From Candidatus Omnitrophota bacterium (GTDB lineage: Bacteria; Omnitrophota; Gorgyraeia; Tantalellales; Tantalellaceae), in NCBI GenBank assembly GCA_015233235.1, contig JADFYD010000001.1, forward strand, positions 43,909 through 88,575: a stretch of DNA of 44,667 nt, read 5' to 3'. Below the pieces are notes generated by a model. That model did no database searches, was not told where the DNA came from, and saw only the letters and a program-made list of their open reading frames with translations. The translations under genes and the position numbers were made by a program. Positions 1-44,667 of the stretch are shown here, one piece after another; positions within the stretch are counted from its first letter, which is position 1, and each line of letters begins with the position of its first letter.

Positions 1-18
1 CTATCATAAGAACCCGAC

Positions 19-399
19 CTATTTTTTGGCACCACCAGCCGGAGCTTTTCCGCCGGAAGCCGGAGCCTTAGCGGCACCTGCCGCCGGAGTTTTTGCACCC
101 GCTGCCGGAGCTTTCGCACCCGCTGCCGGAGCTTTCGTACCAGTTGCCGCTGCCTGAGCGCCTTGAGGCGCGGCACCCGCCGCCGGAGCGCCCGCCGCCG
201 CAGCGGCTTCTTCTTCGGTAGCCTTCTCTTTCTTGACCTTGAACATGATCCTTTTAACTTTTGGCAGATGGTACACGGAGTCTTTTGACGAACTCCACTT
301 CTCTTTTTCTACAAGTTCCTTGATCCTCTCGAATCTTTTGATCACGGACCGGAACTTAGCTCCTACTTTACTCATTTTCAAACTGGGATGCTGTGACAT
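19..399 (-). CDS. Small basic protein (PVC-type N-domain) with an Ala/Pro/Gly/Lys-rich histone-H1-like repeat tail
   Basis: 126-aa ORF with ATG at 397-399, preceded by a GGAGGAAAG RBS. The N-terminal ~57 aa (MSQHPSLK..ERIKEL..KW..DSVYHLPKVK) matches, from memory, the ~60-aa small basic protein family of Planctomycetes/Verrucomicrobia-type genomes. The C-terminal ~65 aa is KAPAAGA-type low complexity. Confidence 0.7.
   Translation of the reverse strand: MSQHPSLKMSKVGAKFRSVIKRFERIKELVEKEKWSSSKDSVYHLPKVKRIMFKVKKEKATEEEAAAAAGAPAAGAAPQGAQAAATGTKAPAAGAKAPAAGAKTPAAGAAKAPASGGKAPAGGAKK
38..145. repeat. In-frame tandem repeat: five units each starting GCCGGAG (38-58, 59-82, 83-103, 104-124, 125-145)
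   Basis: Read directly from the sequence. The last three 21-nt units are near-identical. They encode the (K/T)APAAGA heptads of the CDS at 19-399. Confidence 0.85.
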
Positions 400-427
400 T
401 TCTTTCCTCCGCTCATTTATTTTTCAC

Positions 428-1021
428 TTAAGAACTTTTTGCTTTTTTAATAAAGCAGTCCGGATATAACCCCGTGAACCTCGACTTATCTTTCTGCGCT
501 TCTTCGAAGGATGCATAACCCGTGGCAAAAACCTGGAACCAGGCTCCGCTTTTTTCTGACTTTACATTTCCAAAGTTTTTTTGGAGCTTCCTTACCTCAG
601 CTGACGCATTCTGCTCTTTGGAGAAGGTAACGAGCTGTATAGTATAAGCCGATTCAGCGTTTTTGGCAACAATTTTCTCTTCTTTGTACGCGACGGGCTT
701 TTCGTCATTCTTCTTGGCGACCGGAGGCAAGGTTGAAGCGATGTCCGATGTTTCCATGACATCGACATCGTTGGCCTGGACAGAGGCCATTTCCTTTTCC
801 CGAGCCGCTATGCATTTCCCCCTCTCGATGCCTAGAGAGTGCGCGACCACAAGAAGCACCAGAAACACAATACCCGCGATAACCGCCTGTTCGATCGGTA
901 CCTGAATAAAAGGCTTGCACCCCGGAGGCAGCTTGGGCATGTACTCCTGTAACGGCTTCCGTTTTTTTCCTTCACCAAATTTACCCTCAAAGAGATCCGG
1001 TCTAAATTGTTCTTCTTTCAT
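428..1021 (-). CDS. SPOR domain-containing membrane protein
   Basis: 197 aa with one TM helix (AVIAGIVFLVLLVVAH). The C-terminal ~75 aa (YTIQLVTFSKEQNA..KLQK..WFQVFATGYASFEEAQ) has the typical SPOR sequence pattern. Confidence 0.7.
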   Translation of the reverse strand: MKEEQFRPDLFEGKFGEGKKRKPLQEYMPKLPPGCKPFIQVPIEQAVIAGIVFLVLLVVAHSLGIERGKCIAAREKEMASVQANDVDVMETSDIASTLPPVAKKNDEKPVAYKEEKIVAKNAESAYTIQLVTFSKEQNASAEVRKLQKNFGNVKSEKSGAWFQVFATGYASFEEAQKDKSRFTGLYPDCFIKKAKSS

Positions 1022-1024
1022 ATT

Positions 1025-1753
1025 TTATTTGCGCTCGTTAATTTTAATATCTAATAAATCCGACTTTAGCGAAAACGCCTTTTTACCGGTATTCCCGGCA
1101 AGATTCACATTGACGCCATACCAGCCGTCATCCTGCTTCACAAGTACATTGTCGCTAAGATCGCCAAGAAGTTTTTTTGTGAGATCCGGAGCTAAAGCGA
1201 CATACGCGTGGACGGAATAACTTCCGTTTCCCCAATTCCTCTCAATTTCGCCACGGACTGTGGCGCTGGCGGATGTGGCCCTTAAGTTCCTGATTATAAT
1301 ATTTTGCCGGCCTAATAACAACCTAAAATTTACGGTGCCGTACTCCCAATCCGTTACGAGAGGGTTATTTAAATTCAACCCCATGGGAAGACCTTTTTGT
1401 AATTCCGCGTACCTGTTAAGGATATCCACCCCGCTTAGTCTGACATCAACAGAGAGTTTTTTGCTTTTCAAAGTTTGTTTCCAGTCGATGTCTAGCGACA
1501 AACTTTCGGTCTTCACGTCTATCTTTTTTTTGGGATACCCAATCACGAAGTTACGGAATTTCACCGCATTAAATATAGTTCCGTCCTTGCGGGAATACCG
1601 CACCCTGTAGCCGGTAAAATGGTTTATACAAAACACCGCGGCAGATTCTGCGTTAATGGCGAAAATAACAAGAATAACAACCAAAATCAGCGGTATTGCC
1701 GGAAACTTACCGTTTTTTTTTGGCACAAGTTCAAGAAGATTTAACTTTCGCAT
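1025..1753 (-). CDS. Hypothetical membrane-anchored protein
   Basis: 242-aa ORF with an N-terminal TM helix (PAIPLILVVILVIFAI). Its stop lies 3 nt from the start of the downstream SPOR gene. I recognise no family. Confidence 0.5.
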   Translation of the reverse strand: MRKLNLLELVPKKNGKFPAIPLILVVILVIFAINAESAAVFCINHFTGYRVRYSRKDGTIFNAVKFRNFVIGYPKKKIDVKTESLSLDIDWKQTLKSKKLSVDVRLSGVDILNRYAELQKGLPMGLNLNNPLVTDWEYGTVNFRLLLGRQNIIIRNLRATSASATVRGEIERNWGNGSYSVHAYVALAPDLTKKLLGDLSDNVLVKQDDGWYGVNVNLAGNTGKKAFSLKSDLLDIKINERK

Positions 1754-1799
1754 AATATTGTCAGGTCTTCGCGGAGGGAACCCTACCGAATTATATACA

Positions 1800-3308
1800 C
1801 TATTGTGTTAACTCTTTTTTTAGAAGCTGATGCACGTTCTTCTTCTTAATGATCTCACATAAGGCCTCGACAATTTTGGGGTCGAACTGAGTCCCCGCAT
1901 TTTTCTCGAGTTCGTCTATGGCCTTATCGATAGAAAGCGCCCGGCGATACGGCTTATCCATGACCATCGCCTCAAACGCCGAAACTACGGCCATCACACG
2001 AGCTGGAAGTGGTATTTCCTCTCCTTTCAGCCCTTTAGGATAACCGGTGCCGTTATATTTCTCGTGATGGAACAGTATTATCGGAACGATCGGTTTCAAT
2101 GTTTTAGATTTTGACAGGATATCCGCGCCTTTGGAAGTGTGCGTTTTAATAATATCGAACTCTTTTCCGGTCAAACCGCTTTTTTTCATAAGAACTTTTT
2201 CGGGTATGCTGATCTGCCCGGTATCGTGCAGCATCGAAGCATACTGCATAAACTTGACCTCCGTCTCGTTCATATTGAACCTGTTTCCAATGTATGAAAA
2301 AAGCCTGAAGAACGATGTCTGCGCTTTATGCACACCCTGAGAGCGCGTCTGAAGAAGCATCGCAAGGCATTTAATGCTGCCTATCGTAAGATTTTCCTGT
2401 TCCTGATAAAGCTGGGCGTTCCGAATAGCGGTAACCGCCTGCTCCGCCATGGTTTTCATTATCTCCATGTCATCGGCCGTGAATGTCGAATTGTCTATCT
2501 TGTCATACACGGTGATAACACCCAAAACGTCCCCCTCAATAAGCGGCGTCGCCAGAAAGTTTTTACCCATGATCGAGCGGCAATATTTTACAGCCTTACC
2601 GGGAGCATATTTGCCGATCTGGACTTTTTTTAGTTTCGCTTTGGTCTTTCTGAGGTCGATAGTCGTTTTCGGCAAAAGGATCTTTTGTTTTTTATCGACA
2701 AGCTTGATCGAACAGCGGTTCGCCCTCATCACCTGCAGGGTAAGCCTTGCTATACGCGGCAGCAGTTCGTTCATGTTTAATGTGGAACTCATCAACCGGT
2801 GTACAGTATGAACGGTGGAAAGCGCGACAGCCCTAGGACGTATCGTCTCGTTAAGTTCCTCCAACTCAAGTTCAATAGAGGATTTTTTAATTAGGGATTT
2901 CAGAAAGGCCGATATCAATAGCTGCACATTGTTAGACACACGGCTCGAGTGGACCACTAAAACAACAAAACCGAATACTTTATCGTCTTCCCTTAACGGC
3001 CAGACAACACATATTTTATTCTCACCGATAGCCGAGTAACTGGAATATTGTTCTTTTTTGACTTCTTTAATTAGGCGAGCTATCTTGGAGACCGCCCCTT
3101 GAGTCAGCTTTACCTGACCGGAGCCGGAGTGGAACAGCTTGAACAATTCGGAGTCTTTATTAAGAACGGTACCGCTGAGGGCTTCCAGCTTGATCCAGGT
3201 ATGCTTGTCCAGGAACCGCTCGATTACCTTTAGTTCTTCGGAAGCATCCCAATTGTTTGAAAACCGGTAAAATATGTCCTGCAAGTGCTGCTTTTCTATT
3301 TTATTCAT
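1800..3308 (-). CDS. GAF domain / HD-GYP domain protein (putative c-di-GMP phosphodiesterase)
   Basis: Contains HDTGQISIP and HHEKYNGTGYPKGL (HD...HHExxDGxGYP signature) in the C-terminal half, with a GAF-like region upstream. The ORF track starts at a TTG (3317); I prefer the ATG at 3306-3308 (MNKIEK). Confidence 0.85.
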   Translation of the reverse strand: MNKIEKQHLQDIFYRFSNNWDASEELKVIERFLDKHTWIKLEALSGTVLNKDSELFKLFHSGSGQVKLTQGAVSKIARLIKEVKKEQYSSYSAIGENKICVVWPLREDDKVFGFVVLVVHSSRVSNNVQLLISAFLKSLIKKSSIELELEELNETIRPRAVALSTVHTVHRLMSSTLNMNELLPRIARLTLQVMRANRCSIKLVDKKQKILLPKTTIDLRKTKAKLKKVQIGKYAPGKAVKYCRSIMGKNFLATPLIEGDVLGVITVYDKIDNSTFTADDMEIMKTMAEQAVTAIRNAQLYQEQENLTIGSIKCLAMLLQTRSQGVHKAQTSFFRLFSYIGNRFNMNETEVKFMQYASMLHDTGQISIPEKVLMKKSGLTGKEFDIIKTHTSKGADILSKSKTLKPIVPIILFHHEKYNGTGYPKGLKGEEIPLPARVMAVVSAFEAMVMDKPYRRALSIDKAIDELEKNAGTQFDPKIVEALCEIIKKKNVHQLLKKELTQ

Positions 3309-3437
3309 ACCGAACAAATGTAGCGTAAATTAAGCTTAATATTGATGTTCAAAACTGCACAGAAACAAAATCCAACGCTATACTAACACAAAGTTAAAAA
3401 AAACGACAGTGAAATTTAGTTTGCCGATAAGCTTTTT

Positions 3438-3926
3438 TCAAGAAAGGTAGATTATTCTGGGAGTTATATCGGAGTTATCGATATCGATGATACCGAATGA
3501 CCGTTTAGGAGCTAACAAATCTGTGGGACTACCCGGATTAAAATATAGCGTCCCGTTCATCTGCTGGTTGTAAACTTCGTGAGAGTGTCCGAAAATAATT
3601 ATATCGGGCTTATCCTTTTTAAACGCATCATTTACGGCTGCAAGTATGGTCCTTCTGGGTCCATAACCATGTACTACACCAATCTTTTTACTTCCGGCGG
3701 TAAACACTATTTTTTCTGGAAATTTGTTCTTTATGTCGGCGCTGTCCATATTTCCATGCACTGCTTTTAATTCCGCAAGTCCCGCAAGTTTTTTTAAAAA
3801 TTGCATCTCCACGACGTCACCCGCGTGAATTACAAAATCGCACTTTTTGAGCTCTTTGTAGATTTCCGGGTCGATATCATTACAGGAGGAAGGGATATGT
3901 GTATCGGAAAGTACGATAATTTTCAT
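3438..3926 (-). CDS. YfcE/MJ0936-family metallophosphoesterase
   Basis: 162 aa with MKIIVLSDTH, GDVV, GNMD and GHSH metal-ligand motifs. The start overlaps the upstream stop as ATGA. Confidence 0.85.
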   Translation of the reverse strand: MKIIVLSDTHIPSSCNDIDPEIYKELKKCDFVIHAGDVVEMQFLKKLAGLAELKAVHGNMDSADIKNKFPEKIVFTAGSKKIGVVHGYGPRRTILAAVNDAFKKDKPDIIIFGHSHEVYNQQMNGTLYFNPGSPTDLLAPKRSFGIIDIDNSDITPRIIYLS

Positions 3927-5557
3927 AAGACTATTTCGAATTTGCCAAAAAGACGCAGTATAAAATTGAGCTGCTTAAGGTCCCATACCCAAATGCCGGC
4001 GTCCTTCGCAAGCAGATACGCAGTATGTTCTATTCCTTTAAGCGGGATAAATACTTTACGTATTATTTTCATATTCCCGGAATATTGCCGGCATCCGCTT
4101 AGAAGCGCGATATCGGTTTCATCCGCTATGTCGCTGCATTTTATGTGGCACATCCATACTTTGTTCTTTATAAAACCAAGGATCTCAGAAACACTCCCCG
4201 AGATGTTCTTGGAATCTACAAAATCAAAAAACGGGAGTTTCCTCTCATTCATGTTGATGAAGATCTTATTGTTCCTGAACTCGCCAAAAAGGTCCTGCAC
4301 AACGTCTACCACATTCTTCCGGCGGAATTCAATATACCTGTCAAAACAAAAGCTTACGGCATTCATAAACTCGATGTATTTTATGTCCATGTCATCGACC
4401 AGGGTATTAAGCTTTACGGCATAAACGTTCCTCAGCCAGAAATCGAAAAGTTTATCCTGTATCTTATAGAAGACACCGCTTTTCACCACAAGGTCCATTT
4501 CGGCGAGCGCATCAAGCTTTTCGGACAGGCTTTTCACCGACAAGCTAATATCTGCCCTGATAGCCCTGACTGTGCTGTTACCCTTAGCAAGCGATAAAAG
4601 CACCTGCACAAGAACACGTCGTGAAGTTTTCTCGAGAAAGAAATTCACGTGGTTCATGAAATACTGGTTCAAAAAACCGTTCGATTCATAGATAAGTTTT
4701 GCCACCGCCTCGAGAAGTATTTCTTTTTGACCAGCATGGTCCTTACGCGCCTTGGATACATCTGAACAGCCGGTTATGATCAAGTCAATGTAAAAGGGGT
4801 TACCTTGCGTCAGTTCCAGGACATAATCTCTTACCTCCTCACCCAGTGCCATGTCCCTGGCCTTACCGCATATAAAAGCTTTGGCGGTCTCGTTGTCAAA
4901 CCCTTCAACGTCAATGACTTCAAAATTACCGAAGAGCAAAGACAGCTTTTTGCTAAGGATCTCTTTAAGCACTGTTTTCTGAGAACTTGTGACAATGTAC
5001 ATGGTGTTTTTTTGTATCATAATGAACTTGCCGAAAACCTGAAAAGGTTTTTTAACGTCAAAATTCGCCAAATTGTGGAATTCGTCAAACACAACAATAC
5101 AACTTTTATTGGTCTCCAGTTTGAATACCGAAGTAATGTCCAAAAGTTTCTCATACGCCTCGGTATGCTTTTTCTCATCCAACAGTACCATGATCTCGCC
5201 TATCTGCTTAATAGTAACGGGTATATCGGGCTTACAGGACTCAATAAGATCGCTCAAATTGTTTTTGACCGGTTTATTCACGGATTTGCAGTACCTAAAA
5301 AGAAGCGAAGTCATAAAACGGTTTGCGAAAACATCAAACTTTTCATCTACCATCTCGATATATATCGGAATGATATCCGGATCGTCAAGGCTCTTCAAAA
5401 AATGCCGCAGTATAGAGGATTTTCCGCACAGCATGGGACCGGAAAGCGCCAGGTTCTGTCTGTATCCGCCCTTGATGGCAGACACTCTTTTGTGCAGCGT
5501 TGCGAGGATCTCTTCGCGGCCGAAAAAACATTTTCCAGAAACAGGTTCAATAAACAT
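3923..5557 (-). CDS. ORC/Cdc6-like (Arch_ATPase-type) AAA ATPase with a C-terminal DUF234-like region
   Basis: 544 aa with Walker A GPMLCGKSS and Walker B IVVFDEFH. The family call is from memory of PF01637/DUF234 architecture. The C-terminal assignment is weak. Confidence 0.65.
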   Translation of the reverse strand: MFIEPVSGKCFFGREEILATLHKRVSAIKGGYRQNLALSGPMLCGKSSILRHFLKSLDDPDIIPIYIEMVDEKFDVFANRFMTSLLFRYCKSVNKPVKNNLSDLIESCKPDIPVTIKQIGEIMVLLDEKKHTEAYEKLLDITSVFKLETNKSCIVVFDEFHNLANFDVKKPFQVFGKFIMIQKNTMYIVTSSQKTVLKEILSKKLSLLFGNFEVIDVEGFDNETAKAFICGKARDMALGEEVRDYVLELTQGNPFYIDLIITGCSDVSKARKDHAGQKEILLEAVAKLIYESNGFLNQYFMNHVNFFLEKTSRRVLVQVLLSLAKGNSTVRAIRADISLSVKSLSEKLDALAEMDLVVKSGVFYKIQDKLFDFWLRNVYAVKLNTLVDDMDIKYIEFMNAVSFCFDRYIEFRRKNVVDVVQDLFGEFRNNKIFINMNERKLPFFDFVDSKNISGSVSEILGFIKNKVWMCHIKCSDIADETDIALLSGCRQYSGNMKIIRKVFIPLKGIEHTAYLLAKDAGIWVWDLKQLNFILRLFGKFEIVL

Positions 5558-5588
5558 ATATATTGTCCAACAAAATATTTAATTCTTT

Positions 5589-5662
5589 TGGAGCGAGCGA
5601 GGGGAATCGAACCCCCGTTTCCAGCTTGGGAAGCTGAAGTTCTACCATTGAACCACGCTCGC
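5589..5662 (-). tRNA. tRNA-Gly (anticodon CCC), CCA encoded
   Basis: Hand-folded reverse complement: GCGAGCG-TG-GTTC-AATGGTA-GAAC-T-TCAGC-TTCCCAA-GCTGG-AAAC-GGGGG-TTCGATT-CCCCT-CGCTCGC-T-CCA. This gives a 7-bp acceptor stem, a TTCGA T-loop and anticodon loop TT-CCC-AA. Confidence 0.9.
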
Positions 5663-5713
5663 AGCCTCTGACACGCGTACCCGCATGCCGTCTTTTTCAA
5701 GGGAACGATCCCG

Positions 5714-6613
5714 CTAAAACAAGGTCAGCGCTTTCAACGTTTTGTATCTTTTCCCGATATCAGTAGGTCCCGCTTTTAAAAGCGCATCCACCCCAAAAGA
5801 TTCAACGGTGAATGATCCGAATATACTACCATATATCAACGATCTTCTCAAGTCCGTATCGGTGATTTTATTTTTACGTGAAAGGTACCCGAGCATCCCT
5901 CCGGCAAAAGTATCGCCGGCACCCGTAGGATCAATAACGCTTTTCACCAGATACGGCGGCACGACAAACGAAAATCCCGGCGAAAAGAAAAGAGCCCCGT
6001 GTTCCCCCTTTTTGATAACTACCATTTTGGTCCCCAATTTCCGTATCGCGGAAGCAGCCTCTATCAGATTATGCTCACCGGTGAGCAACCGGGCTTCCTC
6101 ATCGTTCAAAAGAAGTATATGTATCTTCTTTAAAAGCTTGAGAAGCGTTCCGCGCTTATTATTTATCCATACATCCATCGTGTCGCAGGCGATCAGCTTT
6201 GAAGGTTTCATGGCCCGGAATATCCAGTCCTGGAGATCCGGGTCTATATTCGCCAGAAAAAGATTATCGTCTGAAGATACACATTTAGGTATTATCGGCC
6301 GAAAAGTCTCGAACACGTTCAAACTCACGGCCAGGGTCTTACGGTGGCAAAGGTCCTTGTCATAACGCGCTTCCCAAGTGAAAGTCTTGCCTTTTTTCAC
6401 TTCAACTCCGCTCGTATTTATGCCCCGCGTTTCAAAAAGTTCAATATATCTACGGTCAAAATCTTCGCCGACAACACTGATCAAATTCACTTTTGAAAAT
6501 GCGGAGGCGCTGATCGAAGCATATGTACCCGACCCGCCGAGTATTCTTCGTCTCGAAGCATCCTTAGCATGTACCGTATCGAACGCGAGAGAACCGATTA
6601 TCGTCAAATTCAT
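5714..6613 (-). CDS. PfkB/ribokinase-family carbohydrate kinase
   Basis: 299 aa with the C-terminal DPTGAGDTFAGG signature and an N-terminal GGSGTYAS motif. Confidence 0.8.
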   Translation of the reverse strand: MNLTIIGSLAFDTVHAKDASRRRILGGSGTYASISASAFSKVNLISVVGEDFDRRYIELFETRGINTSGVEVKKGKTFTWEARYDKDLCHRKTLAVSLNVFETFRPIIPKCVSSDDNLFLANIDPDLQDWIFRAMKPSKLIACDTMDVWINNKRGTLLKLLKKIHILLLNDEEARLLTGEHNLIEAASAIRKLGTKMVVIKKGEHGALFFSPGFSFVVPPYLVKSVIDPTGAGDTFAGGMLGYLSRKNKITDTDLRRSLIYGSIFGSFTVESFGVDALLKAGPTDIGKRYKTLKALTLF

Positions 6614-6629
6614 ATTTATGCCTGTTGGG

Positions 6630-7898
6630 TTAACTTACACCAAAATTTTTTTGCATCTCTTCAACTAGTTTCATCGAGCAAAACTCAGCGCACATAGTGC
6701 ACACATCCTTACCTGACCTAGGGTGAGCTTTCGCCCTGACGGCCCTCGGAAGACTGGCGTCCAGAGAATATTTGAACTGTTTTTCCCAATTTCTGGCCAG
6801 ACGCGCTTTTGAAATGAGATAATCCCTTTCCAGCGCCGATTTAAGGCCACGCGCGATATCCGCCGCGTGTGCCGCGATTTTGGAAGCGATGACCCCGCGG
6901 CGCACATCTTCGGCATCCGGAAGTTTCAAGTGTTCCGCCGGCGTGACATAACACAAAAAATCTGCCCCGTGCCATGCCGCAACTGCTCCTCCGATCGCAC
7001 CGACGATGTGATCGTATCCAGGAGCGGAGTCTGTGACCAAAGGTCCCAAAACATAGAACGGCGCCCCATGGCATATTGATTTTTCAAGTTTTACATTCAT
7101 TTCTATCTGGTTGAGAGGCACATGTCCCGGCCCCTCTATAATGACCTGTACACCGTTAGAAAATGCCCGGCTTTGGAGCTCACCTAGTGTAAGAAGTTCC
7201 TGCACCTGGAGTCGATCGGTCGCGTCATGTATAGTACCGGGCCTTAAACTATCGCCAAGGCTAAGGGTAATATCATATTTCTTTGCTATTTTGATAACAT
7301 CATCAAAACGTGAATAATAAGGGTTTTCACGTTTGTTTTTCATCATCCATGAAGCAAGAAGCGCCCCTCCGCGGCTAACAATATTGATCAGACGCGGATG
7401 TTTCATCGCGTATCGTACAGCATCTATTGTTATGCCTGAATGGATCGTGAAAAAATCGACTCCGTCTTCAGCCTGTCCATTTAGAACGTCGATAAAATCA
7501 TCCTCATTCATTTTATTGAAATTCAGTTTTTTCCCGCAGGCAAGTTCATAGACCGGCACCGTGCCTAGCGGCACGGGACACTCAGCAAGGATTTTTTTAC
7601 GCAGTTTTTTTATATTCAGTCCGGTGGAAAGGTCCATGACGGCGTCCGCTCCGGCGGCAACGGCCGTCTCCATCTTCTTTAATTCCAAGGTCATATTGGA
7701 GCTATCGCTAGAGAGTCCGATATTGGCGTTGATCTTGACCGCCATTCCGCGACCTATGGCCGAAATACGGGAGATTCTGTGCTTCTTGTTTTTCGGAATA
7801 ACTATCGTCCCATCAGCCAAACCTTTCCTTACAACCGACTCTTCTACCCGTTCTATAGAGGCGACTTTTTTTGTAAGTTCACCCGATACTTTAACCAT
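6630..7898 (-). CDS. thiC: Phosphomethylpyrimidine synthase ThiC (short form)
   Basis: 422 aa with EGPGHVPL, a YVLGPLVTD-type block and C-terminal CTMCAEFCSMK (the Fe-S CxxCxxxxC of ThiC). Confidence 0.95.
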   Translation of the reverse strand: MVKVSGELTKKVASIERVEESVVRKGLADGTIVIPKNKKHRISRISAIGRGMAVKINANIGLSSDSSNMTLELKKMETAVAAGADAVMDLSTGLNIKKLRKKILAECPVPLGTVPVYELACGKKLNFNKMNEDDFIDVLNGQAEDGVDFFTIHSGITIDAVRYAMKHPRLINIVSRGGALLASWMMKNKRENPYYSRFDDVIKIAKKYDITLSLGDSLRPGTIHDATDRLQVQELLTLGELQSRAFSNGVQVIIEGPGHVPLNQIEMNVKLEKSICHGAPFYVLGPLVTDSAPGYDHIVGAIGGAVAAWHGADFLCYVTPAEHLKLPDAEDVRRGVIASKIAAHAADIARGLKSALERDYLISKARLARNWEKQFKYSLDASLPRAVRAKAHPRSGKDVCTMCAEFCSMKLVEEMQKNFGVS

Positions 7899-7928
7899 CA
7901 GTTTTCCGCCAATTCAAACTTTAATGTA

Positions 7929-8357
7929 TTAATTTTTTTTTCTTATGACTGCGCCGGCAATGTTTTTTTCGATGTCATACAGCTTAAAACGCAATTTTTT
8001 CATTTTACCCGAAGCGCCGGAATCGAACAGTTTCAATACTTCTTCCAGCACCCTCAGAGACTCTTTTCCTCTTTGCACATTCGCCAAAAAAATATCCATG
8101 GGACTTTCTTTTAACCTTTCAGAGCAGGTAGTTCTCGTACCGATGTCACCGACAGAATCCCGCGCGGAAAGAAGTTCCTCAATGTATTCAGCTCGCAGGG
8201 TCTTCACGGCTGCGAAAATGTCATGGCGGAGGTCCTTGAGCCGCCCCGTCGCTTTTTTATCACTTTTCCAGAACCGCGCCATATCTTCGGCGACCCTCAC
8301 CGCTTCAAGCGCGCGGTTCAGGTTCGCGTCGATTATTCTGTATACACCTTTGTCCAT
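7929..8357 (-). CDS. ThiD2-like / thiamine-phosphate-synthase N-terminal-domain-like protein
   Basis: 142 aa. The N-terminus YRIIDANLNRALEAVRVAEDMARF resembles, from memory, an accessory domain seen at the N-terminus of some ThiE-annotated proteins. It sits directly upstream of thiC. The function is uncertain. Confidence 0.45.
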   Translation of the reverse strand: MDKGVYRIIDANLNRALEAVRVAEDMARFWKSDKKATGRLKDLRHDIFAAVKTLRAEYIEELLSARDSVGDIGTRTTCSERLKESPMDIFLANVQRGKESLRVLEEVLKLFDSGASGKMKKLRFKLYDIEKNIAGAVIRKKN

Positions 8358-8375
8358 ATTTAAGACTCCGAGGGG

Positions 8376-8480
8376 ACTTGGTACTTGGTACTTGGTATTT
8401 GGTTTTACTCATCAAACCAAGTACCATTAACCAAATACCATTAACCAAGTACCATTAACCAAATACCACAAACCATAAAC
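8376..8480. repeat. Composite heptamer-based tandem and inverted repeat
   Basis: ACTTGGT x3 plus ATTTGGT at 8376-8403. An 8-nt loop follows. Then AACCAAGTACCATT / AACCAAATACCATT 14-mers occur x4.5 at 8415-8480. 8394-8405 pairs with 8414-8425 (12 bp including one G-U). Confidence 0.9.
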
Positions 8481-8494
8481 GTTTCTTCAACAAC

Positions 8495-8980
8495 CTACAG
8501 ATGCTCAGTACTCTTCATCTTATTGATGATCGCCGTCGTTGAAAATCCTTCGACAAAAGGAATGATCACGACCTTGCCGCCGATAGATTTAACGAATTCG
8601 CCGCCGGCAACATCGCTCTCTTTCCAGTCTCCACCCTTGAAAAGAACAGTAGGCCGTATTTTTTTTATAAGCATTTCGGGCGTATCTTCGCTAAAAACCG
8701 TCACATGGTCGACACATTCGAGACCCGCGATGACACGGCACCTCGCGTTTTCGGCATTTAACGGTCTTGCGTTCCCTTTCAAGCCTTTAACTGAAGTATC
8801 ACTATTCACCCCTACGATAAGAACATCACAAAGTGTTCTGGCTTTTTCAAGGTATTCCACGTGCCCTTTATGAAGAATATCAAAACAACCATTGGTAAAA
8901 CCTACTTTTCGGCCTTTTCGCGTCTCTTCTAACGCGGCGAGGACGAGAGCACCATGAGATTTTATCTTATTTTCAGTCAT
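8495..8980 (-). CDS. hldC: D-glycero-beta-D-manno-heptose 1-phosphate adenylyltransferase (RfaE domain II type)
   Basis: 161 aa cytidylyltransferase fold with FTNGCFDILHKGHVEYL (HxGH). Confidence 0.85.
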   Translation of the reverse strand: MTENKIKSHGALVLAALEETRKGRKVGFTNGCFDILHKGHVEYLEKARTLCDVLIVGVNSDTSVKGLKGNARPLNAENARCRVIAGLECVDHVTVFSEDTPEMLIKKIRPTVLFKGGDWKESDVAGGEFVKSIGGKVVIIPFVEGFSTTAIINKMKSTEHL

Positions 8981-9556
8981 TTAAAATTCCGAATCAATTA
9001 TTTTGCAAAGAATATGTATGATCATTATGTGGGTTTCCTGTATCCGCGCCGTAATTTTAGAATCTACAATTATGGATATATTCGCGATGTCTTTAAGTGT
9101 TCCTCCGCCTTTTCCCGATAATGCAATAACCACGGCCCCTTTCGTTCTTGCGGTATTTACGGCTTCGATAATGTTTGGGGAAGTACCGCTGGTAGATATT
9201 GCCACGACAACATCACCCGCAGCAAGCAGCGCTTCAAGCTGACGGCTAAATATTTTCTTAAAATCATAATCATTACCCGCCGCGCTGATGTTTGCCGGAT
9301 TATCGTTCAATGAAATACATGGCAACGCTTTCCGTTCTTTTTCAAATCTGACGATAAGTTCCGCCGCCAAGTGTTGGCTGTCGGAGGCACTGCCTCCGTT
9401 ACCGAAAGTGATCACTTTATTGCCTGATCTTAACGCTTTTACGATACTTTCCGCTGCTAAAGATACTTTTTCGAGCATTGCCTCGTTTCGAAGAAAATTC
9501 TGCTTTGTGGCTATACTCTCCGCGACAAGCTCACTTATTGTTTTAACGTACGACAT
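8981..9556 (-). CDS. gmhA: D-sedoheptulose 7-phosphate isomerase (SIS domain)
   Basis: Contains FGNGGSASDSQHLAAEL, ISTSGTSPN and ARIQETH motifs. I chose the ATG at 9554-9556 (MSYVKT), which has a GGAGAA RBS and does not overlap the upstream gene. The track ORF extends to 9598. Confidence 0.85.
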   Translation of the reverse strand: MSYVKTISELVAESIATKQNFLRNEAMLEKVSLAAESIVKALRSGNKVITFGNGGSASDSQHLAAELIVRFEKERKALPCISLNDNPANISAAGNDYDFKKIFSRQLEALLAAGDVVVAISTSGTSPNIIEAVNTARTKGAVVIALSGKGGGTLKDIANISIIVDSKITARIQETHIMIIHILCKIIDSEF

Positions 9557-9569
9557 ACTTTCTCCGCAT

Positions 9570-10187
9570 TTATTTTGAAGTATAATCCGGCGAATCACTG
9601 AAATTTTTATTAAAAGCGTCGGTATACCCGGCGCCGTTCTGTTTCACCGGGACCGATTTATCCTCTATTACCTTAACTACATGGATCGCCATGACTATGC
9701 TTTCCTGAATACCCAGCATGGACTGGAGTTTGGTGCTAAGATCACGTTGAATAAACTCGGTAAGTTCCGCCAGATTGCCCTGGCTTTTTATGGTAACGTC
9801 GCCTCTGACATGCAGGGCGTTCTTTTTGGAAGATATGCGTATCCTGATGTTGAATATCTCGGGGATGTCTCTCGCGATTTTGCGAAGTATTTCCTCAACG
9901 GCGGAAATAGCGATAGTGACATCCCCATCGGGGTTCCGGAACGTCAGCATGCCGCCGTCATCGACTGATCTCATTATACGGAGGAAAACGATCGCGCCGA
10001 GTGCGGCTAAGACGGCCCCGACGACGGAAAGAATATTACAAAAGAGCGTATCAGCAAGAAAGTTCTGAGCTATCGACGCCAAGTTATTCGGATCCAGGAT
10101 CTTGAACGAAATTAAAAGTAACAGGCTACCGATGGACACCATAAGAAGCGCGTAAAGGGAAGTGAACACTTTTTTTATGAAATTCAT
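9570..10187 (-). CDS. AmaP-like membrane anchor / Asp23-family-related protein
   Basis: Two N-terminal TM helices are followed by an Asp23-like segment (ISAVEEILRKIARDIPE..VRGDVTIK). The ATG at 10185-10187 has an AAGGAG RBS. The track ORF starts at a TTG (10211). Confidence 0.5.
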   Translation of the reverse strand: MNFIKKVFTSLYALLMVSIGSLLLLISFKILDPNNLASIAQNFLADTLFCNILSVVGAVLAALGAIVFLRIMRSVDDGGMLTFRNPDGDVTIAISAVEEILRKIARDIPEIFNIRIRISSKKNALHVRGDVTIKSQGNLAELTEFIQRDLSTKLQSMLGIQESIVMAIHVVKVIEDKSVPVKQNGAGYTDAFNKNFSDSPDYTSK

Positions 10188-10253
10188 ACGGCTCCTTAGC
10201 CCCGATACCAACGGAACACCCCAGCGCCGGGCATGGCACGGGACGCACTGACA

Positions 10254-11606
10254 TCAATCATTGGGGATCTTTGGAAAAAACTTCTCGATGAAATGTGTCG
10301 AGATCTTGCCGTTCTGGAAATCCGCGTCCGAAAGAACCCTTTTATGAAAGTTGACCGTGGTCTTCGTAGGTTCTACGATAAACTCGTCCAAAGCGCGCAG
10401 CATTGTATTTATGGCCTCTTGGCGTGTTTTGCCATACGCGATCAGCTTCGCTATCATCGAATCGTAATAAGGCGGTATTACATAACCTGCGCAGGCATGC
10501 GTGTCTACCCTTATGCCGTTACCCCCCGGCACATAAAACGACTCTATTTTGCCGGGACACGGGCAAAAATTATTCTCGGGATCTTCCGCATTCACGCGGC
10601 ATTCGATCGCGCATCCGGTAAAAGTAACATCTTTTTGTTTATACGGCAATTCCTGGCCGGCCGCTATTTTGATCTGTTCCTTCACTATATCAATACCGGT
10701 CACCATTTCCGTGACGGGATGTTCCACCTGTATACGCGTATTCATCTCCATGAAATAATATGTGTCGCCGTCCAAAAGAAATTCGATAGTCCCGGCACCT
10801 ATATAGTTGGCGGCTTTAGCTCCCTTGACAGCGTCTTTACCCATTGCCTCTCTAAGTTCTTTGCTAAGTGCGACAGAAGGCGATTCTTCTATAAGCTTCT
10901 GGTGACGGCGCTGAACGGTGCAGTCTCTTTCGCCCAAATGGATAATATTGCCGTAGTTGTCACCGAGGATCTGGAACTCTATGTGCCGGGGGCTTTCTAT
11001 ATATTTTTCCATATACAGGTCAGAATTACCGAACGCGGCTTCCGCTTCGCTTTTCGCCGTCAGAAACGCTCCGACAAGCCGGACATCGTTATGGCAAACT
11101 CTCATACCTTTTCCGCCGCCGCCCGCCGAGGCCTTGATGATAACGGGATACTTGATCCTTTTAGCCTCTTTGAGAGCGTCTTCCTGTGTGGCTATTATGC
11201 CGGCGCTCCCGGGAGTGATCGGTAAACCCGCTTCCTTCATCGTTTTTTTCGCGTTCATTTTGTCGCCCATAAGACGCATACTTTCCGGTGACGGACCGAT
11301 AAATTTAATGTTACACGACTCGCATATCTCGGCGAAGTGCGCGTCTTCCGCCAGAAAACCGTAACCGGGGTGTATGGCTTCGACATCGGTAATTTCGGCG
11401 GCGCTTATTATGTTGGGAATGTTAAGATAACTCTCGGATGAAGGCGCCTTCCCTATACATACAGCCTCGTCGGCAAAATGAACGTGCAATGAGTTAGCGT
11501 CAGCCTGAGAATATACCGCCACGGTCTTTATACCAAGCTCTTTACATGCCCGCATGATACGAAGAGCTATTTCCCCTCTATTTGCGATCAATATTTTTGA
11601 AAACAT
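10254..11606 (-). CDS. accC: Acetyl-CoA carboxylase biotin carboxylase subunit
   Basis: [17 protein letters not shown]... aligns from residue 1 with canonical AccC (ATP-grasp). The track ORF starts 3 codons earlier, at 11615. Confidence 0.95.
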
Positions 11607-11622
11607 ACTTCTCATTTTTATG

Positions 11623-12090
11623 TTATAACTGGGTGTCGATTACAAAAATGGTCTGTCCAAACTCAACGGGGTCGGCATTCTCAACTGGTATCTCCATGAT
11701 CTTGCCGTCATACTCGCTCTTTACTTCATTCATCATTTTCATCGCTTCGAGGATACACAAAACATCGCCTTTCTTCACCATATCGCCTACCCGCACGTAA
11801 GGATCGGCTTCCGGAGAACTCGATCGGTAAAATGTCCCCACCATGGGAGCCTTTACTTCGGTCCCTTTGTTGGCAGGCTTTACTTCGGGCTTAGCCTCGC
11901 TGACCGGCTGTCCCTGTGAAGAATTGACAGACGCAACCTGCTGTAAAGGCATCGGAATGTACTGGTGTTCGACAGCTCCGGCCGACTTTTTAATAAGCCT
12001 CACCTTAGTCCCTTCATGATCGATCTCGACCTCGGTCAGATTATTCTCGTTCATTATTTCAGCAAGCGCCTGAATCTGTTTAATATTCAT
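11623..12090 (-). CDS. accB: Biotin carboxyl carrier protein
   Basis: 155 aa with the C-terminal lipoyl/biotinyl domain and EAMKMMNE biotinylation motif. It lies immediately upstream of accC. Confidence 0.9.
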
Positions 12091-12117
12091 CTTAGGCCTC
12101 TCTTTTTCTGTTTGTCT

Positions 12118-12678
12118 CTAAACCCGTTCGATATATTCGCCCGTGCGCGTATCGATCTTTATTACGTCGCCGGCATTAACGAACAGCGGAACCCTGACAG
12201 TCTTACCGCTCTCCACTTTCGCCGGTTTATTCGCGCCGGTGACAGTATTGCCTTTAAATCCGGGTTCTGTCTCTATAACTTTGAGCACAACATGAATAGG
12301 CATGGTCACTGACAAAAGTTTATTGTCGTGGAAATTTACGGTTATCCTCATGTTGTCCTTTAAGTATTCGGCAGTATCACCCATTACGTTCACCGGTATA
12401 TAAAACTGCTCGTATGTGGTCTCATCCATGACACAATAGCCCATGTCGTCCTTAAAAAGGTACTGTACCATTTTTTGGTCTATATATACCTGCTCAAAAG
12501 TGTCCTCAGGGCGCACCGTTTCTGGGATGATCGCGCCTGACGCCAAATTTCGCAGTTTTGTCCTGACAAAAGCCCCGCCCTTTCCTGGTTTGTGGTGATT
12601 CGCGTCAACAACTTCATGCAGTTGTCCGTTGAAAATTATCACTACTCCCGGTCTCAATTGTTTCGCACCCAACATCAT
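12118..12678 (-). CDS. efp: Elongation factor P
   Basis: 186 aa with the HKPGKGGAFVRTKLRNL loop, typical length and the conserved pepP-efp-accBC context. Confidence 0.95.
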   Translation of the reverse strand: MMLGAKQLRPGVVIIFNGQLHEVVDANHHKPGKGGAFVRTKLRNLASGAIIPETVRPEDTFEQVYIDQKMVQYLFKDDMGYCVMDETTYEQFYIPVNVMGDTAEYLKDNMRITVNFHDNKLLSVTMPIHVVLKVIETEPGFKGNTVTGANKPAKVESGKTVRVPLFVNAGDVIKIDTRTGEYIERV

Positions 12679-13739
12679 ACAGTCAACACCTCACATCCAT
12701 TTTTTGTTATTAATACCATATCTTCCCATCGAATACCACCCACTTTGGGCTTATACAAACCGGGCTCTATGGTCACAACCATCCCTTTTTCAAGGATATC
12801 TTCGGAATTTTCCCTCAGGAACGGCTCCTCGTGTATGTCGAGACCTACTCCGTGTCCCAAGGAATGACGTATATATCCGTTCAAACCGCTGTCTAAAAAA
12901 CGCTTATATGACTTTTTAACAAGATTACCGATCTTGACCCCGGGCCTAAGATCCCGTATGGCATCATCAGAAACAGCGCGCACTGCATCGTAAAAGGCGC
13001 CCAAGGTGCGACCCATTCTACCTTCATGCCATATTCTTGTCAAGTCAGAAGAGTAATCCATATATTTGATACCGAAATCCAAAAGTACAAATTCACCGTT
13101 TTTTAACTTTTTTTTAGTCGGCACTGCATGCGGATGCGCGGAATTAGGACCCGCTGCGACTATGGAAGGGAAAGAATTCTGATAACCGAGTTCTCTGATG
13201 CGCGTGTCCAGCATAGTTGATATTTCGATTTCAGTCATCCCATAAGCGATTCTTTTTTCAATATATTTCCATATTTTCACGGTAGCTTTAGCGGCTGTCC
13301 GCAAAAAAACTATTTCTTCGGCACTTTTAACGCTTCTCATCCTTTCAACGTCATTTTGGACGGTCAAAAGTTTCAGGCCGTTCTTGTTACGCATAGCCAA
13401 ATATCTGTCGAGATCGAAATATCGCGGATAAATACCTATTTTACCTATCTTTTTCGAGAAAATATGATCTAAAATATCTGCGATGGTATTCCCGCGAGCG
13501 ACCGTGAAATTTTTATTTTTTACGGAGTTTCCAACAAGGCTAAAATTCATTCTGTCGCTAAAATATACGGGTTTATCCAACCGCGGGATGAGCAGTGAAA
13601 CCCCGGAAATATAAAACCCTGTGAGGTAAAGTATGTTAGCCCTATCCGACAGCAAAAGCGCATCCACGTCGATGGACCGGAGACTTTTCTGCAAATAAAG
13701 GATGCGGGAGTGTTTTGAAAAAGGCATGATAATATCCAA
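12675..13739 (-). CDS. pepP: M24-family Xaa-Pro aminopeptidase
   Basis: 354 aa with HGVGLDIHEEP and VVTIEPGLY metal-ligand blocks. Confidence 0.85.
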   Translation of the reverse strand: MDIIMPFSKHSRILYLQKSLRSIDVDALLLSDRANILYLTGFYISGVSLLIPRLDKPVYFSDRMNFSLVGNSVKNKNFTVARGNTIADILDHIFSKKIGKIGIYPRYFDLDRYLAMRNKNGLKLLTVQNDVERMRSVKSAEEIVFLRTAAKATVKIWKYIEKRIAYGMTEIEISTMLDTRIRELGYQNSFPSIVAAGPNSAHPHAVPTKKKLKNGEFVLLDFGIKYMDYSSDLTRIWHEGRMGRTLGAFYDAVRAVSDDAIRDLRPGVKIGNLVKKSYKRFLDSGLNGYIRHSLGHGVGLDIHEEPFLRENSEDILEKGMVVTIEPGLYKPKVGGIRWEDMVLITKNGCEVLTV

Positions 13740-14180
13740 TTATTCGCCCAAAAAGTTCATAAGCGCGTCTATACCAAGCAAATAGCTTCTCTTCCCGAAT
13801 CCGCTGATCTGCCCGAGTGCGACAGGGGCGATAAGGGATTTATGTCGGAACCCTTCCCTGGCGTAAATATTGGAAATATGCACTTCAACTGTCGGGATAC
13901 CCTTAGCGCTCAGGGCATCTCTTATGGCGACGCTTGTGTGCGTATACGCCGCCGGATTTATAAGTATCCCGGAGGCGTCAGTTTTCCCTATCTTATCGAC
14001 AATATCGCCTTCATGGTTAGATTGCATAAATTCACATGTAAAATTATTGCGCTTAGCCGACTCACCGATTTCCTCGTTGATCCCGGCCAATGTTTCTCTG
14101 CCATAAATATCAGTTTCCCTTTTCCCAAGAAGATCAAGATTAGGCCCGTGTATCACAAGTATTTTTTTCATATTTCCCAC
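13740..14180 (-). CDS. aroQ: Type II 3-dehydroquinate dehydratase
   Basis: 146 aa: [42 protein letters not shown]. Confidence 0.9.
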
Positions 14181-14203
14181 CTTTATTTTCAGCCGGTTAC
14201 AAC

Positions 14204-14231
14204 TTTGCCCTATGCCCTATGCCCTCTGCCC
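14204..14231. repeat. Heptamer tandem repeat TTTGCCC-TATGCCC-TATGCCC-TCTGCCC (minus strand GGGCAGA GGGCATA GGGCATA GGGCAAA)
   Basis: Read directly from the sequence. It begins 4 nt after the stop codon (14235-14237) of the upstream minus-strand gene. Confidence 0.9.
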
Positions 14232-14234
14232 ATC

Positions 14235-15185
14235 CTATTTCTTCCTAAATACGCTCCAATAAAAATATATAGCGCCGCCGATTATGCTGACGACAAAAAG
14301 TCCCAGAAGCAAAAGTATACTCACCGCGAACGCGGTTTGTTTACCGACAAGGGGTCCAAAAAACGCCACCATCGCCCCTTCTCTGACACCCAACCCTCCG
14401 ATCGAGGGAAGCATGCTGATGAACGATACTACCGGCACCACAAGACATATGTCAAGCAGCCGTACAGACGAGGCTCCGAGGGCCAAAAAGAAAAAATAAA
14501 TGGTAACAAAATACATCCCCTGTGAAACAAAGGAAATAAGAAGAGACTTGACTACAACATCCATCCTCTTCCTGTAGTCGTGTACGATATCATAAACAGA
14601 TTTCAGTTTTTCCCCAAGCCCGCCGAGCTTTATCCTAGAGAAAAACCTTTCGACAAGAAGCGCGATCTTCTCATGAATAACGATCCAAAACATTATCGCC
14701 CCGCCGGAAAGCATGATCAGGATAATTTCGGAAACATATTTAAGCCCTGGCATCTCTCTCTTGTATATAAGAGCCCCGGCCGCCAATATCAGGAATGAAT
14801 ATAGTCCTATGAGCCTATCCATCATAACGCTCGCGTACGCCCTGATCCGGTCCGCTTTGTCTTTGACTGACAAATGCCCCTTCACCAGGTCTCCGCCAAC
14901 GGACGTGGGCATAAAATTGTTAAAGAAATACCCCATATACGTAAGCTGCAAACATTCCAAAAAAGTCATGCTCAGGCTTTCCCCTTCAAATACTATTTTT
15001 AAACGGTAAGCCATAGCCGCTACATTAAAAACAAATATCAGTACAGCCGCCGAAAGATATTTCAGATCGCACGATGAGATCGCTGGTACTATTTCCGGAA
15101 TATCTTTACGTACAAGCCATATCAGAAGCGCCAACAATCCTACGCTTATTATGATCTTCGCCAGAACCAATAACGCTCTCTTCAA
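14235..15185 (-). CDS. Flippase-like / lysylphosphatidylglycerol-synthase-TM-domain (UPF0104) membrane protein
   Basis: 316 aa polytopic membrane protein. The family call is from memory of the UPF0104 pattern. It shows ATGA-type coupling with the upstream patatin gene. Confidence 0.55.
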   Translation of the reverse strand: MKRALLVLAKIIISVGLLALLIWLVRKDIPEIVPAISSCDLKYLSAAVLIFVFNVAAMAYRLKIVFEGESLSMTFLECLQLTYMGYFFNNFMPTSVGGDLVKGHLSVKDKADRIRAYASVMMDRLIGLYSFLILAAGALIYKREMPGLKYVSEIILIMLSGGAIMFWIVIHEKIALLVERFFSRIKLGGLGEKLKSVYDIVHDYRKRMDVVVKSLLISFVSQGMYFVTIYFFFLALGASSVRLLDICLVVPVVSFISMLPSIGGLGVREGAMVAFFGPLVGKQTAFAVSILLLLGLFVVSIIGGAIYFYWSVFRKK

Positions 15186-16027
15186 AATTTCCCCCGGTTT
15201 TGTTTGCGTTTCCTTAACATACCTTTTCTGTAAAAAACATGCATTTTGATCTCTGAATCCATTTTACGTGCGATCTCACGCGCGGCGGCTTCGCCTTGAT
15301 TTATTATGTATTCGGCCTTATCAAAATCGAACTGGTTAACCTCTTTAAGGTCCGGTCTAATGACAACGTTTGCCACATCAGACTGGTACATATTAAGCTC
15401 CTCACCCATTATCTGTATTGACTGAAGGAGGGCCTTGAAGGCATTATCGATCCTTTGTGACGAAACGGCGAAACCGGGGTCGATGGCTACAACGAATGTG
15501 GCACCGAGTCCATATGCGTATTTCGTCGGCACGGAATTCCTGACACCTCCGTCGGCCAGCAATTTTCCTTCATATTCTATTGACGAGAAAAACCCCGGCC
15601 AAGAACAGCTTGCCCTGAGAAGCTTTATAATATCTCCTGAAGTATGCAAAAAACCTTCCCCTGTCTGAATGTCTATTGTCGTAAGCGCGAAAGGTATTTT
15701 CATTTTTTCGAAACTGATATCACCCATCATTTCCACTATGATCTTCTCAAGTTTGTCCCCGCGCAAAATACCCGTCGGGCTGAGTCCGAAATCCACAAGG
15801 TTCGGCCAATCGAATGTGAGCGCCAGTTTTTGGATCTCCTCCGGTTTTTTACCGGAACAAAAAGACGCTCCCACAAGGCTTCCCATACTGCTTCCAATAA
15901 CCATATCAAAGGGGAACTTCTTGCCTGCGTAATAGTCGCACAGAACTTTAAGCACGCCTATGTTGCAAAGCCCCCTTGCGGCGCCGCCGCCCAAAGCTAA
16001 AGCTATTTTAAGTTTCTTAAAAAACAT
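15182..16027 (-). CDS. Patatin-like phospholipase
   Basis: GGGAARG oxyanion motif, GSSMGS (GxSxG) nucleophile and DGGV catalytic Asp motif. Confidence 0.85.
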   Translation of the reverse strand: MFFKKLKIALALGGGAARGLCNIGVLKVLCDYYAGKKFPFDMVIGSSMGSLVGASFCSGKKPEEIQKLALTFDWPNLVDFGLSPTGILRGDKLEKIIVEMMGDISFEKMKIPFALTTIDIQTGEGFLHTSGDIIKLLRASCSWPGFFSSIEYEGKLLADGGVRNSVPTKYAYGLGATFVVAIDPGFAVSSQRIDNAFKALLQSIQIMGEELNMYQSDVANVVIRPDLKEVNQFDFDKAEYIINQGEAAAREIARKMDSEIKMHVFYRKGMLRKRKQNRGKF

Positions 16028-16048
16028 TTTACCGTTTTCTTCCTTTGG

Positions 16049-16849
16049 TCATGAGACGACAACTCCCGCGTACCCCACTACAAGTGAATCGTCTCCATTT
16101 ACTTCACCGCTATCGGCATACCGGATAAGCTCCGCTTTTGTTGCGCCAAGTTTAGCAACCGCGAATAGCATCATGGCTGCTGGCATTACACCGCACATCG
16201 AGATATGGTTTTTTTGAACTGTCTCTACGAGCCCGGCGGCGTCTAACTGCAATATCTTTTCAATGGCCAATTTATCTTTCGTATGAGTTACACCGCGTCC
16301 TTCATAATGGTTCATGTCACTTGAAGCCACGATCATGCACGGGTTTTTAGTCTTTTTTATTGTCTCTGCTATCGCTTCACCGGCTTTTCTCAATTCGGCG
16401 ACCGGAGCATACTGGACGGTTATAGGAACAATATTAAAATCTTTCGATATCGCCTGAATAAAAGGAAGTTGCACCTCCAGCGAATGCTCGTGTCTGTGCG
16501 CCACCCTATCCACCTCGAATAACGGCTCAGCCGTCAAAAGCGTACTGATAAAATTTTCGTCAACGCTGACATTGCCAAGCGGTGTTTTCCATGTTTCATC
16601 GCTTACGGCCATGCGCGCGCCCTCGCCTGTATGGCTGGGAGAGATCACGACATATATCTCTTTAGGCTTAACAGAGGCATAAACTTCACCGGCTACGCTT
16701 CCCGAATACACATATCCCGCATGAGGCACAATGATCCCTAACGCGTCCTTTTTCTTACTGTTACTTGAAATCATTTCCTTAAGCGTTATGAGAAGCTCTT
16801 TTTCGGAAGACGGATAAAAAGACCCTGACACATAAGGTATTCTTGCCAC
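16049..16849 (-). CDS. Memo-family protein (AmmeMemoRadiSam system protein B-like)
   Basis: ARIPYVSGSFYP..., IVPHAGYVYSG and HEHSLEVQLPF motifs. I prefer the GTG at 16847-16849, which has an AAAGGA RBS and does not overlap the upstream ORF. The track ORF starts at a TTG (16921). Confidence 0.75.
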   Translation of the reverse strand: MARIPYVSGSFYPSSEKELLITLKEMISSNSKKKDALGIIVPHAGYVYSGSVAGEVYASVKPKEIYVVISPSHTGEGARMAVSDETWKTPLGNVSVDENFISTLLTAEPLFEVDRVAHRHEHSLEVQLPFIQAISKDFNIVPITVQYAPVAELRKAGEAIAETIKKTKNPCMIVASSDMNHYEGRGVTHTKDKLAIEKILQLDAAGLVETVQKNHISMCGVMPAAMMLFAVAKLGATKAELIRYADSGEVNGDDSLVVGYAGVVVS

Positions 16850-16878
16850 AATTATTCCTTTAGCGCCGAACTTACCTA

Positions 16879-17142
16879 TCAAAAACGCATGAACTGTAGA
16901 AGGTGTATGGTGAAAACGCAAACACCGATAATGACCCTGAAACCTCGCAAAAACTGCTTTGGATACAACCCAGGGCTCCGCGCGATCGAAATAGCCCCTT
17001 CGACGATGAGAAAGATCCCGGCGAAAAACGCGAAATAGTCAATCGTAGCGTCGGCGAATTTTGAGTCAAATACGCAGCATGTTACCACAAAAGTGACTAT
17101 CATGAGCAGCGAAATAATAAGCATGAACAATCTAAAATTCAT
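16879..17142 (-). CDS. Small hypothetical membrane protein (about 3 TM)
   Basis: 87-aa hydrophobic ORF with an ATG start. There is no clear SD sequence. It lies downstream of the pilin terminator. Confidence 0.4.
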   Translation of the reverse strand: MNFRLFMLIISLLMIVTFVVTCCVFDSKFADATIDYFAFFAGIFLIVEGAISIARSPGLYPKQFLRGFRVIIGVCVFTIHLLQFMRF

Positions 17143-17194
17143 ATTAGGAAGAAATTTACCACATTACAGGCGGGAATTCAAGTGGGTTAATAAT

Positions 17195-17224
17195 AAAAGA
17201 GCGGGGAAAAATCCCCGCTCTTTT
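17195..17224 (-). terminator. Rho-independent terminator after the pilin gene (symmetrical A/T flanks)
   Basis: AAAA-GAGCGGGGA-aaaa-TCCCCGCTC-TTTT: a 9-bp GC-rich stem and 4-nt loop, 25 nt downstream of the pilin stop codon. Confidence 0.8.
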
Positions 17225-17248
17225 AAAACTACAGGCCAAAACCTAACC

Positions 17249-17629
17249 TCACAGATGATGCCCTGTATAGGTCCCTACATTCGGACATGCCGGTTGTGTA
17301 GTGTAGTCGCCCACTACGTACGCAGCGCCCGTAGCACCCGTAGCCGGACAATGAGGCTGGGTTTTGATGTAATTCGGTACCAGATCTCCCGCAGCTTCCG
17401 GTGTACCAAGTGTCGGCTCGCCTGTTCCGCCGCCATCCAAAGCCCACAAAGTTTTAGCGCCGTCTATCTGCTTTAGATTGGATATGCAAGCATTCGTCTG
17501 CGCGTTCGCTTTGGCTTTGATAAAATTCGGGATCGCCACTGCCGCCAACAAACCTATAATTGCGACAACGATCATTATTTCGACGAGTGTAAATCCCTTT
17601 TCACCTCTCACCTTCCTGAACAATTTCAT
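17249..17629 (-). CDS. Type IV pilin / pseudopilin with prepilin N-terminal cleavage-methylation motif
   Basis: MKLFRKVRGEKG|FTLVEIMIVVAIIGLLAAVAIPNF is a classical class III signal peptide (G-F-T-L-x-E). An AAGGAGG RBS lies upstream. Confidence 0.9.
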   Translation of the reverse strand: MKLFRKVRGEKGFTLVEIMIVVAIIGLLAAVAIPNFIKAKANAQTNACISNLKQIDGAKTLWALDGGGTGEPTLGTPEAAGDLVPNYIKTQPHCPATGATGAAYVVGDYTTQPACPNVGTYTGHHL

Positions 17630-17699
17630 AACACACCTCCTTGTTTTACACCTATTTATTTATGAATAATGCCGGAGGGGAACTTCCCCTCTAGTATCA

Positions 17700-17727
17700 A
17701 GTTTACACTAAAATACGCCGCTTTCAA
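17700..17727 (-). promoter_or_regulatory. Candidate sigma70-type promoter for the pilin gene (TTGAAA-16 nt-TAAACT)
   Basis: Read on the minus strand. The predicted transcript would begin at about 17693, with the 5'-terminal hairpin GAGGGG-AAGUU-CCCCUC at 17675-17691. Prediction by eye only. Confidence 0.3.
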
Positions 17728-17809
17728 TTTTTGTTAAGAATTTAAATTTCTAATAAAGTATACCTGCGTTTACGGAAATAACAAATCCAGACCGGATATT
17801 TTTACGCAG

Positions 17810-19021
17810 TTACATATTGATCAACGACGTGATCTTAAATATAGGAAGGAACATGCACATTACGATGCCGCCGATCACGACACCGAGCACGACGATGATC
17901 AGCGGCTCGATCATGCTCGTGAGGCCTTCTACCGCGGCGTCTACCTGTGTATCATAAAAATCCGCTATTTTATTGAGCATTTTTTCAAGTTGTCCGCTTT
18001 TCTCGCCTACCGCGATCATGCGCACTACCATGGTCGGAAAGATCTTGCTGGCTTCAAGCGGAGCGGCTATAGTGGCACCGTCGCGAACGCTGTTACGTAC
18101 ATCGAGAATAGCGTTCTCCAGTACAATATTTCCGGATGTCTTTGCCACAACTTCTAAAGCCCCTAGTATAGGAACACCGCTTTTTACCAGGGTCCCTAAG
18201 GTACGTGTAAATTTACTGATGGCAACTTTTCGAAGCAAAGTACCGAACACCGGTATTTTCAATTTCATTTTATCGAACGCCAAATGCCCTTTCGGCGTCT
18301 TAATGTATCCCCTTACCAAAAGGACCAAAAAGAAAACCGCGACGCTTATTATGACAATGTTTTTCTGCATGAACTCGCTTGTGTTTATAAGCATAAGTGT
18401 AGGGGTGGGCAGTTTTGCCCCGAAACTTGAAAAAACATCCTTAAAAACCGGGACAACCTTGATTATAAGTACCAACGTAATAATGAGCGCCATGCCTGTG
18501 ACAACCGCCGGATAAACCATGGCGGAGTTGACTTTTTTCTGTAACGCGCTCGTCTTTTCAATATACACCGCGATCCTTTCGAGTATGACGTCCAAAGCGC
18601 CGCTCGACTCTCCTGCCCGTATCATATTCACAAAGAGTTCGCTGAAGACCTCATAATGTTTCCCGAGCGCGTCGGAAAGATTGGAACCGGTATTGACGGA
18701 GTCTCGGGCTTCCGCGAGAGCCTTTTTAAGTTTAGGTTTCTCGACCTGATCTATCAGGATGTCCAGAGCCATTACTATCGGTATACCGGAATCGATCATC
18801 GTCGCTAACTGGCGGAACAGTATCACAAGGTCATCGGTCACAACTTTTTTTTCAAAAATATTTAAAAACCCGGTTCTGGCGTTTCCTTCTTTCTCCAGTT
18901 TCAGGACAAGCAGCTTCCTCGACTGAAGTATTTCGAGCGCGTGCTTGTTATCCTTTGCTTCCAGTTCGCCTTTCATGTTGCGGCCGGAGCGATCTTTAGC
19001 GACGTATGAAAATTTCTGCAT
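17810..19021 (-). CDS. pilC: Type IV pilus / T2SS platform protein (GspF/PilC family)
   Basis: 403 aa with two T2SSF repeats and three TM segments. The context is with pilB. Confidence 0.9.
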   Translation of the reverse strand: MQKFSYVAKDRSGRNMKGELEAKDNKHALEILQSRKLLVLKLEKEGNARTGFLNIFEKKVVTDDLVILFRQLATMIDSGIPIVMALDILIDQVEKPKLKKALAEARDSVNTGSNLSDALGKHYEVFSELFVNMIRAGESSGALDVILERIAVYIEKTSALQKKVNSAMVYPAVVTGMALIITLVLIIKVVPVFKDVFSSFGAKLPTPTLMLINTSEFMQKNIVIISVAVFFLVLLVRGYIKTPKGHLAFDKMKLKIPVFGTLLRKVAISKFTRTLGTLVKSGVPILGALEVVAKTSGNIVLENAILDVRNSVRDGATIAAPLEASKIFPTMVVRMIAVGEKSGQLEKMLNKIADFYDTQVDAAVEGLTSMIEPLIIVVLGVVIGGIVMCMFLPIFKITSLINM

Positions 19022-19044
19022 AATGTATCCCCTATCGTACTTTG

Positions 19045-20751
19045 TTATGTCACTCTAAAAACTTCTTCAAACGTTGTATGCCCAAGGCAGGCCTGGGTAA
19101 CGGCGTTCTCTCTAAGAGTCCGAAAACCCTTGGTGCGTAAGTATCCCCTGATCTCGTTCTCCCCGGCGCGTTTTGTGATCATCGAGGCGACCTCTTTATC
19201 CACAAGAAATGACTCGACATTTCCCATCCTGCCGTAATAACCGGTATTATTGCATTTAGAGCATCCCCTGCCGCCATAAAATTTTCCCGAGTTTCTCACT
19301 TCGGGATACTTTTCTTCCAGCTCGGCTTTTAAGTTGGCAGTCATCTCGATCTCTTCCTTGCAATTCAGGCAGATCCTTCTGAGCAGCCTTTGGGCACATG
19401 CCATGACGAGGCTCGACGAGATCAGGAACGGTTCCACGCCCATGTTCACCAAACGCGTGATCGAACCGATAGAATCGTTGGTATGCAAAGTAGAAAGGAC
19501 CATGTGCCCCGTCAAAGAAGCTTTGATGGCGATATCCGCTGTTTCAAAATCTCTTATTTCGCCTATCATTATAACATCCGGCGTCTGGCGGAGTATTGCC
19601 CGGAGGGACGAGGCGAATGTGAGGCCTATACCCTGATGTACGGCAACCTGGGTTATACCGCTTACCTGGTACTCGACCGGATCCTCAACTGTAAGTATGT
19701 GCCTCTCTGGCACGTTCATCCTGTTCAGTATCGAGTACAAAGTCGTAGATTTTCCGCTGCCCGTAGGGCCGGTAATCAAAACTATGCCGAACGGACGAGC
19801 CAGAGCAGTTTTAAAATCGTCCATATTGCTCGGCAAAAAACCCATCGATTCCAATCCTATCGAAAGATTTGCTTTATCAAGGGCCCTCATTACGATCTTG
19901 TTGCCATAGATCGCGGGCAGCACCGATACCCTGAAATCGATCTCCCTATTCTCGAGTTTGACGCGGAAACGGCCGTCCTGCGGCATACGGTTCTCTGTTA
20001 TATCGAGGTTAGACATTATTTTTATACGCGCGATTACCGCGTTCTGATTCTTTTTAGGAAGGTCAAATACCTGCAGAAGTTCGCCGTCTACCCTGTAACG
20101 CACTTTTAACGTATTCTCCTGAGGCTCGATATGGATGTCACTGGCACGCCGTTTTATCGCTTCCGCGATGATAACCGTTACGATCTTGACTATCGGGGCA
20201 GCGTCAAGTTCTCCGGCCCCTATCCCGCTCATTTCAAAATCCAGACTTTGGGATACGTTCATGTCGCTCTCTCCGTCAGGACCATGGTCTAACAATTCGG
20301 TGATCTCTTCCTGGCCATGATAATATTTCCTGATCGCGGAAATTACTTCGTTCCGCGTGCAGATCGCGACGGCCACATCACACCCAGTAACAGCTTTAAT
20401 ATCATCCACGGCGAACACGTTTGTCGGGTCATAGAAAGCGACCGTAATGAACGACCCTATCTTTGAAATAGCGATCGCGTTATATTTTGTGGCGATCTTC
20501 TCAGGGATCATCCCCAAAACACTCTTGTCCACGTTTACCCGGGATAAAGCGACCATAGGTACGTTAAGTTTATCGCTTATGATCTCCGCAAGCGCAATGT
20601 CCGCGACACCGCTCATCTCAATGATCTTGGATACGAAATCTTTCTCGGAGATCCCACTTTTAGCTTTAAAAACGTCCTGAAGTTTATCTTTATCCGCAAG
20701 ACCTTTCGCGTGCAATGCCTCAATTATCTCATTTTTTATCGATGCTCTCAT
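19045..20751 (-). CDS. pilB: Type IV pilus assembly / T2SS ATPase (GspE/PilB family), copy 1
   Basis: 568 aa with an N-terminal T2SSE_N domain, Walker A GPTGSGKSTT, VEDPVEY, IGEIRDFET, the LTGHMVLSTLHTN His box, and the tetracysteine CLNC...CSKC. Confidence 0.9.
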   Translation of the reverse strand: MRASIKNEIIEALHAKGLADKDKLQDVFKAKSGISEKDFVSKIIEMSGVADIALAEIISDKLNVPMVALSRVNVDKSVLGMIPEKIATKYNAIAISKIGSFITVAFYDPTNVFAVDDIKAVTGCDVAVAICTRNEVISAIRKYYHGQEEITELLDHGPDGESDMNVSQSLDFEMSGIGAGELDAAPIVKIVTVIIAEAIKRRASDIHIEPQENTLKVRYRVDGELLQVFDLPKKNQNAVIARIKIMSNLDITENRMPQDGRFRVKLENREIDFRVSVLPAIYGNKIVMRALDKANLSIGLESMGFLPSNMDDFKTALARPFGIVLITGPTGSGKSTTLYSILNRMNVPERHILTVEDPVEYQVSGITQVAVHQGIGLTFASSLRAILRQTPDVIMIGEIRDFETADIAIKASLTGHMVLSTLHTNDSIGSITRLVNMGVEPFLISSSLVMACAQRLLRRICLNCKEEIEMTANLKAELEEKYPEVRNSGKFYGGRGCSKCNNTGYYGRMGNVESFLVDKEVASMITKRAGENEIRGYLRTKGFRTLRENAVTQACLGHTTFEEVFRVT

Positions 20752-20778
20752 ATGTATACCCGGAAACTTTTTCGCGGT

Positions 20779-22482
20779 TTAAGTCGTGATCCTCAATATT
20801 TCTTCAAGCGAAGTTATACCTTTAAGTACACTTTCTATGCCATTAGCACGGAGCGGCACCATCCCTTCTTTTCTTGCTTCTCTCTCTATTTCTAGTTCCT
20901 GCGCGCCTTTAAAAAGCAATTCCCGTATAGCCGAAGACATCGGCAGACACTCGACAACGACCATCCTTCCGGAATACCCGAGGTTCGTGCAGCGCGGACA
21001 CCCTTTGGGTTTGAAAATCACGGCCGGGTCTCCCTTTTCATCAAGCAAACCAAATTTTTCGGCTGCCTCTTTTGGTAAGACATATGGTTCTTTACATTCA
21101 GAACATAATTTCCGGGCCAGACGTTGAGCGATAAATAACTCGACAGAAGAGGCGATAAGAAAAGGTTCAACTCCCATATTACGCATACGTACCACAGATC
21201 CGGCGGCAGTATTCGTGTGCAACGTGCTTAAGACCAAGTGGCCCGTAAGAGCGGCCTTGATCGCGATGTCGACTGTCTCAAAATCCCTTATTTCACCGAT
21301 GAGTATAACGTCCGGGTCCTGCCGCAATATGGACCTCAGGCACCCCGCGAATGTGAGCCCTATATCGGCATTAATATTGACCTGGTTCATGCCGGAAAGT
21401 TCGTATTCGACCGGATCTTCTACCGTCACAAAATTCTTGGCGGGTGAGTATATGTGTCTCAATACCGAGTAAAGTGTGGTAGTCTTGCCGGAACCCGTCG
21501 GGCCGCACGCAAGGATCATCCCGTGCGGTTTAATGCCCGCGGATATGATTGTGTTTTTATCGCGTTCGGAAAGTCCCAGTCGGTTAATATCAGTCAATCC
21601 CTGGCCTTTATCCAGTATCCTGAGACAGGCCTTTTCTCCGATGATCGAAGGAAGCACAGACAATCGGAAATCAACTTTTCGCCCTTCTACCGTCATCTGA
21701 AAACGTCCGTCCTGGGGCACACGCCGCTCGGCAATATTCAAATTGGACATTATCTTAAGCCGGGAAATGAGGGGTGCGTGGTATTTTTTTGGAGGTACGT
21801 GTTTTATCTGCAGCATACCGTCTATCCTGTATCTTACGCGAAAAGAATTCTCCATAGGCTCTACTAAAATGTCGCTGGCCTTTTCGATTACACCCTGACT
21901 CAATATCATGTTCGTAAGTTTTATGACGGGTGTCTCGTCCATTATTTTCAGGATCTCGCCGGAGGAAAGTTCTCTTTCTTCCTCGACCATCTCCATTTCG
22001 GCGTACGCCATGCCTTCAACTATCTGGCTCATCTCTTCATCGGCGGATTTTTCATAATATTTTACGATGAATTCGGCGATCTCACCCGCATCGGCGACAA
22101 CGGGGTTTATGTCGCACCCCGTCACGGTTTTCATATCGTCCATTGCGAAAATATTCAGCGGGTCCGCAAGCGCCACCGTCATGAATTTACCAACTTTAGA
22201 TACCGGGAACGCCTGATACATCGAGGCAAAACGTTTGGGCAACGCGGTTATGAGGGCTTTATCAACGTGTAATTTTGAAAGTCTTACCGGAACGGCCCGC
22301 GCGATCTCGGCAAGCGCGGAAAGATATTCTTCGCCGGTGACAAATTTAAGTTTAAGTAAGGCCTCACCCAGACTTCCGCCCTGTTTTGCCGCATTTTCAC
22401 GCACGAGGGCCATATCGCCCGGAGAAAGCTTCCCTTTCAGAAGCAAAAGTTCGCAGATCTTTTCAGTTAGCGCTATAGACAT
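20779..22482 (-). CDS. Type IV pilus assembly / T2SS ATPase (GspE/PilB family), copy 2
   Basis: 567 aa with the same architecture as copy 1: GPTGSGKTTT, VEDPVEY, IGEIRDFET, LTGHLVLSTLHTN, CSEC...CPRC. Confidence 0.9.
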   Translation of the reverse strand: MSIALTEKICELLLLKGKLSPGDMALVRENAAKQGGSLGEALLKLKFVTGEEYLSALAEIARAVPVRLSKLHVDKALITALPKRFASMYQAFPVSKVGKFMTVALADPLNIFAMDDMKTVTGCDINPVVADAGEIAEFIVKYYEKSADEEMSQIVEGMAYAEMEMVEEERELSSGEILKIMDETPVIKLTNMILSQGVIEKASDILVEPMENSFRVRYRIDGMLQIKHVPPKKYHAPLISRLKIMSNLNIAERRVPQDGRFQMTVEGRKVDFRLSVLPSIIGEKACLRILDKGQGLTDINRLGLSERDKNTIISAGIKPHGMILACGPTGSGKTTTLYSVLRHIYSPAKNFVTVEDPVEYELSGMNQVNINADIGLTFAGCLRSILRQDPDVILIGEIRDFETVDIAIKAALTGHLVLSTLHTNTAAGSVVRMRNMGVEPFLIASSVELFIAQRLARKLCSECKEPYVLPKEAAEKFGLLDEKGDPAVIFKPKGCPRCTNLGYSGRMVVVECLPMSSAIRELLFKGAQELEIEREARKEGMVPLRANGIESVLKGITSLEEILRITT

Positions 22483-22504
22483 AAAAACGGGAACCGATCA
22501 AAGG

Positions 22505-22942
22505 TTAATAGATCTTTTTAATTTTACCGAGAATATCAGAACGAAGACCGATGAACGTACGTATCTTTTTGTTTGTGGTCTTTTCAAGTTCCGAAATAGT
22601 GCCTTTATCGAGCGGATTAGCGATGGCAATGACCAGGATCTCGCCGATGAGGTCCAGCGGAACGCATTCACATTTGACGGCAGTTTCCCCACCCAGACAT
22701 TTAACGGCTTCGGCGTTAATATCGTAACTGTCTGTGTTGATAAAAGGAAATCCGTATTGATCGATGAGGGCCTGCACAATGTCCGCGTCGGAGACTACAC
22801 CCATTTTTATCAGAATATCCCCTATGACAGCGTTCGATGTTTTTTGTATCTCCAGCGCTTTATTAAGATTATCACGGGTTATAGTCCCGCGTTTAATAAG
22901 CAGCTCTCCTATTTTTTCGTCATTTTTCCGTTCAAAAAACAC
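22505..22942 (-). CDS. Stand-alone T2SSE_N / MshEN domain protein (putative c-di-GMP receptor)
   Basis: 145 aa with a GTG start at 22940-22942 and a GGAAG RBS. The tandem 24-aa motifs KIGELLIKRGTITRDNLNKALEIQ and VIGDILIKMGVVSDADIVQALIDQ are separated by 5 aa. The rest matches the C-terminal part of the GspE N-domain. There is no ATPase domain. Confidence 0.75.
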   Translation of the reverse strand: MFFERKNDEKIGELLIKRGTITRDNLNKALEIQKTSNAVIGDILIKMGVVSDADIVQALIDQYGFPFINTDSYDINAEAVKCLGGETAVKCECVPLDLIGEILVIAIANPLDKGTISELEKTTNKKIRTFIGLRSDILGKIKKIY

Positions 22943-22954
22943 TTCTACACTTCC

Positions 22955-24037
22955 TTATTTACTGATAATACCCATGCTATGCACCAATTTTTTGAACTCT
23001 TCCACATCGGTGGACCTCGCCACTGCCTCTTCAAAAGTTATGATCTTTTTATAACAAAGCTCGGCAAGCGACTGATTCATTGTTCTCATACCGCTTTGCT
23101 TTGAAGTTTGGAGGACCGAATATATCTGATGCCCCCTTTCTTCCCTTATCATGGTTTTTACCGGAGGAGTAGCCACAAGTATTTCAGCGGCCAACACCCT
23201 TCCGGCAGATCCGGCACGCGGTATAAGCTGCTGCGAAATTATGCCGAGGAGTACAAAGGAAAGCTGTGTCCTGATCTGGTTTTGCTGGTATTCGGGAAAG
23301 ACGTCAATGATACGGTTCATGGTTTGTATGGCATCAGATGTATGCAGTGTCCCGAGCACCAGGTGGCCGGTATCGGCAATAACAAGCGCCTGCTGTATAC
23401 TTTCAAAATCCCTGAGCTCCCCGATAAGTATTACATTGGGGTCCTGCCTCAAAACATGCCTCAACGCGTTGTGAAAGGAAAACGTGTCAAAAAGCACCTC
23501 TCTTTGGTCGATCAGAGCCTTTTTATTGGCATGAACATATTCGATCGGGTCTTCGACCGTAACGATATGGCACGCTCGGTTGGCATTAATGTAGTCGATC
23601 ATTGCGGCAAGCGAGGTAGATTTACCGCTTCCTGTGGCGCCGGTAACAAGCACTAACCCTTTTGGCTTGTTACAGAAAGCCTTAACTATCTCCTCCGGCA
23701 ATCCGCACTCTGAGATACTGCGTATTTTGTCGGGTATCAACCTTATCGCGCAGCCGATACGCGCTCTTTGATAGAACACGTTAGCGCGGTAACGCGCGAC
23801 GCCTTCTATGGATAGGGCGAAATCAAGTTCTTTTTCTTTTCTGAATTTTTCAGCCTGCGTTTCGGACATCAAACTGAATATATATTCTTCCGCCTGTTTT
23901 TCACTGACGGGTGAATCGCCTATTTTTATCAAAACTTCGTCGATCCTGTAACGCAAAAAATCATTTGAAGTTATATGCACGTCGGAAGCGTTTTTCGGGG
24001 CCATATCACGCAGGACTTTCTCGATGTATGCGTTCAT
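22955..24037 (-). CDS. pilT: Twitching-motility retraction ATPase PilT family
   Basis: GATGSGKSTS, VEDPIEY, IGELRDFES and GHLVLGTLHTSDA, at a PilT-like length. I prefer the ATG at 24035-24037 (MNAYIEK), which has an AGGAG RBS. The track ORF extends to 24088. Confidence 0.9.
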   Translation of the reverse strand: MNAYIEKVLRDMAPKNASDVHITSNDFLRYRIDEVLIKIGDSPVSEKQAEEYIFSLMSETQAEKFRKEKELDFALSIEGVARYRANVFYQRARIGCAIRLIPDKIRSISECGLPEEIVKAFCNKPKGLVLVTGATGSGKSTSLAAMIDYINANRACHIVTVEDPIEYVHANKKALIDQREVLFDTFSFHNALRHVLRQDPNVILIGELRDFESIQQALVIADTGHLVLGTLHTSDAIQTMNRIIDVFPEYQQNQIRTQLSFVLLGIISQQLIPRAGSAGRVLAAEILVATPPVKTMIREERGHQIYSVLQTSKQSGMRTMNQSLAELCYKKIITFEEAVARSTDVEEFKKLVHSMGIISK

Positions 24038-24124
24038 CTCGTCTCCTCTTTTAATATTATTACCCGCTTGTAATATTACCCTACTCACCAGTGAAAGTCA
24101 AAAATGGCGTTATGTAATATGCGT

Positions 24125-24285
24125 CTTGATGCGGCGGGTGGCAACCGTGAAGTCTGAGCGACGAAAAAATCGATGCGAGCGCTTAAATAACGAGACTTCT
24201 CTGAAGTTCTTCGCCTGCAGAGTAATTAGCGAGTCCGATTTTTGAGAAGCGAGGACGAACGGTTGACAGGACCCGCCGCATCAGG
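24125..24285. other. ~160-nt structured element (three-way junction closed by 13 + 6 bp) in the 254-nt gap upstream of pilT
   Basis: 24127-24139 TGATGCGGCGGGT pairs with 24271-24283 ACCCGCCGCATCA. 24143-24148 AACCGT pairs with 24259-24264 ACGGTT. Inner hairpins are 24149-24155/24193-24199 (7 bp) and 24208-24214/24249-24255 (7 bp). Strand and class are unknown. Confidence 0.45.
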
Positions 24286-24291
24286 AAGTCG

Positions 24292-26046
24292 CTACTTATA
24301 AAATCCACTTTCAAGTAATTCGGACTTCAATTTTGCAACATCCGTCCCAACATCGATATGTCCCCACGGAAGAGGGTCTTCAAGCGGAATAAACCTGGCG
24401 GCTTCCTTACTAAGATCTCGCCCGTTCTCCTTGAACGCCTCGTCCCAAATGGAGAAGTTGAAAAATTCCGGCCAGGCATCGAACCTGGCGCCTTTTTTCC
24501 AGGCGGAGAATATTATTTTTCCCGTCAGTCTATCGCCGCGGGATAAGGCCCCCTCTAGAAGAGATTTTGGAACATCGTGCACTTCGAACTTGAGACGTTT
24601 ATACTTTTTCCCTAAAAGGATATCTTTCTGACGAGAAAAGAAATTTTCGTCTTGCATGCCAAGCCATTGAAAAGGAGTATGAGGTTTTGGCACAAAAGGG
24701 TTAATACTTGCCTTGATCTCGGCCGGTCCCTTTCCAACACGGGTACGAAGTTGCGATATAGTTTCGGTCCACTTGCAAATGCTGGATATTTCTTTTTCGG
24801 GATCGCCGGGGAAACCTATCATAAAGTATAATTTTAATTTTTCCCAACCGTGTGTGTAAGCTTCAAGCACCGATTTGCAAAAAATATCAAAGTTGGTTTC
24901 TTTCCCTATCGCCTTTTGCAATTCCATAAGAGCCGTCTCCGGCGCGAAAGTCAGACTTGTTTTTTTAATTATGGCTATCATTTCAGGGACCTCATAGAAC
25001 GATTCGTCTATTCGAAGCGACGGGATGGATAAACCTACTCCGTATTTCTCAAATGTTCCGTTGAGCGCTTTTATAAGTTCGGCCAAATACGGATAATTCA
25101 CGCTTGAAAGGGACAATAAACTTATCTGGTTATGCCCTGTATGCTTATATGTTTCTAAGCACTTGTTTATAATTGTCTCAACTTTACGCAACCTTAAGGG
25201 TCTTGAAATATACCCCGCCTGGCAGAACCGGCATCGATTGGGGCATCCTCGCATAATTTCCATGCTTATCCTGTCGTGGATAACCTTAATGTACGGGACT
25301 AACTGCTTGACCGGATAATAAGCTTTATCCAGATCCATTACCGCACGCTTTTTAATGCAGGCGGGAGCGCCGTCTGTGAGACGATTCAATCCCTTGAACA
25401 TATTTCCTTCGTACTCGCCAGAATAAAAACGCGGGACATAGATCCCTTCGATCCCGGAAAGCCGCAGTAATTTATCGTTGCGACTCATGTTCGTGTTTTT
25501 CATGGAAGCATACATTTCCATAAATTCAGGCAAAAGTTCCTCAGCGTCGCCGATCACAAAAATATCAATGAAGTCCGACATGGGCTCGGGGTTACAGTTC
25601 GCCCCTCCCCCCGCTACCACGATCGGTTCATCCTCTTTGCGGTCTTTCGACAATATTGAGACATCGGACAAACTCAGCATATTGAGAATATTCGTGCAGT
25701 TAAGCTCATAAGTCATGGAAAATCCGAAAAAATCGAATTCTCGCACTGGTTTTTTGGATTCTAGCGTAAAAAGCGGTATTCCCTCTTTTTTCATTTCCGC
25801 TTCCATGTCATGCCAAGGGGCGAAAACCCTTTCGCAATTCACGTTTTCGATCTCGTTCAGTAGGTGATAAACGGTCACAAGCCCCAGGTGACTCATGCCG
25901 ATCTCGTAAATATCGGGGAACGCCAACGCGAAAGAGATGGTGTCGGTTTTAAAGAGTTTGCGTACGCTGTTGATCTCGCCGCCGATATATCGCCCGGGCT
26001 TATGCACTTTCTGGAGGATTTGAGTGAGGATGCTCATCGTGTTCAT
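24292..26046 (-). CDS. B12-binding-domain radical SAM protein (TIGR03960-like)
   Basis: 584 aa. The N-terminus LQKVHKPGRYIGGEINSVRK is typical of this family, and the radical SAM cluster is CPNRCRFC. It overlaps the rodA start by 4 nt. Confidence 0.85.
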   Translation of the reverse strand: MNTMSILTQILQKVHKPGRYIGGEINSVRKLFKTDTISFALAFPDIYEIGMSHLGLVTVYHLLNEIENVNCERVFAPWHDMEAEMKKEGIPLFTLESKKPVREFDFFGFSMTYELNCTNILNMLSLSDVSILSKDRKEDEPIVVAGGGANCNPEPMSDFIDIFVIGDAEELLPEFMEMYASMKNTNMSRNDKLLRLSGIEGIYVPRFYSGEYEGNMFKGLNRLTDGAPACIKKRAVMDLDKAYYPVKQLVPYIKVIHDRISMEIMRGCPNRCRFCQAGYISRPLRLRKVETIINKCLETYKHTGHNQISLLSLSSVNYPYLAELIKALNGTFEKYGVGLSIPSLRIDESFYEVPEMIAIIKKTSLTFAPETALMELQKAIGKETNFDIFCKSVLEAYTHGWEKLKLYFMIGFPGDPEKEISSICKWTETISQLRTRVGKGPAEIKASINPFVPKPHTPFQWLGMQDENFFSRQKDILLGKKYKRLKFEVHDVPKSLLEGALSRGDRLTGKIIFSAWKKGARFDAWPEFFNFSIWDEAFKENGRDLSKEAARFIPLEDPLPWGHIDVGTDVAKLKSELLESGFYK

Positions 26047-27134
26047 CGTTTTCTTTCCCTGCTGATGCTCAGCAAAAACCCTATGCCCGTCATGAACGCT
26101 AAAGCGTTAGAACCGCCATAGCTTATGAGAGGTAATGGTATCCCAACTACCGGCATGAGACCGACCGTCATCGAAATATTCGTGACAACCTGGAACGCGA
26201 TGAGCGTAACAAAGCCCGTCGCCATCACTTTTCCGTAAACATCGTCAAGTCCCGCGATTATTTTAATTCCGCGGATCACTATGACCGCGTAGAGCGATAT
26301 CACCACAAGCGCGCCCACAAAACCCCATTCCTCGCCTATTACGGAGAAAATGAAATCGTTGTGCCTCTCAGGCAGGAATTTCAGATGGCTTTGCGTACCG
26401 TTCAGCCATCCTTTCCCCAAAAGACCTCCGGACCCTATAGCGATCTTTGACTGAATTATAGTGTACCCCGCGCCCAACGGGTCCGCGTTCGGATTAATAA
26501 AAACTGTCAGTCGTGTTTTTTGATAAGTTTTAAGAAAATGCCAGAAGATCGGCATACATGCCCCGCCGATCGCGAAAGTACCGAGAATGTACTTTATATT
26601 TTCTCCGTTTATAAGAAGTATCGCGAAAAGGACCGGCACCAAGAGCAGCGCAGTGCCGAGGTCAGGCTGTACGAGTATCAGCAAAAAAGCCGGCCCCACA
26701 AGTAAAAGAGAAAATAAGAAATTGCTGAAGGACCCGACTCGCTCTTTTCGATCGCCCAAAAAAGCCGCGAGCACAAAAATAATGCTCACCTTAGCGAATT
26801 CAGACGGCTGCAACGATAAAAACCCAAGATCCAACCACCTCTTCGCGCCGTAGCGCTCGCCGGCAAACAATAAAACGGCAAGGAGTAAAATAATATTCAC
26901 AAAATAAAAAATGTAGGCATAGTTCAAGACGTAGATATACTCTAAGTTAGCGATTAAAAAAAGTACCGCGACGCTAATCCCTACCCACATGATCTGCTTT
27001 AATACAAGCGGGCTGACCGCCACGGACGAACCTTTCACCGTGGTCGCGCTGTAAACAAAAATTATACCGAGCAAAGCGATAAAAAGCGCCGCCCCCAACA
27101 TTATTTTATCTATTCTGCCTCTGCCCGGTCTCAC
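26043..27134 (-). CDS. rodA: Rod shape-determining protein RodA (SEDS family)
   Basis: 363 aa polytopic FtsW/RodA pattern (PSEFAK, GLMPVVGIPLPLISYGGS). It has a GTG start with a GGAGGG RBS and lies downstream of mrdA. Confidence 0.9.
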   Translation of the reverse strand: MRPGRGRIDKIMLGAALFIALLGIIFVYSATTVKGSSVAVSPLVLKQIMWVGISVAVLFLIANLEYIYVLNYAYIFYFVNIILLLAVLLFAGERYGAKRWLDLGFLSLQPSEFAKVSIIFVLAAFLGDRKERVGSFSNFLFSLLLVGPAFLLILVQPDLGTALLLVPVLFAILLINGENIKYILGTFAIGGACMPIFWHFLKTYQKTRLTVFINPNADPLGAGYTIIQSKIAIGSGGLLGKGWLNGTQSHLKFLPERHNDFIFSVIGEEWGFVGALVVISLYAVIVIRGIKIIAGLDDVYGKVMATGFVTLIAFQVVTNISMTVGLMPVVGIPLPLISYGGSNALAFMTGIGFLLSISRERKR

Positions 27135-27156
27135 TATCCCTCCGTCTAAAAATTAT

Positions 27157-27172
27157 CCTATGCCCTATGCCC
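27157..27172. repeat. Second copy of the CCTATGCCCTATGCCC heptamer-repeat motif
   Basis: The 16-mer is identical to 14209-14224. It lies 8 nt after the mrdA stop codon. Confidence 0.85.
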
Positions 27173-27179
27173 ATTCTAT

Positions 27180-28901
27180 CTACTCCAGCAATCCAAGTTC
27201 TTTCGCTTTTTTGAACACTTTGCCGGCGATCTCGGCGGCGTAATGCCCGCCCAAACCACCTGACTCGTCTAATACGACTACCGAGAGTTTCGGTTTTTCA
27301 AAAGGCGCGAACGCGACAAACCAGCCGTGTGTTTTGCCGCCGGACACCTGCGCCGTACCGGTTTTGCCGGCGACAACAAAATCCGGCGAAGCGGCATTAT
27401 TACCGGTGCCGCCCTGCTCATTTACGCACCTTCGCATGCCTTCACGCACAAGGTCCACGGTATTGGCTCCGAGCCCCACGGAAATCGGCTCACTGGGACA
27501 GATCTTTAGATCTCCTATTTGCCTTATCATGAACGGTTTCACCAAATTTCCGTTGTTCGCGAATACACTCGCCATGCGCAGTACCTCGATCGGGGTAGCG
27601 AGCAAAAAACCCTGACCAATCGAAAAATTGGCCGTATCGCCCGGATACCAATTCTCCTTTTTCTGGAGCATTTTCATTTGCCTGTCAGGCACCACGCCCT
27701 TAACTTCACCCGGAAGGTCTATGTTTGTAATGTTCCCCAAACCGAATTTAGACGCGTATTGCGCTATTCCCTCGACATCGATCGCAAGCCCCGCCCTATA
27801 AAAAAACACGTCGCATGAATTTTTGAGCGCGTCCGAAAGCACTTGAACGCCGTGACCTGCTTTTTCCCAGCATCCGAATACACGCCTGCCGATGGTTATC
27901 CCTCCGGTGCAGACCACCTCGGTCCGAGCGTTAATTTTTCCTTCTTCGAGCGCGCCCGACGCCACGACAAGTTTAAATACCGACCCGGGCGGATATTTCG
28001 CCGCAACGGCCCTATCAAGGAGCACCGGTACCCCGGAACACATAACTTCAACTCTTTCTTTCTGTCTTTTTCTATCAATAAATATCTCAGGATCATATGA
28101 CGGGCTGCTGAAAAGCGCCCTAATTTCGCCGGTCCCGGGGTCCATAGCGATAACGGCGCCTCTCCTGTCAGAGAAGATCTCCGAAACATACTCCTGCAAG
28201 TCGCTGTCTATCGTAAGATACACGTTCTTTCCCGGTACCGGTTCCTTATATCCCAGAACCGACACTTCACGTCCGCGATGGTCGACTTCAACGTCTTTTC
28301 CGCCGTCTTCTCCCTTCAGATAAGTATCACACACACTTTCTACACCGCTTCTGCCAATATAATCTGATATCTCATAACCGTAAGGTTTTAACTTTTCGAG
28401 TTCCTTCTGTGTCGGTAGACCTATATATCCGGTTATGTGCCCAGCAGCTTTTCCGAGAAAATATTTGCGCCGCGTGGAAACCTGCAGAATAAGACCGGGA
28501 TGATCGGTAATGATCTCCTCCAACTGTATCGCCGCCTGCATACCGATATCTTTTCTTATAACGTACGGGACATACGGCATTGTCCTGCCCTTAGCGATCG
28601 TCATCCTGACCTCATCGGTAGTGGAATCGAGAAGCTCGGCAAGGGCCTGAACCAGCTTTTCCCTGTCTCTTATTTCACTGTGTATAACGGCGGCATCAAA
28701 GCTAAGAATATCTTTCGCGATTATTTTGCCGGTCCTGTCAATAATAGTGCCGCGCGGGGCCAAAAGCGGAAGAACGCGCAGTCGGTTTTTCTCTGACATG
28801 ATCTTATAAGCGCGGTGCTGCAGAATTTGGGTATGAAATAAACCCGATACCAAAAACACAAGAAAGACTAAAAGTATCCTGGAAAATATTTTAAGCCTCA
28901 T
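27180..28901 (-). CDS. mrdA: Penicillin-binding protein 2 (elongasome transpeptidase)
   Basis: 573 aa with an N-terminal TM helix, a PBP dimerisation domain, a transpeptidase domain with SVFK (SxxK) and KTGTA, and mreCD-rodA context. Confidence 0.9.
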   Translation of the reverse strand: MRLKIFSRILLVFLVFLVSGLFHTQILQHRAYKIMSEKNRLRVLPLLAPRGTIIDRTGKIIAKDILSFDAAVIHSEIRDREKLVQALAELLDSTTDEVRMTIAKGRTMPYVPYVIRKDIGMQAAIQLEEIITDHPGLILQVSTRRKYFLGKAAGHITGYIGLPTQKELEKLKPYGYEISDYIGRSGVESVCDTYLKGEDGGKDVEVDHRGREVSVLGYKEPVPGKNVYLTIDSDLQEYVSEIFSDRRGAVIAMDPGTGEIRALFSSPSYDPEIFIDRKRQKERVEVMCSGVPVLLDRAVAAKYPPGSVFKLVVASGALEEGKINARTEVVCTGGITIGRRVFGCWEKAGHGVQVLSDALKNSCDVFFYRAGLAIDVEGIAQYASKFGLGNITNIDLPGEVKGVVPDRQMKMLQKKENWYPGDTANFSIGQGFLLATPIEVLRMASVFANNGNLVKPFMIRQIGDLKICPSEPISVGLGANTVDLVREGMRRCVNEQGGTGNNAASPDFVVAGKTGTAQVSGGKTHGWFVAFAPFEKPKLSVVVLDESGGLGGHYAAEIAGKVFKKAKELGLLE

Positions 28902-29392
28902 AAAACACGCCGCGCATAAAATGTTCTATTGAGCATTTGAAAAAATATCGGGGCCGCTACCACGGTCGTAAGAAGTTTCCTCCAGCTTCCGCTAAAAACC
29001 CCGCCCGCACCGTCGAAACTCTCATGAAAGATTTTTATGGATACGGAATCGACAAGAATAAGGCACAAAAAAGCGATCCCTGTCACTATCATATCCATAG
29101 CCGGGCTTTCTTTATCCAAAAGACGCGCGAGCGAATACACAAAGAAAACTATCAGTAAACACGCAAAAATATCGGCGATGATGAACCCGTATGAAAATAT
29201 CCCCCGAAAAGTCCCCGCGATGACGCTCATAATTATACCGTCCCGCAAACCGCAAAAACTCGCGGTGAAAACAACAAGTAGAAGTAACAGATCAGGAACC
29301 CACACCGCCCATTTTGCGGGAGTCACGGCTAAAAAAGCGGATAACAGCAACGTATAACTTAACGCATGTCTTTTAAAGTGGTCACTTTTCAT
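28898..29392 (-). CDS. mreD: Rod shape-determining protein MreD
   Basis: 164 aa polytopic membrane protein positioned between mreC and mrdA. The call is mainly positional. Confidence 0.7.
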   Translation of the reverse strand: MKSDHFKRHALSYTLLLSAFLAVTPAKWAVWVPDLLLLLVVFTASFCGLRDGIIMSVIAGTFRGIFSYGFIIADIFACLLIVFFVYSLARLLDKESPAMDMIVTGIAFLCLILVDSVSIKIFHESFDGAGGVFSGSWRKLLTTVVAAPIFFQMLNRTFYARRVL

Positions 29393-29400
29393 AGCTTTTT

Positions 29401-30234
29401 CTAAGAAGCGCTTTTCGTCTCCGGAGCGGTTTGGGCTTCTTTATCGGGTTGTTTCGAAACGCACAAGACTTCTTCCTCGCCAGTAAGATCTGCCGCCAAG
29501 TCTATGTCTGCAACCTTAAAAAGCCCGGTACTATCTTTTCCTATCCCCGATATCTTGCCTATAATTATCCCTTCCGGAAATATCCGACTGAGTTTTGACG
29601 TAACAACCGTCGCGCCTACGTTTACATTTTCGTCCATCGGAATATAAAGCATTTTCGCGTGCGCCGATCCGGCACCTGTCACAACACCGCTTACACGACC
29701 TGCCAGCGTGACGCCGCCGGCCTTAAAATCGGGATTGGCGAGTAAGAGAACCATACTTTCGTTTTCCCACACCTCTACTATCTTTCCGAGCAGTCCTTTC
29801 GAAGAGCATACGGCGGTTTCGGTCGAGAGACCATCTTTTTCGCCTTTATTGATGATCACCGATCCCATCCAATCGTTGGGATCCCTAGCGACTATTTCGG
29901 CGGATATAGCGGTAAAGTTATGTCTTTCTTTGAAAGCTTCCAGCGCGCGCAGTCTTTTGTTTTCGTCAAGGATGTCTTCGGATTGATGAAATTTTAACGT
30001 AAGTTCGGCAACTTTACCGCGCAGAAGACGGTTCTCCAGCACAAGCCGCTTTTTATCATAAAAGTACAGTGTTACTTGGCCGTAAACCTTGGCGGGAAGA
30101 GTAAAGAACCAGACGGCACCGGATTTGCATTTGTAACGTACGGAAGGGAAGCACGCCAGCACGAGCAGGATAAGCGCCGCGAGGATGACTATTTGTCGAT
30201 TTCTGAACCTATTGAAAAATAATGGCGTAGGCAC
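29401..30234 (-). CDS. mreC: Rod shape-determining protein MreC
   Basis: 277 aa with an N-terminal TM helix, a coiled-coil (ENRLLRGKVAEL...NKRLRAL) and beta-barrel domains (VVTSKLSRIFPEGIIIGKI). Confidence 0.85.
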   Translation of the reverse strand: MPTPLFFNRFRNRQIVILAALILLVLACFPSVRYKCKSGAVWFFTLPAKVYGQVTLYFYDKKRLVLENRLLRGKVAELTLKFHQSEDILDENKRLRALEAFKERHNFTAISAEIVARDPNDWMGSVIINKGEKDGLSTETAVCSSKGLLGKIVEVWENESMVLLLANPDFKAGGVTLAGRVSGVVTGAGSAHAKMLYIPMDENVNVGATVVTSKLSRIFPEGIIIGKISGIGKDSTGLFKVADIDLAADLTGEEEVLCVSKQPDKEAQTAPETKSAS

Positions 30235-30269
30235 ATTTAGAGTTGACGGATACGTTCAATGTTTTTATG

Positions 30270-31328
30270 TTACCGACGGAGTTTCGGCGAAACGGTGACT
30301 TTTTTAAGGTAGTTAAGTTCGGTAAGAGCCTTACCCGTACCCAAAACTACCGCCGTTAACGGATCATCGGCTATGTGTACCGGCAAACCAGTCTCTTCCG
30401 AGATAAGCTTATCGATACCGACAAGAAGCGACCCGCCGCCCGCCATTATCAAACCTTTTTCGATGAGGTCCGCAGAGAGTTCGGGCGGAGTCCTCTCAAG
30501 GGTAACACGTACAGCTTCTACTATCTGCGCGATGGGCTCCGACAATGCCTCTCTTATCTCTTCGCTGTTGACCGTGATGGATTTCGGCAGGCCCGCCACA
30601 AGATCACGGCCCCTGACTTCCATAGTGAGTTCCTGCTCCATCGGGTACGCCGAGCCTATACTGATCTTAATGTCTTCGGCTGTCCTTTCCCCTATCATCA
30701 GGTTATACGTTCTTTTCAAATAATTTATGATCGCCGTGTCCAGCTCATCGCCGCCTATCCTTATGGACTTCGCGAAAACTATGCCGGCCAACGATATAAC
30801 GGCCATTTCGGTAGTACCGCCGCCGATATCTATGATCATGTTACCCGAGGGTTCCTGTATCGGAAGCCCTACTCCTATGGCCGCGGCCATGGGCTCTTCT
30901 ATCATGAACACTTCACGCGCGCCGGCATGAAGGGCCGAATCTTTTACGGCTCTGCGTTCAACCTCGGTAATACCGGACGGGACAGCGACAACGATCCTGG
31001 GCCTTACCATCCTTCTCGAGTGATGTACTTTTTTTATAAAGTACCTAAGCATGCTCTCGGTAATGTCGAAATCAGCTATAACGCCGTCTCTCATTGGCCT
31101 TATGGCTACGATGTTACCGGGTGTACGGCCAAGCATCCTTTTCGCCTCTTCCCCGACAGCGAGCACATTGCTTGTCCCCGCTTCGATCGCGACGACCGAA
31201 GGCTCGCACAGAACAATACCTTCATTTTTAACGTAGACCAGCGTCGAAGCGGTACCTAAGTCGATACCCATGTCACTTGAGAACAAACTCGACACGCCGT
31301 CCAGTACCTGTGAGAGAATTTTCATCAT
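30270..31328 (-). CDS. mreB: Rod shape-determining actin homologue MreB
   Basis: 352 aa with [21 protein letters not shown] and GGGSLL motifs intact. Confidence 0.95.
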
Positions 31329-31498
31329 GCGCTATGCCTCTCTTTTAATTTCTTGGTATTATCCGGTTAACTACCCGTTATTATTATGCTTATGCGAATT
31401 TAAATTTGTAAGCTGAATATTAACAAAATATGCTGGGGCTGTCAACCGTTTTCTGTCCGTTTAAAACCATACACAAACCTGAATTTACATCAATGAGG

Positions 31499-31646
31499 AT
31501 GCCGCGGATGAAAAGTTCCGGACGAACCCCCGGCAGCGACGTCGGGCTCGGATCCGCCGAAGGCGGACCGACTCGCTGCCGGATGAGCCCGACCGGCCGC
31601 CGGAGCCGGTCGGGCGTGTTCGGCCGGAACTTTTCATCCGCGGCAT
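31499..31646. other. GC-rich 148-nt inverted-repeat element folding as a three-way junction
   Basis: The 29-nt arms 31499-31527 and 31618-31646 match at 28/29. Inner hairpins are 31531-31581 (9 + 5 + 6 bp) and 31587-31615 (10 bp). G+C is about 70% by hand count. TTTTTT follows on the plus strand at 31647-31652. Confidence 0.6.
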
Positions 31647-31662
31647 TTTTTTCATTACTTTG

Positions 31663-32961
31663 TTATTGGGAAACACTCATGAGATCTGTGTAGAAGCTCG
31701 GATATGAAGTATTGACGCAGTTGACATTCTGCACGGTCGAGTTACCGCCGGCTGAGAGTGCGGCAATGGCCATGCTCATCGCGGTCCTGTGATCGCAGAA
31801 ACTGTCAAATATCGCGTTTTTCAGACCGTTAACTTTGCCCTTTATATAAAGGTTGCCGTTCTCTTCCCTGAAAGAGACGCCCATTTTAGCCAGATTAAAA
31901 CGCATGCTCTCTACCCTGTCCGTCTCTTTCACCTTAAGCTCGGAAATACCTTTTATCACGGTCTCGCCTTCGGCGTGAAGCGCGGCTATGATAAGTATCG
32001 GTATTTCGTCGATAAGAAGAGGGATCTCTTCTTCCTTTACGATGGTTGATCTTAATAAGGAGTGTTTAACCAGTAAGTCGCCTACCGGCTCTACGCCTTC
32101 TTTTTGGTCCATCACACTTATATTAGCTCCCATTCTCAGGAGAACGTCTAATACACCCCTGCGAGTCGGGTTCAACCCGGTGTTTTTCAGCGTCAGCTCG
32201 GAACCTTTAACAATGAGCCCCGCGGCAATAAAAAACGCGGCGCTGGAGATATCTCCGGGGACTGCGATATCTCTGGCAATGAGCTTTGAACCGCCTTTAA
32301 CTTTTGCGGTACAGCCTGATCTCGCGACTTTAACAGACAAATATTCAAACATCCTCTCCGTATGATCCCGGGAGATAAAAGGTTCCGTAACACTGGTTTC
32401 ACCGCGCGCGTAAAGTCCCGCGGCGAGGATGCATGACTTAACCTGCGCGCTCGCGACAGGAGAGTTATATGATATGCCGGAAAGGCCTGTTTTTGACGGA
32501 GATATCTCAAGAGGAGCACATCTCCCGTCTGAAAGTGACCTGATCGATGCGCCCATTTCCTTAAGCGGCTTCATTATCCGCTCCATCGGGCGGTTGGAAA
32601 GAGAGTCATCACCCTCCAAAATAGTCGTGAACTTTTGACCCGCGAGTATGCCGGAGATCACCCTCATGCTCGTCCCGGAATTCCCCAGGTAAATGGGCCT
32701 TTTAGGAGCTTTTAAGCCTGAAAGCCCCGCTCCTCTTATTTCGACCGTGCCTTTAGAATGTGCTATCTCGACACCGAGAGACTTGAACGCGTTTAAGGTA
32801 CACAGGCAATCTTCGCCCATCAAGAAATTGGTCACCCGAGTATCGCCCTCGGCTATCGCGCCGAACATTATGGCGCGGTGCGAAACGCTTTTATCCGGAG
32901 GGACGGTTATCGTACCTCGAAGTGTTTTGACGGGTTTTATTGTCCAATCCATAACAATCAT
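31663..32961 (-). CDS. aroA: 3-phosphoshikimate 1-carboxyvinyltransferase (EPSP synthase)
   Basis: 432 aa with VPPDKSVSHRAIMF, LGNSGTSMR and DHRTAMS motifs. An alternative ATG lies 3 codons downstream, at 32952. Confidence 0.95.
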   Translation of the reverse strand: MIVMDWTIKPVKTLRGTITVPPDKSVSHRAIMFGAIAEGDTRVTNFLMGEDCLCTLNAFKSLGVEIAHSKGTVEIRGAGLSGLKAPKRPIYLGNSGTSMRVISGILAGQKFTTILEGDDSLSNRPMERIMKPLKEMGASIRSLSDGRCAPLEISPSKTGLSGISYNSPVASAQVKSCILAAGLYARGETSVTEPFISRDHTERMFEYLSVKVARSGCTAKVKGGSKLIARDIAVPGDISSAAFFIAAGLIVKGSELTLKNTGLNPTRRGVLDVLLRMGANISVMDQKEGVEPVGDLLVKHSLLRSTIVKEEEIPLLIDEIPILIIAALHAEGETVIKGISELKVKETDRVESMRFNLAKMGVSFREENGNLYIKGKVNGLKNAIFDSFCDHRTAMSMAIAALSAGGNSTVQNVNCVNTSYPSFYTDLMSVSQ

Positions 32962-33878
32962 CCCTGGTAATCACCGTGTTTGATCACGTTCATCATGTCG
33001 TCAGGTATTTCCGCCTTGAATTCCATCGGCTCTTTGGTGCTTGGATGAATGACCTTTATCGACTCGGCATGAAGCATTTGCCTGTCCGTATCCGCCCCTC
33101 GCCCGTAAACTTTGTCACCCAATATAGGGTACCCCAAATGGCTCATATGAACGCGTATCTGATGAGTACGGCCACTCGAAATGGACACCCTTAATACAGT
33201 GAAACGCTCGAACCGTTTTAATACATGAAATTCCGTTATCGCCGTTTGACCGTCTTCGGGAGAGACCACCATTTTTTCACGGTTTTTTTTGTCGCGCCCT
33301 ATCGGTGCCGTGATAATACCGTTATCTTCCTGCACTACACCTTTCACTAAAGCTATGTATTTCTTTCCGACACGCCGCGTCTTGAACTGGTTAGCCAGGA
33401 ACCGGAGAGATTTATCGTCCTTCACGGCTATAATAACCCCGGAAGTATCCTTATCGAGCCTGTGCAGTATTCCGGGTCTCACACCGGCGGCGTCTCCCGC
33501 GAGTTTTTTAGAATGGAATAAAAGAGCGTTCGCGAACGTGCCGGATTTATTTCCCGCGCCCGGATGCACAACAAGTCCTGCAGGCTTATTCACCACAATA
33601 ATGAAATCGTCTTCAAAAATTATATCCAGCGGAATATCTTCAGCCGTAAGCCTTGTCTCGGGCTTGGCGACAATGTTAATGTCGATAGTATCGCCCTCGG
33701 AAACGGCAAAACTGGGTTTCACCGTATCACCGTTAACTTTCACTTCGCCTTTTTCGATAAGCATCTTTGCGAAAACGCGCGAATACTCTTCACCGAGCTT
33801 TTTGGCGACGAATTTGTCTATCCTCTGCCCTTTTTCTTCGGGTGATACCACGAATACATTCATATTGCTTTTATCCAT
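32958..33878 (-). CDS. rluD: RluA-family 23S rRNA pseudouridine synthase (RluD-like) with S4 domain
   Basis: 306 aa with an N-terminal S4-like segment, the HRLDKDTSG catalytic motif and GRTHQIRVH. Confidence 0.9.
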   Translation of the reverse strand: MDKSNMNVFVVSPEEKGQRIDKFVAKKLGEEYSRVFAKMLIEKGEVKVNGDTVKPSFAVSEGDTIDINIVAKPETRLTAEDIPLDIIFEDDFIIVVNKPAGLVVHPGAGNKSGTFANALLFHSKKLAGDAAGVRPGILHRLDKDTSGVIIAVKDDKSLRFLANQFKTRRVGKKYIALVKGVVQEDNGIITAPIGRDKKNREKMVVSPEDGQTAITEFHVLKRFERFTVLRVSISSGRTHQIRVHMSHLGYPILGDKVYGRGADTDRQMLHAESIKVIHPSTKEPMEFKAEIPDDMMNVIKHGDYQG

Positions 33879-33923
33879 ATCTGCATCGCGATCATAAAAC
33901 CGCTACTTTACGACATTGCGCGA

Positions 33924-33953
33924 CGTAGGGGCACGGCATGCCGTGCCCCTACG
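33924..33953. other. Perfect 30-nt palindrome CGTAGGGGCACGGCATGCCGTGCCCCTACG (stem-loop just after lgt)
   Basis: Read directly from the sequence, 6 nt downstream of the lgt stop. There is no adjacent U-tract on either strand. Confidence 0.7.
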
Positions 33954-33959
33954 ATCTAA

Positions 33960-34703
33960 TTATTGATGTTTGCCATCCACAAAAAATCTCATCCATATCA
34001 AGACCGAAACCACGAGCACTCCCATGCTGATGAGCTGTGAGAGCGTCATACCCGCGGCTATGACCGGATTGTCACCGCGAAAAAGGTCTAACACCGACCT
34101 CCCCGCCGAATACAACATGAGGTACGCCAAAAATACCGCGCCTTCTTTCTTAGATTGATCCCGGTACAAAAGAAGCAGCACGAACGTTAAAAGCAGAAAA
34201 GCCGCGGAATAAAGTTGTATAGGAATGCGCATGCAGCTTTCACCGGGAAAAGTCACGCCGATACCTCCGGCGATGATCTTACCGTAACAGCATCCGTTAA
34301 AAAAACAACCTACCCTTCCGATACCCTGCCCCAACGCGACATAAGGCACGATAAAATCCGCCGCTTTAAAATACGAGATCTTCCGGAATTTCGCGAAAAG
34401 AATGCTTGTCAAAGCCGCGAACACTATACCGCCCTGTATAGAAAGTCCGCCATCCCGAAAAGCAAAGATCCTCGCGGGGTTCACTTTGAAATAATCATAA
34501 TTAATGATCACATATAGAAGCCTGCTGCCTATAAGCCCGGTCACAAGGATAAAGAGCAGAATGTCCATAAAGATCTCTGGACGCATCTTCCGTCGTTCGG
34601 CATCGAGCTTTATGAGGAACATCGCCGCGATAAAAGCCGTAGCGACAAAAAACCCGTAAGTGTACACTTCAAACGGTCCGATATGAAAAAGTATTTTATG
34701 CAT
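33960..34703 (-). CDS. lgt: Prolipoprotein diacylglyceryl transferase
   Basis: 247 aa polytopic protein with GGLSIQGG and GRVGCFFNGCCYG motifs. Confidence 0.9.
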   Translation of the reverse strand: MHKILFHIGPFEVYTYGFFVATAFIAAMFLIKLDAERRKMRPEIFMDILLFILVTGLIGSRLLYVIINYDYFKVNPARIFAFRDGGLSIQGGIVFAALTSILFAKFRKISYFKAADFIVPYVALGQGIGRVGCFFNGCCYGKIIAGGIGVTFPGESCMRIPIQLYSAAFLLLTFVLLLLYRDQSKKEGAVFLAYLMLYSAGRSVLDLFRGDNPVIAAGMTLSQLISMGVLVVSVLIWMRFFVDGKHQ

Positions 34704-35193
34704 TGCGTGTCAGCCTTGTTGTGCTATTCGTAAAAAACGAAACCATAAGCAAAAACACACCTATACAGATCGCGGAGTCGGCGATATTAAAAACCGGCCA
34801 TACCCTGAAATCCAGAAAATCCACTACATAGCCGTGCCGTATCCTATCGACCAAATTTCCCAACGTGCCTGAAAGTATGGTAACAAGCGCGATCCTGTCA
34901 CGAAAACATATTTTATCATATTTTTTTACAAGGAATGAAACAATCAGGATAACCGCTAAGAGACCTACGCATATAAAGAAAAACGGGATATCCTTGAAAA
35001 GTCCGAAAGCCACGCCCGTATTCTGCACATACGTTATGTGAAAAATACCGGACACAACGGGTATAGACGCGTCGGGTTTGATCTTGGAAATGACCAACAA
35101 TTTAGTGACCCTGTCGAGCCCGTATAAAAAAGCCGCGAAAAGGTACAAAAAAAGGATCGATTTGATCTCTTGTTTCCCTGTAAGTTTACTCAT
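34696..35193 (-). CDS. lspA: Lipoprotein signal peptidase II
   Basis: VQNTGVAFG and GNLVDR..GYVVDF...FNIADS motifs. I chose the ATG at 35191-35193, 8 nt after the ileS stop. The track ORF (to 35307) would overlap ileS by about 100 nt. Confidence 0.85.
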   Translation of the reverse strand: MSKLTGKQEIKSILFLYLFAAFLYGLDRVTKLLVISKIKPDASIPVVSGIFHITYVQNTGVAFGLFKDIPFFFICVGLLAVILIVSFLVKKYDKICFRDRIALVTILSGTLGNLVDRIRHGYVVDFLDFRVWPVFNIADSAICIGVFLLMVSFFTNSTTRLTRNA

Positions 35194-35201
35194 AGACGTA
35201 A

Positions 35202-38030
35202 TCAATTTTTCTTTATCGACTCGACGGTTCCTGAACACCTGGGGCAAAGATCGGGATATTCCGGTAACTTGCCTACTTCTTCCTGATAATTCCAGCACCT
35301 GGCGCATTTAGATCCGCGCGCAGAGTATACCGCGACCTTGATATCGGAGTTAGGTACGTTTGTCATCGTGTCAGAAGCACCGTGGGCGACCACATCAACC
35401 TGAGACACCCTAAAAATCAGCGGAAGAACACCGGCGTTCGCCGCCAGGAAAGCGAGAGTTTCGACCGAAGCGGAGGTAAACTCAAGCCGCGCGTCAAGAG
35501 GACTGCCTATTTCGCCCTTTGCCCTTTTTTCTTCCAAAAGCTTCATCGCAAAATCCCTGACTGAAAGCATTCGATCGAATTTCACGGAAATGCCGTTATC
35601 CTTCCATTCCTCTACACACTTCGACATATCCGGCCAATCCGCCATATGAACGCTTGCCTCTTTTCCTTTTACGGCGAAATTTTGCCACACTTCTTCCATC
35701 GTAAAAGAGAGTATGGGCGCCAGAAGCCTTACAAGCACGTCTAAAATATGGAAGATCGCCGTCTGGGCCGAACGCCTTTTCATACTGTCCTTCCCTTCCA
35801 CATACAGTATGTCTTTCAGAACATCCAGATAAAAATTGCTGACGTCCACAACACAAAAGTCATACACACGCCTGTACACCTTGTAGTATTCATGTTTGTC
35901 ATAGTACGACGTTACGTCCATAACCAGGGTAGAAAGACGCGCCAATATCCATCTGTCTATCTCGCACAACTTGTCATGCTGTATGGCGTTCTCTGAATGA
36001 TCAAAGTCATACAGGTTGCTGAGCAGGAACCTGAACGTGTTCCGTATCTTCCTGTAACCGTCAGCAAGCCTCGCGAGGATCTCATCGGAAATTTTGATAT
36101 CGCCTTCATAGTCGCTTGACGCGACCCAGAGCCTTAAAATATCCGCGCCATACTTTTTCATGATATCGAACGGGCTTATCACATTGCCCAGGGATTTAGA
36201 CATTTTTTTGCCTTCGCCATCAACGACAAAGCCGTGTGTTAGCACGGTTTTATAGGGCGCTTTTTTATTTATCGCCGTGCTTGTGATAAGCGCCGCCTGG
36301 AACCATCCGCGGTGCTGGTCGGAGCCTTCAAGGTAAAGGTCGGCGGGAAACCTGAGATCCGGATGCGCGTCGCCTATCGCCCTGTGGCTTACCCCGGAAT
36401 CGAACCATACATCCAAAATGTTCTCTTCCTTTTTAAACTCCGTGTTCCCGCATTTGTCGCAAGTTTTGCCATGCGGTATGAGTTCCGTCACGCTTTTCTC
36501 GAACCATACATCGGCACCCTGTTCTTTGGATAGTTCCGCGACACGCCTTATTATTTTTTCGTCGGTAAAGCTTGTACCGCATTTTACGCATTCAAAAGCG
36601 GGTATCGGAACACCCCAGTATCTTTGCCGCGAAAGACACCAATCGGGACGCGTTTCTATCATGGAACCGATCCGGTCGAGACCGACCGGCGGTACCCAGA
36701 TAACATCGTTACGGACTATATCCATCATACGGCCGCGCAAGCCTTCGTGGTCGATACTTAAAAACCATTGTTCGGTCGCCCTGAAAATTATCGGAGACTT
36801 GCATCTCCAGCAATGCGGATAAGAATGTTCGACCTTTTCAGAAAGTAGCAGCGTACCGTTCTCTTTCATCTTTTGGATTATCCCGTCATTTGCCGCGTAG
36901 ACATCCTGTCCTTCGAACGAGCCGGCCTCGCGCGTAAATCTGCCGCGATTATCCACTGGCATGAGCACAGGTAAATTATATTTTTTACCGGTATTGTAAT
37001 CGTCCTGCCCGTGGCCCGGCGCAGTATGGACGCAACCCGTCCCATCGTCTTTTGTCACATACTCGGCCAAAACGAGCCTTGCGGATCTGTCTATGAAAGG
37101 GTGTTTTGCGTTTTTCACCGCAGAAATTATTTCTGATCCTTTAGTTTTTTTCAGGACCGTATAATCTGCGATGCCAAACCTTTTCATAAGGTATTCAACC
37201 CGCTCGGAAAGAGCCACCCACACTTCGCCGTTCGCCGACACATAAGAATATTCGAGATCCGGATGCAGAGCCACGGCGACATTTGCGATGAGTGTCCATG
37301 GCGTCGTCGTCCACACCAGGAAAAACAGAGGTTTCCCTTCATATCTCTCGGTAGAAGAGAACTTCACGTAGATCGACGGCGAAAGTTTGTCCTCGTATTC
37401 GACTTCGGCTTCGGCAAGAGCCGTTTCGCAAGTTTTGCACCAATTAACGGGTTTTAAACCCTTGTAGATGTAACCGCCCTTAAAAAGATCCGCCAAAGCG
37501 CTCAAAATACTCGATTCGTACTCTTTTGTCAGCGTTAGGTATGGGTTATCCCACTCGGCAAATACCCCCAGTCTTTTGAATTCATCTGACTGGATCTTGA
37601 CGAACTTCATCGCGTAATGGTAAGCCTTTTTCCTGAATGTTACCTGATCAATATCGTCCTTAGTCATGTTAAGTTCTTTAAAAAGCTGATGCTCGACGGG
37701 TAGACCGTGACAGTCCCACCCGGGAATGTATCTGGCGTAAAAACCTTTCATCGAAGCGTATTTCACGACCATGTCTTTCAATATTTTATTCAGCACATGG
37801 CCCATGTGTATGTGTCCGTTGGCGTAAGGCGGGCCATCGTGAAGAAAATAGGTTTTAGCCGGTTTCCCGCCGGGCGCTTTCTTCGCCAGAATATTCTTGT
37901 AAACACTCTCTTTTTCCCATACCTTGAGTATTTCAGGCTCTCTCTGTGCAAGATCCGCCTTCATACTAAAAGACGTCTTGGGCAGGTTAAGCGTGTCTTT
38001 GTAGTTGGGCTTGTTCTCTCCGGGTGTCAT
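35202..38030 (-). CDS. ileS: Isoleucyl-tRNA synthetase (type 1, C-terminal zinc finger)
   Basis: 942 aa with PYANGHIHMGH (HIGH), KMSKS and C-terminal CARCWNY...CPRC. Confidence 0.97.
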   Translation of the reverse strand: MTPGENKPNYKDTLNLPKTSFSMKADLAQREPEILKVWEKESVYKNILAKKAPGGKPAKTYFLHDGPPYANGHIHMGHVLNKILKDMVVKYASMKGFYARYIPGWDCHGLPVEHQLFKELNMTKDDIDQVTFRKKAYHYAMKFVKIQSDEFKRLGVFAEWDNPYLTLTKEYESSILSALADLFKGGYIYKGLKPVNWCKTCETALAEAEVEYEDKLSPSIYVKFSSTERYEGKPLFFLVWTTTPWTLIANVAVALHPDLEYSYVSANGEVWVALSERVEYLMKRFGIADYTVLKKTKGSEIISAVKNAKHPFIDRSARLVLAEYVTKDDGTGCVHTAPGHGQDDYNTGKKYNLPVLMPVDNRGRFTREAGSFEGQDVYAANDGIIQKMKENGTLLLSEKVEHSYPHCWRCKSPIIFRATEQWFLSIDHEGLRGRMMDIVRNDVIWVPPVGLDRIGSMIETRPDWCLSRQRYWGVPIPAFECVKCGTSFTDEKIIRRVAELSKEQGADVWFEKSVTELIPHGKTCDKCGNTEFKKEENILDVWFDSGVSHRAIGDAHPDLRFPADLYLEGSDQHRGWFQAALITSTAINKKAPYKTVLTHGFVVDGEGKKMSKSLGNVISPFDIMKKYGADILRLWVASSDYEGDIKISDEILARLADGYRKIRNTFRFLLSNLYDFDHSENAIQHDKLCEIDRWILARLSTLVMDVTSYYDKHEYYKVYRRVYDFCVVDVSNFYLDVLKDILYVEGKDSMKRRSAQTAIFHILDVLVRLLAPILSFTMEEVWQNFAVKGKEASVHMADWPDMSKCVEEWKDNGISVKFDRMLSVRDFAMKLLEEKRAKGEIGSPLDARLEFTSASVETLAFLAANAGVLPLIFRVSQVDVVAHGASDTMTNVPNSDIKVAVYSARGSKCARCWNYQEEVGKLPEYPDLCPRCSGTVESIKKN

Positions 38031-38056
38031 AACCTTCCTTTTTCTTTAAATGTAAC

Positions 38057-38076
38057 GGGCACCCTAAAGGGTGCCC
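38057..38076. other. Stem-loop GGGCACCC-taaa-GGGTGCCC in the mtnP-ileS spacer
   Basis: Perfect 8-bp GC-rich stem. On the minus strand it lies between the heptamer repeat and the ileS RBS (AAGGAAGG). Confidence 0.7.
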
Positions 38077-38080
38077 TACA

Positions 38081-38105
38081 AACTTTGAACTCTGAACTTT
38101 GAACT
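38081..38105. repeat. Heptamer tandem repeat AACTTTG-AACTCTG-AACTTTG-AACT, overlapping the mtnP stop codon
   Basis: Read directly from the sequence. The minus strand reads TAG-TTCAAAG-TTCAGAG-TTCAAAG-TT. Confidence 0.85.
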
Positions 38106-38967
38106 AAATAAATCCCTCAATAATCGGCTTTAGCTTTTTCAATGTTTTCGCCGGAATATTCTCTTTCCGCGTAACTATAGATGTTCGTAAAGCGTTACAG
38201 CAGTCGCACGGTCCCATTTTGCCGATATTTTCCAAAGTATTGGTCAGCATTTTTTTGGCGTGCATCACGTTCTTATTTAAATTTTCGATTATTATGTCAA
38301 CTGTAACGGTTGCAAAATCCGGATGTTCATACCAGCAATCGTAATCTGTGACCATTGCTATCGTGGCATAACACATACCCGCTTCTCTGGCGAGTTTCGC
38401 CTCAGACAAATTCGTCATGCCGATCACATCGACTCCCCAGCTCCTGTAAAGATTCGATTCGGCTTTTGTAGAGAACGCCGGGCCTTCCATATTTATGTAT
38501 GTTCCGCCGTTACGAAGCGTGATACCGGAATTTTTGTTTGTATCATATATGAGATTGCGTAAAGACGTACAGACCGGTTCCCCGAACGGAATATGCGCAA
38601 CCATGCCGTCACCGAAAAAAGTCATCTTGCGGGCCTGATTCGTTCGGTCGATGAACTGATTACAAAGCACAATATCGAGCGGTTTCAACTCTTCTTTCAA
38701 ACTGCCTACGGCAGAAACCGATATTACAGCGTCGCAGCCGAGCTTTTTCAGCGCATAAATATTGGCGCGGCTATTGACCTCGGACGGCAGTATCGTATGC
38801 GCCTCGCCATGCCTCGGGATGAACACCACATTTTGACCGCACATTTTGGCGACAACAAGCTTTCCCGAAGGTTTGCCAAAAGGCGTCGTGACGCTCTTTC
38901 TGGCTGAGATCTTCGCGTTCTCTATCTTATAAAAAGCGCTTCCACCGATTATGCCTATACGTTTCAT
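38104..38967 (-). CDS. mtnP: S-methyl-5'-thioadenosine phosphorylase
   Basis: 287 aa PNP family 2: IGIIGGS, IPRHG..H, SAVGSL, MEGPAFST.AES, GMT..SEAKLAREAGMCYA...VTDYDCW. Confidence 0.85.
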   Translation of the reverse strand: MKRIGIIGGSAFYKIENAKISARKSVTTPFGKPSGKLVVAKMCGQNVVFIPRHGEAHTILPSEVNSRANIYALKKLGCDAVISVSAVGSLKEELKPLDIVLCNQFIDRTNQARKMTFFGDGMVAHIPFGEPVCTSLRNLIYDTNKNSGITLRNGGTYINMEGPAFSTKAESNLYRSWGVDVIGMTNLSEAKLAREAGMCYATIAMVTDYDCWYEHPDFATVTVDIIIENLNKNVMHAKKMLTNTLENIGKMGPCDCCNALRTSIVTRKENIPAKTLKKLKPIIEGFI

Positions 38968-39194
38968 AACCCCAGTACCTCCAGTATTTTATTACGGCTG
39001 GTTTCTCCGGAAAGGATCACCACGCGGCTCTTGGGTACATTGTAGCGGCAGGCGACAAGTTCGACAAGTTCTTTATTAGCTTTACCCTTATCAGGCGCGG
39101 AGTGCAAGTACGCTTTCAAATTCTCTTTATCCGGCACTAATTCACTTCTTGACGACCTGGGTATGACTTTAACTGTCAGCTTCAAAAAAAGCAC
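38964..39194 (-). CDS. yggU: DUF167 (YggU) family protein
   Basis: 76 aa: VKVIPRSSRSEL...APDKGKANKELVELVA..VPKS.V.I.SGETSR.K. Confidence 0.8.
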   Translation of the reverse strand: MLFLKLTVKVIPRSSRSELVPDKENLKAYLHSAPDKGKANKELVELVACRYNVPKSRVVILSGETSRNKILEVLGL

Positions 39195-39206
39195 CGCCCC
39201 TCTTTT

Positions 39207-39506
39207 TTATCCGCCAAGGCGTGCCGCCATCGACAACAAGACCCCGACCATAAAGTTTTTCAGGAATGAGAGCAGTATGAACGCCAGGATAGGAGAAAAA
39301 TCTATTGAACCCACCTGTAACGGCAGCCTTCTGAACGGAGCGAGCATCGGTTCAGTCACGGAGTATATGACCCGCACGATCTCATTATACGGATCGGCGT
39401 TAACCCAAGAAACAATTATGCGCGCTATAAGAAGCACATAAACCACATTACAGAGCAGTGATACCAAAGCCGCAAGGCTTGAAAATAGTTGTGCCAATAT
39501 AAACAT
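39207..39506 (-). CDS. yggT: YggT family membrane protein
   Basis: ARIIVSWV..DPYN....IY.VTEP.L.PFRR is the YggT signature. I chose the ATG at 39504-39506 (MFILAQ) to avoid overlapping proC. The track ORF extends to 39551. Confidence 0.8.
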   Translation of the reverse strand: MFILAQLFSSLAALVSLLCNVVYVLLIARIIVSWVNADPYNEIVRVIYSVTEPMLAPFRRLPLQVGSIDFSPILAFILLSFLKNFMVGVLLSMAARLGG

Positions 39507-39510
39507 ATAC

Positions 39511-40308
39511 TCACTCCTCTGAAAGCTCTCGCGACCGTTTTTTTGCAGCAAGCACGGCCTCTTCGACGATCACGGAAAAATTACTTTCTTCAAAGATCTT
39601 AAGCGCGGCCTCGGTCGTGCCGCCTTTTGACGTGACTTTTTTGGCCAATTCATGCGGATTCAAATGCTCTTCTTTCATAAGGGTGACAGCTGTGCCGTAC
39701 AATGTTTCAACTACAAGTTTACGCGCGACTTCCTCGCTAAGGCCGGATTTGATACCGGCATCCATCATAGATTTGACGAAATGAAAAAGATACGCGGGTC
39801 CGCTTCCCGAAAGAGCCGTGACAATGTCAAAAAATTCTTCGTCTACCACGACGACTTTTCCGATGCACTGAAACAGTTTTTTTATAAAGGGTTTATTTTT
39901 AACGCCCGGGCCAAATGCGACAGCCGTCATGCTTTTCGAAAAACGCGCGTTCATGTTAGGCATTGCCCTGGCAACCGAAACTTCGCCGCCGAACGCGCCG
40001 GATATTTTATTAATTTTCACGCCGGCCATGATCGAAATGATCGTCTTGCCAGACACTTTGCCTTGCATCTCTTCGCGAAGGGCCGCGAAATCCTGCGGTT
40101 TTATCGCGAGGAGTAAACTGTCTGCCTTTTCCAGTAGTTGGTCGAGATTTACCTCCGCACACCCTATATCGCGGATCGCTCCGCCTGTTTTTTCGGGCAT
40201 CTTATCAAACACAAGGATATCGGAAGCGTTCATCACATGTTTTTTGACGAGCCCTTCCGCAACCGCCGAGCCCATATTACCGCATCCGATTATGCCTAAT
40301 TTTTTCAT
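39511..40308 (-). CDS. proC: Pyrroline-5-carboxylate reductase
   Basis: 265 aa with the MKKLGIIGCGNMGSA Rossmann motif, SGSGPAY and SKGGTTEAAL. Confidence 0.9.
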   Translation of the reverse strand: MKKLGIIGCGNMGSAVAEGLVKKHVMNASDILVFDKMPEKTGGAIRDIGCAEVNLDQLLEKADSLLLAIKPQDFAALREEMQGKVSGKTIISIMAGVKINKISGAFGGEVSVARAMPNMNARFSKSMTAVAFGPGVKNKPFIKKLFQCIGKVVVVDEEFFDIVTALSGSGPAYLFHFVKSMMDAGIKSGLSEEVARKLVVETLYGTAVTLMKEEHLNPHELAKKVTSKGGTTEAALKIFEESNFSVIVEEAVLAAKKRSRELSEE

Positions 40309-40323
40309 TGTAATTTACGTCCC

Positions 40324-41421
40324 TTAAAAATATGAGTCGAAAAAGTCTATCGCTTTAGTGATTAATTTATCAACCGGGTTCTTATCGCCAAGCAGGCCCT
40401 TTTGTTCCTGTTCAAGGATATCAAGCACACCCAGGCAGCCCGTATAAGCGATGCGCTCAATGGGAAGGTTTTCCTCAGGTTTATTTATGCAAAGGGCGGT
40501 CACAACGGGGATATTTATTGATTTCTCGATCTTTTCGGCAACGCCATCCACTCCCCACTCGCAAAGCACGGCGACCTTTTTCACATTTTTCCAGTCCGGG
40601 AAATCCTGCATAAGGGATACTACTTTGTCAAGGCACAAGGTCCCCGGGTCCTCTACTATCCGATCCATATCCTCGGCCCCGAAGGGGAGGACCTTGCAAT
40701 TTTTGAGTAGATTTTCGCTGAAAAGCATTACCTGCATCAATCCTCTATGCGCCATAAGGAAGAGAACACCGTCATGCATATCTTCGGCAGTGAGCACACG
40801 TTTGGCGTTTGCGAGCCCCGAATAAAACGCTTTGCTCCGCGTTAGCCCCGCACCAAAAACGCATTTGTCCAGGTTCTCAATAACCGAGGAATTTATGAGT
40901 ATATTGTCCAGCCGTATGTCAAGTTTAACGCCCGTTAGCCCGAGAGGATTATGTATACCGCCTTCCCCGTCAACAGCATATTCCCTTACACGTTCTTCGA
41001 GTACTTTTTTGCCGGCGGGAAGCTTAAAGATGGCGCCTGTTTTCCGACACTTTGTAATATCGCCATAATTAATCTCCCGGCCATACTTGGACAAAAGAAG
41101 TGTCGCGCCCGACGAAATATTCTCGACCGACGGGGAAGCAGCAGTCACATACACTTCCTTAATATGGCATTTAAGGGCCCTGTTGAATTTTGTAATGACC
41201 TCGGCGATGCTTTCGGTGGCACCATCAAGATCTTTCACCACACCGTTCGGTATGGCATTAGAATGTACCATGCAGAAATCCAAAAGCTCAAAGTTCCCCT
41301 TCTTCCGCCATGAAGCGGCCGCTGCGGCGATAAAATCGGTCTTAAAATCAAGAACGGCGAACACTTTATTAGTTTTGCTCAACAATCTCATATCTCTCCC
41401 GCCATTTGTTGTATACGTCAT
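40324..41421 (-). CDS. ftsA: FtsA-like actin-fold protein with degenerate nucleotide-binding motifs
   Basis: It aligns with FtsA over the 1A/1C/2A region (GVVKDLDGATESI, IHNPLGLTGVKLD, ENLDKCVFGAGL) and lies directly after ftsQ. An alternative start is the ATG at 41389-41391, which has a GGGAGAG RBS. Confidence 0.7.
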   Translation of the reverse strand: MTYTTNGGRDMRLLSKTNKVFAVLDFKTDFIAAAAASWRKKGNFELLDFCMVHSNAIPNGVVKDLDGATESIAEVITKFNRALKCHIKEVYVTAASPSVENISSGATLLLSKYGREINYGDITKCRKTGAIFKLPAGKKVLEERVREYAVDGEGGIHNPLGLTGVKLDIRLDNILINSSVIENLDKCVFGAGLTRSKAFYSGLANAKRVLTAEDMHDGVLFLMAHRGLMQVMLFSENLLKNCKVLPFGAEDMDRIVEDPGTLCLDKVVSLMQDFPDWKNVKKVAVLCEWGVDGVAEKIEKSINIPVVTALCINKPEENLPIERIAYTGCLGVLDILEQEQKGLLGDKNPVDKLITKAIDFFDSYF

Positions 41422-42212
41422 TTTTTAGGCGCGATAACTATCTTTTCGAACCGGAGATCAATATACTCGATACTTTCGCTGTTGATCTTCGGATCCTTTA
41501 GTATTTCTTCCAGCATCCCGATCTTCGATTCAAAATCGGCAAGTCTTATTTTAACAGATATGCCCGATATTTTTAAAACAATATTTTCCCGGCCGCTTAC
41601 ATCGATCGACTCGACAAACCCTTTACCCCTGAACTGCACCCTTCTCACTATGTCCAGAAGGTCAAGAGCTCCCATAAGGGCCTGGGACCTGACTTTCTCA
41701 CCGACCGACGGTGGCCTAGATAAATTCACACCCAATATTTTTACGAGACCTTTTTTACTGCAGGTTTTATCAAGGGCTATGCCCTCATCATCTATCGCTA
41801 TACCGTCTCCGTAGTTTATCACTGCCGCCGGTATACGCGAAACGATGTCCACATGCAAAACGTCCGGCATGACCCTTTTAACGATAACGTCCTTCGAATC
41901 GGGATAATCCTTGATTATCGCGTTCCCGATCTGTTTCAGGTCGACTGTAAAGATATTCGTCCCGGCATATTCGCTGCGGAGTTTTTCCAGACGCGCCGCA
42001 GTCAAATCACCGCAGGATTTATTGACAACGACCTGTTTAATTGCGAAATAATCCGAAAACATGAGGAAATTCTTGAACGCCAACACACCACCCGCAAGAA
42101 ACACCATCACAATGATACAGAAAAGAACGGCCCTGCCGTCCACCATAGACAGAAGGTCGAAGGTCGCGCCTCGCTCCGCGTTTTTCTTATTCGGATTTTT
42201 TTTACGTGCCAC
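41418..42212 (-). CDS. ftsQ: Cell division protein FtsQ (POTRA domain)
   Basis: 264 aa with an N-terminal TM helix then a POTRA-like segment (FAIKQVVVN...). It has a GTG start with an AGGAGAAG RBS and sits in the ddl-ftsQ-ftsA order. Confidence 0.8.
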   Translation of the reverse strand: MARKKNPNKKNAERGATFDLLSMVDGRAVLFCIIVMVFLAGGVLAFKNFLMFSDYFAIKQVVVNKSCGDLTAARLEKLRSEYAGTNIFTVDLKQIGNAIIKDYPDSKDVIVKRVMPDVLHVDIVSRIPAAVINYGDGIAIDDEGIALDKTCSKKGLVKILGVNLSRPPSVGEKVRSQALMGALDLLDIVRRVQFRGKGFVESIDVSGRENIVLKISGISVKIRLADFESKIGMLEEILKDPKINSESIEYIDLRFEKIVIAPKK

Positions 42213-43176
42213 GTTCTTCTCCTAGGCTACCATGGGGATATTCACGCGCGCCACTCTCGTCAATCGCCATGATCAAGATCTTTCGGCATAACTCGGGAAA
42301 AGTTATACCTGCGGCCTTTGCCGCCATCGGTAAAAGGCTTTTCTCCGTGAACCCGGGAATGGTGTTCACTTCGAGAACATACATATCGTTCTTGTCGTCA
42401 AGCCTTATATCTACCCGGGACATATGTTTACAACCCAGCGCCTTATGGGCACGGATAGCAAGGTCCTGGGCTTTCGCGGAAATCGATCCGTCAAGTTGCG
42501 CCGGGACGATATATTTTGTCTTACCGCTTAAATACTTCGAGTGAAAATCATAGTACCCATCTTCAGGCACGATCTCAACGACAGGTAAAGCTTTTTCATC
42601 AAGAATGCCCACGGTAAGCTCCCTGCCACCGATATATTCCTCGACAAGCGCGTCACCGTCATAAGCACGCGTTGCAAGGACCGCTTTTACCGCGTCATCT
42701 TTTGTTTCACAAATAGCTATGCCAATGCTGGAACCTTCAAACTGTGGTTTAACAACACACGGTACGTTGATATTCCGCGCGTCGACTTTTTCGTTCCTTT
42801 TTACGACAACAAAACCCGGAGTACTGACTGATCGTTCCACAAACTTATATTTCGACCGTATCTTATCCAGTGCCAGATTTGAAGCCGTTTTGTCGGAACC
42901 GGTGAATATGATATTGTTTTCTTTCAACAACCCCTGTATGAACCCATCTTCACCATACTTGCCGTGTAAGGCTAAAAATGCGAGATCTATGCCCAAAGAA
43001 CCGATCTTCCCGAAACTTTCTTCGGTAAGATCGACGAACTTCACATCGACCCCCGCCCCCTTCAAAGCGTTAAATACAGCCGCGCCGCTTTTCAGGCTTA
43101 CTTCTCTTTCGGTCGAAGCGCCGCCTGCCAAAACAGCGATCTTGTATTGTTTTAGTCTGTCCATACCGTGCATCAT
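42202..43176 (-). CDS. ddl: D-alanine--D-alanine ligase
   Basis: 324 aa ATP-grasp protein: IAVLAGG.S.EREVSL.SG, HG..GEDG..QG, VLEVNT.PG.T. Confidence 0.95.
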   Translation of the reverse strand: MMHGMDRLKQYKIAVLAGGASTEREVSLKSGAAVFNALKGAGVDVKFVDLTEESFGKIGSLGIDLAFLALHGKYGEDGFIQGLLKENNIIFTGSDKTASNLALDKIRSKYKFVERSVSTPGFVVVKRNEKVDARNINVPCVVKPQFEGSSIGIAICETKDDAVKAVLATRAYDGDALVEEYIGGRELTVGILDEKALPVVEIVPEDGYYDFHSKYLSGKTKYIVPAQLDGSISAKAQDLAIRAHKALGCKHMSRVDIRLDDKNDMYVLEVNTIPGFTEKSLLPMAAKAAGITFPELCRKILIMAIDESGAREYPHGSLGEERGT

Positions 43177-44667
43177 AATACCTCTATCTCAAGTTCCAGG
43201 TCTACATCAAATTTTTCGTTCACTTTTTCTTTTATGGTCTTTATGAGAGCCCTGATGTCTTTTGAAGTCGCGCCGCCCGAGTTCACGATAAAATTAGCAT
43301 GCTTTTCGGAAACAACCGCGCCTCCTATTTTGAGGCCCTTAAGCCCTGCCATATCGATCAACTGTCCGGTTTTAAGAACGCCAGTTCCCGGATTTTTGAA
43401 AACACAGCCCAGGGTCAGGTCATCCAGCGGCTGCTTCAGTATTTTTTCCGACATAAATTCCTTGATCCTCCCGGAAACCGCATCGGAGGATGACTCTTCA
43501 AGGTTAAATACGGCTTCGAGCACGATCCAGCTTTCCGGGATAGACGATACTCTGTAGGAAAAATTAAGATCTTTTTTGTTGACCACTCTTACGGCACCCT
43601 CACCGTCCACGACTTTGAGCGAGATCAGCTTGTCCGATATCGTGACTTTATATCCGGCATTACCTTCTATCGCCCCGCCGACCGTCCCGGGGATACCTAC
43701 CATTCCTTCAAAACCCGAAAGACCCGCCTTCGCGGATTCGGCGATAAGTTTGCCGAGCGGAGTCCCCGCCCCGGCGGTCAAACAATTTCCATTTATCCTT
43801 ACAAAATTAAAATCAGGCGCCGATAATTTAACAAAAACCATATTCGTAAAACTGTCCGAAAAAAGAATATTCGAACCAGCCCCAACTATTTTAAAGCCGA
43901 TGTCTTCTTCCCTCGCCGTCTCGACAAACGACATGAGTTCCGCAGAAGATGACGGTTCGTACCACGCTGCAGCTTCGCCTCCTATCCCGATCGAACTATG
44001 CTTCCCCAAAGGCTCGTTAAAACATACTTTACCGCCGCTTTTAGAGGAAAGCTCCGAAAGAAGGCCTTTTACAAGATCACCCGTCAAGTTGGACAATTTC
44101 ATTTTCGTATTGGTATTTTTTTCTTCGATCGCCTTGGCGATGCCACCGGCAATAAGGTTAATATCACCGGCCGCCATCAAAATCACCGTATCGCCGGGTT
44201 CGGCGGTGCTCACGACAAATTCGACGACGGAATTTTTGCGCATGAATTCCGCGCGTAAAAAACGCGCCTTGTCGATCTTGTCATAAACATACTTCGCGTC
44301 CTTGCCTCCGAACGGGAGCTCGTCTGCGGCGTAAATATCGGTCAAAGTCAAGACATCCGCTCCATAGAAACATTCGGCAAACTCGTCCGCGAGGTCATTC
44401 GTCCGGGTGTATCTGTGAGGCTGGAACACCACAATAAGTTTTCCGCTTCCTACATAAGAACGCGCCGCATGGATCACTGCCTTGATCTCGGTGGGATGAT
44501 GCGCGTAATCTTCGAAAATATCTATCCCGCCGGCGGTATACAGACGATAAAAACGCCGTTTCACCGTTTTAAACACTTCCACGGCATTTTGTATGCCCTT
44601 AAAATCAAGACCCATTTCCAGAGCAAGGCCGCACGCGGCCACAAGGTTCATGACATTGTGCCGCCCG
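43173..44667 (-). CDS. MurC (C-terminal part; 5' end outside the window) fused in frame to MurB
   Basis: The reading frame is open to the window edge (..GRHNVMNLVAA.. is the MurC mid-domain). It continues with DYAHHPTEI and FQPHRYTRT (MurC C-domain), then an ~15-aa linker, then full-length MurB (GIGGEA, VGAGSNIL, GIPGTVGGA, FKNP, SEKHANFIVN). There is no stop codon between the two parts. Confidence 0.85.
   Translation of the reverse strand, partial: GRHNVMNLVAACGLALEMGLDFKGIQNAVEVFKTVKRRFYRLYTAGGIDIFEDYAHHPTEIKAVIHAARSYVGSGKLIVVFQPHRYTRTNDLADEFAECFYGADVLTLTDIYAADELPFGGKDAKYVYDKIDKARFLRAEFMRKNSVVEFVVSTAEPGDTVILMAAGDINLIAGGIAKAIEEKNTNTKMKLSNLTGDLVKGLLSELSSKSGGKVCFNEPLGKHSSIGIGGEAAAWYEPSSSAELMSFVETAREEDIGFKIVGAGSNILFSDSFTNMVFVKLSAPDFNFVRINGNCLTAGAGTPLGKLIAESAKAGLSGFEGMVGIPGTVGGAIEGNAGYKVTISDKLISLKVVDGEGAVRVVNKKDLNFSYRVSSIPESWIVLEAVFNLEESSSDAVSGRIKEFMSEKILKQPLDDLTLGCVFKNPGTGVLKTGQLIDMAGLKGLKIGGAVVSEKHANFIVNSGGATSKDIRALIKTIKEKVNEKFDVDLELEIEVL

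Follow-up and report, generated by a model that had tools for sequence, protein, structure and literature searches.

A stand-alone MshEN protein with a tandem c-di-GMP motif encoded upstream of tandem pilB genes in Omnitrophota

A small MshEN gene within a type IV pilus operon

We analyzed a 44,667-nucleotide stretch of DNA from a Candidatus Omnitrophota bacterium (contig JADFYD010000001.1), referred to here as the window, which carries the genes of a type IV pilus motor on its minus strand. The features considered below are:

22505..22942, minus strand: stand-alone MshEN protein (the small ORF), 145 aa, GTG start; MshEN_N four-helix subdomain and MshEN_C (T2SSE_N), without ATPase
22757..22915, minus strand: two 24-residue c-di-GMP half-motifs with a 5-residue spacer (residues 10-62 of the small ORF)
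22955..24088, minus strand: PilT retraction ATPase, 377 aa; TIGR01420 445.5 bits, cutoff 319
20779..22482, minus strand: PilB-a (earlier "copy 2"), 567 aa, MshEN-T2SSE assembly ATPase; T2SSE 437 bits, TIGR02538 597 bits
19045..20751, minus strand: PilB-b (earlier "copy 1"), 568 aa, MshEN-T2SSE assembly ATPase
17810..19021, minus strand: PilC platform protein (T2SSF); PF00482 212.5 bits
17249..17629, minus strand: type IV pilin with N-terminal methylation motif (PF07963)
1800..3317, minus strand: GAF-HD-GYP protein, candidate c-di-GMP phosphodiesterase; HD_5 137.7 bits and a GAF match

The gaps in the operon are tight, with 12 nt between the pilT stop codon and the start of the small ORF and 22 nt between the small ORF and the start of PilB-a, and a Shine-Dalgarno-like AAGGAAG ahead of the small ORF overlaps the pilT stop codon. 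The small ORF is thus probably co-transcribed with pilT, the two pilB genes and pilC, and probably translationally coupled. PilB-a and PilB-b of the window are 44% identical. No PilZ or EAL gene was present in the pilus operon and no diguanylate cyclase was found in the window, where the only c-di-GMP turnover gene is that for the GAF-HD-GYP protein, located 19 kb away from the pilus operon; its translation shows HD and HHEKYNGTGYP motifs.

In the preliminary description of this DNA the small ORF had been read as a free-standing MshEN domain, and both profile searches and structure prediction agreed with that reading. Pfam PF05157 (MshEN) matched residues 63-145 with 46.7 bits, above its cutoff of 23.1, and NCBIfam NF053729 (c-di-GMP_motif), a curated model of 53 positions, matched residues 10-62 over its full length (model positions 1-53) with 58.7 bits (cutoff 38). 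The claim that the ATPase domain is missing also held, since T2SSE (PF00437) gave no profile match to the ORF, which ends at residue 145; TIGR02538 was matched over model positions 1-135 of 564 with nothing beyond. The AlphaFold (AF2) model, with a pLDDT of 90.5, placed four helices in residues 11-63 followed by a beta/alpha unit, and Foldseek aligned this model to V. cholerae MshEN with c-di-GMP (5htl_A) with a TM of 0.83/0.86 and an rmsd of 2.3 A. Other Foldseek matches were to GspE with GspL (2bh1/4pht) and to PilB with PilZ (7lko). Together, these data indicated that the small ORF encodes a complete MshEN protein that stands alone, its tandem motif intact, and nothing else, whereas ATPases of the MshE/PilB/GspE type carry a T2SSE domain.

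The c-di-GMP motif in the small ORF and in the two PilB ATPases

The motif (R/K/L)LGxx(L/V/I)(L/V/I)xxG(L/V/I)(L/V/I)xxxxLxxxLxxQ, taken twice with a 5-residue spacer, was compared with the small ORF position by position. Half-motif 1 spans K10-Q33 (KIGELLIKRGTITRDNLNKALEIQ) and half-motif 2 spans V39-Q62 (VIGDILIKMGVVSDADIVQALIDQ), with exactly five residues, K34-A38 (KTSNA), between them, as had been described from the letters alone. By our own position count, which accepts the Thr found at position 11 in half 1, 21/22 motif positions were matched; G3, the hydrophobic residues at 6-7, G10, L/I17, L21 and Q24 are all kept in both halves, as previously noted. For comparison, 2000 shuffles of the same protein matched 10.4 +/- 1.1 positions, with a maximum of 15. 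The MshEN domain of V. cholerae MshE (5HTL) shares with the small ORF the two-subdomain fold, the tandem 24+5+24 motif and Gly3, Gly10, Leu17, Leu21 and Gln24 in both halves, and differs from it in having Arg/Arg at position 1, where the small ORF has Lys/Val, and in lacking the position-11 Thr of half-motif 1. Substitutions of V. cholerae MshEN at two glycines are known to be severe, G11L abolishing c-di-GMP binding and G40I weakening it 72-fold, and the MshEN_N subdomain in isolation still binds c-di-GMP.

The single motif miss in the small ORF falls in half 2, where V39 occupies position 1. This position calls for a residue that can stack on guanine, for which Arg, Lys and Leu are validated by experiment. 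The preliminary description had counted Lys/Val at position 1 as a departure from the canonical motif, an assessment that we revise: the GSPII-B domain of Thermus thermophilus PilF has Lys and Leu at position 1 and binds c-di-GMP at 6 nM, and the consensus has been widened to (R/K/L) (PMC11731258). In an alignment to this domain, K10 of the small ORF stands opposite K167 and V39 opposite L196, so that the small ORF resembles GSPII-B there, Lys in half 1 being a validated residue and Val in half 2 standing where the validated residue is Leu.

The corresponding region of PilB-a reads KICELLLLKGKLSPGDMALVRENA / AKQGG / SLGEALLKLKFVTGEEYLSALAEI, as quoted earlier, and was rightly described as degraded. 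It matches 14/22 motif positions and scores 19.7 bits with NF053729, below the cutoff of 38, with G3 replaced by Cys, Q24 by Ala, G10' (the prime marks half 2) by Lys and Q24' by Ile. For PilB-b, in which no G3/G10 pattern had been seen, the count was 11/22, which is chance level, and NF053729 gave no match, so that a c-di-GMP motif is not recognizable there.

Orthologues and gene neighborhood across Omnitrophota

A word-indexed homology search with the single small ORF protein returned only itself, and relatives were gathered by an exhaustive HMMER search together with a profile search. The genome scan yielded at least 536 encoded relatives, the best 80 loci of which were all from Omnitrophota, and the search with the family profile yielded 2518 clusters at E<=1e-10, the top 120 of which were nearly all 140-170 aa long. 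At least 70 Omnitrophota species have an orthologue of about 149 aa (~145-153) directly upstream of a tandem pilB-pilB-pilC. The survey for ATPase-less MshEN ORFs beside pilB that the preliminary description had proposed showed pilB as the next gene after the small gene in 72/72 informative loci, 61 of which have another pilB after the first, and in 9 more the place of that second pilB falls beyond the contig end. This fixed place directly upstream of pilB-pilB-pilC agrees with a function at the pilus motor. In one locus (L085) the mshEN-pilB-pilB-pilC module lies in another neighborhood, with pilS/pilR. The tandem-PilB motor is itself conserved in the phylum. A PilB-PilB fusion of 1173 aa in a further locus (L069), which might have given support for a PilB hetero-oligomer, proved spurious, arising from a stretch of N.

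These orthologues also bear on whether the small ORF is the cut-off 5' end of a third pilB or the remains of one in decay, an origin that its exact correspondence to the first ~145 residues of PilB, its GTG start (weaker than ATG) and the PilB name that several orthologues carry at JGI would suggest. All of the 70 orthologues, from different species, are of ~145-153 aa and end in a stop codon of their own, and the downstream pilB carries a complete N-domain itself, to which the small ORF is only 20% identical. Conservation is highest among the stand-alone proteins, with a median identity of 60%, compared with 47% and 40% in the N-domains of the two PilBs. The stand-alone, PilB-a and PilB-b N-domains fall into three orthologous groups, in which the best non-self match is always within the same class. 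A severed pilB gene, which the preliminary description had named as the case that would overturn its reading, is effectively refuted by this uniform length, separate class and lack of relaxed constraint.

Conservation of single residues separated the classes further. In the first half of the stand-alone proteins G3 is kept in 68/71, G10 in 58/71, L17 in 65/71, L21 in 65/71 and Q24 in 70/71, and in the second half G3' and Q24' are each kept in 66/71, so that the ligand contacts of these proteins appear to be under selection; most orthologues have Gln at position 1 of half-motif 1. Gly3 was found in none of the PilB N-domains (0/71 PilB-a, 0/61 PilB-b), and G3' in 3/71 PilB-a. We had expected the motif HMM to split stand-alone proteins cleanly from PilB proteins, but it did not: about the cutoff was reached by 70/70 stand-alone proteins but also by 59/71 PilB-a and 26/60 PilB-b N-domains. 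The contrast between stand-alone proteins and PilB therefore rests on specific residues and not on score. Accordingly, the earlier statement that the neighboring PilB N-domains have lost the motif stands for Gly3, which is gone lineage-wide, and has to be narrowed otherwise, since the loss is residue-specific and many of these domains still reach the HMM cutoff; both PilB copies of the window are more degraded than the average among relatives. As judged from their sequences, the neighboring PilB N-domains keep the fold and have lost key ligand-contacting residues. With many PilB-a above the cutoff and Ser/Thr in place of Gly3, Omnitrophota PilB N-domains might retain weak c-di-GMP binding.

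The same counts weigh on a structural role without signaling, in which the motif would hold the bundle together or bind another nucleotide (3'3'-cGAMP) and the protein would stabilize a PilB-a/PilB-b hetero-oligomer in the manner of PilZ. PilZ does stabilize the PilB N1D in Xanthomonas without binding c-di-GMP, VcMshEN binds cGAMP (weakly), and neither the window nor, in most relatives, the operon showed an active cyclase. The strongest constraint, however, falls exactly on the ligand contacts G3, G10, L17, L21 and Q24 in both halves, and the MshEN fold does not appear to need these contact residues, because the paralogous PilB N-domains keep the fold without them. HD-GYP genes with intact motifs are moreover present in the operon or window, and we consider a purely structural accessory very unlikely.

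With regard to the source of the ligand, in 59 related loci a GAF-GGDEF gene lies ahead of the small gene, and in 39 it is the immediate upstream neighbor, with overlapping coding regions in one of them (L001); it is missing in about 9 loci, this window included. Of the GAF-GGDEF proteins examined in relatives, 49/52 are without GG[DE]EF, and an RxxD I-site was found in none. The GAF-GGDEF protein of relatives is thus, by its motifs, mostly a degenerate pseudo-cyclase, and therefore synteny gives no c-di-GMP source. The idea that it serves as a dedicated diguanylate cyclase for local signaling was dropped on these grounds. In 21 related loci the operon itself includes an HD-GYP gene in which both motifs, HD and GYP, are intact. 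The presence of a conserved GAF pseudo-cyclase beside the stand-alone MshEN gene is noted here as an observation in its own right.

These neighbors raise the question of whether the protein is a receptor with a target other than PilB, such as PilT, the pseudo-GGDEF/GAF protein or an unrelated output, its operon place reflecting co-regulation only. In this window pilT is directly upstream, the pseudo-GGDEF gene is immediately upstream in the loci counted above, and stand-alone MshEN genes are not confined to the vicinity of pilB, one lying beside FHA and sigma-54 genes (L086). Against this, the sole invariant neighbor is pilB, pilT adjoining the small gene in 25 loci and GGDEF being absent from several, and extra MshEN units are naturally fused to T2SSE assembly ATPases. 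A target unconnected with PilB is in our view unlikely.

A candidate c-di-GMP receptor subunit of the pilus motor

We propose, at about even chances, that the product of the small ORF is a free-standing subunit of the type IV pilus motor of Omnitrophota, dedicated to c-di-GMP reception. Judging from the fold predicted for it and from the residues it conserves, its N-terminal four-helix bundle would bind one c-di-GMP via both half-motifs, and, as synteny and natural fusions suggest, the loaded protein would then act either on the assembly of PilB-a and PilB-b or at the site where this docks on the inner-membrane platform. The small protein would in this way supply the second-messenger input that elsewhere is mostly built into the N-terminal domain of PilB itself, as a split form of the multi-MshEN-ATPase layout of Thermus PilF and other (MshEN)2-4-T2SSE proteins. 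The suggestion of c-di-GMP sensing in trans, already made in the preliminary description, is strengthened, though unproven, because orthologues are conserved beside pilB-pilB and Gly3 is lost in both PilB paralogues. Natural fusions agree with a pilus-motor role: the nearest HMMER relatives are (MshEN)2-4-T2SSE proteins, and multi-MshEN-ATPase fusions are tabulated in Wang 2016 (Supplementary Table 4). A partner other than PilB could be PilT, PilC, PilM or the pseudo-GGDEF protein.

An opposite sign of action has to be weighed here, in which the free N1-type domain mimics the docking domain of PilB and, gated by c-di-GMP, competes for a platform or stator site (PilM/PilC or equivalent). Such a decoy would occupy the docking site of PilB, and pilus extension would therefore be inhibited or timed rather than PilB activated. 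The full N1D fold is present, including MshEN_C, which is the partner-binding surface in GspE and PilB; PilB N1Ds are thought in the literature to contact the stator, inhibitors of extension are known to occur naturally, CpiA among them, and the small gene lies between pilT and pilB in the 25 loci mentioned. Sequence does not tell activation from inhibition, but in fused multi-MshEN ATPases (PilF) c-di-GMP binding favors twitching and adhesion, and the strict stoichiometric co-occurrence with two pilB genes suits a subunit equally well. We regard a decoy or brake as somewhat unlikely.

The receptor-subunit reading can be set against several known systems, and the earlier remark that no characterized precedent is known for an in-trans arrangement was too strong: FimX/PilZ control PilB in trans, stand-alone MshEN proteins are abundant, and P. 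aeruginosa has PA3740. A search of the literature on stand-alone, single-domain or orphan MshEN proteins, and on c-di-GMP in Omnitrophota, returned nothing relevant. T. thermophilus PilF, a (MshEN/GSPII)3-ATPase (8PDK), likewise devotes extra MshEN units to one pilus ATPase, mixes binding and non-binding MshEN domains (a mixture that is predicted here), and in GSPII-B has Lys and a hydrophobic residue at position 1 as in the small ORF; loss of c-di-GMP binding at GSPII-B leads to less twitching and adhesion. In PilF, however, the units are fused in cis, whereas here a gene of its own encodes the unit predicted to bind, and it is the units attached to the ATPases that are degenerate. In the FimX-PilZ-PilB system of Xanthomonas and Pseudomonas, too, a separate protein senses c-di-GMP and relays to a PilB N-domain that does not itself bind it (PMC8389850), but in that system sensing falls to a degenerate GGDEF-EAL protein that works via the PilZ adaptor, and here it is proposed to fall to a paralogue of the PilB N-domain. 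PA3740, which combines MshEN_N with a divergent T2SSE_N1, is likewise a small MshEN protein without an ATPase; it figures among listed c-di-GMP binders and has a motility phenotype. Its C-terminal subdomain, unlike that of the small ORF, is highly divergent, and it is not described in a pilB operon. E. coli NfrB-DgcJ offers an MshEN receptor paired with a dedicated GGDEF protein, there both genetically and physically, but there the cyclase DgcJ is active and the MshEN forms part of a glycosyltransferase fusion, whereas the Omnitrophota GGDEF protein is mostly degenerate and is missing in this window.

A wider and more tentative proposal, which we hold possible, is that the Omnitrophota type IV pilus has a three-part extension motor flanked by a GAF pseudo-cyclase and an HD-GYP phosphodiesterase as a self-contained local signaling unit. 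If the three-part motor is real, the second-messenger switch of a secretion-superfamily ATPase would be a separable, exchangeable subunit, which would constitute a new regulatory architecture. Omnitrophota are mostly ultra-small and are thought to be host-attached or predatory. How c-di-GMP binding at a PilB-type N-domain is coupled to pilus extension is described as unresolved in recent reviews and structural papers. With the putative sensor as a separate 145-aa protein and ATPase copies that lack the ligand glycines, the Omnitrophota motor would provide a natural separation-of-function system, in which the sensor could be purified, titrated, mutated and then returned to the motor in vitro. 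The family represents a phylum-wide candidate c-di-GMP receptor in Omnitrophota, now annotated as hypothetical or mislabeled as PilB. In JGI records several orthologues bear the label "type IV pilus assembly protein PilB."

A stand-alone MshEN gene in the pilus operon

The window derives from a Candidatus Omnitrophica/Omnitrophota metagenome-assembled genome, and the product of its small ORF (22505-22942, minus strand; GTG start, 145 aa) was identical in a homology search to NCBI HQL28_00425, annotated as a 'hypothetical protein'. The preliminary description had read this ORF as a free-standing MshEN domain with two half-motifs and the 5-residue spacer KTSNA, exactly the arrangement found. NF053729, the NCBIfam model of the 53-position MshE-type c-di-GMP motif, matched residues 10-62 end to end with 58.7 bits (curated cutoff 38), and PF05157 (Pfam MshEN) spanned residues 63-145. 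The ORF carries 21 of 22 motif positions, whereas 2000 shuffles gave 10.4 ± 1.1 (at most 15). The AlphaFold2 model, based on 43 homologues (mean pLDDT 90.5), has four helices and then a beta/alpha unit; its closest structures were c-di-GMP-bound V. cholerae MshEN (VcMshEN; 5HTL, TM 0.83/0.86, rmsd 2.3 Å), and c-di-GMP-bound PilF GSPII-B was also among the best matches. By its profile matches, tandem motif and predicted fold, the small ORF is assigned to the MshEN family, and the initial reading was confirmed by motif model, domain profile, position count and fold. Pfam/NCBIfam profile searches found no ATPase domain in the small ORF, and for this reason it is not a PilB.

The pilus genes of the window form one tightly packed operon, located directly downstream of an mreB/C/D-PBP2-rodA and radical-SAM block (24292-31328, minus strand).

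Genes of the pilus operon and the adjoining upstream block
30270-31328, minus: mreB
29401-30234, minus: mreC
28898-29392, minus: mreD-like
27180-28901, minus: PBP2
26043-27134, minus: rodA
24292-26046, minus: radical-SAM gene (Radical_SAM_N2)
22955-24088, minus: pilT
22505-22942, minus: small ORF (stand-alone MshEN)
20779-22482, minus: pilB (PilB-a, 'copy 2' of the preliminary description)
19045-20751, minus: pilB (PilB-b, 'copy 1')
17810-19021, minus: pilC
17249-17629, minus: pilin

The small ORF begins 12 nt after pilT and ends 22 nt before pilB-a; an AAGGAAG element ahead of it overlaps the pilT stop codon, and the ORF is apparently coupled within the operon. On the plus strand, a 289-aa TTG ORF (22235-23104) opposite pilB-a, the small MshEN gene and pilT resembles a shadow ORF. 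At the window edge, a 492-aa ORF adjoining ddl (43173-44651, minus strand) contains Mur_ligase_C, FAD_binding_4 and MurB_C and looks like a Mur ligase-MurB fusion.

Conservation and genetic context in Omnitrophota

Whether the small ORF is the severed 5′ end of a pilB was addressed by an orthologue survey. HMMER, run exhaustively against 1.84 billion cluster representatives, returned 14,120 relatives at E ≤ 1e-3; about 35 of the best 150 were single-domain proteins of 145-185 aa, which align end to end and share a common finish at a conserved C-terminal Tyr. A profile of these single-domain relatives retrieved 2518 clusters at E ≤ 1e-10, and almost all of the best 120 were 140-170 aa long, the named ones being Omnitrophica/Omnitrophota entries called 'hypothetical protein' or 'type IV pilus assembly protein PilB', a label that is wrong for single-domain proteins. 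A scan covering one genome for each GTDB species identified at least 536 encoded relatives; the best 80 loci all came from Omnitrophota MAGs, of which some carry a Planctomycetia label in the database. Three separate best-hit classes emerged, namely the stand-alone proteins and the N-domains of PilB-a and of PilB-b. The stand-alone class was the most conserved (median identity 60%, versus 47 and 40% for the N-domains of PilB-a and PilB-b, respectively), and the small ORF shares only 20% identity with the N-domain of the neighboring pilB. Given the conserved same-length relatives, the separate class and this low identity, a broken pilB was rejected; the small ORF is an old, selected gene and not debris, and the chance that it is a pseudogene is negligible.

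ORFs were called in all fetched related loci and labeled by BLASTP against the window proteins. ATPase-less MshEN genes recur beside pilB: pilB directly followed the small gene in 72 loci, with a second pilB next in 61 of them (in 9 more the contig was too short to tell) and pilC after the tandem pair. Upstream of the small gene was a GAF-GGDEF gene immediately adjacent (39 loci), GAF-GGDEF then pilT (20 further loci), pilT without a GGDEF gene (5 loci, window included) or rodA (4 loci), and linkage to the upstream mreCD-PBP2-rodA-radical-SAM block was kept in most related loci. In 21 loci, the second pilB and pilC flanked an HD_5 (HD-GYP) gene whose HD and GYP motifs were both intact (e.g., L066:10947-12020). 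In the metagenome locus L085 (7001-14486), the mshEN-pilB-pilB-pilC module occupies another neighborhood, with pilS/pilR downstream; a STAS-PilZ gene is situated 4 kb upstream of it. At L086:771-1208, a stand-alone MshEN gene has genes for FHA and sigma-54 activator proteins as neighbors and lacks an accompanying pilB.

In several loci (L008, L015, L019, L033, L036, L053, L065), the second pilB is separated from pilC by a further small MshEN gene, about 151-167 aa in length; in the six scored (L065 left out), the first half-motif was intact and the second mostly degenerate. In the complete Omnitrophota chromosome CP070797 (L001/L013, 7001-8377), all that follows the small gene is a short MshEN-T2SSE ORF of 297-375 aa. 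Neither a second pilB nor pilC comes after it, and this locus may represent a decayed or divergent version of the module. The 1173-aa PilB-PilB fusion that L069:7321-10842 seemed to encode was an artefact of a run of N bridging two genes.

Predicted ligand-contacting residues of the stand-alone protein and the PilBs

Residues were compared after placing every protein in its best motif register (stand-alone, n = 71; PilB-a, n = 71; PilB-b, n = 61).

Retention of motif residues (primes mark the second half-motif)
G3: stand-alone 68/71; PilB-a 0/71 (Thr, Lys, Cys); PilB-b 0/61 (Ile, Leu, Val)
G10: stand-alone 58/71; PilB-a 13/71 (mostly Lys); PilB-b 13/61 (mostly Lys)
L17: stand-alone 65/71; PilB-a 64/71; PilB-b 42/61
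L21: stand-alone 65/71; PilB-a 47/71; PilB-b 43/61
Q24: stand-alone 70/71; PilB-a 55/71; PilB-b 40/61
G3′: stand-alone 66/71; PilB-a 3/71 (mostly Ser); PilB-b 12/61
G10′: stand-alone 63/71; PilB-a 27/71; PilB-b 29/61
I17′ (L17′ in PilBs): stand-alone 66/71; PilB-a 64/71; PilB-b 45/61
L21′: stand-alone 61/71; PilB-a 56/71; PilB-b 32/61
Q24′: stand-alone 66/71; PilB-a mostly Gly; PilB-b 21/61

The same contrast was seen in L085. In VcMshEN, G11L abolishes c-di-GMP binding, G40I weakens it 72-fold, and replacing a single Leu or Gln by Ala lowers it 10-38-fold (Wang et al., 2016, Supplementary Table 1). Together, these data indicate that constraint on the stand-alone protein falls on predicted ligand contacts, without which the PilB paralogues hold the fold. 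A structural accessory that binds no c-di-GMP, or another nucleotide, is improbable given this pattern. The earlier claim that the neighboring PilBs have lost the motif stood for the window, where the motif-region sequences were as quoted, PilB-a scored 19.7 bits against NF053729 (below the cutoff of 38) and PilB-b gave no score; in the lineage as a whole, with the E-value set to match the curated cutoff, 59/71 PilB-a and 26/60 PilB-b N-domains passed the motif HMM, as did 70/70 stand-alone proteins. The predicted loss is therefore residue-specific, and the window's PilB-a and PilB-b are more eroded than is typical of the lineage.

Lys10 and Val39 were initially taken as deviations from Arg at position 1. 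In the HMMER alignment they lie opposite K167 and L196 of Thermus PilF GSPII-B, which binds c-di-GMP at 6 nM, 83-fold tighter than VcMshEN, with K167L at 2 nM and both K167R and L196R weakening binding (PMC11731258). As judged from this alignment, the small ORF may thus resemble the high-affinity GSPII-B-like subclass at position 1; the motif consensus has been widened to (R/K/L)LG... (PMC11731258). In most orthologues, position 1 of the first half-motif is Gln preceded by Lys.

Proposed role of the stand-alone protein

The complete MshEN fold and motif, the invariable adjacency to the tandem pilB pair and the selection on ligand-contacting residues make c-di-GMP sensing in trans, as first proposed, the best-supported reading, although by inference. 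The small protein would sense c-di-GMP for the extension motor, with PilB-a/PilB-b or the site at which they dock as its target, a proposal to which we give an even chance. The isolated MshEN_N subdomain binds c-di-GMP by itself, and T2SSE ATPases are known with extra MshEN units fused to them, as (MshEN)2, (MshEN)3 and (MshEN)4; such multi-unit fusions were the top-scoring HMMER relatives of the small ORF, and the arrangement may be a split form of this architecture. In PilF only a subset of the units binds c-di-GMP, and twitching and adhesion are promoted when GSPII-B does so. The main rival, a c-di-GMP-gated brake in which the free N1-type domain would vie with PilB for the surface where PilB docks, is unlikely, if the strongest of the alternatives. 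Sequence does not decide the sign of the effect, activation or brake. Another target, such as PilT or the pseudo-GGDEF protein, whose genes often lie upstream, is rather doubtful beside the constant pilB linkage.

A GAF-GGDEF gene precedes the small gene in 59 related loci (e.g., L002:5546-6991, L003:4468-5883, L001:5689-7011). It was rejected as a dedicated cyclase: 49 of 52 examined are without GG[DE]EF (variants include RFGDNDF and RFDRDLF), RIGGDEF being kept only in L025, L060 and L064, and neither the RxxD I-site nor the Asn and Asp that contact GTP are present in the family consensus. Its product is thus a predicted pseudo-cyclase, which weakens one line of support for local c-di-GMP signaling. 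Profile searches found no pilus-linked GAF-GGDEF gene and no GGDEF domain anywhere in the window. The window does encode a GAF-HD-GYP protein (1800-3317, minus strand) with HD and HHEKYNGTGYP motifs.

Among known systems, functionally the closest include the multi-GSPII N-terminus of PilF, with the same parts but fused, and FimX-PilZ-PilB, with the same logic but different parts; the conserved pseudo-cyclase partner recalls the degenerate GGDEF domain of FimX. The preliminary description gave no characterized precedent for sensing in trans. P. aeruginosa PA3740, however, is an MshEN receptor that, like the small ORF, has no ATPase: in Wang et al. it appears as MshEN_N with a divergent T2SSE_N1, its binding of c-di-GMP having been demonstrated by experiment. 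Receptors of this kind are therefore not unprecedented. A 2024 review lists PilZ, FimX, CpiA and phage peptides as PilB cofactors and no free MshEN protein, and searches of published full text turned up no publication on free-standing MshEN proteins in pilus operons, nor any on c-di-GMP signaling in Omnitrophota. At the sequence level the feature had been read correctly; it is real and conserved, and what appears new is a proposed split MshEN receptor with a tandem, putatively ligand-blind PilB pair, phylum-wide in Omnitrophota. Its components and overall logic were known before, and the organism has not been cultivated, but for a mechanistic question that is still open the small ORF and PilBs provide a separation-of-function system that is both clean and testable. 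The tandem full-length pilB paralogues (19045-22482, minus strand, and 61 related loci) form two distinct orthologous groups, 44% identical in the window, and the extension motor could possibly be hetero-oligomeric.

Follow-up and report, generated by a model that had tools for sequence, protein, structure and literature searches.

The spacer between aroA and mreB in a genome of the Candidatus Omnitrophota carries a 148-nt foldback element which we regard, with moderate confidence, as a lineage-specific, non-coding, MITE-like insertion that is likely transcribed as the 3' tail of aroA. It was analysed within a stretch of 44,667 nucleotides (1-44667), here called the window. The ~44 genes identified in the window and its only tRNA (5592-5662) are all located on the minus strand, in agreement with the initial annotation, which saw no plus-strand gene. 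Positions of the element, its parts and its neighbours are listed in Table 1.

Table 1. Features at the aroA-mreB junction, with positions counted from the first nucleotide of the window
Feature	Position	Strand	Description
Foldback element, 148 nt	31499..31646	none	70.3% G+C; gap columns in relatives' aroA-mreB spacers
Left terminal arm	31499..31527		ATGCCGCGGATGAAAAGTTCCGGACGAAC; pairs 28/29 with right arm
Right terminal arm	31618..31646		GTTCGGCCGGAACTTTTCATCCGCGGCAT; 29 nt
Interior hairpin A	31530..31582		10+5+6 bp, GAA loop, 7-nt internal bulge; minimum-energy folds
Interior hairpin B	31587..31615		11-12 bp, all G-C/C-G save one A-T; minimum-energy folds, inverted repeat
Coding-strand sequence bordering the element junctions		-	...GAAAAAAA on one side, TCCTCATTG... 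on the other
aroA stop-to-element spacer, 16 nt	31647..31662	-	Holds coding-strand A-run AAAAAAA; flank, outside the inverted repeat
aroA (3-phosphoshikimate 1-carboxyvinyltransferase)	31663..32961	-	TIGR01356, 411 bits vs cut-off 287
mreB promoter	31417..31445	-	TTGACA-17-TAATAT with TG extension; sigma-70-like scan
mreB, first gene of mreBCD-pbp2-rodA	30270..31328	-	PF06723, E 9e-152

The 148-nt foldback structure is real and statistically extreme. An inverted-repeat search confirmed the terminal arms described in the initial annotation, which are 29 nt long, 97% complementary (28/29) and separated by 90 nt; their only mismatch, at arm position 24, opposes A to G on the plus strand and C to U on the minus strand. 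Together the arms form the longest inverted repeat within 300 nt across the whole 44.7-kb window, and no comparable repeat exceeded 15 matches when 30 shuffled windows were searched. In the minimum-energy fold a closing stem of 23+5 bp encloses hairpins A and B, the outer 10 bp of hairpin A being a perfect inverted repeat. The two stable hairpins noticed earlier inside the arms were recovered in this fold, which contains 61 pairs within the 148 nt compared with the ~59 counted previously. Its energy was -119.9 kcal/mol on the plus strand (z -11.1 vs shuffles) and -117.7 kcal/mol on the minus strand (z -10.7 vs shuffles); DNA parameters gave the identical structure with -76.9 kcal/mol (z -13.3). 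Two overlapping ORFs in the element, of 87 and 63 aa, had no Pfam match.

The G+C content of the element (70.3%) rises to 78.9% in the interior, in agreement with the ~79% estimated initially, and is 55% in the arms; that of the 100-nt flanks is 34% and 40%, and that of the whole window 46.6%. The edges of this shift fall at the outer ends of the arms. Such sharp edges point to imported DNA, not to slow evolution in place from a spacer of ~30% G+C. Because all 61 pairs formed on the plus strand are of the Watson-Crick type (44 G-C, 17 A-U, no G-U), the fold prefers neither strand; 2 G-U pairs are present among the 62 on the minus strand. RNAs shaped by selection usually include a few G-U pairs, and their fold is more stable on the transcribed strand than on its complement; neither feature is expected of a palindrome that was made at the DNA level or is very young.

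The ends of the element read ATGCCGC and GCGGCAT. The sequences flanking it (...AATGAGG and TTTTTTC...) were inspected for a target-site duplication of 2-10 bp, as flanks the repeats of MITEs, and share no direct repeat. The only duplication candidate is the outermost AT of each arm which, being its own reverse complement, is indistinguishable from two more bases of the terminal repeat. Neither GTAG nor CTAC occurs in the 148 nt, and the arms are not self-complementary.

The source of the window is a member of the Candidatus Omnitrophota without a close relative on record, the best AroA match other than itself being 62%. Loci from seven relatives (L005, L007, L009 and L060-L063) were compared with it. 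The gene order ileS-dksA-lspA-lgt-rluD-aroA-(mreBCD) is kept in 7/7 relatives, and aroA directly adjoins mreB in six of them (L007, L009, L060-L063). In these six, the aroA-mreB spacers measure 118-283 nt with 24-37% G+C, the best inverted repeat has at most 10 matches, and folding yields between -0.14 and -0.24 kcal/mol per nt. The corresponding spacer of the window measures 334 nt, peaks at 79% G+C and folds with -0.44 kcal/mol per nt (z -9.5). A multiple alignment placed the 148-nt element in columns that are gapped in nearly all relatives. The -35 box TTGACA and the TGnTA of the extended -10 region of the mreB promoter are invariant in 7/7 aligned genomes (the window plus the six relatives). 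Without the element, the distance from the aroA stop to the -35 box would be ~69 nt, which is within the range of the relatives.

As it is absent from the six relatives and aligned with gap columns, the element is, judged from the alignment, an insertion that took place in the source lineage, downstream of the aroA stop and upstream of the conserved mreB promoter. The comparison of this spacer among relatives had been proposed in the initial annotation, and the site was found to be empty in six of them, 'empty' denoting absence across a distant clade and not a recent empty allele. AroA proteins of the aligned Omnitrophota are ~57-62% identical to that of the window, and the insertion is only loosely dated because relatives with at most 62% identity in AroA are distant ones.

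Two further observations concern the same spacer. Most relatives share a box upstream of the mreB promoter that resembles AGTAnGTACTCAAAAT-ATAAAT and is partly palindromic; it could be a regulator site. In the window, the element abuts a remnant of this box, ...CTCATTGATGTAAAT. In L005, the nearest relative, DUF7674 and helix-turn-helix genes are located between aroA and mreB (11290-13284), with a foldback of 168 nt and 31-nt arms (11401-11568) in front of them. Given these extra genes and the accompanying foldback, the aroA-mreB junction seems to take insertions repeatedly.

In sequence searches, the element matches no catalogued repeat or RNA family and has no detectable homologue. A screen of the whole window against Rfam, likewise proposed at the outset, returned at the gathering threshold only the tRNA elsewhere and no family on the element; when matches with E up to 10 were admitted for the spacer, they were noise, the best one on the element being mir-341 with 20.8 bits vs a threshold of 90. 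A tRNA/tmRNA scan of the aroA-mreB spacer found none and no tRNA-like fold. Readings of the element as a retron, 6S RNA, Y RNA or SRP RNA were dropped given that neither a reverse transcriptase nor an Rfam signal was found.

Within the window, an arm 23-mer occurs only at its two known places, even with 3 mismatches allowed, and sensitive blastn and nhmmer searches of the 44.7 kb detected no second or partial copy. The window has 14 spacers of at least 40 nt, and only one of them holds the element. A search with nhmmer over 478 kb of the loci compared yielded nothing in relatives. In 185,579 species-representative genomes, an arm 20-mer had four chance matches, all in coding DNA and with no partner arm (Melioribacteraceae, Rhodospirillales and Planctomycetes MAGs). 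In a metagenome collection, an arm 18-mer had 38 chance matches, all of them to a single arm and extending over at most 25 nt, many in one conserved protein-coding motif. An arm 16-mer had 11 chance matches in viral contigs, where three interior patterns had none, and blastn against plasmids and phages gave only short G+C-rich scraps with E >= 0.04. These searches of large collections rested on exact 16-20-mers, so that diverged copies or ends would escape, and the collections evidently do not contain the source genome, the copy count of the element hence covering the 44.7-kb window. No parent insertion sequence with the terminal repeats of the element was present in the collections searched by exact arm k-mers or blastn, and a literature search on Omnitrophota repeat elements found nothing relevant.

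The element lies in the 3' flank of aroA, and the order on the coding strand is aroA stop, 16 nt, element, ~53 nt, mreB promoter with the -35 box first, and mreB. This near-consensus promoter is the best sigma-70-like site in the 14 kb scanned (22-36 kb). The TTTTTT reported earlier directly after the right arm (31647-31652) is present on the plus strand and corresponds to an A-run on the coding strand; the relatives are A-rich just after aroA, too. Judged by this resemblance, the T-run is probably native spacer rather than a terminator tail of the element. What follows the element's stem on the coding (minus) strand is UCCUCAUUGAUG; a U-tract is found on the plus strand only. A terminator scan over the element reported only small sub-hairpins. 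Canonical terminator motifs were found 17 times in the window vs 17.0 expected from shuffles, and ordinary hairpins after genes are G+C-rich perfect stems without U-tracts; the source genome seldom relies on U-tract terminators. The window as a whole is a run of housekeeping genes comprising dcw and mre cell-wall genes, ileS, lspA, lgt and genes for type IV pilus ATPases, and also accBC, efp, aroQ and thiC. Genes for a transposase, an integrase, a reverse transcriptase or a RAYT were searched for in these 44.7 kb, and none was found.

According to the explanation that we favour, non-coding palindromic DNA would have been inserted in this Omnitrophota lineage into the A+T-rich aroA-mreB spacer. 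The foldback element was probably mobile once and would now be a low-copy element or a lone survivor. RNA polymerase leaving aroA would transcribe it, given that the element starts 16 nt after the aroA stop. The resulting RNA would consist of a 28-bp closing helix and two G+C-rich hairpins; it could keep exonucleases away from the 3' end of aroA, impede read-through towards the mreB promoter, or provide a possible long double-stranded target of RNase III. Such effects on the transcript would have come about incidentally with the insertion and would not amount to a conserved function. The Correia and ERIC elements of other bacteria, for which effects of this kind have been shown, provide a precedent.

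MITE interiors are usually unstructured leftovers, and the two well-formed hairpins of the element are atypical in this respect. MITEs are defined by a length of 50-800 bp and terminal repeats of at least 10-15 bp (PMC11602168), and some of their families are present in as few as 1 copy per genome (PMC10969869). With 148 bp, 29-nt terminal repeats that match at 28/29 and no coding match in Pfam, the element agrees with this class in these respects, and it is called MITE-like and not a proven MITE since no clear target duplication, second copy or parent element was seen. Of the MITE/REP-like insertion considered in the initial annotation, the part that stands is an insertion relative to six relatives that has the size of a MITE, terminal repeats and no coding capacity; a second copy, a clear target-site duplication, a parent insertion sequence and the defining features of REPs were not found. 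The element is a small palindromic intergenic insertion of a familiar general kind, and not a demonstrated RNA gene.

Several known systems invite comparison. Correia elements, about 100-155 bp long and with terminal inverted repeats of ~26 bp, are multi-copy in their genomes and generate duplications of a TA target. They correspond to the element in size, in the length of their arms and in their location behind a gene. Correia elements, however, lack G+C-rich interior hairpins whereas the element is 79% G+C inside; moreover, the element has one known copy and no clear duplication, and no shared sequence emerged from the searches. Correia/NEMIS elements, a MITE of Neisseria, are intergenic and co-transcribed with their neighbours, and their paired terminal repeats form a helix that is cut by RNase III (PMC10969869). 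The ERIC/IRU elements of enterobacteria are imperfect palindromes of ~127 bp in transcribed intergenic regions which alter mRNA stability or decay when located at gene 3' ends, and ERIC constitutes a conserved family with 30 to 711 copies per genome (PMC10969869). The element shares with them the palindromic character and the position in intergenic DNA at the 3' end of a gene, but differs in that ERIC is multi-copy and no family of the element was found.

REPs have a conserved GTAG-type 5' tetranucleotide, and RAYT genes are usually single-copy and may be located anywhere in the genome. Like REP, BIME and REPIN sequences, the element is a G+C-rich extragenic palindrome after a gene. REPs, in contrast, are 20-40 nt long and present in tens to hundreds of copies, whereas the 148-nt element occurs once in 14 spacers, contains neither GTAG nor CTAC, has arms that are not palindromes, and is not accompanied by a RAYT gene in the window. 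REPINs consist of two inverted REPs that form one long hairpin, without target duplication (PMC3337134, PMC3116915). MITEs that carry terminator-like motifs are known, such as SPRITE (PMC10969869). With an intrinsic terminator the element has in common a G+C-rich stem followed by a T-run (on the plus strand only) directly after a gene; unlike in a terminator, the U-tract is on the strand devoid of genes, and the stem encloses 90 nt instead of a loop of 3-8 nt. The attC sites are imperfect inverted repeats of 57-141 bp at gene 3' ends that fold as single strands, sometimes with a branched centre. The inverted repeat at a gene 3' end and the branched central part are reminiscent of attC, but the ends of the element lack the core sites, no integrase is encoded in the window, and aroA is part of a conserved housekeeping cluster.

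Other explanations of the element were weighed against the MITE-like insertion. It is unlikely, though worth serious consideration, that a cis-acting three-helix RNA arose in place and was selected as a terminator, insulator or 3'-end stabiliser that parts aroA from the mreB promoter. The position fits such a role, with 16 nt separating the element from the aroA stop and ~53 nt from the mreB -35 box, and the near-perfect pairing could reflect selection. Furthermore, lgt and the PNP_UDP gene also end in G+C-rich perfect hairpins without U-tracts, and from these stems elsewhere in the window the genome seems to use structures of this type. Against this stand the six relatives, which have the same gene order and promoter and no structure at this site, so that a structure after aroA is not a conserved requirement; the coding strand has no U-tract, a sharp-edged 148-nt block of 70-79% G+C is hard to evolve from a spacer of ~30% G+C, and the absence of G-U pairs together with equal stability of both strands is unusual for an RNA shaped by selection. 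The insulator or terminator after aroA that had been suggested initially is therefore plausible as an effect and rightly positioned, but it is not borne out as a terminator with a U-tract on the coding strand or as a structure present in relatives. A non-coding RNA from the minus strand, for example a small RNA cleaved from the aroA 3' untranslated region at the long helix, appears quite improbable. Small RNAs derived from 3' untranslated regions are an established class, on the coding strand the element directly follows a gene, and its helix of 28 bp has the length required of an RNase III substrate; yet no homologues were found and there is consequently no covariation support, Rfam gave no match, and the relatives do not have the element.

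The initial annotation had put forward a plus-strand small RNA of ~210 nt, extending from a promoter TTGTAA-17-TATGCT (31406-31434) to the closing stem and the T-run (31647-31652). The promoter-like sequence does exist upstream of the element, and a G+C-rich stem base followed by 6-7 T on the plus strand has the shape of an intrinsic terminator. Nevertheless, we consider such a gene very improbable: only 8/12 positions of the promoter agree with the consensus, below the 9/12 threshold of the scan, and it lies in A+T-rich DNA opposite the much stronger, conserved mreB promoter of the minus strand; the stem closes a branched 'loop' of 90 nt, unlike a terminator hairpin; the fold has no strand preference; no Rfam family matches; the element is absent from relatives; and the T-run, read on the coding strand as a run of A, is similar to the A-rich stretch that relatives have after aroA. 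A site that acts as DNA, i.e., a cruciform or hairpin for recombination, protein binding or replication, such as an integron attC-like site or a hairpin substrate of the IS200/IS605 or REP type formed by a single strand, would agree with the exclusively Watson-Crick pairs, the z-score of -13.3 under DNA parameters and the lack of strand bias. It is nonetheless highly improbable, as the ends of the element lack the attC core sites RYYYAAC and GTTRRRY, aroA is not an integron cassette given its conserved gene order, the GTAG/CTAC of REPs is missing, and no integrase, RAYT or TnpA is encoded in the window. Finally, the foreign composition and an 88.6-kb source contig that appears to belong to a metagenome assembly are what would be expected if a short piece from an organism of high G+C content had been spliced into the contig. 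Short chimeric inserts between correct host flanks are not a usual assembler error, however, and this piece carries its own 29-nt terminal repeats and leaves both genes and the promoter undisturbed, which makes an artefact extremely unlikely.

It is distinctly unlikely that the element represents the first known member of a G+C-rich structured family of an unsampled Omnitrophota lineage, which could be either a new family of MITEs or a regulatory RNA. One possibility in the former case would be that the parent transposon is yet to be found. In the latter case, the RNA could be transcribed from the plus strand as far as the T-run or be released from the aroA 3' tail by cleavage, and it might link the synthesis of aromatic amino acids with the expression of the cell-shape operon that mreB heads.

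Should the element be a MITE-like insertion, it documents mobile or foreign DNA inside a highly conserved housekeeping cluster of a poorly known, uncultured phylum. With a biosynthetic gene on one side and the cell-shape operon's promoter on the other, it could alter transcription of both, and it would add a sequence family that is missing from current repeat and RNA catalogues. At present it is a single orphan copy with putative activity, the value of which is mainly that of a marker.

Other foldbacks were detected in the window and in relatives. One at 24124-24286, located between a radical-SAM gene (24292-26046) and a T2SSE ATPase gene (22955-24088), has 16-nt arms that match at 94% with 131 nt between them and folds into one long irregular rod. 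Its energy is -75.2 kcal/mol on the plus strand (z -6.2) and -62.0 kcal/mol on the minus strand (z -4.6); unlike the 148-nt element, it is clearly more stable on the plus strand, a difference that hints at the presence of G-U pairs and, possibly, of an RNA made from this strand. Rfam contains no match to it. In L007 the radical-SAM and T2SSE ATPase genes are only 40 nt apart, and this foldback is lineage-specific as well. The 31-nt-armed foldback of L005 (11401-11568) lies downstream of aroA. L009 has a 219-nt foldback in the mreD-pbp2 spacer (13896-14114), with 21-nt arms (90%), several interior hairpins and a z-score of -5.9. Kinship of the element with these three foldbacks was considered and rejected as local alignment scores equalled those of shuffles, in line with the earlier statement that the element has no obvious sequence likeness to the one at 24125-24285. 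The three had no sequence in common among themselves either, their scores again being equal to those of shuffles, and a MAFFT alignment of the element with the other foldbacks revealed only a few common end bases. Long-armed foldbacks may constitute a recurrent, undescribed class of elements in Omnitrophota spacers, a notion based on a small sample.

Shorter palindromes are also present in the cluster. A perfect G+C-rich palindrome, GTAGGGGCACGGCA/TGCCGTGCCCCTAC, follows lgt directly (33923-33952) and has no U-tract, and a similar stem, GGGCACCC-TTTA-GGGTGCCC, is found after the PNP_UDP gene (~38050-38075). Palindromes starting with CGTAGGGGC are located in L005 as well, at 12613-12670 and immediately behind aroA. 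These lgt-type palindromes resemble REP sequences in that they start with GTAG. The GTAGGGGCAC palindrome after lgt was examined as a potential family of the element and discarded, given that the two have no sequence in common and that the palindrome is no more frequent in the window than expected by chance. In the spacer between the ThiD2 and cytidylyltransferase genes (8373-8475), short inverted repeats of the GGTACTT / AACCAA(A/G)TACCA type form a long A+T-rich hairpin with z-scores of about -3.5 to -5.5.

Two genes near the ends of the window deserve mention. An ORF on the minus strand (43173-44651) joins a Mur ligase C-terminal domain with MurB FAD-binding and C-terminal domains, a combination which suggests a fused murC-murB gene whose start is possibly beyond the window. 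At the other end, a minus-strand gene (19-399) encodes a small basic protein of 126 aa with no Pfam match and an Ala/Pro/Lys-rich C-terminal tail (AKAPAAG...). This tail is encoded by 21-nt tandem repeats of ~73% G+C and resembles histone H1. A second stretch of >70% G+C in the window (30-230) proved to be the coding sequence of this tail.

Follow-up and report, generated by a model that had tools for sequence, protein, structure and literature searches.

The window, by which we mean the whole stretch of 44,667 nucleotides that was analysed, belongs to an assembly of a Candidatus Omnitrophota bacterium (GCA_015233235.1) that is 1.59 Mb in size, is divided into 175 contigs, and is 78% complete. 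Named homologues likewise point to Candidatus Omnitrophota. The genes around the one under study read, in the conserved order, murC/murB fusion, ddl, ftsQ, ftsA, proC, yggT, DUF167, MTAP, and ileS, and the mreBCD-pbp2-rodA genes are also located inside the window (Table 1). The first ATG of the ftsA reading frame overlaps the ftsQ stop by 4 bp, and residues of the window protein are numbered here according to this full frame of 365 aa; an alternative start at position 41391 (M11) is that of the gene called in public data, which encodes 355 aa. Related loci were retrieved among 185,579 species genomes by two motifs of the 1C subdomain, LLSKYGRE and GLEGVKL, and dcw genes were found upstream of ftsA in all 32 of them. 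Twenty of these loci reach proC, which lies 3′ of ftsA mostly at a distance of ∼100-700 bp and once at ∼3 kb, and ftsZ is present in none. Across ∼30 genera, the synteny and overlap of ftsA with ftsQ and the mur/ddl genes are strict.

Table 1 Features of the ftsA locus, in positions of the window
Feature	Positions	Strand	Description
proC and yggT, in the usual ftsZ slot after ftsA	39207..40308	(-)	
ftsA orthologue, 2B-less and motif-degenerate	40324..41421	(-)	Intact ORF, 365 aa from first ATG
C-terminal amphipathic helix (VDKLITKAIDFFDSYF)	40327..40374	(-)	(D/E)YF end kept across nearly the whole phylum
Adenosine-motif site	40546..40572	(-)	AVLCEWGVD (residues 284-292) versus canonical VLTGGxxxxE
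Stub in place of 2B	40594..40683	(-)	Two short helices, low conservation, lower pLDDT (AF2); ∼19-24 residues versus 66-69 in canonical FtsA
Phosphate-2 site	40729..40764	(-)	LFLMAHRGLMQV (residues 220-231) versus canonical VVDIGGGTxDI; Asp to Met, glycine loop lost
1C (SHS2) subdomain	40894..41130	(-)	One of the best-conserved regions in the family; S-x-YGR of LLSKYGRE family-invariant; GL(E/T)GVKL motif
Phosphate-1 site	41332..41355	(-)	VLDFKTDF (residues 23-30) versus canonical GL(D/E)IG(T/S)xK; Gly to Lys, Lys to Phe
ftsQ, directly upstream of ftsA	41418..42212	(-)	POTRA_1 and FtsQ_DivIB_C domains; overlaps ftsA start by 4 bp
ddl and murC-murB fusion (upstream dcw genes)	42202..44666	(-)	murC cut by contig end

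A preliminary description of this DNA, made from the letters alone, had taken the gene for a homologue of ftsA, and this assignment was borne out by domain content, sequence and structure searches, and the dcw position after ftsQ. The Pfam domain SHS2_FTSA (PF02491) matches the window protein with 37.6 bits (cut-off 25.4), and the same search returned neither PF14450 nor PF11104 (PilM_2). The curated ftsA model TIGR01174 gives an E-value of 1.5e-35 and 123 bits, which is below its equivalog cut-off of 175.85 bits, and covers profile positions 2-231 of 371. When the PDB was searched with phmmer, the FtsA proteins of E. coli and Vibrio (7Q6D, 7Q6F) were matched over residues 19-249 at an E-value of ∼1e-17. 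An AlphaFold2 (AF2) model built on a shallow alignment of 27 orthologues has a mean pLDDT of 87 and a pTM of 0.85, and FtsA structures fill the first 19 places among its Foldseek matches (E 1e-27 to 1e-20, TM 0.68-0.76), with PilM next in the ranking at E ∼1e-18, ∼9 orders of magnitude behind FtsA. In a gene tree with E. coli as outgroup, the window protein falls in a well-supported clade of 15 members that lack subdomain 2B, nested among full-length Omnitrophota FtsAs. The protein has the actin-like fold with 1C (SHS2) instead of 1B and its gene follows ftsQ; it is therefore an FtsA by fold, 1C insert, and position, even though it stays below the TIGR01174 and PF14450 cut-offs, and the gene is an ftsA orthologue by descent and position. 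A single such gene is present per genome. The preliminary description had named a canonical ftsA elsewhere in the genome as the finding that would make this copy a diverged duplicate; this candidate was rejected, since none was found in the 78%-complete own assembly or in 24 family relatives, most of them >90% complete. The other actin-fold matches in the own genome are MreB, a separate PilM on contig C51 (159 bits), two volactin-family genes, and one weak match of DnaK size.

All three nucleotide-binding motifs of FtsA are absent from the window protein at their aligned sites. At phosphate-1, E14-I-G16-T17-A-K19 of E. coli aligns with D25-F-K27-T28-D-F30 of the window protein; at phosphate-2, D210-I-G-G-G-T215-M-D217 aligns with M223-A-H-R-G-L228-M-Q230; and at the adenosine motif, T-G336-G337-A aligns with L-C287-E288-W. 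This placement comes from one HMMER and two MAFFT alignments, all of which agree, the MAFFT sets comprising E. coli FtsA (NC_000913) and dozens of relatives. A frameshift or assembly artefact was considered and rejected, as the other two reading frames across the motif sites are closed by stops and hide no motif. The agreement of the three alignments and the closed frames thus indicate that the motifs are truly replaced, neither shifted nor frameshifted, so that the degenerate versions given in the preliminary description (DFKTDF, LMAHRGLMQ, and LCEWGV) fall exactly on the phosphate-1, phosphate-2, and adenosine sites, and its own counter-proposal of motifs that are merely displaced does not hold. 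A compositional or foreign-island effect was likewise rejected. GC content is even throughout the window (0.43-0.50), and the MreB encoded at positions 30270-31328 (505 bits) is canonical and keeps its motifs, including AGGGS, which upholds the earlier view that the degeneration is specific to FtsA.

The window protein had also been described as ∼50-70 aa shorter than a typical FtsA. This shortness is real and is due to a deletion of subdomain 2B that leaves ∼50 aa missing: where E. coli FtsA and full-length relatives have 66-69 residues, the window protein and all of its ∼350-aa relatives have 19-24. The deleted segment corresponds to residues 232-300 of E. coli FtsA, which make up 2B, and alignments show it to be missing from all ∼45 family orthologues. 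The stub that remains is the least conserved segment in the family, with a mean consensus frequency of 0.39. When 1.84 billion representative proteins were searched, the 2B-less profile was matched end to end by only a few dozen clusters, of 340-360 aa; below them came canonical FtsAs of at least 400 aa, most of which were matched as two stretches split at 2B. In canonical FtsA, 2B binds the C-terminal peptide of FtsZ (PDB 4A2A), and in actin-fold proteins generally it makes one wall of the adenine pocket. The longitudinal contact of the FtsA filament is between 2A and 2B, lateral contacts are made through 1C, the tail of FtsN binds the 1A-1C cleft, and the 1A/1C face of model FtsA possibly also binds FtsQ (Nierhaus preprint, 10.1101/2021.11.08.467742).

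The remainder of the protein appears, from its pattern of conservation, to be kept under selection, namely the 1A-1C-2A core with its highly conserved 1C, and the C-terminal amphipathic helix. Among the 27 orthologues, 19 columns are invariant and 37 near-invariant, and the consensus is strongest in the middle of 1A and in 1C, at mean frequencies of 0.72 and 0.69. Of 98 columns conserved in the family, the window protein matches 73, and almost every conserved column of 1C and of the C-terminal 1A helix is among them. Its 25 departures include seven of note: D217G, T219M, E220Q, G277C, G279W, and G299A cluster within or beside the phosphate-2 and adenosine sites, and K341D is located in the C-terminal helix. 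The preliminary description had recognized this helix as an amphipathic one, a reading with which its hydrophobic moment, its modelled structure, and its conserved (D/E)YF end are all in accord, membrane targeting being a prediction from these features. Over the last 15 residues the moment is 0.57, the same as that of the membrane-targeting helix of E. coli FtsA and reached by only 0.9% of shuffled tails, and AF2 places a helix at residues 339-354 after a low-confidence linker. The helices of orthologues and of E. coli are cationic, whereas that of the window protein has a net charge of about -1, and its predicted membrane affinity may therefore be weak.

No other member of the family is as degenerate as the window copy or evolves as fast. 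Its mean identity to other members is the lowest (35%, as compared to 47% among the others), its terminal branch is the longest in its clade (1.23 versus 0.19-0.99), and it diverges more than its neighbour genes, with a ratio of 0.75 for ftsA and 0.83-0.96 for ddl, ftsQ, proC, MTAP, ileS, and murCB. Partly relaxed selection would likewise produce such a branch length and divergence. Synonymous sites are saturated because the nearest homologue is only ∼40% identical.

An alignment of 88 Omnitrophota FtsAs from 40-odd families places this protein in a wider context. The 2B-less families f1, f9, f18, and f19 form one clade with 93% support, and 2B-less forms also occur in f8, f14, f29, and f38, the last of which belongs to a different class. 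The stubs measure either 17-19 or 5-8 residues in this alignment, and these two sizes and the separate class of f38 point to two or more loss events; the gene tree as a whole needs five changes in 2B state, while its well-supported branches alone allow one. Loss of the motifs appears patchy across the phylum and partly independent of 2B loss, judging from the aligned sites. Families f18, f19, and f38 are without 2B yet have near-canonical DIGSSK and GG motifs, and 2B loss alone therefore need not mean that nucleotide binding is lost. In f22, on the other hand, 2B is kept and the motifs read DISED, ISYSAT, and AGD, and in f35 and its allies phosphate-1 reads YIGTRK, with an Asp-to-Tyr change. 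The full DxGGG[ST] loop is found in none of the 88 Omnitrophota FtsAs versus 37 of 94 long representatives, a control set that is biased in that it was drawn by a family-profile search. The preliminary description had proposed looking for the same substitutions in orthologues. The erosion extends across the family and the phylum and is at its most extreme in the window copy; forms such as DxG[SC] and D-I-x-x-D-x-T-E are retained by many members of the family.

Omnitrophota are without detectable FtsZ, while FtsA is kept. Neither PF00091 nor the FtsZ model TIGR00065 matched anything in the own genome (78% complete), TIGR00065 gave no match above its cut-off in 41 relatives, and a phylum-wide sample of 151 genomes, of which 131 are at least 90% complete, contained no match to it at E ≤ 1e-3. 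The same model matched 13 of 14 control genomes, including three archaea. FtsA was retained in 146 of the 151 genomes (∼97%), with none at E ≤ 1e-22 in the other five. MinC and SepF were not found in the five genomes searched for them, nor was ZapA in 31; two SEDS genes and FtsK are present. A weak TubZ-like protein of the tubulin superfamily occurs in three of 41 family genomes, and it was rejected as a hidden FtsZ on account of its sporadic distribution, its absence from the own genome, and its TubZ-type C-terminal domain. Volactin was rejected as a phylum-wide substitute for FtsZ since it was found in only two of 61 genomes.

The literature is divided on FtsZ in Omnitrophota. Pende 2021 (PMC8178401) independently lists Omnitrophica as FtsZ-less. 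Rivas-Marin 2016 (PMC5147048) reported FtsZ in ‘Omnitrophica bacterium OLB16’, and both that study and Henriques 2025 (PMC12283558) regard Omnitrophota as possessing FtsZ or a conserved dcw cluster. A 2025 review names planctomycetes as the only free-living bacteria without FtsZ (PMC12673574), and the main genomics paper on Omnitrophota, Seymour 2023 (PMC10066038), makes no mention of FtsZ, FtsA, or MreB. The present survey bears on these PVC reviews, both where they call Omnitrophota FtsZ-positive or conserved in dcw and where they regard planctomycetes as the sole free-living FtsZ-less group. The loss of FtsZ in Omnitrophica was already known from Pende 2021; what is added here is the most degenerate FtsA member and a map of the erosion across the phylum.

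The preliminary description had suggested a scaffold version of FtsA that is independent of nucleotide, and this is still the best reading of the sequence, its motifs being not merely displaced and a canonical second copy not having been found in the 78%-complete assembly or in 24 family relatives. That description was incomplete in that it missed the loss of 2B, the absence of FtsZ, and an erosion that extends over the family and the phylum with the window protein at its extreme. We consider it fairly probable that the window protein serves a divisome of the FtsQ/FtsW type as an adaptor that is anchored in the membrane, independent of FtsZ, and probably free of nucleotide. Once FtsZ was lost, the tethering role and the 2B contact would have become obsolete. 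The protein would sit on the cytoplasmic face of the membrane by way of its C-terminal helix, and its 1A/1C surface would serve what is left of the divisome (FtsQ, FtsW with its presumed partner PBP, and FtsK) as adaptor or activator. Such a protein would have no need of FtsZ, ATP, or actin-like longitudinal polymerisation, and nucleotide binding may have been given up in this lineage. Without the 2A-2B contact, canonical protofilaments would be unlikely, though lateral contacts through 1C could still form. For the window protein itself, we infer membrane binding, the absence of ATP binding, and the identity of the divisome partners. More tentatively, and with somewhat less than even confidence, the minimal Omnitrophota FtsA, reduced to 1A, 1C, 2A, and the membrane helix, may organise septal peptidoglycan synthesis by FtsQ and FtsW-type proteins without FtsZ, ATP, or longitudinal filaments.

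Other explanations were weighed against the adaptor reading. The window protein could have an unconventional way of binding a nucleotide, or some other phosphorylated ligand, and act as a regulated switch, not a passive scaffold. D25 and T28 of phosphate-1 and G227 of phosphate-2 are still in place, many members of the family retain the DxG[SC] and D-I-x-x-D-x-T-E forms given above, and PilM, a close structural relative by Foldseek, binds ATP. The phosphate-2 motif of PilM is of the DIGxxxT type. In the window protein, however, the phosphate-2 Asp, three of the four glycines of the phosphate-loop motifs, and both adenosine glycines have become bulky or charged residues (M, K, H, R, C, E, and W), and the wall of the adenine pocket that 2B would provide is gone, so that we regard such a switch as unlikely. 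Rather less likely again is that the gene was recruited to a job outside division, such as serving some other envelope machine as a cytoplasmic adaptor in the manner of PilM, its dcw position being merely historical. FtsA and PilM do have the 1C architecture and the peptide-binding cleft in common, and the family-invariant LLSKYGRE motif is without counterpart in canonical FtsA; yet synteny with ftsQ and the mur/ddl genes is strict over ∼30 genera, a bona fide PilM is encoded separately in the same genome, and the C-terminal membrane helix is a feature of FtsA, not of PilM.

Decay must be weighed alongside these. With FtsZ gone, FtsA might have become dispensable here and be drifting towards loss, as in Planctomycetota and Chlamydiota, a course that would accord with the long branch of the window copy (the most divergent in the family) and its acceleration beyond that of neighbour genes, with the acidic tail, and with the five of 151 genomes in which no FtsA was found at E ≤ 1e-22. 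Against such a relic speak an intact reading frame whose start is coupled to the operon, a pLDDT of 87 despite the shallow alignment, the match to 73 of 98 family-conserved columns with nearly all of those in 1C and the C-terminal 1A helix, and a length of ∼350 aa and a synteny maintained across many genera, and we judge it slightly more improbable than recruitment. Least probable of all is that FtsZ is present and was missed, through incomplete genomes or extreme divergence, with FtsA binding it by a different surface. The incompleteness of the own genome (78%), the weak TubZ-like protein in three family genomes, and the FtsZ of ‘Omnitrophica bacterium OLB16’ (Rivas-Marin 2016) could be taken in its favour, but none of the 151 genomes, a set with 131 at 90% completeness or more, gave a match to a model that does detect archaeal FtsZs in the controls, the conserved slot is without ftsZ in all 32 related loci (20 extend as far as proC), MinC, SepF, and ZapA are likewise not found in the 5, 5, and 31 genomes searched, the TubZ-like genes are sporadic and absent from the own genome, and Pende 2021 (PMC8178401) concurs that FtsZ is absent.

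In model bacteria, FtsA is both the membrane tether of FtsZ and a source of signals to the late divisome (FtsN, FtsQLB, and FtsWI). These two jobs are hard to separate genetically because both are essential and both are linked to ATP binding and the state of the polymer. Omnitrophota provide a natural separation-of-function series, with no FtsZ, with FtsA in ∼97% of genomes, and with lineages that have or lack 2B and have or lack the ATP motifs, and the window protein, in which 2B and all three motifs are lost, is its most reduced form. The series could reveal which activities of FtsA are independent of FtsZ and nucleotide. If the proposal made above for the minimal FtsA is true, the repeated loss of 2B and the ATP motifs after the loss of FtsZ would mean that in ordinary bacteria both serve mainly the FtsZ-coupled half of FtsA's job, and that the half mediated by 1C is an autonomous, older module.

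Compared to canonical FtsA from E. coli, Vibrio maritimus, Thermotoga maritima, and S. aureus (7Q6D, 7Q6F, 4A2A, 1E4G, and 3WQT), the window protein is alike in the post-ftsQ dcw position of its gene, in the 1A-1C-2A core fold (Foldseek E 1e-27, TM ∼0.74) with its SHS2 1C insert, and in a C-terminal amphipathic helix with an aromatic end residue. It differs in having no 2B and no PF14450 domain, in a score below the TIGR01174 cut-off, in the replacement of the three motifs, in the lack of an FtsZ partner in the genome, and in the LLSKYGRE of its 1C. The full-length FtsAs of other Omnitrophota families resemble it in their FtsZ-less phylum, the (D/E)YF helix, and a phosphate-2 site already without the GGG loop, but 2B is kept (66-78 residues) and most retain DIGSSK and GG, some having lost motifs independently. 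PilM (5EOU, 2YCH) is alike as a static adaptor with an actin fold and 1C, in whose 1A-1C cleft a short cytoplasmic tail, that of PilN, is held. It differs in that 2B is kept, ATP is bound, a C-terminal membrane helix is lacking, and the gene lies in a pil operon.

The cytoplasmic domain of GspL/EpsL from type II secretion is reportedly a three-subdomain actin-like protein, with one subdomain SHS2-like, that is without an equivalent of the 2B lobe, nucleotide-free, and a membrane-associated adaptor. It would represent the same end state as the window protein, reached by convergence, and differs in descent, context, and its transmembrane anchor; it is not among the top 50 Foldseek matches of the window model. 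In E. coli FtsA* (R286W) and other hypermorphs defective in self-interaction, the longitudinal contact of 2B is weakened and the late divisome is activated more readily, and by analogy a 2B-less FtsA would be in a permanent FtsA*-like state. FtsA* differs in that it still binds FtsZ and ATP and its 2B fold is present. Planctomycetota and Chlamydiota, finally, are alike as PVC lineages that divide without FtsZ and keep genes of the FtsQ, FtsK, FtsW, and FtsI type; these two have lost FtsA too (PMC8178401, PMC12283558), whereas Omnitrophota keep it in 146 of 151 genomes.

Erosion of the FtsA ATP motifs is not confined to proteins that have lost subdomain 2B, the part of FtsA that binds FtsZ. In family f35 (L109-L115), which belongs to another class of the phylum, the FtsAs are full-length and keep 2B, with the phosphate-1 Asp replaced by Tyr (V-I-Y-I-G-T-R-K). 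Family f22 FtsAs (L073, L075, L080, L087) likewise keep 2B, and all three motifs (phosphate-1, phosphate-2 and adenosine) are lost. Such erosion thus took place several times independently within the phylum.

In many bacteria, yggS-proC-yggT-type genes lie immediately downstream of ftsZ. Here proC and yggT adjoin ftsA instead, as if ftsZ had been cleanly excised from an ancestral ftsA-ftsZ-...-proC-yggT order. A weak match to the tubulin superfamily was found in 3 of 41 relatives. In these proteins (405-437 aa) the N-terminal tail is rich in lysine, a GGGTGSG loop is present and the C-terminal domain resembles that of TubZ; none was found in the window organism's own genome. That genome carries two tandem genes of the actin-like volactin family (profile scores of 281 and 264 bits). 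Among control genomes the family was matched in Haloferax volcanii only, and of the 60 other Omnitrophota genomes sampled just one had a hit. The two genes may be a horizontally gained cytoskeletal pair or a contaminant from binning.

Locations of the features discussed
Feature	Location	Strand	Remark
proC + yggT	window 39207-40308	-	directly downstream of ftsA
murC-murB fusion	window 43173-44666	-	single reading frame
Second SEDS gene, FtsW candidate	own genome, C54:2018-2937, outside window		two-piece match
Volactin-family gene 1	own genome, C93:5518-6474, outside window		PF25216; loci of the two genes, L003 and L004
Volactin-family gene 2	own genome, C93:7040-7996, outside window		PF25216; tandem with gene 1
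Weak tubulin-superfamily protein	L006 1222-2517 (G022)		also L007 (G015), L008 (G002)

Relatives have two SEDS (FtsW/RodA-type) genes, both intact. In the window organism's genome the match to the second of them, the FtsW candidate, is split between two pieces lying in different frames (open frames of 171 and 211 aa), which suggests a frameshift or misassembly in this MAG.

Upstream of ftsA, the C-terminal ligase domain of MurC is fused to the FAD-binding and MurB_C domains of MurB. Since related loci show matches to the fusion region, the fusion looks like a trait of the family. A MurC-MurB fusion is likewise apparent in Verrucomicrobium spinosum, where one locus tag covers both (PMC12283558).
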